Assembly (NCBI GenBank): GCA_030141605.1
Contig: JAQGDQ010000090.1
Span: 558,001-622,000 of the forward strand
Direction of reading: 5' to 3'
Length of the DNA stretch: 64,000 nucleotides
Origin: Tubiluchus corallicola
Lineage: Eukaryota > Animalia > Priapulida
The translations under genes were made by a program, and so were the position numbers. This document shows positions 1-64,000 of the stretch, one piece after another. Position 1 is the stretch's first letter; each line of letters begins with the position of its first letter. The notes beneath the pieces are model-generated. The model saw only the letters and a list, made by a program, of their open reading frames with translations. It ran no database searches and was not told the origin of the DNA.

Positions 1-874
1 ATACATTAATTTGTTAAAAATTAGGTAACCATACAATTTTATACACCATTGACATCTTACAATGTGCTGCCCTCTGTAGGCTGACACGAAAAGTATCAAA
101 ACTCTCTGGTAAAAGAAAACTAACAAAAGGAGGAAACTGTTACTACACCACCACCGTCCTCATCGTCATCCTCACCGGAAGCAGCAGGGACAGGAGGACT
201 GTGCATCATTTTCGTCATCATTAATGCCTTCATAAATTATTAGATAATTTTACACGTGCAGGCATGTCGTAATACAACTCATACGCCATCTTATTAACAG
301 TAACTCGCTGAAGCAGAAAATTAACTGCCTTTATCCAATATGCCGCATTATAATGTTGACTAGACAGCGCACTGTGCTAAGAAGAGTACAAAATCAGCAT
401 CGCCATGAAGCTGGAATTAAAAATCAAATAAGTTTGTGCTGGCTGTCAGTAACTTATCTAGCTTTTTGCAAAATTTGACATAATTACTGTTGTAGAATTT
501 ACGTGAATGTGGTTATTCTCCAAGAAGAAGAAAGTTCCAAGCTTTTTTCTTTACTTCTGGTACTAAACATATGACATTATTAGTGATACTATATGTCCAT
601 CATTAAGCCTGCCAGTTTTCAGTTATAACAATTACAAACACACATCAACATAAGAATACAATCTCGAAATTTAATTTGTGAGTTTAGCAGCCATTTCAAT
701 AAAAAGAATCGATGACGGCGTTTGCAGTTGCCTAAATTGATAACTTTTAACCTCGAGCCTTTTGTTATATGCGTCTTTTGGTTATTTGTCCGGATCCCTT
801 AATCATGTTTTTAATAACGCCCAGATAAGTCAACCATTAGTGACTGTGTAAATGGTTATTGAATTTCTTATTGC

Positions 875-922
875 TTGATGAAATTTTAATTACGCCATTT
901 GATGAAATTTTAATTACGCCAT
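875..922. repeat. Perfect 24-bp tandem duplication downstream of the GPCR stop codon (probable 3'UTR)
   Basis: TTGATGAAATTTTAATTACGCCAT occurs twice, at 875-898 and 899-922. Confidence 0.85.
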
Positions 923-1108
923 CCGAATTAAGATTTTACTGCAAACGATAAATCTTTAGTGCAGAAACGCTGAAGTCATTATGGCCCATACAATTTGGAC
1001 AAAGGTAGGCATCATCCTGTAGATATCAAAAGTTTATGTTTCTGATGCCTTATCATTATGAAACTTATTGCTGCTGACGGCAAACTTGATTCGACAAGCA
1101 AACGTTCA

Positions 1109-2200
1109 TTACGAAAATGTCTTATTACTTTTCTTTGCAAGATTAAACGAATTTGTTAAATCCAAGTGAACAGTACTGGATGCAACAGTAACTGGAGCTA
1201 TAGTCACGGAAGTCTTTCTAGAGCTGGACCGTGTCGATGTTCGTTTCAAAGATTTGCTACAAAAGAGACTGACGTACGCCTGTCTATATGTCCTGTTACT
1301 GAAGGCGTATATAAATGGATTCGTAATGCAAGTGGTCCATGTTAATATGGAAGCCACAACTTGCAAGACCGGTAGTTCTTGTTCGTCCACAGCAAAATCT
1401 ATGATGACGACAGGAATGCAGCAAATGATAAAGGAACCGAAGACGAAAGTCATCATGCTGGCCAGCTTCCGGTCGTCTCTCTTGATCCTCTCCTTTCCGT
1501 AAGTGGTGCAGTGGCTTTTAGAACCACTGAGGCGCCGCACCAATTTCCGACTCTTCTGCACTGTCCAATAGATTTGGAAGTAGCAAGGAGCCATCAGCAG
1601 CAGAGGAGCGGCGACGCCAATTACAAACATGACTTGTTTAGAGTTCTTGCCGTCCTTCTCAATGAATGTACAAGTCGACGTAGCATTATCGTAGCCAAAC
1701 TCGCCCCACACTCTTAGCAATTGCGGCATGAGGAGCAGGAATGGAAAACTCCAGCAAAATACGACCATCAAACACACTGACCATTTCTGAAATATCTTGT
1801 CGTAAACGTGATGATGGACTATGGCCGTATAACGATTTACGGTTATGAGTAGCATGTTGAAAACGGATACGGCCAAATTGCCGTATAGAAAAAATGGCAC
1901 TAGTTCGCAGAATGCCGCCCCAAGTGTCCACGCTTGAAAATAAAATTTATGGGCTATCAGAGGCAAATTAAAGGCACAAAACAGGAAGTCGGCTGCAGCC
2001 AGGTTTACTATTAGAGCATTAGCTATTTTATTGCGAGAATTCTTTACCTTTAGCAGAGCAACAATTGTCAAGAGATTTCCACAGGATCCCACAATAGAAT
2101 AAAATACAGCAACTGTGAAACCCAGCCAAACTGACACAACCGATTTGTTCTCTTGCAATCCGGGAGTGCTGCTGCTATCAGTGGTTGTTATGTCCTCCAT
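1109..2200 (-). CDS. Rhodopsin-like (class A) GPCR, Tre1/moody/GPR84-like, single coding exon, about 363 aa
   Basis: Seven hydrophobic segments with class A motifs: GN in TM1 (GSCGNLLT), LAxAD in TM2 (LAAADFLF), NRY in place of DRY (ITVNRYTAIVH), W and P in TM4, CCIP in TM6, NPFIY in TM7, and a Ser/Thr/Arg-rich C-tail. The first in-frame ATG is at 2200 (MEDITT...); the track start at 2290 is a TTG. A possible 5'UTR acceptor (TTATTTAG|G) lies at 2224/2223. Confidence 0.92.
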   Translation of the reverse strand: MEDITTTDSSSTPGLQENKSVVSVWLGFTVAVFYSIVGSCGNLLTIVALLKVKNSRNKIANALIVNLAAADFLFCAFNLPLIAHKFYFQAWTLGAAFCELVPFFLYGNLAVSVFNMLLITVNRYTAIVHHHVYDKIFQKWSVCLMVVFCWSFPFLLLMPQLLRVWGEFGYDNATSTCTFIEKDGKNSKQVMFVIGVAAPLLLMAPCYFQIYWTVQKSRKLVRRLSGSKSHCTTYGKERIKRDDRKLASMMTFVFGSFIICCIPVVIIDFAVDEQELPVLQVVASILTWTTCITNPFIYAFSNRTYRQAYVSLFCSKSLKRTSTRSSSRKTSVTIAPVTVASSTVHLDLTNSFNLAKKSNKTFS

Positions 2201-4263
2201 TGATGACTCTGTCAATTGTAAACCTAAATAACCCACATCCGCGTTCTTTCTTAATAGTGTAATGCTAGAGTTTAGGTCAAAAAAATTCAATGCTTTCTTA
2301 GCTTAGAAACAAGCGAAACCAGTTGGTCAAAAAACAGCAACGTCTAAGTAATGATATAAATGAACCAATCGCATACAGTCCATCTCAACAAACACATGTC
2401 AATCTCCTTTATGCAAACAGAGTATGTTGCCACAAATGCATATCACCTTCCGCAGAAAACTTTCTGAAAGATCCTAATATTCTTCATAGTAAAGGAAATT
2501 TGCTTCTGTCAGCTGTCATACCATTAAATTTTGAAAATACGGGTCTGCGTTACCGCAACTGACTGGTCTTTAAACACGCTAAGGTGTCGAATTAGGTTTA
2601 CTTCCTCTATAGTTACGTCCTGTGTCTTAACCTTCATATCCTGTTAGTTATAGTGAATGTCTCTTTACTAGGAATACCATTATGCCTACCTGGTGTCATT
2701 CATAATGCTAGGATAACTTACTTGCTCATTTTCCGCAATATTTAGAGCCCCCATAACATAGCCGTATTTCAAGTGTTTGACCGCCTATCCATCAGTGTAA
2801 TATTTATATAATTTGAACATCGAATTTTATTTCCCGTTGGTTCTGTCTCTAGCACAAACTTAAGATGATTCTTTCCATCTTATTATTTATTATTGTTGAC
2901 TGTTCCACCAACTAAGTCGAACATTAAACAGAAAATAGGCATTGCCTTGTGGATTAGCTAATATAAGCATTCAATTATAGTTTGAAACATTTATTTTTTT
3001 ATTATTTTAACCGTTTCAGTAAAGAAGGCTTTAAAACATACATTGTTAACAGCAAAAATGCTCTAGATAGCCAGATTATTCAACTTAACTACCTTTTTTC
3101 CGAAAAAACTGTCAAAAACTTCTACTGATATACAATTCTGGGAAGCTGTCTAAAAGCTCTTATAAAATAAATGTCCCTAGTTACCACAGCGACGTTACCG
3201 ACATCATATACTTATATCTGCAGATAATCAATTTTTTATGATTATTATTATATAGTATGGTGTATCCAAGATACAAGAAAAACAAAGATTTCTATGACAA
3301 AGTCAAGGAAGAAAAATGGGCCAGGAAGAAGAATATTGGTACCCCTCCTCCGAGATTACCTTATTAAAGCTTTCCATGAATCATGTCAGCCAACAAAAAA
3401 AAAACAAAGTGTGATAGATTACTCGGCAGGTAGATTTCACGCAAAAAGACTTCAATGGAACATCTTTAATTCTGAAAGACAATAACAGCCTGGAGAGAAT
3501 TTCCAGATCACGTCACAGTTTGGACGCAGAAGTTGGACACTGTGATGTCAATGGGCGACTAAACAAATCATATGATTATGATGATTTGCACCACAATGTT
3601 AATCAGCAATAGACCTATCTTCTGCCACCGACTACTGAGAATAAGTTCAGCAGTTAATTCACCAGTAAGTTCACCAAAGCAACTAGACAAAAACCATTTA
3701 GGAAGCAGAGGATTAAACGGATTACTGGTCTATATTAGTCTATATTAGTGTTGTGAATCGTGTAATTTGGATGGCTTAGTTGGTGTGGGAGATGTATTAC
3801 TATATTTTTAATCGCGATGGTATAATTATATGAAAGCAGTGTCTGCATGGTTTTATATGCTTTTCCAGCAGTTTATTTATATGAGTAGTTACGAAATGGT
3901 AAACAAATTGGAACAAAATGTGGTTGAACTTTTTTTGCATAACTTTGCATGATACTAACCCATAAACGAGCTGTACCTTCCTTGGAATTCTAAAGTAGTC
4001 AAGTTTCGTAATGTAAAATGCCCAGCATTATAGCAAAGCGAGAATGTACCAGGATTGTGAACCACAGTGGATTCAGCTGAAGAACCCTTAACCCTTTCAT
4101 TTTTGGCAAACTCTTGGACAATTAACTGTATATCCCAAGATTCTTGTCCTTCCTTGTCACAAGATTCAGAAGATTAAGAAACAGATAAATAAATAAAAGG
4201 GAGAAGGGTATTGTATGGTGTTAGCTTTGATTAACATACCAATCATCTGCCTTTCCAAATTCC

Positions 4264-4506
4264 AGTGATGCACGGGGAGCGATGAGTTTATCGGGAATTT
4301 CAAGTTAATAGTGGTAAATGTGTTTTGCCTCTACAACTATGTGATGCACAGTAATGAGTTTATCAAGTATTTCACCTCAGTAGTGGTAGATATGATTTGC
4401 AACCTTGGAACAAAGAGTGATGAGTATAACAAGAATTCTAGCTCATGGTAATTATATTTTGCCTTTACAACTGAGTGATGCACAACAATGAGTTTATCAA
4501 GAATTC
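4264..4506. repeat. Degenerate minisatellite, unit about 65-75 bp, about 3.5 copies
   Basis: Recurring GTGATGCAC...ATGAGTTTATCAAG(A/T)ATT...TGGTA...TTTTGCCT(C/T)TACAACT blocks. Confidence 0.7.
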
Positions 4507-6238
4507 TTAGGAACATAAGTCACGCAGAACCAAAATTATACGGGAGCAATTGCCCTGCGCTCTTGACAGATAGCTCCATATTTATTTAATGTGAAAGCAG
4601 TAATGAATATTTACACAGCGGGTATAAAATCACTTAGCACTGATGTACATAACCTAAAGAAGTAACGGCACCACAACATTTTATATCTTATCTAATCGCC
4701 TGTAATTTATGTCACGTTGATATACCACAAACAAAAAAATGTAGTCAGTGTTATTTCTTCAGCCAACAAAATTGGGAATCATGAAATCAGACAAGTGCCT
4801 TTTTAGAACCTAATTTATATTTTTTTCGAACAAACTCAGACCAATTTAAATGGTCCCTGGAGCCACGTCCTGGGGCCTCATTATTACTAGATAAAGCAAA
4901 TGCGTTAGCATACAACATGGATAACCTTCTCAAATGCATTAGTATACACCATGGAAAATCTTTTTAAAAGAAAAATAATAGTAGATTAACCTGCTGAAAG
5001 CTGTAAAGCCGAACGAGTTCTGCTCATATCTGCATGAAGGTGACAAGAAACACACGTCACACAATACCGCTAACTTATTCTGATAAACTGTCATGTAGTT
5101 CCATCAGGAACGCAGCATGTATTTGTACAAAATTACTACAAATTAGGTCATGGGTATATGGTCTTAGAGTGATGACGGAAGTAAGTACACCTGTTAAACC
5201 TATGTAATGGCGACCCGCGCATTATTCCAGAATTTGTTTATGCAAAGCTGTCCAGAAGGAGATTATAACCAGGGGCCATTATGATATTTTGTAATTGTGA
5301 AAGTAAAATCTGTGCTACAAGAATCTCTTACAAATCAATCAAAATCAAAACCATTCAAATATGCCTATTGCGAACAACCATTACTTTCGAGCATCTGTAA
5401 GTTTTACGTGTTTTTTTGAGCTAAGTTTACCAAGACTGAGAAATTAATAAAAAATCTTTAATAGACAAATTAAGAGAAATATCGGTTTTGGAGATCAGAG
5501 CTATCTCGAGCGTTACTTACTAGGGGGTAATGGAAAATTAGGGTAAGACTGAAATTAATAGTAAAATGAGTAAAAAACAGGGTGTGGCAGTAGATTTATG
5601 TTCAAGGCAGTACAACCTTAGCAAACAAAGAAATGAAATGGACAATGGACAAGGTTGTAAAATTAATACCTTCTCTGTAATATGTGGTGGACCATTTCAA
5701 ACTGCTTAAGACATTGGTGGCCATTGCAATCTGCATACGCAGATGTCAGATGTTACCAATATAATTTTGACAATAGATAAATTTCAGTAATGATCTAGAG
5801 ATTTTTATCCAAATAAACTAAGTTTATTAAAGTTTGTCCTCATGGCCACAATGACATTGTATTAATAGTGCTGCAATTTTTAGTTAAATTAAAAAATTCA
5901 AACATTGTTAAATTTGGAAGTACGGTTGTGCCACCCCGAGGAGACACAGACATGAAAAAATGTCAAGGAACTTGTGAGCTGGTCTTAGTTTATCTTGTAA
6001 CAAGCTAATTTCACTGTTTCAGAGTCAGTTAAGTAACTTAAGTTAACAAATTTTAGGTTAATCAAACAAATTTTCATGATTCTCGTGGTAAAGTTTACTT
6101 TATTTAAGCAATTTACAATCACACACAAAAATTCTCGAGCGTCTTTACGATATCGATACGTCTACTAGCGAAAAACCTAGAGAGTTAAACATGCAAATGC
6201 CAAGTGTCTACAACAAAATTATTTTGTTAGAACACTCA

Positions 6239-6540
6239 GCGCATGCATGGCTTCGCAGCGCACTCGCGAAGCCACGCATCTCTGGCTCACAACCTCCCCA
6301 GCGTGCTCATTATTGCGTAGAACTGGCTCATGTCTGATTATAACTACAAGGATTGCCGCATTCTCTCTGCCTGCAGAGACTCGAGTAAAAGGAGGAAATC
6401 GACCTTTCGTGAATCTGACAGTAGCAGGTACTACTACGTAAGTTATTGTGTAATAACTACTACTACACAGTTTGATTTGAACCTAATGCTTGCCAAGTCC
6501 CACGAGAGCTGTCAACGTGTACGGTACTAAAGATTAATTG
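6239..6540 (+). promoter_or_regulatory. Putative promoter and non-coding first exon of the RGK gene
   Basis: Local CpG/GC-rich patch with GCGCATGC (NRF1-like) at 6239 and a 14-bp inverted repeat (6243-6256 / 6266-6279). It ends at a strong donor TG|GTGAGT (6540/6541). RGK coding exon 1 has an acceptor at 10969 upstream of its ATG, so it needs an upstream exon. Confidence 0.45.
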
Positions 6541-8611
6541 GTGAGTCTTTTTATACTTTACTGTCCTCGTAAATGTAGCTACCTAGAAATTTGGCCTTAC
6601 GTAATTGCATAACATTTATCTTCTTCGTAATTCCTTCATAAATTAATAATAAGAACGCCCGCAATAAGAAATTAGGAAAGATGACGTTTTTAGTTCAGGT
6701 TTCTTTACCATCGTGAGGGGCACATTCTTCTAGAACATTTTTTTAATTTTCTATCTGATTGAAAATTGTTACCCTTTTCTGACTTTTTGTTGAAAGATTA
6801 TTAATGTTAGTTTTTAATTTTTGACCAATTTAAAGACCAGATATAGAAAATGTGACTACACCAAAGTGCTTTTTACAGAAATATGCCGCACAATGCAAGG
6901 TATGTCTCTGTGTCAATGTAGTTTGTTTTTTATCTTTTCCATCATATTAGGTCTGCTATTTAAGTGTAACTTTAGGAATTTTGTCTTGTTAATTTCAACC
7001 GGAGAAGGGCTTTAATTGCTTGCCCTTTCTATGTTGTCAAATCGACTTTACGTAAACACCTATGTCAACATTATTGCATTAGTTTTTCACAGGCTCGTAC
7101 AGAGGTGTAAAGGAAAAGTAATTGATTCTGTTTGATTTTTATCATAGCGTCATTTCCATTTTTTAAAGTAAATTTGGCTTTAGTCCGGCTTCCTACTAAT
7201 AGCCTAACTATAATGTAATTTTATGTACTATAGACTATTGATAATACAGATTAATTTGTGCAATGTACATAAAGTTATAGTACCTTTTTTACCTTTTTTC
7301 TGTTTAACAGAAGAGAACTGAGTATTCTTCATACCTCCCCGCTCGTCCAGCATTATGCTATAACACTAGAGTTTGTTTAGCTGTACAAAGGTGCAAACAG
7401 CTTTCTAGACAAAGCTGTTGTATTAAGAACTGTGTTGCCATAGTAAAATATTTGTTTTTATTTTTAATGAATGTCGCTGGAAACAACTAAACTGGGAATA
7501 CTAAACAAAATTTTAATTCCCGTTCTAAAAAAAACTAAGCTTATGGCGACGTTGGTTAAGACCTTTCAGAAGACAAACACTTATCGATGCGTCTGACGCC
7601 ATAAGAAACTCTATTGTGCACTAAACTTCATCCTGCGCATTTATATAGCTCAGCAGTTACGCTTTAAACTGTCGTCTTCTGCGACATTTTAGTTGCTTAC
7701 GTTATAAGTGTGACGTATAGCCCAACTTATAGAGCTCTAGCAACTTGAAACCTCAATGTTCAGCACAGAAGCCTGATCTATTTTCGTGCAGAAACAATAA
7801 TAATACTTCTCACTCACAGACCATTAACGTGTAAGTATTTAACCCATGCGGTTTGAATGACTTCAGTGGAAGCAAAGCATCTATACTATAATCTGAGGGA
7901 CTGTAATTGAGGAAATAAGATCAAAGATGCTGGTGACATAACAGGGATCGCAAACTTGCAAAGTCGAGATGTTTCAGCTGGTGAAGCCATTTATTACACT
8001 ATTGTATGTGGGCTTCCTCGAGCGTGCATAACACGCATTAGTGTTGCAATTAACGCACTTTTGCCACTCTCCATCCAGCATACCAGCATTTCCGATGGTT
8101 CGATGGAAGCTCTGTGCCCTCGGGGAAAATTTATAGGCGTGCTTTGTTAACCTTTACATGCTACAGTGTAATTTTTCTGTTATTCAGGCGTGACGAACGC
8201 AAAATATATTATCACGTGTGTAAATCAATATTATTGTGCTTTATTTGTTTGCTTATTAAGCTCGCTTGCATGGTCATCATGTAAGTTATTACGCACTGTT
8301 GCTTGTTGGGAAGGCTTACATTTTGATTCATTAACTGTCGTTTGTGGAATGTAATTTTGCTGAGAGCAAACTCATAATTCACTGCCCCTTGTGCATCATC
8401 TGCGGACGTGTGGAAATGGTTTCCTTCGCGCAGGTTGACGTAAAATCAGCATGTGAGATACAACAGGTTATTATCTTAACGTGCTGGGAGTTCAGAAAGA
8501 AACTCATCTGTATTTCAGTAATGAGAGAATGAAATAATAATGGTTGCTGGCGAGCTTCAGTAAAATGTGAAGAGGGAAAAACATAAATTGATAGGGAGAA
8601 AGGGGAAGAGG

Positions 8612-8613
<2 letters not shown>

Positions 8614-8706
<93 letters not shown>
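8614..8706. repeat. (AG)n microsatellite
   Basis: Uninterrupted AG run of about 46 units. Confidence 0.97.
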
Positions 8707-8709
<3 letters not shown>

Positions 8710-9714
8710 AGAGGAAGGAGGGAAAGAGAAAGGAGGGGAGGGAAATTAAAAGAAAGAGAGGAAGCTAGGAAAAGGAAAGCAGGTTAAAAGAAGGAGAGGG
8801 AATAAATAAATAAATAAATCTTTGTTTTGTACTATTACAAACAATAACAATACAGCTCCTCTATTTGCGGGGAAAAATTCTATTAACATACACATTTACG
8901 CATTTAAAATTGCGACTATAAAGAGGGAGATGGGCGTTGATTTAATGTTCGTATTCAGTGCTTGTAAATCTATTTTGCAAATATCGCCTTTATTTTTATG
9001 CTTTATCTTAGTATGAAATAATTTTCAAATAAGCCAATGCAGAGGCAATTAAGACGTATATGCTTTGAGACCAATAACACCCTCTGATTCACGAAAACTG
9101 CATACTGCAGGTCAGGGCCAAACGCCATCTGGCTGAAGTTATACGGCGTGCATGTGTGTGTTTCAGTGCTAGCTGATTTACTTAGCTAAACGACACTTCG
9201 AAAAATTTATTCCGCTAACACAAAGGTTATATTCATGGTTCCATCTAATATAATAATTTTCTGTTTAAAGTTCGATATTTGAATAATATAAACATTAGTT
9301 ACAAACGCATATCGCAGGCATAAACTCAGATTCACTCTACTACATGCGCTTAAGCTGCCACAAACAAACTCTCAAAGCCATGTGCTTTGAGCTCGTTTTC
9401 CATCTTCTACATCTCCAAACCACATCTAAACTAATTAGAAGCCGGAATCTGGAGCACCCATCAGCTTGTCGAGTTTTTCAGCTGTTGGCATGCATATAGC
9501 TATATATCTATGCTACACAAAATAATGGAGAAAAAATGGCTTCGTCGCCCCTCGTCAATACAAGCTGACGGGACTTGTATATTCCGGCAGATGATTATTG
9601 GACATTCAGCTAGAAGCTCGCATCATTAAGGGACATTCAGGGAAAAATTACGTGCAGTACAATGTATTACAGGCATAAATAATAAAGTTTTTAAATGATT
9701 ACGGATTAACATGC

Positions 9715-10165
9715 ATCACTTTCATTGTAGGGCCGAGTGTTAGGTGATTAGTTTCAGTCATATCTATCATACGTCGAAATGATAAAAAATTAACTGCGTG
9801 ACTTTTATTATACACCCAGTGAAAAACGATTATCTTGCGTCACCTTTATTATAGGCCCAAGTTTTTTATTATTGGTCTAAATAATTTGCATCTACATTTG
9901 CATCTATATTGAACTTTACAGTATAGACCCAAATGATAACTGGCCAGCTTGCACCACCTTTGTTACATGTCCAAATGTAAATAATTGGCTTTGTATGCTT
10001 TTATGACAGGACTAAGTGATAAATAATTTGACTGAACCAGAAGTGATACATAATTAACTTGGATCATCTTTACTATAGGTCCAACTGATAAATGATTAGC
10101 TTGGCCCTTGCACCTAGCTTTATCATAGGCCCAAGTGTGAAGTGAACACCTTGGATCACCTTTAC
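9715..10165. repeat. Highly degenerate tandem repeat, unit about 40-50 bp
   Basis: Recurring CACCTTTA(T/C)TATAGG(C/T)CCAA...T(A/G)ATT(A/G)(A/G)CTT motif, for example at about 9840, 10065 and 10118. Confidence 0.5.
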
Positions 10166-11059
10166 AAGCAAAACCTAAAAGACTTAAAAAAATCTTCGTC
10201 TGTTAAACGAAAGTTATGATAACATCAAAAGAAATTCGCATGTCTGAAGCTAAACACAGTTAAAGGTTATCAGGAGAATTGGTCCTTCAAGGCAAATTTT
10301 CAAACAAACAGATAGTGGTTCTGAACATTAAGTGGTACATAAATTGTCTTCACTGTGCTTGATGAACGTAAACTTCAAGAGATGTGACTGGACAATGTAA
10401 AAAGCGGAGTGTTTTCATACTACGAACACTTATCCGTCAAGTTTTACGTGAAATCAACTTTGAGACTACCTTATTAGTAACTTGGACGTAGGTTATTTTC
10501 GTGAATTTTAACTTTACTTTTATTTAGCTTTAAGCATAATATACCAACGTTACTGTAAAGCAATTAGTTGATTCGCCTGTAAATGCGTTTGCAAAATGCA
10601 GCAATCCTATTCACATCGTTGAACTAACAAAACTATTAACAAATCACTTCAATTGCAGATAAGATAGAAATTTGTTGATCTTACGAAAACAAACTCGAGA
10701 CCCTGTCTCCTTTTCAAGTTCCACCATTTTATTTACAATTGGCGTGGTTTATAATAGTCTTTGTGAACCCTAAAATATTTCAGTATTAAATGAACTAGAG
10801 TATCCGTTAATTGTATGACAGACTCCGTTGCGTTACTTCGATAAGTCCATAAATGCTATTTAAAATGGCAGACGATTGTCGGTTCTCTCGAGGAGCTTGT
10901 GTAATCAAACTAAATCACTTTACCGTTGTCGCCTTGTCAACAACTAATTTTGTTCATGTAATATTTTAGGCGAAAGGTGATTAAGTTTCAAAGAGATTGA
11001 AGTGTATCAGTCAAAAGAAAATCGCAAAGCTGGAGGCCGCTCAAGAATTATTCAATAAA

Positions 11060-11882
11060 ATGACACTAGAGGGCTCCGAGTTGCTCATGCCTCCTGCACC
11101 ACCTGGATACATATGGCCAGAGCAGGCGGATCGTCCTATGCCGAGGAAGGCTAGTTCGTTCCGCGAGAATCGGAAGAAAACGGTACATGGTAGCAGTGAC
11201 ACCGTCATGATTTGTGGCAACCCGGTGAAAAAATCCAACTCCTTCAAAGAGCGTAGCACCAAACTGAAACGTGGAGAACTTTTAAGTTTACAGCAAGACT
11301 GCAACCAGAATGTGCCTAGTCCTAGCAGGAGGAAACGGAGGGTGCCAACGGAGCGCACCATGCACCACAGTCGATCAAGTTCAGTGCTGCAACCGAAAAC
11401 ATATCAAAGTCCTTCGCGGCATGCTCGGTCACAATCGGTGCGTGCGTCTCGGCCGAGAACTCGGCCCGAACCGATACCACAAGCATTTGAACTCAGACCT
11501 CGGACATCGAGTTGCCCGTCGAAGAAACAGCCGCCGAATTATCTGGAGCCAGACGACGAAAATCGCGTAAGAATGAGGTGCTTTAACACTACCACCAAGG
11601 GCGAGGTTTTCAATCGCGGTGATTCGATCAAGTCTCGATCGAGTCGATCGATCAGTTCGATACATTCTTCCGGTTCGCTACAAGGCGATAACCTGAACAG
11701 TCGCAACAAAAGCAGGGATCGACTGTCGTCTCAGAATTCTTCGCACAGTGATGCCCCGGAAGTGCGCGAATTACTCATCTACAATGTACTGATACTGGGA
11801 TCTACTGGTGTTGGGAAAACATCGCTCATAAATCAGTTTATGACGTCAGAGTATCAGAATGCTTACGAGGCAGTTTCTGTGG
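11060..11882 (+). CDS. Rgk: RGK-family (Rad/Rem/Gem/Kir-like) small GTPase, coding exon 1: long N-terminal extension and P-loop
   Basis: Acceptor TTTTAG at 10964-10969, ATG at 11060 (MTLEGSELL...). Ser/Arg-rich extension with RTSSCP (14-3-3-type) and RMRCFNTTTKGEVFNRGDS, then G1 loop VLILGSTGVGKTSLINQFMTSEY. Donor G|GTAAGT at 11882/11883, phase 1. Proposed join 11060-11882, 41947-42044, 43915-44101, 45692-45954 = 1371 nt, 456 aa, with all phases compatible. Confidence 0.9.
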
Positions 11883-13861
11883 GTAAGTAATTTTAGTTAA
11901 TTCAACCTATATTTATTTATTGTGGATTAGCATAACAAACAATTCTGATAACAGTCTTTCCACGTGCAAGTGCGAAATGCAGGGTAAAAATAATAATAAT
12001 AAACGGGCATTAAAGTTCATCTAGAACTTCATGTGATTATAATAAAAAATAAGCGTGATGATTATAATAAACCTTGAAAAATGCTTAGAATGCTTGTACA
12101 CGGACATTTATACATTAATTTGCATTACCACCCTTTAATAATAAGTGTACATACTGTAAAAAGTATTGCGTAATTATTTTAAAGAAGAGGGATCACGTTG
12201 CACACTTAAATGGACTCACACAGGGTGAGTTGAAAATTTGAACGCAGTAGGTTCTTTTAAGGAATAGTCGCAATTACGACAAATAGTGAATTTCGGGTGC
12301 AAAAATGGACACGTTTTTAGATTTAATAATTTAGGTGATAGATGATTAAATAATTTAAATGGCGGCTGTGTCTTAAACGCTCGATAATACCTGCTTATCT
12401 TGCTTTCCTAAATGCACTTTTTGTGAATCTGTCTCATAGAAATCACACCACATTTTAAAATAACATTATCGTGGATTGGTGTCATTTTCAGTCCACAGAT
12501 GCAATCAAAAGAAGTTCACTAAAACGACTCGACATCTAAAATGTATGATTTCCAGTAAACGTTCAGCCAAATTTATATGTGATTTTGTATATTTCCAAAG
12601 TTCACAGAGTTTGCTTTAATAATTTCGTTTAAGCAGTAAGCGTTTTCGCTTGTGCACCAGTGTAAAAGAAAGTAATCTCAAAATGTCGAGTGCATCGATA
12701 TTCGAATTCGCAGCTGTTAATAGCTAACTCTTCGGCTCCATGTAATGACTCAGTCTATGTATATTTCTCTCCTTTTAATTTGTTATCCACAATTGCAACT
12801 TGTTATTGCTTGTGACGTAGAAACTATAGGAAGTCGATTTTAATATAAAATGCCATTTGTGCGAAAGAAGCCAAAACAAATGTTACATTAATCGCCTCGA
12901 GATATTTTCGGTATCTTTAAACTTTTGTTACATGTTGTATCGAATGTGAAGCGATAGTACCATACACGGTTGCTTTATTGTTATTTCACATTCTGCAATT
13001 TTCGCAATTTTCGTAAACCATTTATGAGTATTGCTTTTTCAGCCGACTGTATGGTTGTCTAGAAAACGAATTGCAGAGGTTATCTTATTTGGCTGGTAAT
13101 TCAAAGCCGCCTGGATTTTCTTTATTTTGTCAAAGTCAAAATAACTTCGTGATAATGGAAATAATTTTATCTCCTAAGATTCGGAAATGTCTTTGCTGCT
13201 TTGCGCAAAATTTCTTTCGATTCTGCACGTGTCGCTAATTAGTAGTAAATCGTCCATATCGATACTGTATTAATTCTAACTTCACATACACGAATGCAGT
13301 AAACGTAGAAGCTTTTATAGCTGATTCTGATTTCCGTTATTCCGACTAAGAACTACTACTAATCAAATATGCTTAGGGGTAATCAGAAAAATTAAAATAG
13401 CAGCTTTCATTTGCAATGAAATCATTAAGAAGGCGAAAAAAATAAGCATCAACCTAGGATTAGTGTGTCTATTATGACCGAAATAAGGTGTTCTTAAAAC
13501 TTATAAAATCTTGCAGATTAGTTCCACTTTTAAAATTTTCTAGAAAATTTTCTACCGTTGTATTAAATTTTGGCGGGAATGTTTAGGGTAGTACGTAGCA
13601 GGGAGTGACGCTTAAGGAAAGGCGCCTCTAGTTGCAACACAGTTACCTCCAAATTGACTTTACTCTGGCTGCGCATTCCACTTACTAATACTTTTATTGT
13701 TGAACATTTAAATACCATAGTACTTTCAGTTCTAAAACATTATAAGCATTTTTAAAAAATCCGAAACTAGCCTCCTGTCATTCTTTACCACACTGCCCCT
13801 CTTTACTACCTGTCCCTTTTTGCTCAGATTTATTACATTTGACAAAAAACTAGCACCATGT

Positions 13862-14160
13862 ACTGCAGCCTTGTGTTGAAGCAACAAGTCTAACTGAAGC
13901 CACATACTGAAAAAAGTCTACTGAAGCCGAATGCTGAAAATATACAAGCCTAGCCACAGCCACGCACTACTAAAAGACACCAGCCTAGATGACGGCATAT
14001 ATTAGAAATAAGCCTAACTGAGCCAATTTACTGAAAAATTAACGTAAGCCATATACCAAAAAAAAAGATTAGCTGAAGCCGTATACTGAAAAATACAAGT
14101 CTAGCTGAAACCATATAGCTGAAAAATTGAAGAACCTGACCGAAGACATATACTGAGAAA
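13862..14160. repeat. Degenerate minisatellite, unit about 28-33 bp, about 9-10 copies
   Basis: Consensus approximately AAG(T/C)CTA(A/G)CTGAAGCCA(C/T)ATACTGAAAAA. Confidence 0.75.
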
Positions 14161-15261
14161 TAGTAGAGTAAGCAGTGAGGCATTACTGTGCGGCTTATGG
14201 CACCCACAGCTATGAAATCATATTGATCTTTAATGACCACGTGCATTATTTTTACTTAAGGACTAAAAACTCTAAACATGGCCGCAAGAATCTGCCGTGT
14301 TTTACTTTGTCCTATAAATCCTATAAGTTCTAGCGGTCTACAGGCTAGAAAACTTGTCTCTTTGTACCAATAGATGATTTTTAGCATTAAAATGTGTGGT
14401 CTTTTTCGTTATTTTATACCTAATGAGCCACATGCATTATTATTGGGAGAAAATTCACGATACAATACTTTCTAGGTAAAAAGTCAAAATGTGATCGTAT
14501 TTCTAAACAAGTAGGATAACGCGGTTTTGAAAATTCCCCAATTATTACAGGCGATCTGGCTTTATAACGGGGATAAACGGCTTTTGCGAGCACGAATAAA
14601 AAAATCGTTTGTTTCGTGCCTTAAACGGGAAGTGGCGTTACAAGACTGACGGAGAGCACTTTTCTATGTTTGCCTTGTCTGTGACAACAAATAATTCCTG
14701 TAATGAGCTTACATATGGCTCTGGTGTGTACAAGGAACAGCATAGAGTGCTCGGAAATAGCATTATTAATATTTTATTAGCGCAACATGGCAGATTGGCA
14801 ATTTTACGGATGAAGCGTATCGCATTTCGCAAAGAATGAAATCGTGGCGATAACTAATTAATTGGGAATAACTATAATTAGTTTAGTTGTTTGACAACGA
14901 GCTCTTATTTCTGGGATGGGAGGACAAGTCTTAATCAGGCAAGCCAATCCCTGGCATAATGAGTAACAACTGTTAACAGTACCTATGTTTTATTGGCCTG
15001 GTATATTTTGCTTGGCATGTAGCAATTTATAACGTCTCGGGGTTGTTAACACCAAGTTCGTCAACTGTAAATTCCAAAAGCTTCAATGGAAAATGTACCA
15101 TGTTATGTAAACAATACAATAATAGCTATCATAATTCTGTCACTAGTAAACCTTCACCTGGTATTACCTTCTTTTTTGTTTTTCCTGGATGTGGCATCGG
15201 CTGATTTTTGTGTGTATTACTGGGTCTTGGTTTGGCACTAAAGTCAGGAAAGCGTTATGCG

Positions 15262-15638
15262 TTAAGTGGCGTTTACCTGGCATCCTGAATGCGTTTTGCG
15301 TTAAGTGGCGTTTACCTGTCATCCTGAAAACGTCATGCGTCAAGTGGCGTTTACCTGGCATCCTGAATGCGTTATGGGCTAAGTGGCGTTTACCTGGCAT
15401 CCTGAATGCGTCGTGCGTCAAGTGGCGTTTACCCGGCATTTGGAATGCGTATGCGTTATGCGTATGAGGAATAAATAAAATCGGTTAATACTGTTTTTAA
15501 CGCACCCGTTCGTCACTTCTGCATTATGCATTATTTTTTCTGCGGCTATTTCCTATTGATATTTTATACGCAGGTATTCTGCAGATGGATAACGCATAAC
15601 GCATAGCGCATTCCGGATGCCAGGTAAACGCCACTTAA
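15262..15638. mobile_element. MITE (about 220 bp, 15418-15638) whose left TIR is tandemly amplified into a 5 x 39-bp array
   Basis: Units start at 15262, 15301, 15340, 15379 and 15418 (TTAAGTGGCGTTTACCTGGCATCCTGAATGCG...). The inverted copy CGCATTCCGGATGCCAGGTAAACGCCACTTAA ends at 15638. A second family member lies at 19754-19946. Confidence 0.85.
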
Positions 15639-18600
15639 TTCTGTGTAAGGGATGTTTTAGCATATTTGTATATTTGAGATACTAATCCTGTCTCTGTCTG
15701 ATTGACTGTAAAACGGAAACACTTTGTCAGGTGATTTGAGTGGAGAAAACACAATAAAAAGTAAAATATCATACCTGCTATAATTCTAAACAGTTACCGA
15801 AGAGAAACCCTACAATCTATTGTGCGTCACTTTGCATATAAATCGAGACTTTTACAAACAATGCCAGCGCAGCAGCTGTAGGCCCACAGCTTCTGTATAT
15901 GTTCTTGCAGAAATCAATGTGTAACCTGCTTTATACATATGAACCCTGCGGGTCTAGCTTATACACAAGACTGCTAAACATCGCAAGCAAAAATTGATTG
16001 AGAACAAAGAATTTGTTGTTTTCTCGATTGCAAGTTTAAAGAAGGACGTTGAAGAAATTGACTTGATTTTAGGCTTGAAAGTTACGCCGTCGTGATCTCG
16101 TTAGGATTACCGTGTCTTTAGATCTTTCGACTGAAAAGAATTTTTTAAAAGCAAGCTTAGCTGATTGAAGAAATAACTAGCTAGCAGTTAAGACTTTAAC
16201 AAAAACTTAGCAGTGTCCTAAATGGTTAGTTAGAAGGTGATGGGTTCCTAGCGACCAAAGATAAGCGGCACTTACCTGGCCTGTAAGGGCACGGGTGGGT
16301 GCAGGATAAATTGCCTTTATAGGAGTTTCATTCTACCATTCTCTTCTCTTACTGAGGGAAAATTGTCAAGTTCGATACTGACGGAGTTTATATTCCATAT
16401 TGTACAGCGAGTTTAAAGATCTCTTATACATAAACACTTCCTTTTATGCAGTTATACGATAAAGTAGCAAGATGATATCTGCACAAATGACTCTTGCAGA
16501 AAAGGAGAACTGAATACAAAAGAATTTCACTAATACCCTGTTATGTGCTGCTGCAAAACTATCCAAAACATACCATAAGTCTCTGCAACCAAGAAATGGA
16601 GTTAACTTCTAACCTCAATTCAATCTAATCTAATTTAACCTCACTTAAGTCCATCTCTCGATATTTAAAGAATGATATCAAAATCATCCTTTTTGTCATC
16701 AGAAATAATATTTTAATAATAATATCGCCAGGTATTTTTCCTTACTTGTTTTTTAATGAACACATTATTGTATTAGATATCGTAAAATCGTAAAAATAAT
16801 ACAATACCTTATATGGTAGTGTAATAATCAGTAGTATAATTCAATACCCACTCAGTTGTGTCAGTAACGGTTTATTCTCAAAATACTTAATGATGGTTTA
16901 TAAAAGTAAATGTTGAGATTATTTTAACGTTCAATTAGTTCCAAATTTTTTGAAGTATCAGTCTAAAACATTTAGCGGCAGAAATTAACATGTACAGTCA
17001 TATGCTGTAGGACCTTTTGTTGTTTAGCCGATAAGTGAGTGATTAGATATCGTATGATAGCTTTGCAAATGCTGCAGCTATAGAGTTACTAGACCGACTT
17101 CTTTCAACAAACTACTTAATTATGATTTCACGTTCACCGCTAACCCATTTAATATAAACCAGACCGTTTGGAAAGTTGGTTGGAACCCGATTCCCCTTAC
17201 CATAGTATTGCACTTTTCTATTTCCGGGGCAATTTTTATCCGGATGTCACCTTGACATAAGTCTGTTAAACCTGCGTGAACATTACTATCGAAAAAAAAT
17301 TTTAATTGGTTTAACGAAAACAGAAGAAATCATTGGATAAGCAAAATTATTTTTTTCAAAAGAGGTCTGAAATTTTTGATTAATTTAGAGGTGCGTGTTT
17401 GAAGAATAGGCCATTTTTAAGAAAACAGAACTTAATGATCTTTTACCCATTTTTAATGCGTGTACTTTCGCACTTAATGACTGCACAACTAAAACGGATC
17501 TCTTTACAATCGATATGATAACGTTAGTTTCCCCAGACACTTCTAATATAAAGCTGCTCTTATATTGCTCCTATACTTAACATGAGCTGAACCGGTATTC
17601 CTGTTTTTACATGCCTTAAGCGTATATAATTGGCAAATGTTACATACGTACTACAAGATGGCATAATTGGAGCAATTCCAAAGCAAGCTTCCTTCGCTCT
17701 GCTCGTATGCAAATGTATGCAGTCTGTGCCACCTCCTGGAATATAGGCTAATGAAGCCAAGTTCCTATGTTGCTTACACACGTGTCAGGGGAAACCAAAA
17801 TCTTTCCAAATAAACAACTGCCTCACGTCCGAACAGCTTTGCTGCTCAAAATATTGACTGCAGCATGGGCAGGAGATGACGTTTCCAGCCCTTATACTAA
17901 CAGTAGCTTACACTCAATAACAATGGCTTATGGTCAATATTAACGTTTATGTCTAGTAACAATGACTTACACCCAAAAACAATGGTTATTGACAAACCGT
18001 GTGCCAAAACTGCTGTAAGTATCAAAAGAAGACTAATTTCTTGTTAGTACATGCAGTGGTGCAGTGGTCAGCTTTTGATAGTGGTAAGTTGTTTTTTATA
18101 CATTCTGCAAGTCAGTAACAAGCACAGTAGCAAGGCGTATTTCAAACAGATGGTTGTAATCCTCTAAGATGAGACACCGGCAAAAAAATGATAACCACAT
18201 TCGGCTGAGAATACATCTTCCTAAAACAAGTGAAATAGTCAGGGTAACATGTGGCAGATGAAACGCCCAGAAGTAATTTTCTCAGTGGTCGTCCATCCTC
18301 ATCCATTTGTTGAACAGGCTGTGTACTCCATAACGTTGGCCACTAAGCACAAACCTCAACCATTATAAGCTTATGTTAGAGAATTACTTTTCTTAAACTT
18401 GGAAACCTATGTTAAACATTTACAGACCGGTGATTCGATTCGCCCGTTCTTTTAATTCTTGCGGGGTGAAGCTCAGTGTCTACTGTGATGTTATCTCTTT
18501 GGCGGTTCATTTCTGCATAAACGCTAAGCGCATCATTTACGCCGTCGTCTTACAGGAAAGTTTTTGTAGATTTTATCAAACTAAGTTAAACAAAACCTCT

Positions 18601-19270
18601 GCTTATGTGCGGTAACATTTCGACATGTTTTCCTTTATTTGCAATTACTAGACAGTTTAAGCTAAAATGATTTTTAGAGCTTGTATATAGCAACCAATTT
18701 CAAAGCTTCGCCGTTCCACTTGTCCAAAGTCAAGAGAAGCCATTGCGAGTCAAGAGAAGAATGTAAGACGTGAAGCCATCGTAACTTGAAGACGTGTATC
18801 CAATCTTATTCGGCAGCAAATCGTTATACGATTTAACGTAATGGCAGATTTGGTGCCACGTTCAAGTATAACAGCATTAAAATTGATTTGAGTCAACGAA
18901 CAAGCAGACGATCGCATTCTTGGAATAGTTTCCGTTTATAATGCTCAAGATTATGGTACTGCTACATTTAGGAGTACTTGACATGGTAGATAATAGTTGT
19001 TTTAAGGTTTCAAAAAAGGGAAATTGTTGCAGCTTGGAACTTTGATTACATAATAACTTAGCCTTATCAGCAGATTTGTTAAAATTTTGATTACTGAGGT
19101 TTAATTAATAAAGTTTTATAAATAAATGAATAAAATAGATGCTTTAATTTAGCACATCGATTAAATTTAACAACACTAACATTGACAAGTGACAAGTAAC
19201 ATTCAAAAGTTGATTTCAAAAGCTGTTAAGAACTAGTCGTTTCGATTACTGCCTGTGACGAAAATTCCTC

Positions 19271-19276
<6 letters not shown>

Positions 19277-19339
<63 letters not shown>
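19277..19339. repeat. (AG)n microsatellite
   Basis: Pure AG run. Confidence 0.95.
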
Positions 19340-19342
<3 letters not shown>

Positions 19343-19753
19343 ACAATGACCGGTGAGATATAAATAATAAATTCAGTTATTAGGACAAAGTTGCAACAGA
19401 TCAACAATAGTGGTGTCTAGGGCTGAATTCATTGCACATTAATATACATTAAATATTCCACCATGCTAGTTGTGTGACCATGTGTCTGACTTTTCACTGT
19501 GGAAGTGCTATAGTGAGTGCAATGTGTTCAATCAATATAGGTGTGCTAATGGCTTATATGGGAAAGCCTTATGCATGCGTAATGCATGGTAATTATAACA
19601 ACAATGTTAAATCATCCGCGACCCTGATACACATTGGCTTCTGTGTTCACAGCTTTCTCGGTCAGCAGCTGGTAAGACCCGAGATTTGTAGAGAAGCGTT
19701 GCTTAAAATTCTTATCGTCAGTTTTTATCTTGCCAGAATAAAGTAGCAGACAA

Positions 19754-19946
19754 CCGGAATGCGTATGTGTTATGAGGATGCGGAAAGGATAAAATTGGCT
19801 GATTTTGTTTTCAGTGCACCCGTTTATGAGTCATACGTTGTGCGTTATTTTTTCTGCAGCTATTTCTTAATGATTTTTTTATACGCAGCTATTCTGCGGG
19901 TAAATAACGCATAACGCATTCCGGATGTCTGGTAAAAGCCACTTAA
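19754..19946. mobile_element. Second, left-truncated copy of the 15418-15638 MITE
   Basis: Shares the internal blocks GCACCCGTT...TTATTTTTTCTGC(A/G)GCTATTTC...ATACGCAG(C/G)TATTCTGC and the right TIR ATAACGCATTCCGGATGTCTGGTAAAAGCCACTTAA. Confidence 0.85.
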
Positions 19947-22201
19947 CGCAGACAAGCCAGTACAGTGCGCAGTGTTTTAAGCTTCTTAAACGGCTGCTTT
20001 TGGTTGCCTATTGCGATTCAGAGCTTCACAGTAATGGTCCTGTCAAAAATTTGACAATGGGAATAGTTAACAACTGAATAAACAATTGGAAAAACAGGCA
20101 AAGTAAATTATAATGAAAACATTTCAAGCAACATCAAAATTTAGCTATCTCGATTGAAATTACTTCAATATTAATTAACCCAGAGGGTAACGAATATTCT
20201 AGTTGAAGTTATATTGGAGTTGCTATTGCGAGCTAAGTTGGTTCATGAGTGTGACACATGTAAAAAAACGCAATAAAGGTTTGCCAGAGCCACATGGCGA
20301 AGAAAGGACAAGATCAGTTGTACGCAGAGATCTATATTAGATATAGATGTATTAGATCAGATATGTATCTGTATTTGCTGTATCAGCTAATGATGGGCAA
20401 TGCTTGAAATCGATGCGCTTATTTAATACATTTTTAGATTAGCTTTAGCTTATGCTTAAAATATTTGTAACAACAAAGTATAGAATTTTGTTACAATTTG
20501 CAGGCTAACGCTAAAACTATGCTAAGTTGAACGAAATGCATCTGTTTTCATATTACTACTTCGGCCCCGGTGAGGAACCTCATAGTACTCCTGTGATAGC
20601 GCCCCATCTTCGTGCACTATCGGACGTATTACCGTCCAAGCTTGATCTTTTATTTTGAATGCCTGCGCAAGCCAAATAAACACTGTTTTATTTTTATTCT
20701 TAACAATTAGATTAATATTAATATTTTGCGATATTATAGTACTGAGGTTATTTGAACTTAAAATACTTCTTTAAGAGATGAAGAGATGAAGCAGTTAGTT
20801 TTGCATATGTACAGCTGTGAAATCGGCGCAGTTAACCTAGTTATGTTAACGCATACTTGCCTCTCATTGGTTATTTTAAAAATGCATAAACACAGGTGAT
20901 TCCTACAGGTCGTGGAGAAGTGAATTTCTCGATCTAACTAGACAGTTGTGACTTGATTTTTGAGCATATCGTAACGTGTGGCAAACACGTCTAAAGTGTC
21001 TGTCCACACTGCTCAGTTCGAACATCTCTAACGAGATTAACTGAGATGTTTTGATTTATACTATTGTGGAACTTCCTCAAATGATATAAACGGAGTAGAA
21101 ACGGCTTGTTAATATGGTCAATGGAATACGGAACTTAATCTAGACTTGTATTGGCGAGACTCCCAGCAAGTTGGCAGATGGAGTCAAGCAAGCTATATCG
21201 TCGTATCACGAGGAAGCTGTAGCTACCGTGTCAGTGGTGAGGCGAAGAGGTGTCGATCCGTGAGGTGAGCTGCCAGCAGCTGTCGGAACTTGGTGGAGTC
21301 GAATGACGGATGGTATGGTATGAATCGTAACGCATGGAATGGAACGGAATGTTGCAGATACGTTTACAAAGTCTAGTGATGAAACCATCATCATGGAATG
21401 GAAATGGAATAGTGACGCAGTTAATGCCAGGACTGGAACTCCGACATGGTAAACCCGGTACCGGTATGCTTGTAGCCTCATATACACTTGTACAGTTTTG
21501 CTTCAATGATCTGTGCACAGTTTTTTTCATGCATATTATATTTGTAATTAAATAAAGCAATTGAATTTAATGCCCAGTTTATTTAGACTAATAGAGATTG
21601 TCAATTTCTTCTAAATGTTACATCACAACAGTGACGACGTTACACGTTAGGGAAATAACACAGAACCCTTAACACGTGATTTAGGAAGGGTCGTCACAAC
21701 TCCCTTAGATACCTGGCTGGATAATAGGAACATCATTGCAGTTTTTTGAATGTTTGCACTTTTTACAAGCATTAGGTCATGTGAGTTCATTGAATTGGTG
21801 CGGTTTACCCACACGAAGTAAATAGTATCTGCTTAGAGGCTCCCACTGCACTGATCAGTATCAGCGCTACACAAACTGCGTGAAAGCGCCTTTACTCAAC
21901 GTGAGCATATTTTTTACCAATCACCGTGCACCACTTAAGGAACAGCAATATCAATGAAATATGCAACATCAGCGTGTAGCACAACACAATTAATTTTATT
22001 GATGTTAGGCAGAATCACGATTATTATGACTGTAGTAACTCACAACACGAAAATTAAAAGAACCGGGTTAAAAGTGTGATGAAATCAAAACGCAATTATG
22101 GATTTACGATATTGCTTGTAATTTCAGTGAGTTATGAAAATAGTTACTGATGTGTGGGATACTTAATGTCTTGTACGAGTTTGTCTGTATGCCAGTCTCC
22201 A

Positions 22202-22204
22202 CTC

Positions 22205-22256
<52 letters not shown>

Positions 22257-22316
22257 CTCTTTCTCCCTCCCCCCTCTCTCGCTCGCTCTCTTTCTGTCTC
22301 TTTTTCTTTCTCTCTT
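22202..22316. repeat. (CT)n microsatellite and pyrimidine tract
   Basis: Interrupted CT run; it generates the spurious SL/ER ORFs here. Confidence 0.93.
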
Positions 22317-24668
22317 TGTTTATACCTATCAACACGTTTGTGTTTGTGTTCCGGTGCCTGGTGGTTCTTCAAGCATGGCTAACCTATTCCTCTGGTATGT
22401 TTCGATTTATTTGCTTTTCCTTCATTGTTTCACTGTTCACTGACCAACAAACACCTCCCTGCTCTTTCTTAGAGTTTTTGTCCTATTATCTATTTGTACG
22501 TCGTTTTACTCATATAAAATGTTCACTTTAAACACTTAGCCTACACATTGAAATTGAAGGATGCACAATGACATGATGATTACAGGCCTATACAAGACCT
22601 GCTCGCACTGCATATTAATATCCTCTAAGGCATTTTGTCTTTCCGAGCGTTGTATAATTTGCGCATTACACCACTAATGCAAACTTGTTACATATAACAT
22701 TACTATAACAGGCTGACCTATTACCGCGGCGCTGAATATTACATTTCAAGCAGTCTAGCTCTTTGCCTGTGAGATACAAGAATCCCCCACTCAATCAAGT
22801 AGCACGATTACTCGTTAGAGAAATGATCTATGCAAGCCCTAAGAATGTTAGCCAAAAGTTTTCACATGATTTCGTAATAATGACACCACTCATTTATTAG
22901 GGGCTGCGCATTGTTACTCGTGTTTTTGTTTTGTTTGATTGGCTGACTATTTGTTTGTTTACTTGCTTGATCGATTGCTTTATTCGTCCGTTCGTTCATT
23001 TCTTCTTTCATTCGTTTGTTCATTCGTTCGTTCGTTCGTTCGTTCAAACGTTCATTTGCTCGTAATGTTTGGTGGGTTCTTCCCATAACTGCCAAAGAAA
23101 GCTCATCTGACACTTCAAAATTTAGATGACAAACATTTACATACCCTCTGCACAATTTTATGATTATATAGCGCAGCAGAAATTGACTGCGAAGACAGAA
23201 AAATGAGTACTTACTGTAACTTTAACTGACTACTAGGTGCCCCTTGCAAGAGAATGTAAACTTTTATAGAAATTTATAATGATCATTAAAATTAAATTGA
23301 ACATTGAATACATCTGCTAATATCATCACTTAAAACAATTAAAAATGCTTAAGGAACTTCGTGAAATCGCGTGCAGGCTGCCTTTTGAAGTTTTTGTCGA
23401 ATATTAAATACATATTGATTTCACCATTGAACATTTTGTTGTAAAATATAAAAACTTGAACATTTTTCAACTTACTTTTCACCTGCAAACAGGTTGCCAT
23501 CGTACAATGTACAACACTGTTGTTAAGCTGCTGTAGACAGCGTTTCGGGCAATCGTCCACGGATTACAGTTAAATAACGTCACTCGTACTCTGACAGCGG
23601 CACTAGGCATACTTTACCAAGTTTAATAACAATTAACCAATCAAAAATAGTTTAAGCTATTATACCGTGTATCAGATTACTTGTGTCATTCTCATACTAC
23701 AAAATTAAACCTTTCATTTTAGCAAATTGTTTCAGTCAAAAATAAATAAACAAACAAATTTTATTAGGTTCTTAGTATCGAACACAAGGGAACGCATAGG
23801 CAAGTACAGGATGTTTAGGGATTCAGAACATATTTATTATTCGTATATAATGCATATATACACGCCTCAGCTCATGGCAAATTTTGTCTCATTTCTACTT
23901 GCAGGCTCGTGAAACGGCTAATAAAGCGGATTCTATAAGCTTTATTGAGTAGACAGCCTGAGGCTTTGAATAATATTTTGATTGCAGAAATCCACACATA
24001 AGGGGAAATTGATTTCTGAAAATGTTAGTATTTGGTAGATTTTTAGTAAACTTACATAAATAGTGTGACAAAAATCGGGAACGAAACAGTCCTTAGGATC
24101 ATTTGAAGTTCACTCGCTCATTTAACCCTTTGGTGGTTTGGTTTTTTCCTTTCTACAAGAGAGCTTGACTGTTCCCTAATTTAAATGATTTGTGACATTT
24201 CCCTTTCATTATATTGGTATCTTTCTGCTAACGATTGGTTGGTATGCACATCGTTAGTTTACTAAACGTAGTATTAGGTGCACCCCTTCAAGCTGAAAAC
24301 TTGTTCTTAGAGTTGACTAGAGAGTATAGGTGATATGACTTGAAATTTTATATTTTTAAACAGGAAAACATTTAACAGTATACATTTTATGAAGTACAAG
24401 AAGGCTGATATCATTGGTTCAATTAGTCACAATAGTCGAACAGTCAAGTAACTTAACCACTTCATACAAACTTTGTTACAACTGATAATGTAATAAACGT
24501 CCGATATTGTAACACAAAAAAATCAACGCACAATGTAATAAAAATTAGCACATGAAATAATAACTAACAGATAATGTGATAAAAAACTAACGTATAAACG
24601 CGTAATGCATTAATCCGAAGTTTAACGCGTATTGTAACACCACAGAAACTCGTAATAATACTAATGCT

Positions 24669-24760
24669 AATACTACTACCACTACCACTACCACTACCAC
24701 TACCACTACCACCACTACCACCAGTACCACCAGTACCACCAGTACTACCAGTACTACCAG

Positions 24761-24827
<67 letters not shown>
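24669..24827. repeat. Compound trinucleotide microsatellite (ACC/ACT/AGT, then ACT, then AAT)
   Basis: Graded array of ACCACT and ACCAGT units followed by (ACT)n and (AAT)n. Confidence 0.92.
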
Positions 24828-24830
<3 letters not shown>

Positions 24831-27344
24831 AATTCTAACTGATAGACTTAAATGAATAACATAGTTGAATTAATGTTACCTGTTACCAGTGACGTAGTGC
24901 TGTGGGAATAGGTGAGATTAACAGGTTTCCTTACTCTGTTGGAAGAGGGATTGATGTTCCTCGTTATTTCAAGTTAATTTTAACTGACATTTTTCATATA
25001 GTTTATCCATTCCATGCGTAGACCTACAATAATATTCTAGTGGAAACGTATCTGAATACAGTAGTAATATACAAACGTCGAACTTAATGTAGCTTTACGT
25101 CAAAAATATTAGAACGAATCATAATTTGGACAATTTGTCTGTTCGACTCTTATATTTTACTAGTAAATAATCGCTTCCGGTTCAGCCAATGCTCATGCAG
25201 CAACTTCTGACTTGCGACTAGAGGGAGCTGCTTATATTATTCATTTATAAAGCATACAATTTTATACAGATAATAATACAGTTACACAAACACAAAATAT
25301 ACCTACATACAAAGGCTCATAATTTGACCTAATCCTCTATTTGCTGGGCATATTGACGGTAATTGGAGAGAGACTTATTTCATCCTTTATAAACAATAAA
25401 TACCTAACGCGCATTATCTTCGTATGTCAGAAAAATAAAAATTATTGTACTATATTTAAAGAAAATTGTACCAGGTAACATTAATTTTACACGTGATTAC
25501 ATTATCGGTTAATTTTTTGGTATAACAATATCGGGAGTTTATTACATTATAAGCTGTAACAAGCTCTTTTTGTTATAAGCGGTTAAATGGCTGGAAAATT
25601 GAGGATATGTAGACAGAAGAATCTGCTTTTCAGCAGTGACATGAAACCTAATCGAAATCGAAAACAATTGTCAACTTAATGAAGACGAAAACGCTCGAAT
25701 GGCTCTTCGAACATGGTTCTTAATTATCATTTGAACTTGTGTGCCAGATTCCTATAATTACGTTATTAACGTACGCGTTCATTATGGGAGTCGCAGCTTA
25801 ATGATAGGCCTAATTACAGACACAGCTATATTATAATCAATACTCCATTAATAGGTCAAGGCATTAGTTTTGGTTAGTGGCATTAATTTGTGGTCGGACG
25901 TCAATGCGTTTCATACAAGAAAGTGAAATCAACACACCTTACACTAAGAATAAAGCCTGCAAATTTATAAAAAAAAAAAATTGTGTTAAATTTTTGAGTG
26001 CTCTCACAAGGTAAGTTATTATAGTTAGATTGAAAATGCAGCCCAAGAATACTGATTCTTATTACTAATTTGCCAGTGACAGCTGTCGATATTCTCGATA
26101 CTCTCCATGAAGCAAGCGAGATTGTAGTTACCAGATAAACAACATTCTGGTTCAAAACTTCTAAGGTAAGAGACCTGGGGAAAGCTGTATTTAATATATA
26201 CGTTATATATCTGTTTAAACTTTATTTATATATTGTGGTCTTAAAAGCTTCATCAGGCAAATGACCTAGAAAGTAGCAAAAGAATGATCTATAATATGCA
26301 AAACAGTAGTAAAATATTTATTCCGAGCAAACTGTCGGGGCTTAAACATTAACGGATAGTATCCTAAGAGCATCTTCTATAGAAGCAAATGAACTTAGAC
26401 AAAAATTAGACAGAACCAGATAAACCGTTTGATTTCGCAGCTTATCAAGTACCGGCGTTAAACTAACAAGCTGAGGTGCCGTCCCAGTTGTAGTTGTAGT
26501 ACTCTATGTAAGCAGCCACATGTTCTCAACTCAAGAAACGGGAAAAGATGTGCATAATTTTCTTATAATTAAAGATGCAAAATTAACAATATATTGCGAT
26601 CTACGTCAACTCCTTCTTGTCATCATCATGTAGGCCTATCCATTACGCTTATTGTGAACTTTGGTTATGCAAATTTCTAAAATGAAAGAAATCTGCGCTG
26701 ATAACAGTTAATCACAACAATAATCTGGCAAAAACTAGACACATTCTATGCCAGTAACATATCAGCAAAAAAGTATCAGCTCTCATTTGGTAGAATTTAC
26801 CATTTTTTCAATGTATTTTATGATGTGTAGAAATTCAAGAACCCCCGTTCATGTCAGTACTTTGACTAGTTTGATAATAAGATCCAATACTGAATATCAA
26901 TCTTTAATAACAAGCTTAATTACAAAAATTTTAATCAGCAGTATCAAAATTTATATTAGATTTTAATATTCATTTCTTAGTTTTCAATAAAGAACAGCAT
27001 TCTTTGAAATTCTACAGAAACTACACATCATGAAATGCACTGAAAATATGATTGGGATTGTAGTAATATGCACTAAATAAAACACTGAATGACTTTACGG
27101 AGCTCTTTCTTTAGTGCTTTTTGTGTGTGTTACGAAAAAACTTTTATCGATGTACTCTAAAATAAGAGTGGTGTTCTTTCTTAAGTCTTCTGTCATCATA
27201 GTTCTCAGCATATTAAATCCAGGCTTATCTGTAACTTCCTAATTTGGAATTTGCAAAGATTCCACAAGAAAACAACAAATTGGGCGAAAATGATGAAGGA
27301 GATACAAATGAAAGCACGTGGTGAAAATGGAATGCATGTGATGC

Positions 27345-27790
27345 AAAGCTGGAGGTAGTAGCGATGCTGGTGAGACACCATTAGTGGCGGAGATAGCGGC
27401 GATGGTAGCGGTGGTGGTAGAGGTAGAGGTAGTGGTGGTGTCGTTGGCAGTCATTGAAGTCTACATGAATGCGAATACCGTATTATACCGTGTTTTGATG
27501 GTGGCAATAGTGTTCACCAGGCTTCTGGATTATCAGTGTGACAACGAGCCAGCATGACGTTTCTATGGTGTTGTTGTTATCATTGCCTCCGTTGTGGTTG
27601 ACACTCCTCCCACAGTTGTTGTGGTTGTGGCTGTTACTACTCTGCTATTGCTCTTATTGCTGTGCTTGCTGATGTTAGCGACACTGCCGTTGTTGTTAGT
27701 AAAAGTGTGGTAGTGGTGGTGGTGGCAGTGGTGAGGTGGGGGCTGCTGTTGCTCATAGTGACGGTGAAGATTATAACGAAGATGATAGGA
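27345..27790. repeat. Degenerate GGT/GTT/GCT trinucleotide low-complexity region
   Basis: Decayed triplet repeats with stop codons in the apparent reading frames. Confidence 0.7.
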
Positions 27791-28809
27791 ACAATGATAA
27801 GCAGTATAATTAACAACTTTTGATTTGGCTTATAATTTTTAGCATTAGGTGTTTATCTGTCATTTTTGCCATAGTTTTAAGGCGTCTGCCATTCCTAAAG
27901 TTTTCCCAAAGTGTTCCCTCTTTTAACTGAGAATCTGTGATGTAATAGCTTTGTAATGAAGTAATAGCTTTGTAATGAAGATATAGCTTTGTAGTTTAAA
28001 AGATGCACTCTTCTAGACTACTAATGAAGCGCCTACGTGCTTAGTGCACTGTGACATTTCTGAAATACTTCAAGTTTTTATGAGATATAAATCTGTTTTT
28101 TTCCAGCACTTATTAATCATCCGCCAGATGCACAAACCGTGCTCGTCACAGATGCTTCTCGTAATCCGTTTGTAATAATTTATTCAATCAATCACCGCGG
28201 TTTACTGAAGTCGTCGTTTATTACATATTACATGACGGAGAGCAATTGCGGGAAAATAATGCCATTATACGTCAAAGTTTTCTCTGCTTTGAAACCTGCA
28301 AACGACGTGGCCGTCTTAAGAAAAATTGCTTTATAGTTAACCGGGCACTTTGCATGGAGTGGGGATTTCCATGTCCTTTTGTATTTCTGACATTTTAGAT
28401 TGAGCGTATTCGGTATCAGCAGCATATGCGTACGTTTCTAAGCCTACTTATCGTGCACTTAAATGGCAAGAATAATAGGAAGAAATTCGAACTTCGTTGC
28501 TCTTAAAGTATTTCAAAAAACCTTTTCTTGCACGAAGTCCTCACAGCGACTCTATCAATGTCGTCACTACAGACGTGGCCAATCGATAAATCCACTCTGG
28601 TTTATTAATTTTGCCTAAAATACCATTACGTAGTACACTTAAGCCTTCAGAAAATCGCATTATCCCAAAGCTTATATAACTCGCCTGAATTATATAGTCA
28701 TAAGCGCGTAAGTCATCTAACAACCACAAGGGCTCAGGAAAAACTTGGAGATAAAATACTATAATTGTGTATTATAGTAACCACAGGAACCACAGGAATA
28801 TCAACATTA

Positions 28810-29050
28810 ACTGCAACGAAAGCAACAACAAAATGTCAACAACAATAAAACGACAACGACCAATGGCAACAAGCAACAATGACACCGACAGCGAAAGCGG
28901 CAGCGGCTACAGTAACAATACAGTACAGTGACAACTAAAACTGTAACAGCAATAGCAGCAACAGCAACAGCCACGACGACAACAACAACACAACAGCAGC
29001 AGTTGTAGCAGCAGCAGCAGTAGTAGCAGCAACAACAACAACAACAACAA
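28810..29050. repeat. Degenerate (CAA/CAG)n microsatellite
   Basis: Triplet repeats; they give the spurious poly-Cys ORF on the minus strand. Confidence 0.85.
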
Positions 29051-32000
29051 AATGTCCGAGTCATTGTAAACGCATCATGTTGCAGAATTATCGCCATGAA
29101 TACTGACTCCGCAATTTAATAAAAGAGGACTAGGACTTTTAGATTAAAGACCCCCTGCCGCTTTCACCAGATTCTAACTGAACTCGACGTTTCTGATATT
29201 ACGCCTTTTAGTGCTAACTTTAAGAGACCTCTGCTGCTGTTGTATATATTAGTAATGCTATACAGACTGGCTCGTGCGTCGATTAAGAGCAGCTGCTGCT
29301 TCTGAGATTTTTGTTAATAATTAATAAAGATGTAAACAGTAGAGCAGGTAAGTTATATATATAGCGAGTGCCGTATTCATCTGCAGTTTGCTGTGAGACT
29401 TAACATTAAATGTTGCGTGAAAATTTGAAACATCTTCTACAATCGAATAAACTCGTAGCTGGTTGTAAAACCTATAATGTTTTCTGAATCTCCTGAAAAT
29501 CTCTTGTGAACAGAAGGTTATCTTATGCGTGAGTTAGATGCAATTTCATTACACCTGGGAGCCTCTGCAACATCGTCTGAACAATTTACTGTAGCTTTGA
29601 ATATTTTTATCCTGTCTTCATCTTATGACGCTCGTTAGTCAGTAAAAGTTTAAAACTTTTTTAAAAATTGACGAATGATGACGAAGGTCACGATACTGAT
29701 GACGATGATGGTAATGGTGATGACACGAGGACGACGACAACGTCGCTGATGATGATTGCGATGATAGTGAGGTAGTACTACTCGTGGTGTTGTCGATGAT
29801 GATGACAGTTATATTCATTATAATTAAACTAGGTGAAATTATATTCAGCTTTCTACATGCGTAATTCGAAAAAACTAACTAGCCTACAACTTAAGTTCTG
29901 TTATAATTTATTTATTTCGTGCTTCTATTATTATAACCTCACTAACCTTTTAGAAAATTACCCATAATTCATGCGAGTTAGAGCTCCGTTCGTAATTCAG
30001 AGACCGGATGTATTTACTAAGTCGGGATATTCACTAAGTCCGTGCGAGTCACAATTCGTCTTTGAAGCTTTTGTAGTTCAAATTATTATATGTCAAAGTT
30101 CATGTAAAAATAGCCGAGAATCAGACAGACAGGCAAGGAGATCTTTTGCGAAAATGTATAAAATAGATCCAGTTAATGTAAAAACTGTAAACACATCTAT
30201 AAAACACAAACACAGAAGAGCAAACTATAAAATTGTTAGCTCAATTCTAGTACATTTGTCAAATGATTGGCATTCAAAAGCAAGACTGAGTTTGCGAGGT
30301 ATTTCATCAGATGAAAATTCCTGGAAGCAGTTTGATGTAATAGTTGTATATATAGATCAGTACGCCATAACTATGTAATATAAGTAAGTTTCACAACTTG
30401 TTATAATTCTTGGCAAATCTTGTGATGGGCATTACCACAAGAAATTTTCAATCAGCCTTTCCATTATGTAGGATGTAGTATTGATGTGATAAAAAGAGCT
30501 TGTTTATTACTCTATTACGTGTAAGCTTTGGAGCACCAACAGCCAAATTAGTCGTAAATGTACTAATATCAAGAGATAATAACTGTGGTTAATGATGTTC
30601 CATGAGCTAAAGGATGGGGCACTGACGAAAAGATGCTTGTGTAGTTTCTTCATAATTTAGCTGAATTCCAATTGATGATGAATGAGAATGCTCAGAGAAA
30701 ATCAAAACGAGTAAACCATCTATGTAATTTTGAAAAAATCTCCACTTGGGATGAAATTATTAGTATTTCTACAGCTTTTCAAATCATTTTACGTTAACTT
30801 GAAACATTACTCATGACTCAACGTAATTTCGCAACTATACGGCTGTGACATTTTCTTCAGAATGACGTGGAACACATTTACCGAAGAAATTTCATTTTCC
30901 CCTCAAGCGAAAGTGCGGCAATCTATTTGTTGCGGTCCATTTGGTTGTCAATGGCCTATTTTCCAAACGTTCAATTAAGCGTTAGGCCTTCTTACAGAGA
31001 GTTCTCGCACGAGAGAAGACTGTGAAATGCACAAAAGAAGATAACATGAAGGTGGTACAGAGGTCTGAGAGTTGTTATCTGCAGACTTAGCCTTTGCCAG
31101 CAAAAATCGCTACTTCTAATGATGTTCAGGTTTAATTTCCGTTTGGATTCTGCGCTTCCTTAATTACTACGTCCTATTCTTACACAAACTAATCCAAACT
31201 TTGAATGATGACACTAAGGACGCTTGGAGATGTGGAATGAATACAACTGAATTGAATGACTACTTTTAGAACAGTCAAGATGTGTAAGATTCAAGACATG
31301 GCTGTTGTCACCAGTTTCAAGCTTCATAAAGTCACAACAAAAAAACTTGTTTACAAGAACATAAAATTCCGATGACAGATCGCACGCAGAAGAACCTCTA
31401 AAATAACATCGCTCCGGTTTTCTAGAATTTTTATTATAATTCCTCAAATTTTTTCAGTAAAATTTACCCGAAATGTGAACCAGTGTGAACTTCCTAAAAT
31501 TAAGCGTCCTGTAATCATGCAATATCCAATAATCATGCAGTCGGGTTACTTTTATCTAACTTGAGCAATACTAAACTTGAGTAAGTTAATCAATGAGTGT
31601 TCAAACTGACGTTACTCAAACTACATTGCACAAATTTTCGAGAATTACTCAGTTTGAAAGTTTTGCTTCAGTCTCTAGTTACTGGTTTTGTGTAAGTAAC
31701 AATATATTACAGAAGACAATTATAATGATCTACTGTTTAAAATATTTTTTTTCTAACTCAGACTTTAATACTAATTGAAATTGAGTTACAATAAATTTCA
31801 TAGTTGCACGCTGGTAAAAGGGAATACATGATGTCATGAGATTACGCATTAGCGTAGAGATAAACTTGAAATTTGAATTATTGTAAACTTAAATTTGCCA
31901 AGTTTTTGTCTTTTTTCTCAATGTCAGACAACAGTTCAATATACCTCTATTTTCCAAGTACATAAACATGGGAAGTTTTGACATTAGAAAATTTTTACTC

Positions 32001-32127
32001 AAAGAGACATCGTCATTGTCTGCTAATGTTTAAATTTCTAGGGTAATCTTTAATTTTAAGAAACCGGTATAGGAAAACACAAGGATATTTCTGCAAACGT
32101 TACCTCGTTTTCACCTAAAATAATGTA

Positions 32128-32600
32128 TTTTTTATTTATTTTATTTTTTATTGACATTTATACGCATATTAAAATAGTATGAAAGAAAGTAATTAGCAGG
32201 AGCAAGCGCGCTTACGCTGATCACATGAAACATAAAATTTATAAAAACAATACCCTGAAATTGAATACATATAATTAAAAGGCTTCTTATTCATTCAAAT
32301 GAATATTCATACTTTTACATTTTATAGAATAATATGGTATGGAGAAATCAATTAGGCCTAATGATTTTACATGATTGGGAGAAAGTCGCAATAAGGCAGT
32401 AACGTTAACTAATCGATTGCTAAAAACTGATAAATTAGTAGCATCAACTACCTGAGAATCCAGAACATTCCAAATGTTTTCAACTCTGTCAGCAAATGAG
32501 AAAAATTGTTTGATCTCGGAGAAGGCGTAAACAGTTTAAAGTTGTGATCACGCAATTAATTGGTTGAAACACGCTGGAAAAAATCATCAATATTTAACTT
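32128..32600 (-). mobile_element. 3' fragment of a CR1-clade LINE (ORF2 C-terminus, 3'UTR and A-rich tail), decayed
   Basis: Minus strand translates KLNIDDFFQRVSTN*LRDHNFKLF...(frameshift)...QFFSFADRVENIWNVLDSQVVDATNLSVFSNRLVN. This matches the CR1 ORF2 end 'RGHxxKL...FFSxRVVxxWNxLPxxVVxAxSxxxFKxRLD'. An AATAAA-type tail lies at about 32128-32152. Confidence 0.8.
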
Positions 32601-32971
32601 CTGAATTTTAAGTATAAATCAAAAAGACGCAATGCCTTTGAAAAAATATTGTTCTGTTTTACTATAACGGCTTCTTAAATTTAAAGATTGGCTTAGAAAC
32701 TGAAGCAAATGAAGCAACATATTTCAGAAATTTGGTACAGTTCACAGAAATTTTACGACAAAGTGCACATGGTTTCATCCTCTGGCTTCACTTACTCGAG
32801 AAGCCATATAGACTCCTGCTTTGCACATAAATTCGTATTTATTTGGCCGTAAAACTTACTAATATAATTCTTATCAATAGTTATTATCGGAAGCACGTTT
32901 TTCTCTTGCTCGAGTAACGAATTAATTCGTTCTCAACGGGCTTCGCTGATTTTAAGTTAAATCATGATAAT

Positions 32972-33076
32972 AATATTAAAATAGTATGAAAGAAAGGAAT
33001 TAGCAGGCCCAAGCGCACTTTCGCTGAACACATAAAACAAAATCTATAAAAGCAATACCCTAAAATTGAACACATC
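32972..33076 (-). mobile_element. Second copy of the CR1 3'UTR segment
   Basis: Direct similarity to 32167-32270 (ATATTAAAATAGTATGAAAGAAAG...TAGCAGG...AAGCGC...CGCTGA...CAATACCCT...AATTGAA). Confidence 0.7.
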
Positions 33077-33660
33077 TCATTACTGAAGTTATTATGAAGC
33101 AAGTCCATTCGAAAATGTAGGTAATAATTATTAATAAGTAATTATACAAGCATTAAAAATTAAGATTCAATATAAGACACAAAATTCACGAATTCATAGT
33201 CTAATGAACGGAGCTAATCACAATACCTACGTAAAAAATTAGTTTTGACGTATTTCTGAAGAAACTGACACAAAAGCGGTTTCCTGGTAACTTTATTTAG
33301 CAAACACTAAGTTTAGAAAGCTTTTTTAAAACAAATCCAGTTACGCACAAAAAAACCCATAGGTCTTAAGGCTAAAACTGAAATTGATCAGGACATCACT
33401 CATTAAGCTAACGATGCGTAACTGCAGTCTTTATGTCACAGACTTTGCTAGTAATAACAAGCCTTATCATTGTCCGCTGCATGTCAGTAATTGAAACGAA
33501 CTCTTGTCAACATCTTCTGATTCTTTGCGGGAAATTCCAAGAAACTTTATTTATTGTGCAGGAGCTGGGGGATTTTAGCTGTAATTTAAAAACTACAAAA
33601 ACAGTAGGAAAGTAACCTTCTCTTATAAAGTTGTCAAATTTTACGACTCATTCATAGAAG

Positions 33661-33780
33661 GTTTTGGCGCAGTTTTTACAGGCGGATGCCCTTCCTGACC
33701 CTAACCCCCTCCCTATTTATCCGGGCTTGGGACCGGCACTGAGTTGGGCTGGCTTGCTACCCCCCCCCGTTGGCTAGGTT
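33661..33780 (-). mobile_element. RTE-clade retrotransposon-like 5' leader or RTE-derived SINE fragment carrying the twister ribozyme
   Basis: GC-rich 120-bp island in AT-rich intron. The ribozyme is followed by GTCAGGAAGGGCATCCGCCTGTAAAAACTGCGCCAAA, a motif I recognise from animal RTE-type 5' regions. No ORF follows. Confidence 0.6.
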
Positions 33781-33781
33781 T
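33701..33781 (-). ncRNA. Twister self-cleaving ribozyme (type P1 core with a P3 insertion; 5' strand of P1 missing)
   Basis: Minus strand reads A^AA-CCUA-GCC-AA[P3 insert]AG-UGCCGGUCCCAAGCCCGGAUAAA-UAGG-GAGGG-GGUUAG. The 23-nt core (33716-33738) is identical to the rice twister core as I recall it. P2 is CCUA/UAGG (rice has CACU/AGUG), and GAGGG with the catalytic G is conserved. Confidence 0.85.
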
Positions 33782-35044
33782 AAATCTACATAGATAACCA
33801 TCAATAATTACATACAAAGTCTCATTTATATTATATTAACTTGGAAATTTAATTAAGTGCCAAAGAGGGCAGCTAGCCATGACGTTAGAACTGAGTAAAA
33901 TCCAACACACAGCAGAAGCTGTACCTTGCACTTGTTGCGTGTATTTGTGAGAGTGAAAACAAAAACATTGCATTCGGTGCATTGCTGTGTGACAGTGACA
34001 ATGTAACCCAAAAACGCGATAAATTTTAAGTTCACAATTTCAATTCTCAGATTTTTTATGGGGTTTTTCATTTCCCTACGTCATAAAGAAATACGTTATG
34101 CTGATCAGAGCACATATTTTATGCGCAACATGTACCGAAAATTTGGAGCTGCTATATTCATCTAAGAGTGTATGGCGAGACCGTGAAACTGAAAAATAAA
34201 ACAATATCTCCCATTTCATTTTAAATTTTAGAAAATTAAGCTGCGGTCTAAAATTGAGTACTGCTAAAATCTACATTGTACACTGTGCACAGATAGACAA
34301 AGATGTATTGACATATGTGACATGTAATTATACTAAATGTGTTATTTCTTTGCAGATAAACGTACTAATCCATTATGTGACGTCTAACCCATGTAAATAT
34401 CATTCTAATAATTATTGTCCATCGTGATGTTATAATTCGTTGATGATTGTTTTTATTTTATCGCGATCTAAGAACCAATATGCCGATCTATAGCAACACT
34501 AAACCCTAAATTTATTCTTTTCTGGCTGATCTATTAAACTTTCAACACTTTCACTTTTAAAAAACAAATAAAAATACTTTAAAGTTTAATCTCTTATTCT
34601 ATTACAAAATCAAAATACAAGAATCGACAAAGTTGCCTAAAACAGTTGCCAAAATTGATTACCCACGGTTCATACTGCATAGCACTGACTATTCTTCAGC
34701 CGATCTGACTCAAAGTTTGCTTCACAGACTATCATGGACGATACGAGTATTGGGTGTTTTTCATGTTTAATGTCTCTGGCAATAAGAAGTTTTCTGTAAT
34801 AGATAAGCTTGACAGTTGATGCTTGTCCAAAGTAACAAATGCGCACTATAATTATGATGCTGGGTAATTATTCATTGTGTCAGTAAGCAAACTGTTTCAA
34901 GATTAGCTCAATGAAAATGACAGTAACAAGCGCAACATTGCCGTTCTAATTTAGCAATAAACTTGAAGGTCAAAGCAGTGCAGAACTGTTTAGTTTCAAG
35001 TAAACTGTTTTGTACTCTCCATTTCTCGTCCTTCCTGTCGCTGC

Positions 35045-35210
<166 letters not shown>

Positions 35211-35994
35211 TTTTCAGAAACTGCTGAAATTGACAAACCTCCAAGTTACACTGAGTTTGGCTCTTCTATGACAGTGCGCATGTATTTTCATAACAGTGAC
35301 AATAGCTGACTTGACATCTAAGTTTTTGTCTCGCTCTGCTAAAAGCGTTACCTAGCGGTTGTAATTGTTTCTAAATGGACCTAAAAGTGTGTGCTAATTT
35401 CCCGTTGTACTACTGTCTCTTTTAATCAGTTAAATGATAATGTCTACCAATCCACTTTCTTGCACACACAGTCGAACTCACAACACACAGTCGAACTTGC
35501 ACACACTTTTATTCAACTTGCAACAACAGATACTAATTTCGGCTCATTTCCAAAAAAAACATCGAAACAATGTGCTAAGCAATTGTAACTATACTGGTTT
35601 ATATCACTTATTATAAGTTATTATTATAACTCATAAAGCACACATTACTATAGAAAAATTATCAATGGCGTGGTGCAAAAAGTTTTGCCCATTAGATTTT
35701 TAATGTACTTTTAATGTAATAGTGTCATTTATGTAAATATTTTAACTACTTTTTCTGTTTAATTTTTGTGAGTTGTAGGATTATGTTTTATAATTAGTTT
35801 TTTAATAATTTTGTTTTTATGGCTTTAGACTTTGTATGCCAGCTGAAATAAAGAACGAAATAAATAATAAGTAAAAAGTAGACTGAGCAAAAACGTATAC
35901 AACCTATACAATACATTCATTAAAATGCTAATTCACGCTAACATAACAATAATTCGTTAAAACTTTGTAAAATAGATGTTTTTTCTGTTTTTTC

Positions 35995-37270
35995 CTTATA
36001 ACAGTTTATTGCTTATAAGTACTTACCACAATAAGAAATATAAGTTCTCAGTACAAAATCAGAAATTATTATCAATGGTGAAGTACAAGATAAACGAATG
36101 ACACATTAAAAAATCACACAAATTATGATAAACTCGCCAGAAATCTAAAAGATCACTTGAAATTATCGTAGATATCACAAAATCGCACGAAACATTAATA
36201 AAAATTACATTATAACATAGCAGAGAGTATTGGCACAAAGTGACAGATAATTACATAGACAGATTATTCCTATAATTTAATAGAGAGTTACGCAATACGC
36301 ATAGCAACTGGAAACAAATTCCATTCTTTTGGGCCTGCAACGGAAAACAATCGATCTGCAAAAGTTCCGCATCCCTATATATTTAAAGGGATTTGTGGAT
36401 TTGTGCCGCAGGCTGTCACTTTCAGGTAAAGCAATCAATGTAATTACAGGTAAAACAAATCTAAAGCTTTCAGACTGTAACGTCACAACTATATAATAAT
36501 TGTACACTTTGACATTAAAAAATTTGATTGAACAGGTAAATTAACAAACAGTTAACTACGGGTGATTTTTTTTAACTGGCGATTGTGTTTGTTATGACAC
36601 TGTGACGGAAGGTGCGTGATGACACTGTGACAGCTTTACGTAATTTATCCTAAGCTACTGTTTTGGTTATACGGTACTTTTCATGGAGGCACCTTTTCAT
36701 GGAGACACAGTTTTCAAAAAGAGAAACTGATATTTTGTCCTGCATAAATACTGCCTAAAAGACAATAGGTTAGAAGATATGATTGATGAACCATATTTTG
36801 GAGATGATAACCAACAATTTAAATTTAACTCTACGTAGTCTTGAAAGCCAAGGCAGACTTTTCATAGCTACAGAGGATGAAATTTTATAATTTGATAGTA
36901 CACTATAATTTTTGTGATTTGATTTTAAACACATTGCACATTATCAATGCAGCAACCAGGTAAACCATAAAATCGAGATGTGAAATTACAGTGCTCGAAC
37001 AACAGTTTTAGCTGCGCTGATACATAAATTTTTTCTAATTTTCCTAATTAAAAATAAATTATATTTGGCTGCTTTGCATCTATCCTGTACATGAGTTCCA
37101 AGAAAGACCATTGTCCAAATAAACTTCCTAAGGTTTTAACACATTCTGATAGTATAATTGATGTATCAGCTACATAAATTGCATCGAATCCAATAAGGCT
37201 AGCAATGATAGGCGTACTTATAAATGGATTTCTCATGATGCCGAACAATTAAAAGTTGTTTGTAGAAAAC
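35995..37270 (-). mobile_element. Decayed, 5'-truncated L2-clade LINE (RT C-terminal half to 3' end), interrupted by an insertion at about 36450-36700
   Basis: Frameshifted minus-strand pieces occur in the correct order: SECVKTLG-x-LDNGLSWN-HVQDRCKAA (about 37150-37070), AAKTVVRAL-ISHLD-YGLPGCCIDNVQCV (about 37015-36930), MKSLPWLSRLRRVKFKLLVII (about 36865-36805) and VSVAGPKEWNLFPVAMR (about 36350-36297). These match the L2 ORF2 motifs KxLGVxLDxxLSW, AKTLVHALVISRLDY, LHWLPVxxRIxFK and GPxxWNxLP. Confidence 0.82.
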
Positions 37271-37516
37271 GTACAGTCGAATTTAGATATGTACATAGAT
37301 GTTTAATATATAGAATAGAAAATAGGGGTACGTGCATCAAAAATAGGTGTATGTAGAGATGTATAAAACAGAATATAAATAGAGAATAGAAATGTATATA
37401 ATAGAATACAACAGAATGTATAGACAGTGCCGGATTATGACCTTTTGAGACCCCTAGGTTGCACTCTATATTATATATAGGGTAATGCAGCCCCGGATAT
37501 AGCATATAAATGCGTG

Positions 37517-37519
<3 letters not shown>

Positions 37520-37561
<42 letters not shown>
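37520..37561. repeat. (AC)n microsatellite
   Basis: About 21 AC units. Confidence 0.93.
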
Positions 37562-37565
<4 letters not shown>

Positions 37566-39189
37566 TTATAGGATCTGTAAAATATACGTACAGATCGGAA
37601 TTGCTTACAATGAGCTAAAGAACATAATGTCAGCGAGTTTATTCCCAAGCTTTCGGCTCGGCTCAGATTATTAGGTTAATTTCAATGCAACCTGCGTTGC
37701 TAAAGCCGTATCATTAAACTAATGGACAAGTTGATTAATCTCGCGTGCAATCACTGTCTATAAAGTTTCTTAATAAGAACTCATTAAGACAATTAACTGC
37801 CACGATAACACACCAAGTAAACGGCAAAATTAATGCGATTAATTAACACATCGCCCTGCGTTTGTATTTTTTGATTAGCTGCAGAAACCAATGTAGAATA
37901 ACCCAACCATTCTTTACAGATTTGTTTCCTGCCACTACACATGGCTTCACAAATGTTTTAGGTGACATTAATTATTGTAGACATACCGTATGGATTTTAC
38001 AGTACAGAAATACTGATATGCCTAAAAGGTGCGACCATTGATCGGCGAGCCTGAAATCAATGGTAAGACGCCGCACACCTTGATTACAAACAAGTTTCTG
38101 CTTGCTATAAATTCGCAGCATGCTTTGTTCTGAATAGACTTTTGATTTTCTTTCTATAACGATTAGCTAAATTCTAAAAAAAATCAAGACTAAGCGTCGC
38201 CCTTTTAGTAAAACTTAAGAATAAGATCTACAACAAATTCTAATAATACAATAGTTTGTGTCAAGCAAAAGATTTGGCAGTATAATACAACGGTTTGTTT
38301 GCAACAGTGATAGTAATATAACATAAATTACAAAAACAAAACGCGGCAGATTTCTTTGCTGTAAGATATAAGACTTTCTGCAAAGGAAATTTTGCAGTTG
38401 CAAGATCAAACGGAAAGGGTTAAACTAACTTGTTTTCGTTGTTTGCTGTTCGTGATTTCACAATCGAGCCTCAATCTAATTATTGATCATATCTCTCCTA
38501 AAATGTCTACTGCTCAAGTGTTGTTAGAATGATTAAGAGTTAACAATTTGAGTCACGAATGACAAGTACAAATTATTGTTCGTGTTTCAGACAAATAATA
38601 GGTCGTTGTTCAAAGTTTTTTTTCGAATTATGAATAAGGAAGAACAAATAACAAGCTGAATCGAATATAATTACCCCCCTCCCCCACAAACATATTCGTT
38701 TACTTATAAGGTACAGAGTTCAAATGCTGGTTTGATTTTAAAGTTTTCCCTAATCGGCTTACCTATTTTACAGAAAACTACAGACTTCTTTCAAAAGTTA
38801 AAAGTAAAATGCACAATTTAATTAGCTCAGACATCATCAAAAGAAATCATCGTCTCACCGTGATTGTAAGTTCGTCTGATGAAGTTCTTAACGAAGAGGT
38901 CCCTGATTGCTGACCCAAATCCACGGGATTTTTGAGGATTAACAACCTAGGTTGAGAATGTCGCGTTGCTGATAACAGAACTTAATTACTTTTATCTACC
39001 CGCTTGACTTTATTTAATTATTTGCGCCGTCTAACGAGCTATTGTAGCCTAAATAAACATGTTTAAAAAACGCAACATTTATTTATTGAATTTCAGTGCG
39101 ATTACAGAATAATGGTAGAATAAATTTAAAATAAATAAGTGTATTATTACGCTCTTTTTGACGAAAAATAAATAAAAATAGAAATGCGA

Positions 39190-39232
<43 letters not shown>

Positions 39233-39300
39233 CAGAGAGAGAGCGAGAGTGAGAGGAAGAAATGCGAAGGTTGTAGGCCTGTATATATATATATCCAAGG

Positions 39301-39634
39301 TAAAAATAATAGCATATTTTAATCGTATTATATATGTCGTTTTTCTACTACTGGATAGATAGTTTCTTCGGGCAGACAAGTTACTAAAGCTAAGCATCGG
39401 ATGCTCAGGTTGCTCAAACTGAGAAACGAATTTTTAGCTTGGACACCTTACTGCTCAAACTGAATATTCAATGCCGGACTTGAGTAACTTGTTTCCCTAA
39501 AACGAACAACTGATGCTAAAATTTAATATTTTCTTGCTCAACCTGAGAATTTTTATTGCTCTGCCCGAAGAAACTATCTATCCAGTAGTAGAAAAACGAC
39601 ATATATAATTCGATTAAAATATGCTATTATTTTA
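39301..39634. mobile_element. Young foldback MITE with about 74-bp near-perfect terminal inverted repeats
   Basis: 39303-39376 is the reverse complement of 39560-39633 with one mismatch. The spacer of about 183 bp has repeated TGCTCAA(A/C)CTGA motifs. Confidence 0.85.
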
Positions 39635-40989
39635 GAAAAATGGAAAAAATGTTGCAATAATCATTGCATGACCCCCGGACCATATGACAATTTTTGCAAC
39701 AATTATTTTTTGAGGTGTATATGTCATTATTTTCTTTGCAATTATTTTCAACGATGATTGTAACGTTGTAACAATAAGCCCTAGATTGTTAGCTTTATCA
39801 TTGTCTCGAGCTAAGTTGCAGTTTACCTAATCAGTAGGGTAGTATGTCTGTGCTGACGTAAAAGAATCCTTAGGTCAACGTTGCTGGATTATCCGCAGCA
39901 TACGTATGTAAAACAACGCATGAAGATTACTATAATAAGAAAAGTGAAATTATAGTTAGCCGAACATCAACTCTGAATGTCACAATTAGCGCTTACTGTG
40001 ACGTCACGTGAGAAACGATATTACGCCAACAATTATGCCAGAATAGACATTCTCAGTAATAAGTTAAGTTCGAGACTTCAAGTTAAGTATATTGTCATAT
40101 AAAATATACAAAAGTAAAACAAAATTGTTATTACTTACAAGCACAATAAAAATGAAGCATGATATGTGAAACAAAAATGTTAAAAAAATCGAGTCTATAG
40201 CTTAGATATTTTTATGTCATGGGGTGTTGAAGTCCACTGACTTATTCAACTTTTTATGTTGCAATGAGTAGGCATACATATTTATCTTATGTTAGTTGAC
40301 CATTAAAAATAGTAAAATCCGACTTAATTAAAAAGCATCATATACAAGTACTAATATAAAACTAAAAATGTTAATGCAGAAAATATGACAATTACAATAC
40401 AATCTAAAATCAAAATTTAATAGAAAATAAGTAAAACATTTTCATTTTCATAAGTGTGTGGCATATTTCAGTTTCAACTTTGCAGCCTATAATTGAGCTA
40501 ACAATTCTTTTGATGGACGCGCTATCACCCCCTCTAATACGTTACACTGTCATCAACAAAATTTTTAATTACAAAGTCTGAAAGCTCTTTGTTTTCTCAC
40601 AAAGCACTGGAAAGTTTGGTATCCATCTAGTCTTCTCTGAAGCTTTGTCTAGAACTTGGTCATTTATTTTTAATTGTTTTCAATTTAAACTTCTTCAAAC
40701 TGCCAACGTTGATTGGTTTCCCATTTCAAAAACAGTTGGTTGGTTTCGAAGCAAGACTGAATAATTGACCGAGCTATTTTATGGTAGTCTGTTACGCCAA
40801 CTGTCTGTTTATGACGCTGTTAACAACGAATTTATGTTCGCGGGCTTAATTCTGTTTAAATCCGTTTCACTGGCAGTTAGGTAACTCTTCTGCAGCAAGT
40901 GGAAGTGATAAAATTGCCAAGACATTCTTTTGCTGGAAACTAGAGCTCTCATGAAATGCCTTGATCTTAATTTTTTTCAGTGACTATAT

Positions 40990-41175
40990 TCACTCATTCA
41001 TTCATTCATTCATTTACTCATTTATTCACTCATTTATTCATTCATTCATTTTGTCCTTTATTCACCAATTTGTTTATTTATAATTTATTCAATTAATTAC
41101 TCACTTGTTTATTTATTTAACCGTTTATTCAATTATTTATCCAATCACTCACTCATTCGCCCATTCACTCACTCA
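40990..41175. repeat. Degenerate (TCAT/TTAT/TCAC)n tetranucleotide repeat
   Basis: Visible 4-nt periodicity. Confidence 0.8.
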
Positions 41176-41736
41176 TATAATGTTAACTACAGTTGAGTAC
41201 AAAATAGAATAGAACGCCTGTAGAACTAGTTCTACCACTACTGTAATATCAGTATTGTGAAATATCGCATTATTATGTGACGTCGTTATGACGTCAGTGG
41301 CCGTATAAAATTATAGTTAGATATGTAATTGAATATGAAATACGCCTTTCGCTTATGAACCAACATATGCGTAATGAGTGTTTTCCGTCCTCGAGAACGT
41401 GTATGGGTACAAAGATATTTTGCAACATAACAGCTTTAATTTCCTCAGCAGCACATTCTTCGTTGTGTTTCTTTTGTTCGGTACTTTTCTTCATATTTAT
41501 TTTACGTTAAATTGCTTCACTTATTTCATCTTGAATACAATAAAACAAGAACCCTTTCAATAACATCGATACTTTATTTCATTTTATTTTATTTTGCACT
41601 TCCACTAGACACCGAACGTTATTAGCTACATACCGTTTTGTAGATCACTTAAAATAAACAATGCATAATGTCTATACTTTGCGTCAAAATCAAAATTTTG
41701 TTCTTTACTACAGGTAACTAAAAGACAATTTGGAAG

Positions 41737-41895
41737 AAGTTTGCAATTCCTCACACAATTTAAATACCCTAGCCATAACTTCAACCCTAGCCCTAACACT
41801 AACTCTAACCCCAACCCAAACCTAAATCATAATTCTAACACTAATCCTAGTTCGCTTCACGAACTAATTAATTGCGTGGGGGGAATTGTAAACTT
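41737..41895. mobile_element. Small non-autonomous element: about 24-bp inverted repeats flanking degenerate (AACCCT)n hexamers and a short hairpin
   Basis: AAGTTTGCAATTCCTCACACAATT (41737-41760) pairs with AATTGCGTGGGGGAATTGTAAACTT (41870-41895). Interior has CCTAAC-like hexamers and the hairpin TAGTTCG-CTTCA-CGAACTA. Confidence 0.6.
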
Positions 41896-41946
41896 TTGCG
41901 GACATTCTTCTCAAGTCATAATTATCAAGTTTTGTGTATGTTTTAG

Positions 41947-42044
41947 ATGAAGCCATTGACAGGTCAAAAACTGTGTCTGTGATGTTAGACGGTGAAGAAT
42001 CAGAACTGACTCTTCGTGAGATGCACACACGTGATTTCGAGCAG
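41947..42044 (+). CDS. Rgk: RGK GTPase coding exon 2 (switch region); absent from the ORF track
   Basis: Acceptor TTTTAG|AT, phase 1. Translates (D)EAIDRSKTVSVMLDGEESELTLREMHTRDFEQ, matching the RGK 'KTVSVxLDGEESEL' strand. Donor CAG|GTACGG, phase 0. Confidence 0.88.
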
Positions 42045-43914
42045 GTACGGTGCTTAACCTGTACTTTCATTTCATAGCACAACCAATTTTATTCGTTTTA
42101 GTAAAATTTATAGCGTGCGAAAAGTCAATATATTCCAATAATTCATGAGCTATACATGTAGTAAACTTTTCGTCATTTCTTAATGAACACGATTCTTAAT
42201 TATTACTTCTATGCTTTAATGACTAACGCAAATTATGACGTCACACCTAGTGTAGCGCTAACATCTGGAAATGTCAGATTTTCCAATAAGACTCGGTTGC
42301 GTATTTCGCTGCAATAATGACTAACATCTTTTGTTAAAATATCAATAATGTGATTACTGCTGCATAAACTCTTTTAGCGGCTCAGCACTACAGTAGCTCC
42401 TAACAGACGCGGCTCCTTTTATCACGTTTTTTGTTACAAATGCCTCAGATAAGGCCAACCGTGTTACAGTAGAAAGGTGGAGTTGTGATTACACAAAATT
42501 AGTATTTTGGTAGCTAATTGCTAATGATAGGCGGTTACTGTTTCTTTTACTTGTTGTAAGCAAGTTGTAGTAATAAGGAACTAATTTTCTAAATCATTCC
42601 ACAGATGTGTAGCTAGTTGGAAAAACTGGACGTATAAGCGCTGAAAATCTTTATTGCTGCATAATATAGTGTAAATAGGTTTGTGTTACAGCTGGATTTC
42701 TATAACCTCTAATCGAACTTTCTCGGGGACTCTGAAAATAAATCTTCATTAACATTCTGTGGTCTATAAGCTACAGCAAATGAAGCTAACATGCTGCTGT
42801 TATCACAGGCGTCATTTAAATAATGCCTCTGGATGTCTGTTTCATCGAAAAGCAGAGTAGTTTTATTTCTTATAACGAGGCTTTGCATGTAAGCATAATG
42901 ACAGCTATAGACTAGCAGTTACGGCTAACAATAATGACTGCAGTACAATAACAATAATTAGGTAGTGTAAATGTAACATGGTCATAGGTATAATAATGAA
43001 CCACATTGCACCAGGTACGAAGATTCATCTCTTCGGCTTAGGCTAGGCGTTGACATATATTGGCTACTGATTTTGGGCCGTGCGTCACCGTCATCTGGCA
43101 TTTGCTTTCCGAATTTCAATTTAGAATTTTATTTTAATTTCAATGCACGAGTGCCAAATATGACAAAATAATACAAAGAAACTAATATATAATTGGTGCA
43201 GATATGTGAAATAAATAGTTAGTGAAATGAAAGGTATATTATAAAAATACAATTGAATTACAGGAACTAAAAATCAAGACTTGAATCTTGCATCGGTTGC
43301 ATTAAATAGGAAATAAACGGAATTTTAACTATATCCAAAAGACTTTCCATACGAAGTTATATTACTTGCTATTACGCTTATCTGTTAGAAAGATTTGTGT
43401 AACTGAGAAATAAGTTCTCAATAATTTAAAATGTTCACGCCAACTGCTAAAACGTCAGTGCCTCACTATCCCAGTGTGCAACAAAAAACGTCACTGGCTC
43501 ACCAAAAATAAGTTTATTCAGTGTTATGTTAACTTGCTTATAATTTATTGTTCAAAAGTTAAAATGGCTGCACCTAACTGTCAGCGCGGAAATTTAAGTT
43601 TACAAGTTTTGTAAAGCGTTATTGCTAAATTATATAAGAATTCTGTTTTTTCGTCCTTTAAATGTGTCGCTTATAATGAAATTTATATAGCATTATAAAA
43701 AATTAAACGCATTTTATCCAAGAAAAGCTATTGTTATCTAATAAAATTCGAAAGTGTATTTCGGGTATACCAACAAAAATTACTGTCGAAAAAATCGCTT
43801 AAAATTTTGTAGCGTTTTGCAAACGATTTTTGTTTGACTACGACCGACAAACGTCGTAAACGTAGCATTTCGGAGCTTATAACACGGCTTTTTTCTTAAT
43901 TCTTGCATGTAAAG

Positions 43915-44101
43915 GACATCAACAGTGTAAAGGTGCTCGTGGACGCTTATATCATCATCTATTCCATGACTGAAAGAAGGACGTTTGAACGAGCTGTTGA
44001 CGCCCTCTATTGTCTGAGAAAAAATGGCGAGTCAGTGAAGGCGACCATTCTTGTTGGAAACAAAAGCGACTTGGCAAGAAGCAGGGCAGTATCTCGAGAC
44101 G
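43915..44101 (+). CDS. Rgk: RGK GTPase coding exon 3 (G4 NKSD motif)
   Basis: DINSVKVLVDAYIIIYSMTERRTFERA...ILVGNKSDLARSRAVSRD. AAG acceptor, phase 0; donor G|GTATGT, phase 1. Confidence 0.9.
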
Positions 44102-45691
44102 GTATGTTAATATTATGTTACTGATGCTAGCTGGCAAAAAAAGCTAATTAAAAACAAGATTTCATTCTTGCACATCAAATTATCCTCATTTCAGTGATGG
44201 AGCTGTACTAGATAAAAATATAATATTCTATAGAAATATTCTAATTAGAGTATGTTCTAATAAATTACAATAAGATAGGTGCCGCCGGATAAATCAATGC
44301 GTAAAAAAGAATCATTTTTGGCCTATTAGAGACTACTGATAAAAAACGTAGATTGGAATAATGTAAAATAATGTAGATAAATAATGTAGAAGTAATAATA
44401 ATTTGATCAAATTATTTTTCTGCTAATCCTTTGCATAATCTGTACTTTTTTTCTGGTGGTCGTTTAACTGGTGATCCTTACATACATAAGTTGCCTTACT
44501 TAAGAGAGTTTTTTTATATTATTTTTCAAATATGTGCGCTAGTGCAAAACAACATACTTAATCGCCCTTTATTGCTAGACTACCCACACAAAGTAGTCAT
44601 TACAGACCACAACTATGACGTCAGCATTGGGGTTCAATGACGCAGACAATAATTGCGCAATTGCTCATAAAACACGGACTGTTTAATCATTTATCAAATT
44701 TTCCCAACAAAACTGGTTTTCACTTCGATTTTCTCTAGCATCTTCAGCTGCTGTAGAGAGCTAAGTCCTATCACTTTTTTCTCTTTTTTTCTACTTTTGA
44801 TTTTCTTGCGTCTTTGTTTTCTACAGGAATTAAAATTCCTTGTTCCCATGTGCTGCCATATTGCAAACGTAATAAATTGAATTTCAGGCGCATGGCGTGA
44901 GTTCATTAATTGATTGATTAATATTTATTTCGGCATGAAAGCGTAAAAACATACAATAAAATTTACAATGACTAAAACTAGAAATATTAAAAATGACTAT
45001 ATACAAAATGTGACTAAAAGCATCTAAAATTTACAATGTCAGCAAGAAGTTAAGACATTAATACACGATTTAAAAAATTCAGCTCAGATCGTTACTAATC
45101 TTAAATTAACTTCTCCTTTTCATGCATGTACGATTACTGCTTAATATCTATCACGTTTGTTTTTCATCAGGCAGTAAAATATCCTGCGCAAAATAGGCGC
45201 CATCTTGCTATAGAATATGACATCATATGGTATAGAGTATCGCTGATTATTATACATATGTAACTACTTTTGTGTATACTCATCATCTTAGCATTCATTT
45301 AATTTGCATATAGGTAAATTTTGTAAATAACCGCCGAGTTTCATAGTATTTTGTTAATTTCTAGTAATTTTATAAAAATTGTTGTTCATTTTTCGTAGTA
45401 TTAGTTGTAGATGCCGCTATTGCCAATATTCAATCAGTCGCATACGTTGTATAGGAGTGACTGGTATGCTGCCTCCTGGGCGCATTATACATTTCTTGTG
45501 AGCAATGTAATTTTACTTTGTATATATTTGTTGTATATGTTTTTAATTCGCAAATTAAGATTTTAGCAATTCTGTGCGCATACTGCATTCTATTTTAGAT
45601 GTATAAAAAACGAAAAAGTGAATTTTCTTTATGATTTATTGAATTTGTTTGTTTTTAATTGCCGCAATAAAGAAACTCGTTCATTTTACAG

Positions 45692-45954
45692 AGGCGTTGT
45701 CTGTTGCCATGCAATACGAGTGCAAGTCAATTGAGGTTTCAGCCGGCATAAATCACAAAGTTGACGAATTGCTAGCGGGAACTTTGAAGCAAATACGCTT
45801 AAAACAGAAGAAGCGATCAGGCGAGGACGTTTTCGCGGAAAGAGAAAAGGAAAAACTTCCGTGTTCGACCGGTCCGAAGTCGCTCCTGGATAAAATTTTT
45901 CACAAAAAATCAAAACATCTGTCAAAGTCGTGTGGAAATTTGAATATACCTTGA
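45692..45954 (+). CDS. Rgk: RGK GTPase coding exon 4 (G5 and C-terminal extension)
   Basis: Acceptor TTTTACAG. Encodes CKSIEVSAGINHKVDELLAGTLKQIRLK, a basic C-tail and KSCGNLNIP*. The cysteine is 7 residues from the end (RGK C-7 signature) and there is no CAAX box. Confidence 0.93.
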
Positions 45955-48900
45955 TAATATTGATGGGTTGATTGACAGGATAGATTTAAATGTGTAAAGT
46001 AATTATTGTTGCAACTGATCTTCCGAGCTTATGTTATATAACTGTATAATCGAAAGCTGTATTAAAAATTTATTAGAGGGTATAACTATGTATGATTTTT
46101 GTATAATGTGCTTATTAATTGATTGCTTATGTTGACATCATATTCTTTATAAAGTTGTTTTTATTGAGAATGTTGCAGGCATTACACATAAATGGCGAAA
46201 ACTTGTCGCAAAGGTACAACAATTAAAGATATACTTGTTTGTTCAATAGTTTCAATAGATGGCAACTTTGGTACTGGAAATTTTTCACATAGTGTATTTC
46301 TGGTGTTCTCCGACTAATGACGTTTTTATCATAGCTGTTTTTGGCCACGCAAGGTTAATTAAGTAAAACAAGGTAAATTAAGTGACGTTATCCGTTAACA
46401 AGAATGATGAAGGATTATCGGCAGCTGCACTTTGAGATCAGCATCAATGGCGGTTATGTGATCGTGTAAATTACCACGTTTTCTTTATTGAAGTACTCCT
46501 CTTCTGATATGATTAGGGGTTATTTTAGCACGTGCAAAACTTCCTTTGAAGTGCAGAATAACTACGGATGTGCCTGACCGTTTTCGTTAAATTCGTCGTT
46601 TGCATTTCGCTGCTGACCAAATTTCCAGTCCGAAATTATGTTTTAAACGATATAACTAAAGGAAGATAGGTTTTGAGTAGATGCATTCAATCATTACCTA
46701 CATTTGCACGATGCTACGCAGGCTTTAGAGGAGCTGGCAATAAATTAAGCTGCACAGTTAAGCAATAGCGAACACCTTTGATTGTAAATTAAAAGTTTAG
46801 CAGTATTTAGAAATTTTTGTAATATTATCATATGCTCAGTGCTCAGGCCCTTACATATCAAAATTATCATGCGACGTGCGGACTTTTTTTAATAAAATAT
46901 GAATAATTATGATTGCAGAGTGCCTCGGTAAAGATCTCGTATTTAAATGATATTTTGCATTTCTTTTTACTGAGTAAGACATTACGAAATTTCTTCAGTG
47001 TATACTTCGTCACTTGTACGTTTTGTTAGAATCTACTTTTGTCAATTATGGGCTATATTTCACCAGTGCACACTTTGCCAGTTGTACATTTTGCTAGTAA
47101 ACGGTTCGCCAGTTATGCAAGGAAAACATATACTTCTGATAAATCTACCTGGCAAATGGAGCTTTTGTTAGTTAACAGAAATAAAGTGTTTATTGGCGAA
47201 CCGATCATTGGGAAAATGTGTTTTGGCAAAACGAAACAGCTATAAAATGATACATTACAGACCATTTTTACTTGCGAAATATTCGCGGCGAAAATATTAA
47301 TGTTCTCTGCCAAAATGTGCACTGGCACAAATACTCGCGAAGTATATGATTATAACTCTCAGTTCAGCAATGCGTACACGTACGTTAATATAAACAAGCT
47401 TTTGGTACTTCCTTTATAACGATTACTTGAAATGAACTCATAATTTAAGACTATAGCCAAATGCATGATTAGTGAGCAGTTGTTTTAGACAGAGAGTCTT
47501 TGTACTTCATCAAACTATAAAAATGTTGTTTTGCACCATTCTTGCTCATGATGAAACTTTGCGTTCACTAAAGGATTACAAATAATTTGTTAATAAAATT
47601 GATCAAAAATTCAAGAATAGTTTATATCGTATAGACACTATACAGCTCAGTTTTCTACGATAAGATTACATAGCAATAATTAATTATAATCAGGTATGTA
47701 CGCCTTTAAACGCCATGTTGTTATTTGCGTTGGTAAGTTAAGATCACGTATTTTACGTTTCTCTTTTGTCGTACGTAATTAAAACTAAGGTACCGATACT
47801 GTAAATACCAATAAATATTTTCATGTTCCTGCTTGTAAACTTTATCTTATGTTTTATATCCCTTATAACTGATTTTAAATATAATTCATTTTAGGTTTGA
47901 ATTATTCAATTTTTACAACATTATTCGGCATCCTCCCCAACACAATATACATATTTATACCAAAACTTCATCTAGATATGTACATTACAAAATATACAGT
48001 ATTTACATATGTACAAAATAAAAAGAAATGAAAGTTAAACTTGTCTTGTATGGTTCATTTATAGAACGCTAACAGCACGCAAATTTTTATTAGCTAGTAA
48101 AAAGCAGACGGTATAATTTTTTTATACATCTATATTTTGCTCAAAATTCCTATTAAATTTTAGTGAAAGCGCCTCGAATTACTAATGGAGTTTTGTACAC
48201 ATCTAAAGATTTTGCAGTTTAATTCGTAACTCATCTGTTCAGCTCCAGCAAGTAGTAATTTTAACAAGTAATGGTTGTCATTATTACGCAGCCCAAATGT
48301 CAATATTGGGTCGTTATTGTGTCATTATGTGAATTATGAATTGTGAAATGGAAAAACATCGTCTTTATCATAAGATAAACACCTAGCCAGCCTTTGTGAA
48401 ACCCACATGAATGTAAAAAACCATCTTTTAATTTATGACTAGGCACATTAATCGCTGCGAATCAAGAAACACAGCCATTTTGCAAGAAAACATTTACATA
48501 TTGGTGAAATATTTTTAAATTATCAGCTCAAGAGCTCGAACGTAAAACTTCGCACAGCATTCAAGACGTGTGCACAAACCTTTACAGCGGTTACGCGTCT
48601 GAAAGCAGAATGTTGCACGTCACAAAAATATCGTGGCTGATTTGTTGTCTGCAAAAGAGAAGAAAGACCAAGCGAGAAGCAACATGATAATTAAATCAGA
48701 CCGTGCTTTTGTCTTTTTATTGTCCCCTGCACTTCTTTTCAATGCTCACTGATCACCTGGCTGCCAGTGGAATGTTCATTGTTGTCCTGGAGACAAATAT
48801 ACATACAATTATGAGGCTCTAGGCGACTAGCCTTTCTGCAACAATTGTAGTTATGCAATAAAATAAAATAAAATAATGTGTTTTGCTGCCAGAGTGACAT

Positions 48901-49089
48901 TGGAAAAATAACAATTAAACTCCTAATACCAAAAAGAAGCCAGCAATTTTATGAATGCGTCTCAGCAATTTACCCTTAGCGTTTTGGTAGGTTTAGCAAC
49001 CATCTTCTGCGAAGTTCAGCCGGTAGAACAAAACAGAATTGATATAATGAATAGTCATTAAACAGAGTAAGCAGTCAATACTTAAAATA

Positions 49090-49173
49090 ATTGTTGCTGT
49101 TGTTGTTTTTGTTCTCGTTGTTGTTGTTGTTCTTGCGGTTGTTGCTGCTACTGCTGTTGTTGTTGTTATTATT

Positions 49174-49204
<31 letters not shown>

Positions 49205-49260
49205 CTGTTGCTGTTGCTGTTGTTGATACTGTTATTGTTGTTGCTGTTGTTGTTACTGTT
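49090..49260. repeat. (GTT/GCT)n trinucleotide microsatellite
   Basis: Visible triplet repeat. Confidence 0.9.
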
Positions 49261-50983
49261 AAGTTAAGAAGAGGAAGAATGGTAGGACCTGGCTAAAGAT
49301 AATTAAAGACTACAATTTAATGCTTGGATATGCATGGCTATTAACCTAATTTGGTGGCCCCGTTTGTTTACAGTGTTTGACAAAATTTAATTATATATCA
49401 AACACCTTGTCTAGGGTCATAGCCATTTCATCGCCGAATGGTTTAAGACAAAGTTGCAATAAAGGCACATTGTCTTTATTTGCACTGCGCTGGCAAGCAA
49501 TTTATCAAAAACTCAAAGTCGGCGCAGTAAACATTTTGCAGAGAATCTTATGACTCTCTGGAGAATTTCTGTTTGACTCAGATGTCTCCGACGAACAGGC
49601 GTTGTAAACGACACTAAAAGGGCTTTCCATTGAGTTTTTAATCGTGTCTGTAAGAACGTGTTTCTGATAAAAAGACCGCGTAGGATTCCAGAAAGGTATG
49701 AACGAGGCTTTATACAAGCGACAAGGGACGCTGGTACAAGAAGAACAGGTCCAATCAATCGGTAATACTTTTAGTGCTAATCAGTAATCCCCTTCATAAA
49801 GAGAAACAAGTCTGATTGCCACGAGGTAAAACAATGAGCATTTTCAGCTTAAATAGTAAAGAGAGGACTCTGGGAACTGGTAGTGTAAGCAGGTAATCAT
49901 AGGTGACACAGGACCTCCTGGACCTTGTAACACAGGATTGCACATCTTGGGCAAAGTTGAGTTACTTAGCTTTAAGGTAAGAAATTATTTTGATAATGTT
50001 ATGTTTTTCCTAAAAGTTATCCAATCTAGACATGAGTTTCACAGAACAGATTTTTTCCAGAAATCCGTTTTCCAAAAATTAATACTAGATTTTAGTATTA
50101 AAGCAGCAAAGTTAGGTTAAAACGTAGCAATTGAACTATTAAAGTAACTAAATTTGTGTAAAAACACGGATTAGTTAAAAAAGTTTCTTAGCTGCGTCTT
50201 AATATTTAACAGGTAAAAATTTATCGAAAATAATTGATTTGAAACTTTTCAATTAATTAATATTTGTTTGATTGATAAACTCTAATTTGCGCCTGGTGTA
50301 TCAAAATTTTTAATGTTTAATCGATTTTGTAACTGTGATGAAAAAAATAAAGCAGTTTTAGCTTGTTTGTTGCATATGCTTGCATGGTACCTGCCAAACT
50401 TTCTCATATAGGTATTGTGATATAGCTATAATTATTAACTTACTAAAAGTTCAGCTAATTACTTAACAATTAATTAACGACCGCTAATTTTTGCTATTAT
50501 TAAGTGTCTATAATTATATATTAGATTTTGATTAACTACAACTGCATCATTTTGTTTGATTTGTTTACTTGTTAAGTTTTTTCGTCAACATTGTTGTATT
50601 GTATGAGTAAGCCACTTGTTTGAAACAAGATGGGTAAGTTTGTTCTAGGAATAATTCTTAATTATTTTTTTCAATAAGTTTACGATATAAATAACGCATA
50701 AAAAATGTTCATGTCTATGCCATGAATTACGAAAATTCCCGTGTGTAACAAAGCTTCCGCTAACATAATTTCACAGAGGTAAAAAAAATCGAATTTTAGA
50801 ATTTGATGCGTGAATTGATGAATGCGTGGACCTGCTTCTTTGTAGGTACTTCTTTGTAAACGCAGCAGCTAATACCATTCGTATGTGCAACAAGTTTCCC
50901 ATAGGAAACCGTGTTTATTGTCCTAAAACCACTTTCTAAAATGAAATCTTCTCTTTTCTAGGTTTAGTATAAAAGCATCAACC

Positions 50984-51010
50984 ATGAAGATGTTTTACTA
51001 TTTCATCCTG
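50984..51010 (+). CDS. ZP-domain (cuticlin-like) transmembrane protein, coding exon 1 (start of signal peptide)
   Basis: Acceptor TTTTCTAG at 50961, Kozak-like ACCATGA, MKMFYYFIL, donor CTG|GTGAGT, phase 0. It joins LAVAVA|QETK to make a complete signal peptide. Full join 50984-51010, 51890-52397, 53569-53759, 54644-54807, 55600-55760, 56279-56375, 57519-57681, 58233-58595 = 1674 nt, 557 aa. Confidence 0.8.
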
Positions 51011-51889
51011 GTGAGTAGAGAAAATTCTTGTTGTCTGTATTTACATTGAATCGTTATTTTACACATTGAAAATGCAGTGTTTCATGCAGAAATCACTCAA
51101 CCAAAGTAGCTCAGTTAATGAAGTCGATAGTTTACTATACTCATTCTCTGTTCTCTTATGGATTACAGTGCACAACTTAACACGAACTTCTGTTTTTAGA
51201 ATTATTTTTGTAAAATTAATTCTTCTCGCTTGCAGTTAAGCTGTATTGCATAATTTGGTTTTTCTGAACGAAAACCGAGCGAATTCATTAGCATCATCAA
51301 TTTTTTGCTTAAACGCAAATGAAATTCACTTTTGCGCAATATAAATGAATCTCAAAAAATTGCATTTTGTAAGACCTAGCGGTTTTTCGTTTCTTCGTGA
51401 TTCATCCAACTGTTAAATTGCAATAGTAATGCTAATTTAAACCAAACCAGTTTCATTTTGACACGATTGATACTACAGAGGAACTTTTCAACTCACATTC
51501 ACGGCAACACTAAAAATAAACAAAATAACAGTTGTTTGCACATGTAGTTTTAGTGATACCTGTAGCTAACGTTTATGATAACATTAGGATTAAACAAAAA
51601 TATTCACGTGCAAATTTTGATGTGCTTATTTTTGTTTAATACTAGTGCTGTCTTCAAAATGAGCTCATTTGCTTACAATAATCTGACGTTAGACTAATAC
51701 TACTTTAGCGTTGATTTCTACTGTTGTTACTTTGAAATAGGCTATTCTTCACTATTAAAACTGACAGTTTAGATATTTAGTTAATGTTCTAGGAGACCAA
51801 AAATACTTAGTTCATAAAGCATGCATTAGTGTATTAAATAAGCGTCGCTGAGTTTTCAATGATAGCACTAAACTCTTATACTTTTTCAG

Positions 51890-52397
51890 TTGGCAGTGGC
51901 CGTGGCGCAAGAAACAAAGTATGGACCGGTTGTTTATTATAACTACCGTGACGCAACAACAACAGAAGCGCCCAAGGTGCCTCATGGTTTTTACATCCAG
52001 GAAGGCACACCAGAGGGCGCCACTACCAAAGATTCATCTATAATCGAAGGTTACTTTATTCCAAAAACAACAACCACAGAGGCACCAAAGATACGGGCTT
52101 ACTATGTACCGGAGGACAAAGACTCTGAAACCACAGATGCGCCTGAAATCCACGGTTACATCGTAGAAGAGGGTGCCACAACCACCAAAGCTCCCGAGAT
52201 TCACGTTTACCATGCTGTTGAAGAGACGACCACAACAGAGGCTCCTAAAATCTACGGTTATTTCGTAGAAGGTGAACGCGAAGAAGAGAAAACTACCACG
52301 GAGGCCCCAGCAGTGCACTACTATTATGCAACTGATCAACCCACTACAACCAGGGATCCTTGGCTGCCAGAACCAGTGCCAAAGAATGACATCGCTG
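51890..52397 (+). CDS. ZP protein exon 2: end of signal peptide and mucin-like TTTEAP-[I/V]-H/Y-rich repeats
   Basis: Acceptor TTTTTCAG; about 7 repeats of TTTEAP(K/E)I(H/Y)GY(Y/F)VEE type; donor G|GTAAGA, phase 1. Confidence 0.87.
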
Positions 52398-52859
52398 GTA
52401 AGATTGGAAATGCAGCAAATCTACATTTTGTCCTGTTTTACTCTCAGTTCGTAGGCAATGTTACAAAAATGAGAAAGAATATACAAAGTTCAAAAACTAA
52501 GAAAAATCTGCTACTCGTGCAAACAGACAAACAACAAAAAATAGGCACAAGAATAAAATAAAAAGAATGAAATGTGTTGCTCTGGGACACTGTATTTCAG
52601 TAAAATGTAGTTAACCCAAAATCTGTATCTTGATTTATGTGTTAATTTACTGTGAAAATTTTGCCACAAATACCTAATGGATATCCATAGTTTTCAACGT
52701 TGGAAAGCGTGCAATAAGAGTACTTCTTATTGTGTTACTGATATGAGTTAAGTTAATACAACACAATTTAGAGCAACAGTGAACTATTTTGTTAAGTGAT
52801 CATTAAAACTTAAACGATTTGTATCCATTATTGAAAATATAAACATAGTAAACATCTAC

Positions 52860-53338
52860 ATCACAATGGAGTTTATTGCCGACCATTTTCGAACAAAACT
52901 GGCCTTTATTAAGGCCTCTAAAACAATGAAATTTACCAGAATTTAGAAACAACATCGAAATATAATTCAGTAGTTTGATTGTTAAAAGATATGTGATATA
53001 ACTTTATTCTGATAATTTAACAATTTACCTTACAGACTACATATCTTGGTTGGAAACTATGTAACACTCCACAAACAAATTAACCAATATGTTAGTAGTA
53101 ACAGAACTGTCGCTATTAGGGAGCTGCCATTTTGTTACGGAATTTGTTAAGGACAAAATGACAGCTCCCTAATATTCACAGTTCTGTACTACTCACATAT
53201 TGGTTTGTTTGTTTGTAGAGTGTCACATAGTTTCCAGTTTGTAGAATTCAGTAACAAAATGGCAGCTCCCGAATATTTACAGTTCTGTTACTACTAACAT
53301 AGTGATTTGTTCGAAATCGCAATAAATTCCATTGTGAT
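52860..53338. mobile_element. Nested foldback/MITE structure in the ZP gene intron after coding exon 2
   Basis: Outer inverted repeat ATCACAATGGAGTTTATTGC...TTCGAACA (52860-52895) pairs with 53308-53338. Inner arms of about 85 bp at 53051-53135 / 53153-53236, plus a third partial arm copy at 53245-53300. Confidence 0.75.
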
Positions 53339-53568
53339 TTCTTTACGTTTATCTGCCAAATATGGATAATAACAAAGATCATACAAATTCACGAATGGTA
53401 AAGTTTTATTCTTTTTTACATGATAAAACCCGTGATGGATTTCGAAATATCTTTTTTTTTGTTTTTTTGTAAGAAAGAATAAAAATTTGCCATCCATGGA
53501 TTCGTCTATGATTTTTGTTGTATCGATTATTAAAACTAATGCGCTTTTCGATTTTTGTCTCATTACAG

Positions 53569-53759
53569 ATGTCGATATTGACTGTGACGTGTATGAGGAG
53601 AGCATCCGAGTTAGGGTTCGTTTTGAATCTGGTTTTAGAGGTATTCTTTATACAAAGAACCACTACTGGAATAAAAATTGCAAAATACACGGTGACGGCA
53701 GCAACGAAATCATATTCAATGTACCATTAGAAAGCTGTGGAACAACTAACAGGGTTATG
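53569..53759 (+). CDS. ZP protein exon 3 (start of ZP-N)
   Basis: DVDIDCDVYEESIRVRVRFESGFRGILYTKNHYWNKNC...VPLESCGT matches the cuticlin/ZP-N pattern C...FxGxIYxK...C...CG. Acceptor TTACAG, donor ATG|GTAAGT. Confidence 0.9.
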
Positions 53760-54155
53760 GTAAGTGTGCAGCTAGTTTCGATTGGATCATTTTTTCTTTT
53801 AAGTTTTTTTATTTAATTTTTTATTTTCATTTTTTTCTGTCTTTCTTTTTCATTGTTTAGGTTTTCCTTCTTCTTTATATCATCCTTCATTCATTTATTC
53901 GATAACTTATTCTTCTTCTTCCTTTTTTCCATTACGAATTTCTTTCTTTTTTTCTTTCTTTCCTATTTTATTTCTTTTTCTCCCGTCGTCCTTTTCCGCT
54001 CTTTTTCAGTTTTTTCTTGCTTTCTCCTTTTTTATTTTTCTTCGCTTCTTTCTTTTCTTTTTTCCTTCTTTCATCTGTTGTCTATTATACCAGTCATCCT
54101 CCCTGACACCCGTTTCTCCTCTCTTCCTTTTCCTCACTCATTCCCTTTCTTCTAT

Positions 54156-54164
54156 CTCTCTCTT

Positions 54165-54234
<70 letters not shown>
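54156..54234. repeat. (CT)n microsatellite at the end of a roughly 450-bp pyrimidine-rich tract (from about 53790)
   Basis: Visible repeat; it explains the spurious Phe/Ser/Leu ORF. Confidence 0.9.
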
Positions 54235-54235
<1 letters not shown>

Positions 54236-54643
54236 TAGTCACATTTTGTATATAGTATTTCTAGTTTTAGTCATTGTAAATTTTAATTGCACGTTTTTAT
54301 GGCTTTATGCTTAAATAAATAATAAACAATCAATCAATAATCACTCTTTACTCCCTCGCTTTTAACTTGCATTTATTTTATCATATTTTAGCTCTCGGTT
54401 CCGTAACCTAGCTTTACGTAATAGCAAGTGTGCCAGAACTGCGCTGCATGCTAGTGCCATCTAACAGCCAAAAATGATATAATGCTCATTCAATTTTACA
54501 AGCATGGTTATGGTTACAATTTAATTGTACTGCTTGTATAGAAAACACTAATTTATTGTTTAGTGAGTTGCTGACAGTCAAACAATTCTGCTAGAATAAA
54601 GTTACTGCAAATTTTTCTATTAGATGCCGTTTATGTGTTTTAG

Positions 54644-54807
54644 GAATCTGAGGAAGAACATGGCTACAAGTCACACATGTATGAGAATGTTCTTGTAATA
54701 ATGCCAGAAGAGTGGGGTTTCATGGACGGTAATGACGAAGCATTCCGCATCAAATGTGAATTTAGCGGCCAGAGGACAAGAAGAATCCATTACAACCTAG
54801 CTGTTCC
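54644..54807 (+). CDS. ZP protein exon 4 (end of ZP-N); absent from the ORF track
   Basis: ESEEEHGYKSHMYENVLVIMPEEWGFMDGNDEAFRIKCEFSGQRTRRIHYNLAV(P), fitting YxNxxVI...DxAFxIxCxY/F. Acceptor TTTTAG, donor CC|GTAAGT, phase 2. Confidence 0.88.
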
Positions 54808-55139
54808 GTAAGTTTTAGTCATTTAAATTCACAGGGCATTCACAGTGAGTAAATTAACCAAATCCATCTGCTTATCTGAATGTAAAGACAAGTAGCTCTA
54901 ACCGAACTATTTGCTGGTATTATATTCTTTGCTGTTTAAGGAATTCAGATATTCAGGTTACATCTAAATTACGTACGTTTTAGCGATTAACATTGTATAG
55001 GTCTTTCGCTGCATTTTAACCAAAAATATTCTAACTTTTAAACATTTATTTTATTAATTATATCTTATTATTTTTGAAAATTTTAACTTTTTACTGTAAA
55101 TATGTTTTATGAAGTTCGTGTTCGAAAATAAGTTTCTTT

Positions 55140-55374
<235 letters not shown>

Positions 55375-55599
55375 GCTGAACAATCAGCTCAAAACTTTGT
55401 AAAAGGCTGAAGCAACTGTATAACAACTGAAATGCTTATAGTTACATTAATTCTGTTCAATTCATATAACGAAATTCACAGCCGAATTTTAGGTTAGAGC
55501 ACAGACCCAACAGAGATAAAAAATTTTGACTGTGTAGTTTTTTGAACTTAATATTTTTTTTAATAATATTAATGCAATTATTAATTTCATCTTGCACAG

Positions 55600-55760
55600 T
55601 TTCATTCAGCCTGATGAGCTTTCGACCGTCGAAACTGCAACTGTTGGTCTTCCCTCGTGCTGGATGCAGATCGTGAAGGGAAAGAATCCTCTCACTTTTG
55701 GTGTTGATGAGTTGGTCTTGGGAGAAACCGCAACTCTTGTTGTTTTCCTCCATGAGCGCA
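55600..55760 (+). CDS. ZP protein exon 5 (linker and start of ZP-C); absent from the ORF track
   Basis: FIQPDELSTVETATVGLPSCWMQIVKGKNPLTFGVDELVLGETATLVVFLHER, with CWMQIxxG typical of invertebrate ZP-C. Acceptor GCACAG, donor A|GTGAGT. Confidence 0.88.
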
Positions 55761-56278
55761 GTGAGTAGAGTAAATTTGTCTAAAGCATTTGTCATGAAAT
55801 GTGAACTTAGCTTTATTTGCCAAATAACGCCTTGTTAAATTGCAATACTGTTAACCGTAAAGCATTTTAGCTGTGCTCAACTAGAAAAAACACATTTAGT
55901 TACAGTAGCATGTGAAGTTAGCAGTAGTTCTAGTTATTTATGTCTTGCACAAGTCTAAGTAAATATTTAATCAATTTCCTGAGAAATATTTTCACACATA
56001 TTTTATGTATGTTTTAAAGCCAAATTTAAGTTAAATATCACCAATTAAAATTCGCCTAGCAGTTATTATTATTAACACGAGGTTTTTCTTTCCTTCGTGT
56101 GTGTAGCCAGTATTTATTTATAGGCTTATAGTCTTCATAAATTTTTTTATAAATTGTACAGTGTAGGCCTTAATAGGCTTTAATATGTGAGTCTTTATGC
56201 AAACAATGATACTTCACAATTATTATAAATCAACATTCCTCGCGTTCAACTGATAAAATTTATGTCTTTTTCTTTCAG

Positions 56279-56375
56279 AATACTTCGACTTGACAGTGTC
56301 AGACTGCTATGCTTACGACAAAATAAGCTCTTCTGGTGAACCAAATACAAGAGTAGAACTTATTGACGATGAAGG
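56279..56375 (+). CDS. ZP protein exon 6; absent from the ORF track
   Basis: KYFDLTVSDCYAYDKISSSGEPNTRVELIDDEG, fitting FDxxVxxCxAxD...LIDxxGC. Acceptor TTTCAG, donor GG|GTGGGT. Confidence 0.88.
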
Positions 56376-56587
56376 GTGGGTACCATCAAATTTAATTTGA
56401 AAAAAATAAATTTAAATTGATTTTTAAATGCAAAATTTTTAGAAGGGATGTATATCTCCGGATTCCTGCAAATTCCAGCGCTTATCTCAGAGGACAAGAG
56501 GCCACCTTCGATACTGACGTTGGTACCGATCCCGCCACAACCATTGTATTAGGTGGCACCTGCCATTTAATGCTGGATTCTAGATTA

Positions 56588-57198
56588 TATTGGGTGGCAC
56601 AGAAAAAATGTGCCGAAATTTAAACTACAATACTATTAGAAGCAAGTGCCCTACAGAGTTGAAATTGCAGAGCTTGATATTACAATACATTGACTTTTGG
56701 CTGCGAAAGTTACAACTTTATAGTTTTTACTTACTAGTTCTACTAAAAAAATTTTTGCATTAAAAATTAATGCTTTTGCTTTTAAAACACTAGTTTAAAA
56801 GATTTTTAAAAAATTAAACAATAAATTATATCAGCTAATGGAGTTGAAAGATAGGCTTGAAGACAGTCGAGTTGACGTATATAGGGCAGCAAAACAATAA
56901 AGGAGTGTTCACCGCAGAAAATAAAACATTCATAAAGTTTTGTTGCAAAGAAAAAATGAGACTTAATCCGTTGGATTACGGTATCTGTATTTCCCTTAAA
57001 GAGAAAGTATACAATGGTACACAGAGTCGTTGATATAAATGAACGGTGGGAAGAAATGGGAAGGTATTAGCGGTGGGAAGAAATGCCTTCGTTTACTTGC
57101 AGTGAAAATGGCGGATACAAATTCAGAAGATTCCGTTATTTAGATTCTTATAACATCGTGATTAAAACTCAGGCAGATTTGTGACGCCACTTGAAATA
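56588..57198 (+). mobile_element. Internally deleted, decayed IS630-Tc1-mariner DNA transposon
   Basis: Transposase relic LNPLDYGICISLKEKVY (56962-57012; compare SPDLNPLDYxIWxxLKxKVY) and C-terminal ...CSENGG. Left end TATTGGGTGGCACAGAAAAAATGTGCCGAAATTTAAAC has a degenerate inverted match ending GACGCCAC at about 57190. Confidence 0.72.
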
Positions 57199-57518
57199 TG
57201 TCAAAAGTGTGGTTGTAGCATAACTATTTAAATAACGTAGAACTGTAACAAAAATTTCTAAATAATACAAAACTGTAACGGAAATCTCTAAATACCATTA
57301 TAGAACTGAAACAATAGTTTAACACCACTGAAAGCAGATTGCATGGTTTCAACATATCTTGCACTTTTTTAAATAGGCAAGACTGTTGACAAGCTCTAAA
57401 TGAGACCACTTTGTCAATGAATAAGAACTGCAAATGGAACTTTTAAGTTCAACAAGCAAAGTCAATGAAACAGCACTTTTATTGTAGGAACTAACTTATT
57501 GATTTCTCATTTTAAAAG

Positions 57519-57681
57519 GTGTTCAGCTAATGGAAAACTTGCTGGTGATCCAGTCCACGACAGTACCCTCAAGAGTGGTCAGAGAGCTTGGTACTTCCAC
57601 TTCAGAACGTTCAAGTTTCCAGACGAGGAAAACGTCTACTTCCAATGCCAGTGCTCAGTGTGCTACGATCATTGTTACAAG
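57519..57681 (+). CDS. ZP protein exon 7 (end of ZP-C)
   Basis: CSANGKLAGD...YFHFRTFKFPDEENVYFQCQCSVCYDHCYK, carrying the FKFPDxxxVYFQC signature. Donor AAG|GTAAGG. Confidence 0.92.
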
Positions 57682-58232
57682 GTAAGGAGTTAATAATCGT
57701 GAGTGTCTCCAGAAAAATTCGAAAGAGCGGCACAGTTGTCCAGAAAAAGTTCTGTAGTTCGAATTCTTTAGTGAAACAAAAACTCAAAAACAAAGGCAAA
57801 AAAGTGATGGCGACTTAGTAAACAACAATGAATGCACATTTTTGTACACACAAAAAATGGTAATTAGTTTTATTTTTCATTTTTTAATTCTTTGAAAGTG
57901 TGACATTTATAATTGCATTTCCTTTCGCTTTTTTCCAAAACTTACAGTTCTAAACGAAAAAAAACTCAGAAACTCAAATGTACGTCATTAAAAAATTGTT
58001 CTATATGCCTTCCTCCATTTTCGACCACTTTATGACGCCCAATCGAAAATTAGTCAATAGTTGTATAAATCTTATTTTGCCAAAGGATAACGCAAACGTT
58101 GCTCTTTTGGACGCTTTATTAATTTTCATCTATGGGCCTATGTTTTTAGTTTGCTTTCGCTTCTCCTTAAATTACCAATGCATCACCTTAAATTAATATT
58201 ACATTAATATCTTTGTAATCTTGTTATTACAG

Positions 58233-58595
58233 CCTGCTTGTTCAGCTGCTCGATACAAGCGATCAGCTACTGAGCAAGAACTTCAAGACCAGAACCAGAA
58301 CAATGAAACAGTGGAACGATTGGGCGTTTATAACAGCGTCACGGTCGTCCTGCCAGAGAATAGCCGTTACGATCCCATGCTGCCTAAACAGAGCACTGCA
58401 CTTGCGCAGAAAGATCCAGTCGATAACAACAACATCTGTGTCAGCAAAGCAAGTTTCGCCATTAGCACTGCGTTTGTTGCATCCGTTTTCTTCATAGCTG
58501 TTTTTACAGTTGTTCTTACTTGTATGAAACTGAAAACTGAAGCACTCCGCAACACTAAAACTGGTTGTGACAACATTGGCTTAAGTGCCTACTAG
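58233..58595 (+). CDS. ZP protein exon 8 (furin site, external hydrophobic patch, TM helix, short tail)
   Basis: PACSAARYKR| furin consensus, GVYNSVTVV patch, ICVSK, TM helix FAISTAFVASVFFIAVFTVVLTCM, stop TAG at 58593-58595. Confidence 0.9.
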   Translation, partial: PACSAARYKRSATEQELQDQNQNNETVERLGVYNSVTVVLPENSRYDPMLPKQSTALAQKDPVDNNNICVSKASFAISTAFVASVFFIAVFTVVLTCMKLKTEALRNTKTGCDNIGLSAY

Positions 58596-60311
58596 ATTAT
58601 ATTTATAAATATATTTCAGAAAGCAAATTCTTTATTCAAAGTTGTAAATTTGGGAAAGCATTGCCTAATATTGAGATGTAAAAACTGTTAATAAGATTTT
58701 ACCTATTAAAGTTTAACAGAGCTATTCAAGTTCCAAATATTTTATCTAGAAATCGTTGTAAAAGTGATTTTGTGTCACTGGAGTTTTTTTATCTTAATTT
58801 TTTACCGTTTCTGTTTTTTATTTTTTCCGTCTTACTGTTTTAAACATGTCACTTAAAATACATACTGATGTTAGAGTAGACGAGTAGACTTGCATCAATA
58901 TCGATCATCAATATTGTTCAAAACCTGCTATTAATGTTGATGTTTGGGTCATTGCAGTCATGTGTTAGAATGTATATGGCAATGATGTTTACCTATAATT
59001 GTTCGGCTGTAATTGCGGGTTTAAAACTACAATGCTGTGCAGCAATTAAACACTCTGCTATATAAGCCAACTGTGTATGCAATAATATAGTGTCCAAAAT
59101 AGTTGTAACTTCCAGTTATACATTTTAAATATTTTTAATTAAGCGTTAAAATTGTTTGAATAAACATGGCTAAGATTTGTTTAGTTGAAGATAGTTATAT
59201 AGTTGAAAATTAGAAGTACATGTGCTGAAATTTTTAATTATTATATGAGGTACAAACTCAACTTATATAATTTAATATTTTCTTACAACCTATTCTTATA
59301 AATGTTTTAAATATTGCGTTATAGTCTATATTAAAAATCAATAGAATATAAATTTAGCCTTAAAGTTAATTTATTTTTGAATAAAGTTGTACGTGTTCTA
59401 GGCCTAAGCTCAATCTGCGACATGCAGCTTTTTACAACATAGCCATTGACCAATATAGTCAGGAAAATGTGGCTTAACTAAATTTGAAGGTTCCCACTAA
59501 TAGCTTCCTGTTATGTTTCAGCTTTGAATCATTGCGCATCACATGTACATGTATGGAAAACAAATTTTTATGTGTTTTTACATTGCTTAAATTAGTACGC
59601 TTAGAATGAGTCGTATATACAAATATATAGAACGTACAGTTGTGCAATTTTATCATGTTTGTTAACCAGCCCAAAAGTTCATTAATAAGTGCCCAGATGG
59701 TCTGTTAGTTTTGAAATTTAAGACTTACTTCATCTTTAGTCATTGCTTTTGTTCACGAAGGCCAACCGTTAAAACTTCCAGGGACGGATGTACCGTAGCC
59801 CTGGTTACTGTTAGCAGAAGCTTTATAGCAGAAATTTTTGTCTTAAAATAATGTCGTCGATTGGAATTAGACGAAATCATTGTAGCATATACAACCATAT
59901 GTATATACCGCTTCATACTATGCAAGTGCATAAAAATCTTAAAACGGTTGAGATAATTAATGTACTTTGCTTGTATACATCAACTTAATGCAACGTTTGT
60001 GGACAATTATTGTATGAGGAACAAATTTATAAGTATTTTTCTTTTAATTAGTTTCTTTTAATAGCTTATAATTAGACCTAAATAGTTGTGCAATACCATT
60101 TCTTTATTATGTAAATAATGTTTCTTACAAGTAAATACATAAATTAGTAAAAAACTTGTTTGTTTGTATTTTTAAAATGGCGATTTTGGAAAGTAGCGAT
60201 TAATTCCATTACTCATACCGATTACTCTATAAAGTTCACCTATAAATTTCCACTGGTGACTATTATAACTAACGAAAAAAAAGATTAATCATGTGTATTC
60301 GAGACGGAAGA

Positions 60312-60370
60312 TATCGGATTTGAACCTAGAATCTTCAAGACCTAAGCAGTTGCTGCGTCTGTGCGGCCTA
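60312..60370 (-). mobile_element. Possible tRNA-derived SINE head fragment
   Basis: Minus strand has a B-box GGTTCAAATCC (60316-60326). The A-box is degenerate and no cloverleaf can be folded. Confidence 0.3.
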
Positions 60371-63300
60371 AATAGGAACGGCATTGGGCTCCTACTTATT
60401 AGGGTTTTGATCGAAATCGAAACTCCGCTCTAGTCTAGATTTTAATTTCACTTTTTTTTTAGTTTATAATTTTAATTGTTTATATTCTAATATGATCATT
60501 TTTGCGGTAATTATTAACCCGAATTAGAACGTTCAAAAACATGTAGACACAATAATAAAAGTCTAATTTTAACAGGTAAAATGCTAAAGTTAAATAGCAA
60601 TTAGAAAACAGAATTTTAAATAACCTGGGCTGTTGATTAGCATTTACAAATTGACCTACATACTAAAAATTTGCACGATATTAAACTATCATTCCTGTAG
60701 TATGCATAATTATTATATTCAGAGAACATATTCCTGTCAATATAGTTTGTTTGGTTTCTTGTAACCCTTGTTTTATAGTCACCTCTAACTGTCTGCTTCG
60801 TGTTATCATTGGGTTTAATGCAGAAAGTTACAAACTACTTCCACTCCATGCGGTAGTTTAAATCAAACGCAATTTCTTAAAAAAAACATGGTTCGTTAAG
60901 GGCAAAGTAAACAATGCCTATCAAACTAGTTTATGAAAAATAAATAAACTCATGGCATAAGGACAACCAACAAAATTATAATTAGTTACAGATTTTGTAA
61001 GTCCATAGTGAAAAAGTTAGTGGCAACAATATTTTCAGTAATTTGCGCACATTTATCTCACACACATGTTGTAGAAGTCATCTGAATTTAAATAGAGAAA
61101 TCAGCTCGAAGCAAATTTAACACCAGAGTTAACAAAACAACATGTTGGTGGCACCAGCGTTCCTAAGGAAGGGATCTTTGTTAATGTGAATAAAACGAAT
61201 TTTCTTCTGTCCGTCGTGATGTGTCAGTCATCAAATTACAAATTACATAATTATATAACGTAATCATAAATGCTTTATTTCCATTAAATTTCTGAGTAAA
61301 ATGTTTCAAACCACAAAACAACTAATAGATCATTGTAAACACTTTAATATGCTGCTGTAGATTTTAAGCTTATTAGTACATAACAATGTGTCGCATACGT
61401 GTCACTGAAATTGTAGGGCCTCCAAAATAATAAACGTTGACATTGATGACACTGAGTAACAGGATACAATCGTATTGTCGTAAATTCACTGCATTAACAC
61501 CAACATCGTTAGCTTACTTGAAAGTTGAAACCTCTGAAAAAGCAAAACGATAAAAGAGGAAGTGTGAGAAACATAGAACAAAACAACAAAAAAGAAGAAT
61601 GAGGAATAGAAACGCCAAAAAGTGTAGCACTGAGAAAAAAAACTTTGAAACGTCGGTTACCGTTTTCTGTGTATGAAGAGTTCTCGTGGACGTACTTATT
61701 TTACAGCTTACAAAACACAGCTTAAGAAGTTAGCAGACTTTAAATACAACAATAATTGAAATTTCCAGTCGTTACGACAAAATATCAGAAGTCTAATTGC
61801 CTTTATTTCTATTTTTATTTCCTTTTTGTCATAAATGACAGGCAGTAGCAACCAGTATTCATTTGAGGATAAAGTAAGTATAACTGTGTTACAAGTAACA
61901 TGTCAATAAAAAAATCACATTGTAAAAATCTATAAAATCGCATTTGGTTAAAGCAGCGCAATCAGTACAATAATAGGCCTATACTATAATATAGTAAGTA
62001 GTAGGTCCTATCATCTCATTTATCGTCAATGGATTTTGACGTGCTAAGCTGTACTAGTTTTTGTAGTTTTATGCAATAGACTAAAATCAATATATGAATG
62101 ATAATTGGAATCTGAGATCACGCCAGTGTGCCTATGGTTTCATTGTAGTTTTGTATAGTGCACGTGTGTGCTTCATCCTACACACATAATAGTTAATGGC
62201 AAATGTGCATTACGTAAAGCGTCTAACATTGGTATTTTTCCCGTCTGTGCTTTAAAACTATTAGTAATAGTGATCTGTAAACTACAGTTCCAACTGTGCC
62301 AATCACTAATAATTTACACATTAACAAATAATGAGAATCCGTAAAAAATGCCCGGATCTATATAATCCATGTAGTCCATGATGCTAGACCAGATGTTGGT
62401 ACCACATGGAGTAGCAAATTGTTATGTTGCTTTTTTGAAAGTTACATGTCTGTATATAAAAAAATTTAAAGCTAAGCTTAGTGACGGTAATGTCCGAAGT
62501 TGGCGGGGATACGACAATCACTGGAAGTCATCGGATCAGAAAAATAACACTGTTATATTCTTTGAAACACTGGAAATGACCTCTCAAAATATTGGATGTT
62601 TTACGCTTTACTTAATTATATCATTTATGTGCCAGTATGTTAATTATGAGAGCCATTAGAGGTCAAAAGGTCCCAAAATTTGACCTTACCGAAAATCTGA
62701 CTTTTGTATGAAAACCATCGTAGGTCAGTAAATAATCTACCAATTAAAAATTTCTAGCTAAAGTAGTCCAGACAGCAATTAATAGGTGTCCAAGTTAGCT
62801 TTATGCAAATTATGTAGTTTACGCAAATTAATGATGTAACATTTCCCATATATTGAGTGGTCATTTGTAGTAATTGATGTCGAACATATTGGTCTATCGC
62901 TGTCCTTCGCTGTGACGTAAGCACGCTGAGTGCATTCAGGACATCAGCTCCCGCTGAAACCAGCGTTTCACAGAACATCATACTTTTCATTTTTCTCGGT
63001 TTGCAAAGCGAACCGTTTAGAATCCATTCTGCCCGTCTGAAAAAAATCACTTGGTAACTTACTGAAAAATGAATCCTTCGTTTACGTCTCCGCCATTGTA
63101 CTCAAGGGCCATTTCGAGTATATCAGAAGAGGACAGGATTTGGTGAACTCGTTGCAGGCTATCCGCTCATAGACTTCTTGTAGATACTGTAAGATGGAGG
63201 CAGAGACCAAAACATACGCGCATATGTGACTGACTGCACTGCACGCTGGGTGGTAGTGATGCTATGCCATTGTGAAAAAAAAACCTGTTTTGATAGAGGC

Positions 63301-63696
63301 AAGACAGTTTCTAACGATATTAACAAGGACTCTATTAACATCAGGGCACTAAGCTAGTCATTAATCTTGTATCTAATTATTTCAAGTTATTTTAATCGTT
63401 AATTGATCGATTTGAATATTTGTTCTTGTTGAACTATAATTTCTCTTTGTTAAGTTCTTACCCTGTAACTATTAGTCAATAAATCTAATCTAATCACATA
63501 CTTTAATTTTTGATTTTTAGTCGGCCTTCCAACTTCGGACAGTGATTACTACCATAAAAAAGGCTGACTAAAGTTTTTTCACCTGAACACCTATATATAT
63601 ATTTCAAGAAAGCAATGTTAGAATCTTCCACTTCACATGACTTTGCCACTCAACTCCGGGGTCTAGCTCATGGAATAAAAAGCTTAAGAGTGAAGC

Positions 63697-63893
63697 CTAG
63701 ACCATGTGAATCTTCATTCGTTCTTTGATGACTGCTTCGCACACTGGACATTGCGTCAGGTTTGTAGCGCAGTCGTTGCAGGTTAGGAAATGCCCGCATG
63801 GCTCGAGGGACGTGTCTATTGGGCTCTCCACACAAATCTTGCAAAGATGTGGATATCGTGGTTCTACGTTTTGATCCATTTGTATCATTCCGA
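63697..63893 (-). CDS. Terminal exon of a C-terminal RING-HC E3 ligase (IAP/RNF34/MYLIP-type RING); gene continues beyond the window
   Basis: CKICVESPIDTSLEPCGHFLTCNDCATNLTQCPVCEAVIKERMKIHMV* (C-x2-C-x11-C-x-H-x3-C-x2-C-x6-C-x2-C). Acceptor TTCTTTTTTGTTGATTCGTTAG on the minus strand, with AG at 63895-63894. Confidence 0.88.
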
Positions 63894-64000
63894 CTAACGA
63901 ATCAACAAAAAAGAACATTTCTCAATATAAAGCACATAAAAAATCATAATTGAATGAGTTATTCATTAAGCTGTACATTAGACGCACGCAATACATAGTT

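What the first reader, a model, noticed from the sequence alone, without database searches (positions are those of the whole stretch)
33701..33781. Twister self-cleaving ribozyme in the 30-kb RGK intron (minus strand)
Seen: the minus strand reads ...GAUUU-A^AA-CCUA-GCC-AA-CGGGGGGGGUAGCAAGCCAGCCCAACUC-AG-UGCCGGUCCCAAGCCCGGAUAAA-UAGG-GAGGG-GGUUAG. Known: this is the twister type-P1 layout (L1 NAA, P2, GC of T2, P4 enclosing UCCCAAGC, P2', GAGGG with the general-base G and the T1 partner). The 23-nt core at 33716-33738 equals the crystallised rice twister core as I recall it. P2 shows covariation (CCUA/UAGG against CACU/AGUG), which argues against a chance match. A G-rich/C-rich insert sits at the optional P3 position. 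Inference: this is a catalytic RNA module that gene annotation would miss. It is antisense to the RGK pre-mRNA, so it would cut only minus-strand transcripts.
Basis: partly seen in the sequence, partly recalled or inferred. Interest (0 to 1): 0.85.

Follow-up and report, generated by a model that had tools for sequence, protein, structure and literature searches.

The report
Retrotransposon stump carrying a twister ribozyme
The motif has all the core features of a self-cutting "twister" RNA, but it is the 137-base front end of a very common repeat, likely a shortened RTE-type jumping gene whose RNA the ribozyme likely trimmed before insertion, so it is probably an ordinary transposon leftover facing away from its host gene rather than a regulator of it.

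Summary
The twister is real. P2, P4, both pseudoknots and the catalytic A and G are intact at the stated places. A model built without the window aligns 33785-33703 at 55.3 bits, E about 9e-12; Rfam gives only 35.2 bits, below its cut-off.

It is not a stand-alone module. Read contigs pile up over 33644-33780 at thousands of times flank depth. Other copies share sequence up to the cleavage-site AA and then diverge. The ribozyme plus the next 35 bases match the 5' ends of endonuclease/reverse-transcriptase LINEs. Other copies run on into a stretch that reads like the C-terminal motif of that protein, so the family is likely an internally deleted, non-autonomous RTE element, of which this copy keeps only the 5' tip.

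The missing P1 strand is expected after self-cleavage and reinsertion, as published for Perere-3 (PMC8501958). The copy lies antisense in the 30,064-nt RGK intron and would not cut that pre-mRNA. Cleavage, expression and clade were not tested. New member of a known kind; low interest.

The parts
33644..33780 (-). 137-nt copy of a high-copy repeat: 5' tip of a likely non-autonomous RTE-type retroelement, cut short at its 3' side
   Evidence: depth step and loose ends; homology to LINE 5' ends L005-L008
33779..33781 (-). L1 5' strand A^AA; predicted cleavage between 33781 and 33780, which is also the family's 5' boundary; A33780 is the predicted general acid
   Evidence: boundary from loose ends; role from PMC5408937
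33775..33778 (-). P2 5' strand, pairs with 33712-33715 (4 of 4 Watson-Crick)
33773..33774 (-). T2 pseudoknot GC, pairs with 33725-33726
33738..33772 (-). 35-nt insert at the P3 position; homologous to the P3 of L005; 5' arm differs from other copies of the family and pairs less well
   Evidence: loose ends behind 33757 and 33764
33721..33736 (-). P4 and L4, canonical
33707..33711 (-). L1 3' strand GAGGG: predicted general base G33711 and T1 partner of 33728-33731
   Evidence: numbering from PMC5113685 and PMC5408937
33700..33706 (-). orphan P1 3' strand; can instead form a 7-bp rival helix with 33772-33778
33782..33787 (-). single-copy target-site DNA standing where the P1 5' strand would be
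   Evidence: depth at flank level from bin 33787 on; pairs
33661..33699 (-). conserved retroelement 5' UTR segment behind the ribozyme, with a small 3-bp hairpin whose letters never vary in 4 sequences
33644..33657 (-). approximate junction to the ORF-tail-derived segment that other copies carry on with
   Evidence: loose ends before 33644 and motif test; exact junction inferred
11883..41946 (+). predicted intron of the RGK-family GTPase gene that hosts the copy in antisense

Best explanation
The motif is a type-P1 twister fold that forms the 5' end of a 137-nt copy of a high-copy repeat, likely a non-autonomous RTE-type retroelement whose RNA was likely trimmed by this ribozyme before it was reverse-transcribed into the RGK intron. 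Steps: (1, inferred) a source copy is transcribed by read-through from host DNA; (2, inferred from the fold and from Perere-3 data) the twister cuts at N^AA, G33711 as base and A33780 as acid, freeing an RNA that starts with AA; (3, inferred) an RTE endonuclease/reverse transcriptase copies it into a new site; (4, shown) the copy therefore begins at that AA, with unrelated single-copy DNA in place of the P1 5' strand; (5, shown for the family by loose ends, reading inferred) the family joins this 5' UTR straight to the last 145 or so codons of the ORF; (6, shown) this copy stops about 12 nt into that tail, cause unknown; (7, shown) it lies antisense, so the RGK pre-mRNA carries the inert complement. 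I put in-vitro cleavage of this copy at about 0.6 and any role in RGK control below 0.05.
For: Summed contig depth 162-176 in the flanks against up to 822,560 inside for X1, about 19 against 44,497 for X2; X4, a second study, shows the same peak, with edges in bins 33643-51 and 33778-86 (1259, 525 and 202 contigs laid). 6 of the 9 listed loose-end rows at 33754-33780 put the end of shared sequence at the AA 33780-79, with U, U, A, G, U, G next to it; 3 rows are uninformative. Both metagenome hits and all 3 genome-contig matches of a twister-plus-downstream pattern lie at the head of LINE sequence: L005 has one 1019-aa ORF with endonuclease and RT, 81% identical to the window over 96 nt including P3; L006 joins the same 5' end to the ORF's C-terminal part; L007 carries ORF fragments and L008 is its near-duplicate. 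Loose ends before 33644 agree in all 4 runs (19, 11, 8, 4 contigs; agreement 0.88-0.99) and read VRLKGKVHK; that peptide's best match lies 140-159 aa from the C-terminus in 97 of 120 L005 homologues, and 0 of 60 shuffled peptides scored as high on 40 of the 120. Liu 2021 shows Perere-3 copies starting at the twister AA with flank-derived P1 and active A*AA sites. McKinley 2024 found P1 imperfections, N-1 = A and long P3 tolerated.
Against: No target-site duplication: only two 4-nt words are shared between the flanks, and a copy lacking its 3' end is not the normal product of target-primed reverse transcription, so a later deletion or odd insertion has to be assumed. Summed depth is not a copy number, and overlapping short contigs inflate it. 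Only 24 of 199 and 18 of 99 loose-end rows were shown. The peptide reading rests on a 30-nt consensus and a frame chosen by eye. No full-length family member or partner LINE from this genome was seen (no genome held). The RTE label comes from architecture and papers, with no tree against labelled references; none of the 120 listed homologue names says RTE. Rfam score is below the cut-off. Without pseudoknots, ViennaRNA gives P4 only 0.04-0.34 and P2 from 0.00 to 0.84 depending on construct ends; z-scores are positive. 33674-33729 is not covered by any listed flank-anchored contig, and the one over 33730-33840 has 2 gap letters.
Confidence: 0.87

Rival explanations
1. The copy is the 5' stump of an autonomous full-length RTE LINE, not of an internally deleted family.
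For: L005 shows the same 5' end on a complete ORF; a non-autonomous family needs such a partner.
Against: The shared continuation jumps to a motif about 145 aa from the C-terminus, and the ATGs at the end of the window copy run into stops when read on into that continuation (for one frame; the others read by hand).
Confidence: 0.07
2. The ribozyme has been co-opted at this locus to process an antisense or nested transcript and so influences RGK expression.
For: All core residues are intact; it sits in a 30-kb intron.
Against: It is one of very many copies, and the core is intact across the family, so intactness needs no local selection; P3 is degraded relative to sister copies; antisense orientation.
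Confidence: 0.03
3. It belongs to an LTR-type retrozyme or mini-LTR element with a twister in each terminal repeat, or to a tandem twister satellite.
For: Earlier unreviewed notes describe such elements in other animal genomes.
Against: One core only in 64 kb; nothing multi-copy upstream of 33786; no tandem array there; homology points to endonuclease/RT LINEs.
Confidence: 0.02
4. Chance match or assembly artefact.
For: Below the Rfam cut-off; homopolymer runs may be mis-sized.
Against: 0 of 100 shuffles; E about 9e-12 with an independent model; a short-read contig bridges the 5' junction with 51 nt inside and no substitutions, another reaches 30 nt across the 3' junction, one short of the tool's bridging rule.
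Confidence: 0.01

Closest known systems
T-variant twisters at the 5' end of Perere-3 (RTE clade) of Schistosoma mansoni (Liu et al. 2021, PMC8501958; read: abstract, introduction, sections 17, 19, 21, 22 and part 1 of 2 of section 18)
   Same: Type-P1 twister with P3; element begins at the cleavage-site AA; P1 5' strand supplied by flanking DNA; three As at the site as in their 3A class; related 5' ends head single-ORF endonuclease/RT elements.
   Different: Other host; P2 CCUA/UAGG instead of CUCC/GGAG; no ORF behind this copy; family appears internally deleted; no target-site duplication found; no cleavage data.
Truncated twisters at the 5' end of RTE-superfamily retrotransposons (de la Pena et al. 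2020, PMC7761336; read: 3 passages; cited there as in preparation)
   Same: States the general rule that this locus follows.
   Different: No sequences or data were seen in the passages read.
Bipartite non-autonomous RTE elements such as Bov-A, RTESINE1/2, WALLSI3 (Kojima 2018, PMC5786205; read: 12 passages)
   Same: 5' end of the LINE joined to its 3' part; usually keep the LINE's true 5' end, which the paper links to 5' ribozymes.
   Different: The ribozymes it cites are HDV-like; here it is a twister. The 3' part here starts inside the ORF; the far 3' end was not seen.
Type-P1 twister ribozyme, Rfam RF03160; Osa-1-4 (PMC5408937, PMC5113685, passages; PMC11662667 abstract and sections 32, 33, 35)
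   Same: P2, P4, L4, T1, T2 and catalytic A and G all present.
   Different: P1 nearly absent, N-1 is A, 35-nt P3 insert, score below the gathering cut-off.

Membership tests
Twister type-P1 | Covariance-model match | tested here: inconclusive
   Rfam 35.2 bits, E 5e-6, below 67.2; own model without the window 55.3 bits over the full layout
Twister type-P1 | Stems P2 and P4 | tested here: met
   4 of 4 and 3 of 3 pairs; all 4 P2 pairs change on both sides among 7 sequences (6 of the 7 were found by the core motif, so invariance of the core is circular)
Twister type-P1 | Pseudoknots T1 and T2 | tested here: met
   complementarity; 3D folding not tested
Twister type-P1 | Catalytic A+1, A+2 and general-base G | tested here: met
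   A33780, A33779, G33711
Twister type-P1 | Stem P1 | tested here: not met
   2 U.G, 1 U.U, 1 A-U; P1 is reported dispensable, so it files as a T-variant rather than a canonical member
Twister type-P1 | Site-specific self-cleavage | not testable with these tools
   bench assay needed
RTE-type non-LTR retroelement | Interspersed high-copy repeat with sharp 5' end | tested here: met
   single in the window
RTE-type non-LTR retroelement | 5' end homologous to single-ORF endonuclease/RT LINEs | tested here: met
RTE-type non-LTR retroelement | RT phylogeny places the partner in the RTE clade | not tested
   no labelled references at hand; names do not give a clade
RTE-type non-LTR retroelement | Target-site duplication and 3' short-repeat tail | tested here: not met
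   none at this copy, which lacks its 3' part
Bipartite non-autonomous RTE | 5' UTR joined directly to the 3' part of the LINE | tested here: inconclusive
   supported by a 30-nt shared continuation matching the ORF's C-terminal motif; no whole copy seen

The most novel reading that the evidence does not exclude
This animal carries a SINE-like, internally deleted RTE family with hundreds to thousands of twister-bearing copies and a built-in safety catch: the orphan P1 3' strand repeats the P2 3' strand, so a copy that did not gain a P1 partner from its insertion site folds into a 7-bp rival helix and stays off. Insertion site would then decide which copies can self-cleave and spread, and sense-oriented intronic copies would be purged.
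Probability: 0.1. Interest if true: 0.55.

Novelty: new member of a known kind. Interest (0 to 1): 0.22.

Why it matters
As a single locus it matters little: it is one of many transposon copies and points away from the gene. It extends the Perere-3 pattern (element start = twister cut site) to another animal and, probably, to a non-autonomous RTE derivative. The family would be a natural library for asking how flanking DNA sets ribozyme activity and whether self-cleaving copies are excluded from the sense strand of introns. It also shows that Rfam at its cut-off misses such copies.

Tried and rejected
Whole genome: none held, so no copy count, no full-length member, no orientation test. Rfam at gathering level: 0 hits. 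Expression: no RNA holder listed; this is no evidence either way. Empty-site allele: no joint skipping the copy in 4 runs from 2 samples; X4 covers the flanks only in part. ORF remnants in the window: tblastn best E 1.1, C-terminal profile from 60 of the 120 homologues best E 1, 14-nt continuation motif 0 matches. Target-site duplication: a 9-nt near-match at 33790/33597 was rejected because 33598-33643 is single-copy. Viral contigs: 4 loci with the core, none with the downstream segment; downstream motif 0 hits. Protein Atlas unavailable. Plain folding does not recover the twister (z +1.32, +0.85), as expected without pseudoknots. Consensus fold of the downstream segment on 4 sequences: only the invariant 3-bp hairpin is credible. 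Earlier scan notes: none by sequence, place or the longer word list. Paper searches listed no paper whose title or abstract start describes this family, a twister on a bipartite RTE, or intronic orientation bias of ribozyme-bearing elements; listings only, and the library lacks most subscription journals. No supplements were opened; those of PMC8501958 and PMC11662667 list thousands of twisters and may include this family.

Full report
Observation. The minus strand at 33781-33701 reads as quoted. P2 (4 of 4) and P4 (3 of 3) pair; T2, T1, the two extra P4 pairs, A33780, A33779 and G33711 are in place (my T1/T2 registers were mis-indexed and corrected there). These match the positions named essential or catalytic for Osa-1-4 in PMC5113685 and PMC5408937 (passages). 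The 22-nt core is unique in the window and absent from 100 of 100 shuffles. Rfam finds twister-P1 at 35.2 bits, E 5e-6, under the cut-off of 67.2 and with the 5' half misaligned. A model from six other twisters aligns the whole layout at 55.3 bits. Among 7 sequences all 4 P2 pairs change on both sides. P1 is nearly absent and N-1 is A.

Host context. The window is animal DNA of about 35% GC; the best named relative of its GPCR is from a horseshoe crab at only 37% identity, so 'probably an arthropod' is as far as this goes. Exons at about 10985-11882, 41947-42044, 43900-44100 and 45690-45954 encode an RGK-family GTPase. The predicted intron 11883-41946 holds the ribozyme in antisense.

It is a repeat. 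No genome is held, so I laid contigs of 4 runs from 2 samples (X1-X3 may be the window's own source). Summed depth rises from 162-176 to as much as 822,560 in X1, from about 19 to 44,497 in X2, and peaks at 71,694 in X4, with edges in bins 33643-51 and 33778-86. This is no copy count; 1259 contigs in X1 suggest hundreds to thousands of copies. Of 9 listed loose-end rows at 33754-33780, 6 place the end of shared sequence at the AA 33780-79, followed by differing letters; 3 are uninformative; most rows were not shown (175 and 81). The family's 5' end is therefore the predicted 3' cleavage product.

Which repeat. A pattern of core plus downstream motif found 2 metagenome loci and 3 matches on 2 genome contigs. 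L005 matches the window at 81% over 96 nt, P3 included, and continues into one 1019-aa ORF with endonuclease and RT domains, related to non-LTR proteins. L006 joins the same 5' end to the ORF's C-terminal part. L007 has ORF fragments behind two such 5' ends, and L008 nearly duplicates part of it. The four phage-contig loci share the core only. At 33644 contigs of all 4 runs go on with one shared sequence, which I read by hand as VRLKGKVHK. Its best match is 140-159 aa from the C-terminus in 97 of 120 L005 homologues; a strict form occurs in 14 of 120; on 40 of the 120 the mean score was 25.8 against 17.7 +/- 1.2, reached by 0 of 60 shuffles (frame chosen after the fact). This points to an internally deleted, bipartite family. 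The window copy stops about 12 nt into the tail; no ORF remnant or target-site duplication is nearby.

Mechanism. Inferred: read-through transcript, self-cleavage at N^AA, copying by a partner LINE's enzyme. Shown: the copy begins at that AA and single-copy DNA replaces the P1 5' strand. Liu 2021 reports this cycle for Perere-3 and cleavage of A*AA sites. McKinley 2024 found about 94% of tested twisters active, P1 imperfections harmless, N-1 = A only slightly lower (0.72 against 0.76) and long P3 tolerated. Against activity here: the P3 5' arm is degraded, and a 7-bp rival helix (33778-72 with 33706-00) has probability 0.13-0.99 in constructs ending at 33701-33660 or 33614 and about 0.1 when ending at 33644, with pseudoknots unscored. 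I estimate 0.6 for in-vitro cleavage. In antisense it would not touch the RGK pre-mRNA.

Comparison and verdict. It works like a Perere-3 T-variant. It meets every tested twister feature except P1 and the Rfam cut-off. Its family looks like the bipartite non-autonomous RTEs of Kojima 2018, with a twister where that paper cites HDV-like ribozymes; de la Pena 2020 already states that truncated twisters mark RTE 5' ends. The RTE label is inferred from architecture and these papers, not from a tree. My searches listed nothing on this family, but supplements were not opened. New member of a known kind; interest 0.22.

Noticed in passing
window 33707 (loose ends): Contigs in all four runs share the twister core but carry a different sequence behind GAGGG, so the genome likely holds a second twister-bearing retroelement family.
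   Followed up: no
window 33705-33706 and 33760-33768: About half of family depth lacks 2 letters at 33705, and the flank-anchored X2 contig has 2 gap letters in 33730-33840; the G runs in the window may be mis-sized or allelic.
   Followed up: partly
L007, L008: Short contigs in two marine bacterial isolate assemblies carry near-identical twister-headed LINE fragments (98.9% over 647 nt); probably animal DNA contaminating the assemblies.
   Followed up: partly
L007 (reverse strand, about 805-860): The 5' tip of the element is repeated in short tandem pieces upstream of the ribozyme, and its P2 shows a two-sided change against the window family.
   Followed up: no
L002 2660-3035, 5324-5395; L003 1300-1365, 2471-2540, 3469-3539; L004 2956-3017: Phage contigs with several ribozymes each: two twisters plus a twister-sister, two twisters plus a weak HDV-like hit, and a P5-type twister.
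   Followed up: no
window 33614-33663: Imperfect inverted repeat with 8-bp perfect ends spanning the 3' break of the copy; 121 of 63,920 window positions start such a repeat. It may relate to the truncation or be chance.
   Followed up: partly
window 33749-33757 and L005 P3: The P3 loop keeps a GCAAGCCA motif in both, resembling the L4 loop and the twister-sister loop.
   Followed up: no
window 33034-33082 and 34291-34575; 32166-32244 with 32973-33051: Two further, lower-copy repeats flank the locus and a 79-nt pair is 85% alike.
   Followed up: no
window 15248-15458, 15442-15611 with 19756-19926: 39-nt minisatellite (5.4 copies) next to a segment repeated 4.3 kb away; possibly a non-autonomous DNA element.
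   Followed up: no
window 1109-2302 (-), 51872-52561 (+), 58197-58595 (+): Intronless Tre1/moody-like GPCR and pieces of a threonine-rich, probably membrane-anchored protein without Pfam hits.
   Followed up: partly
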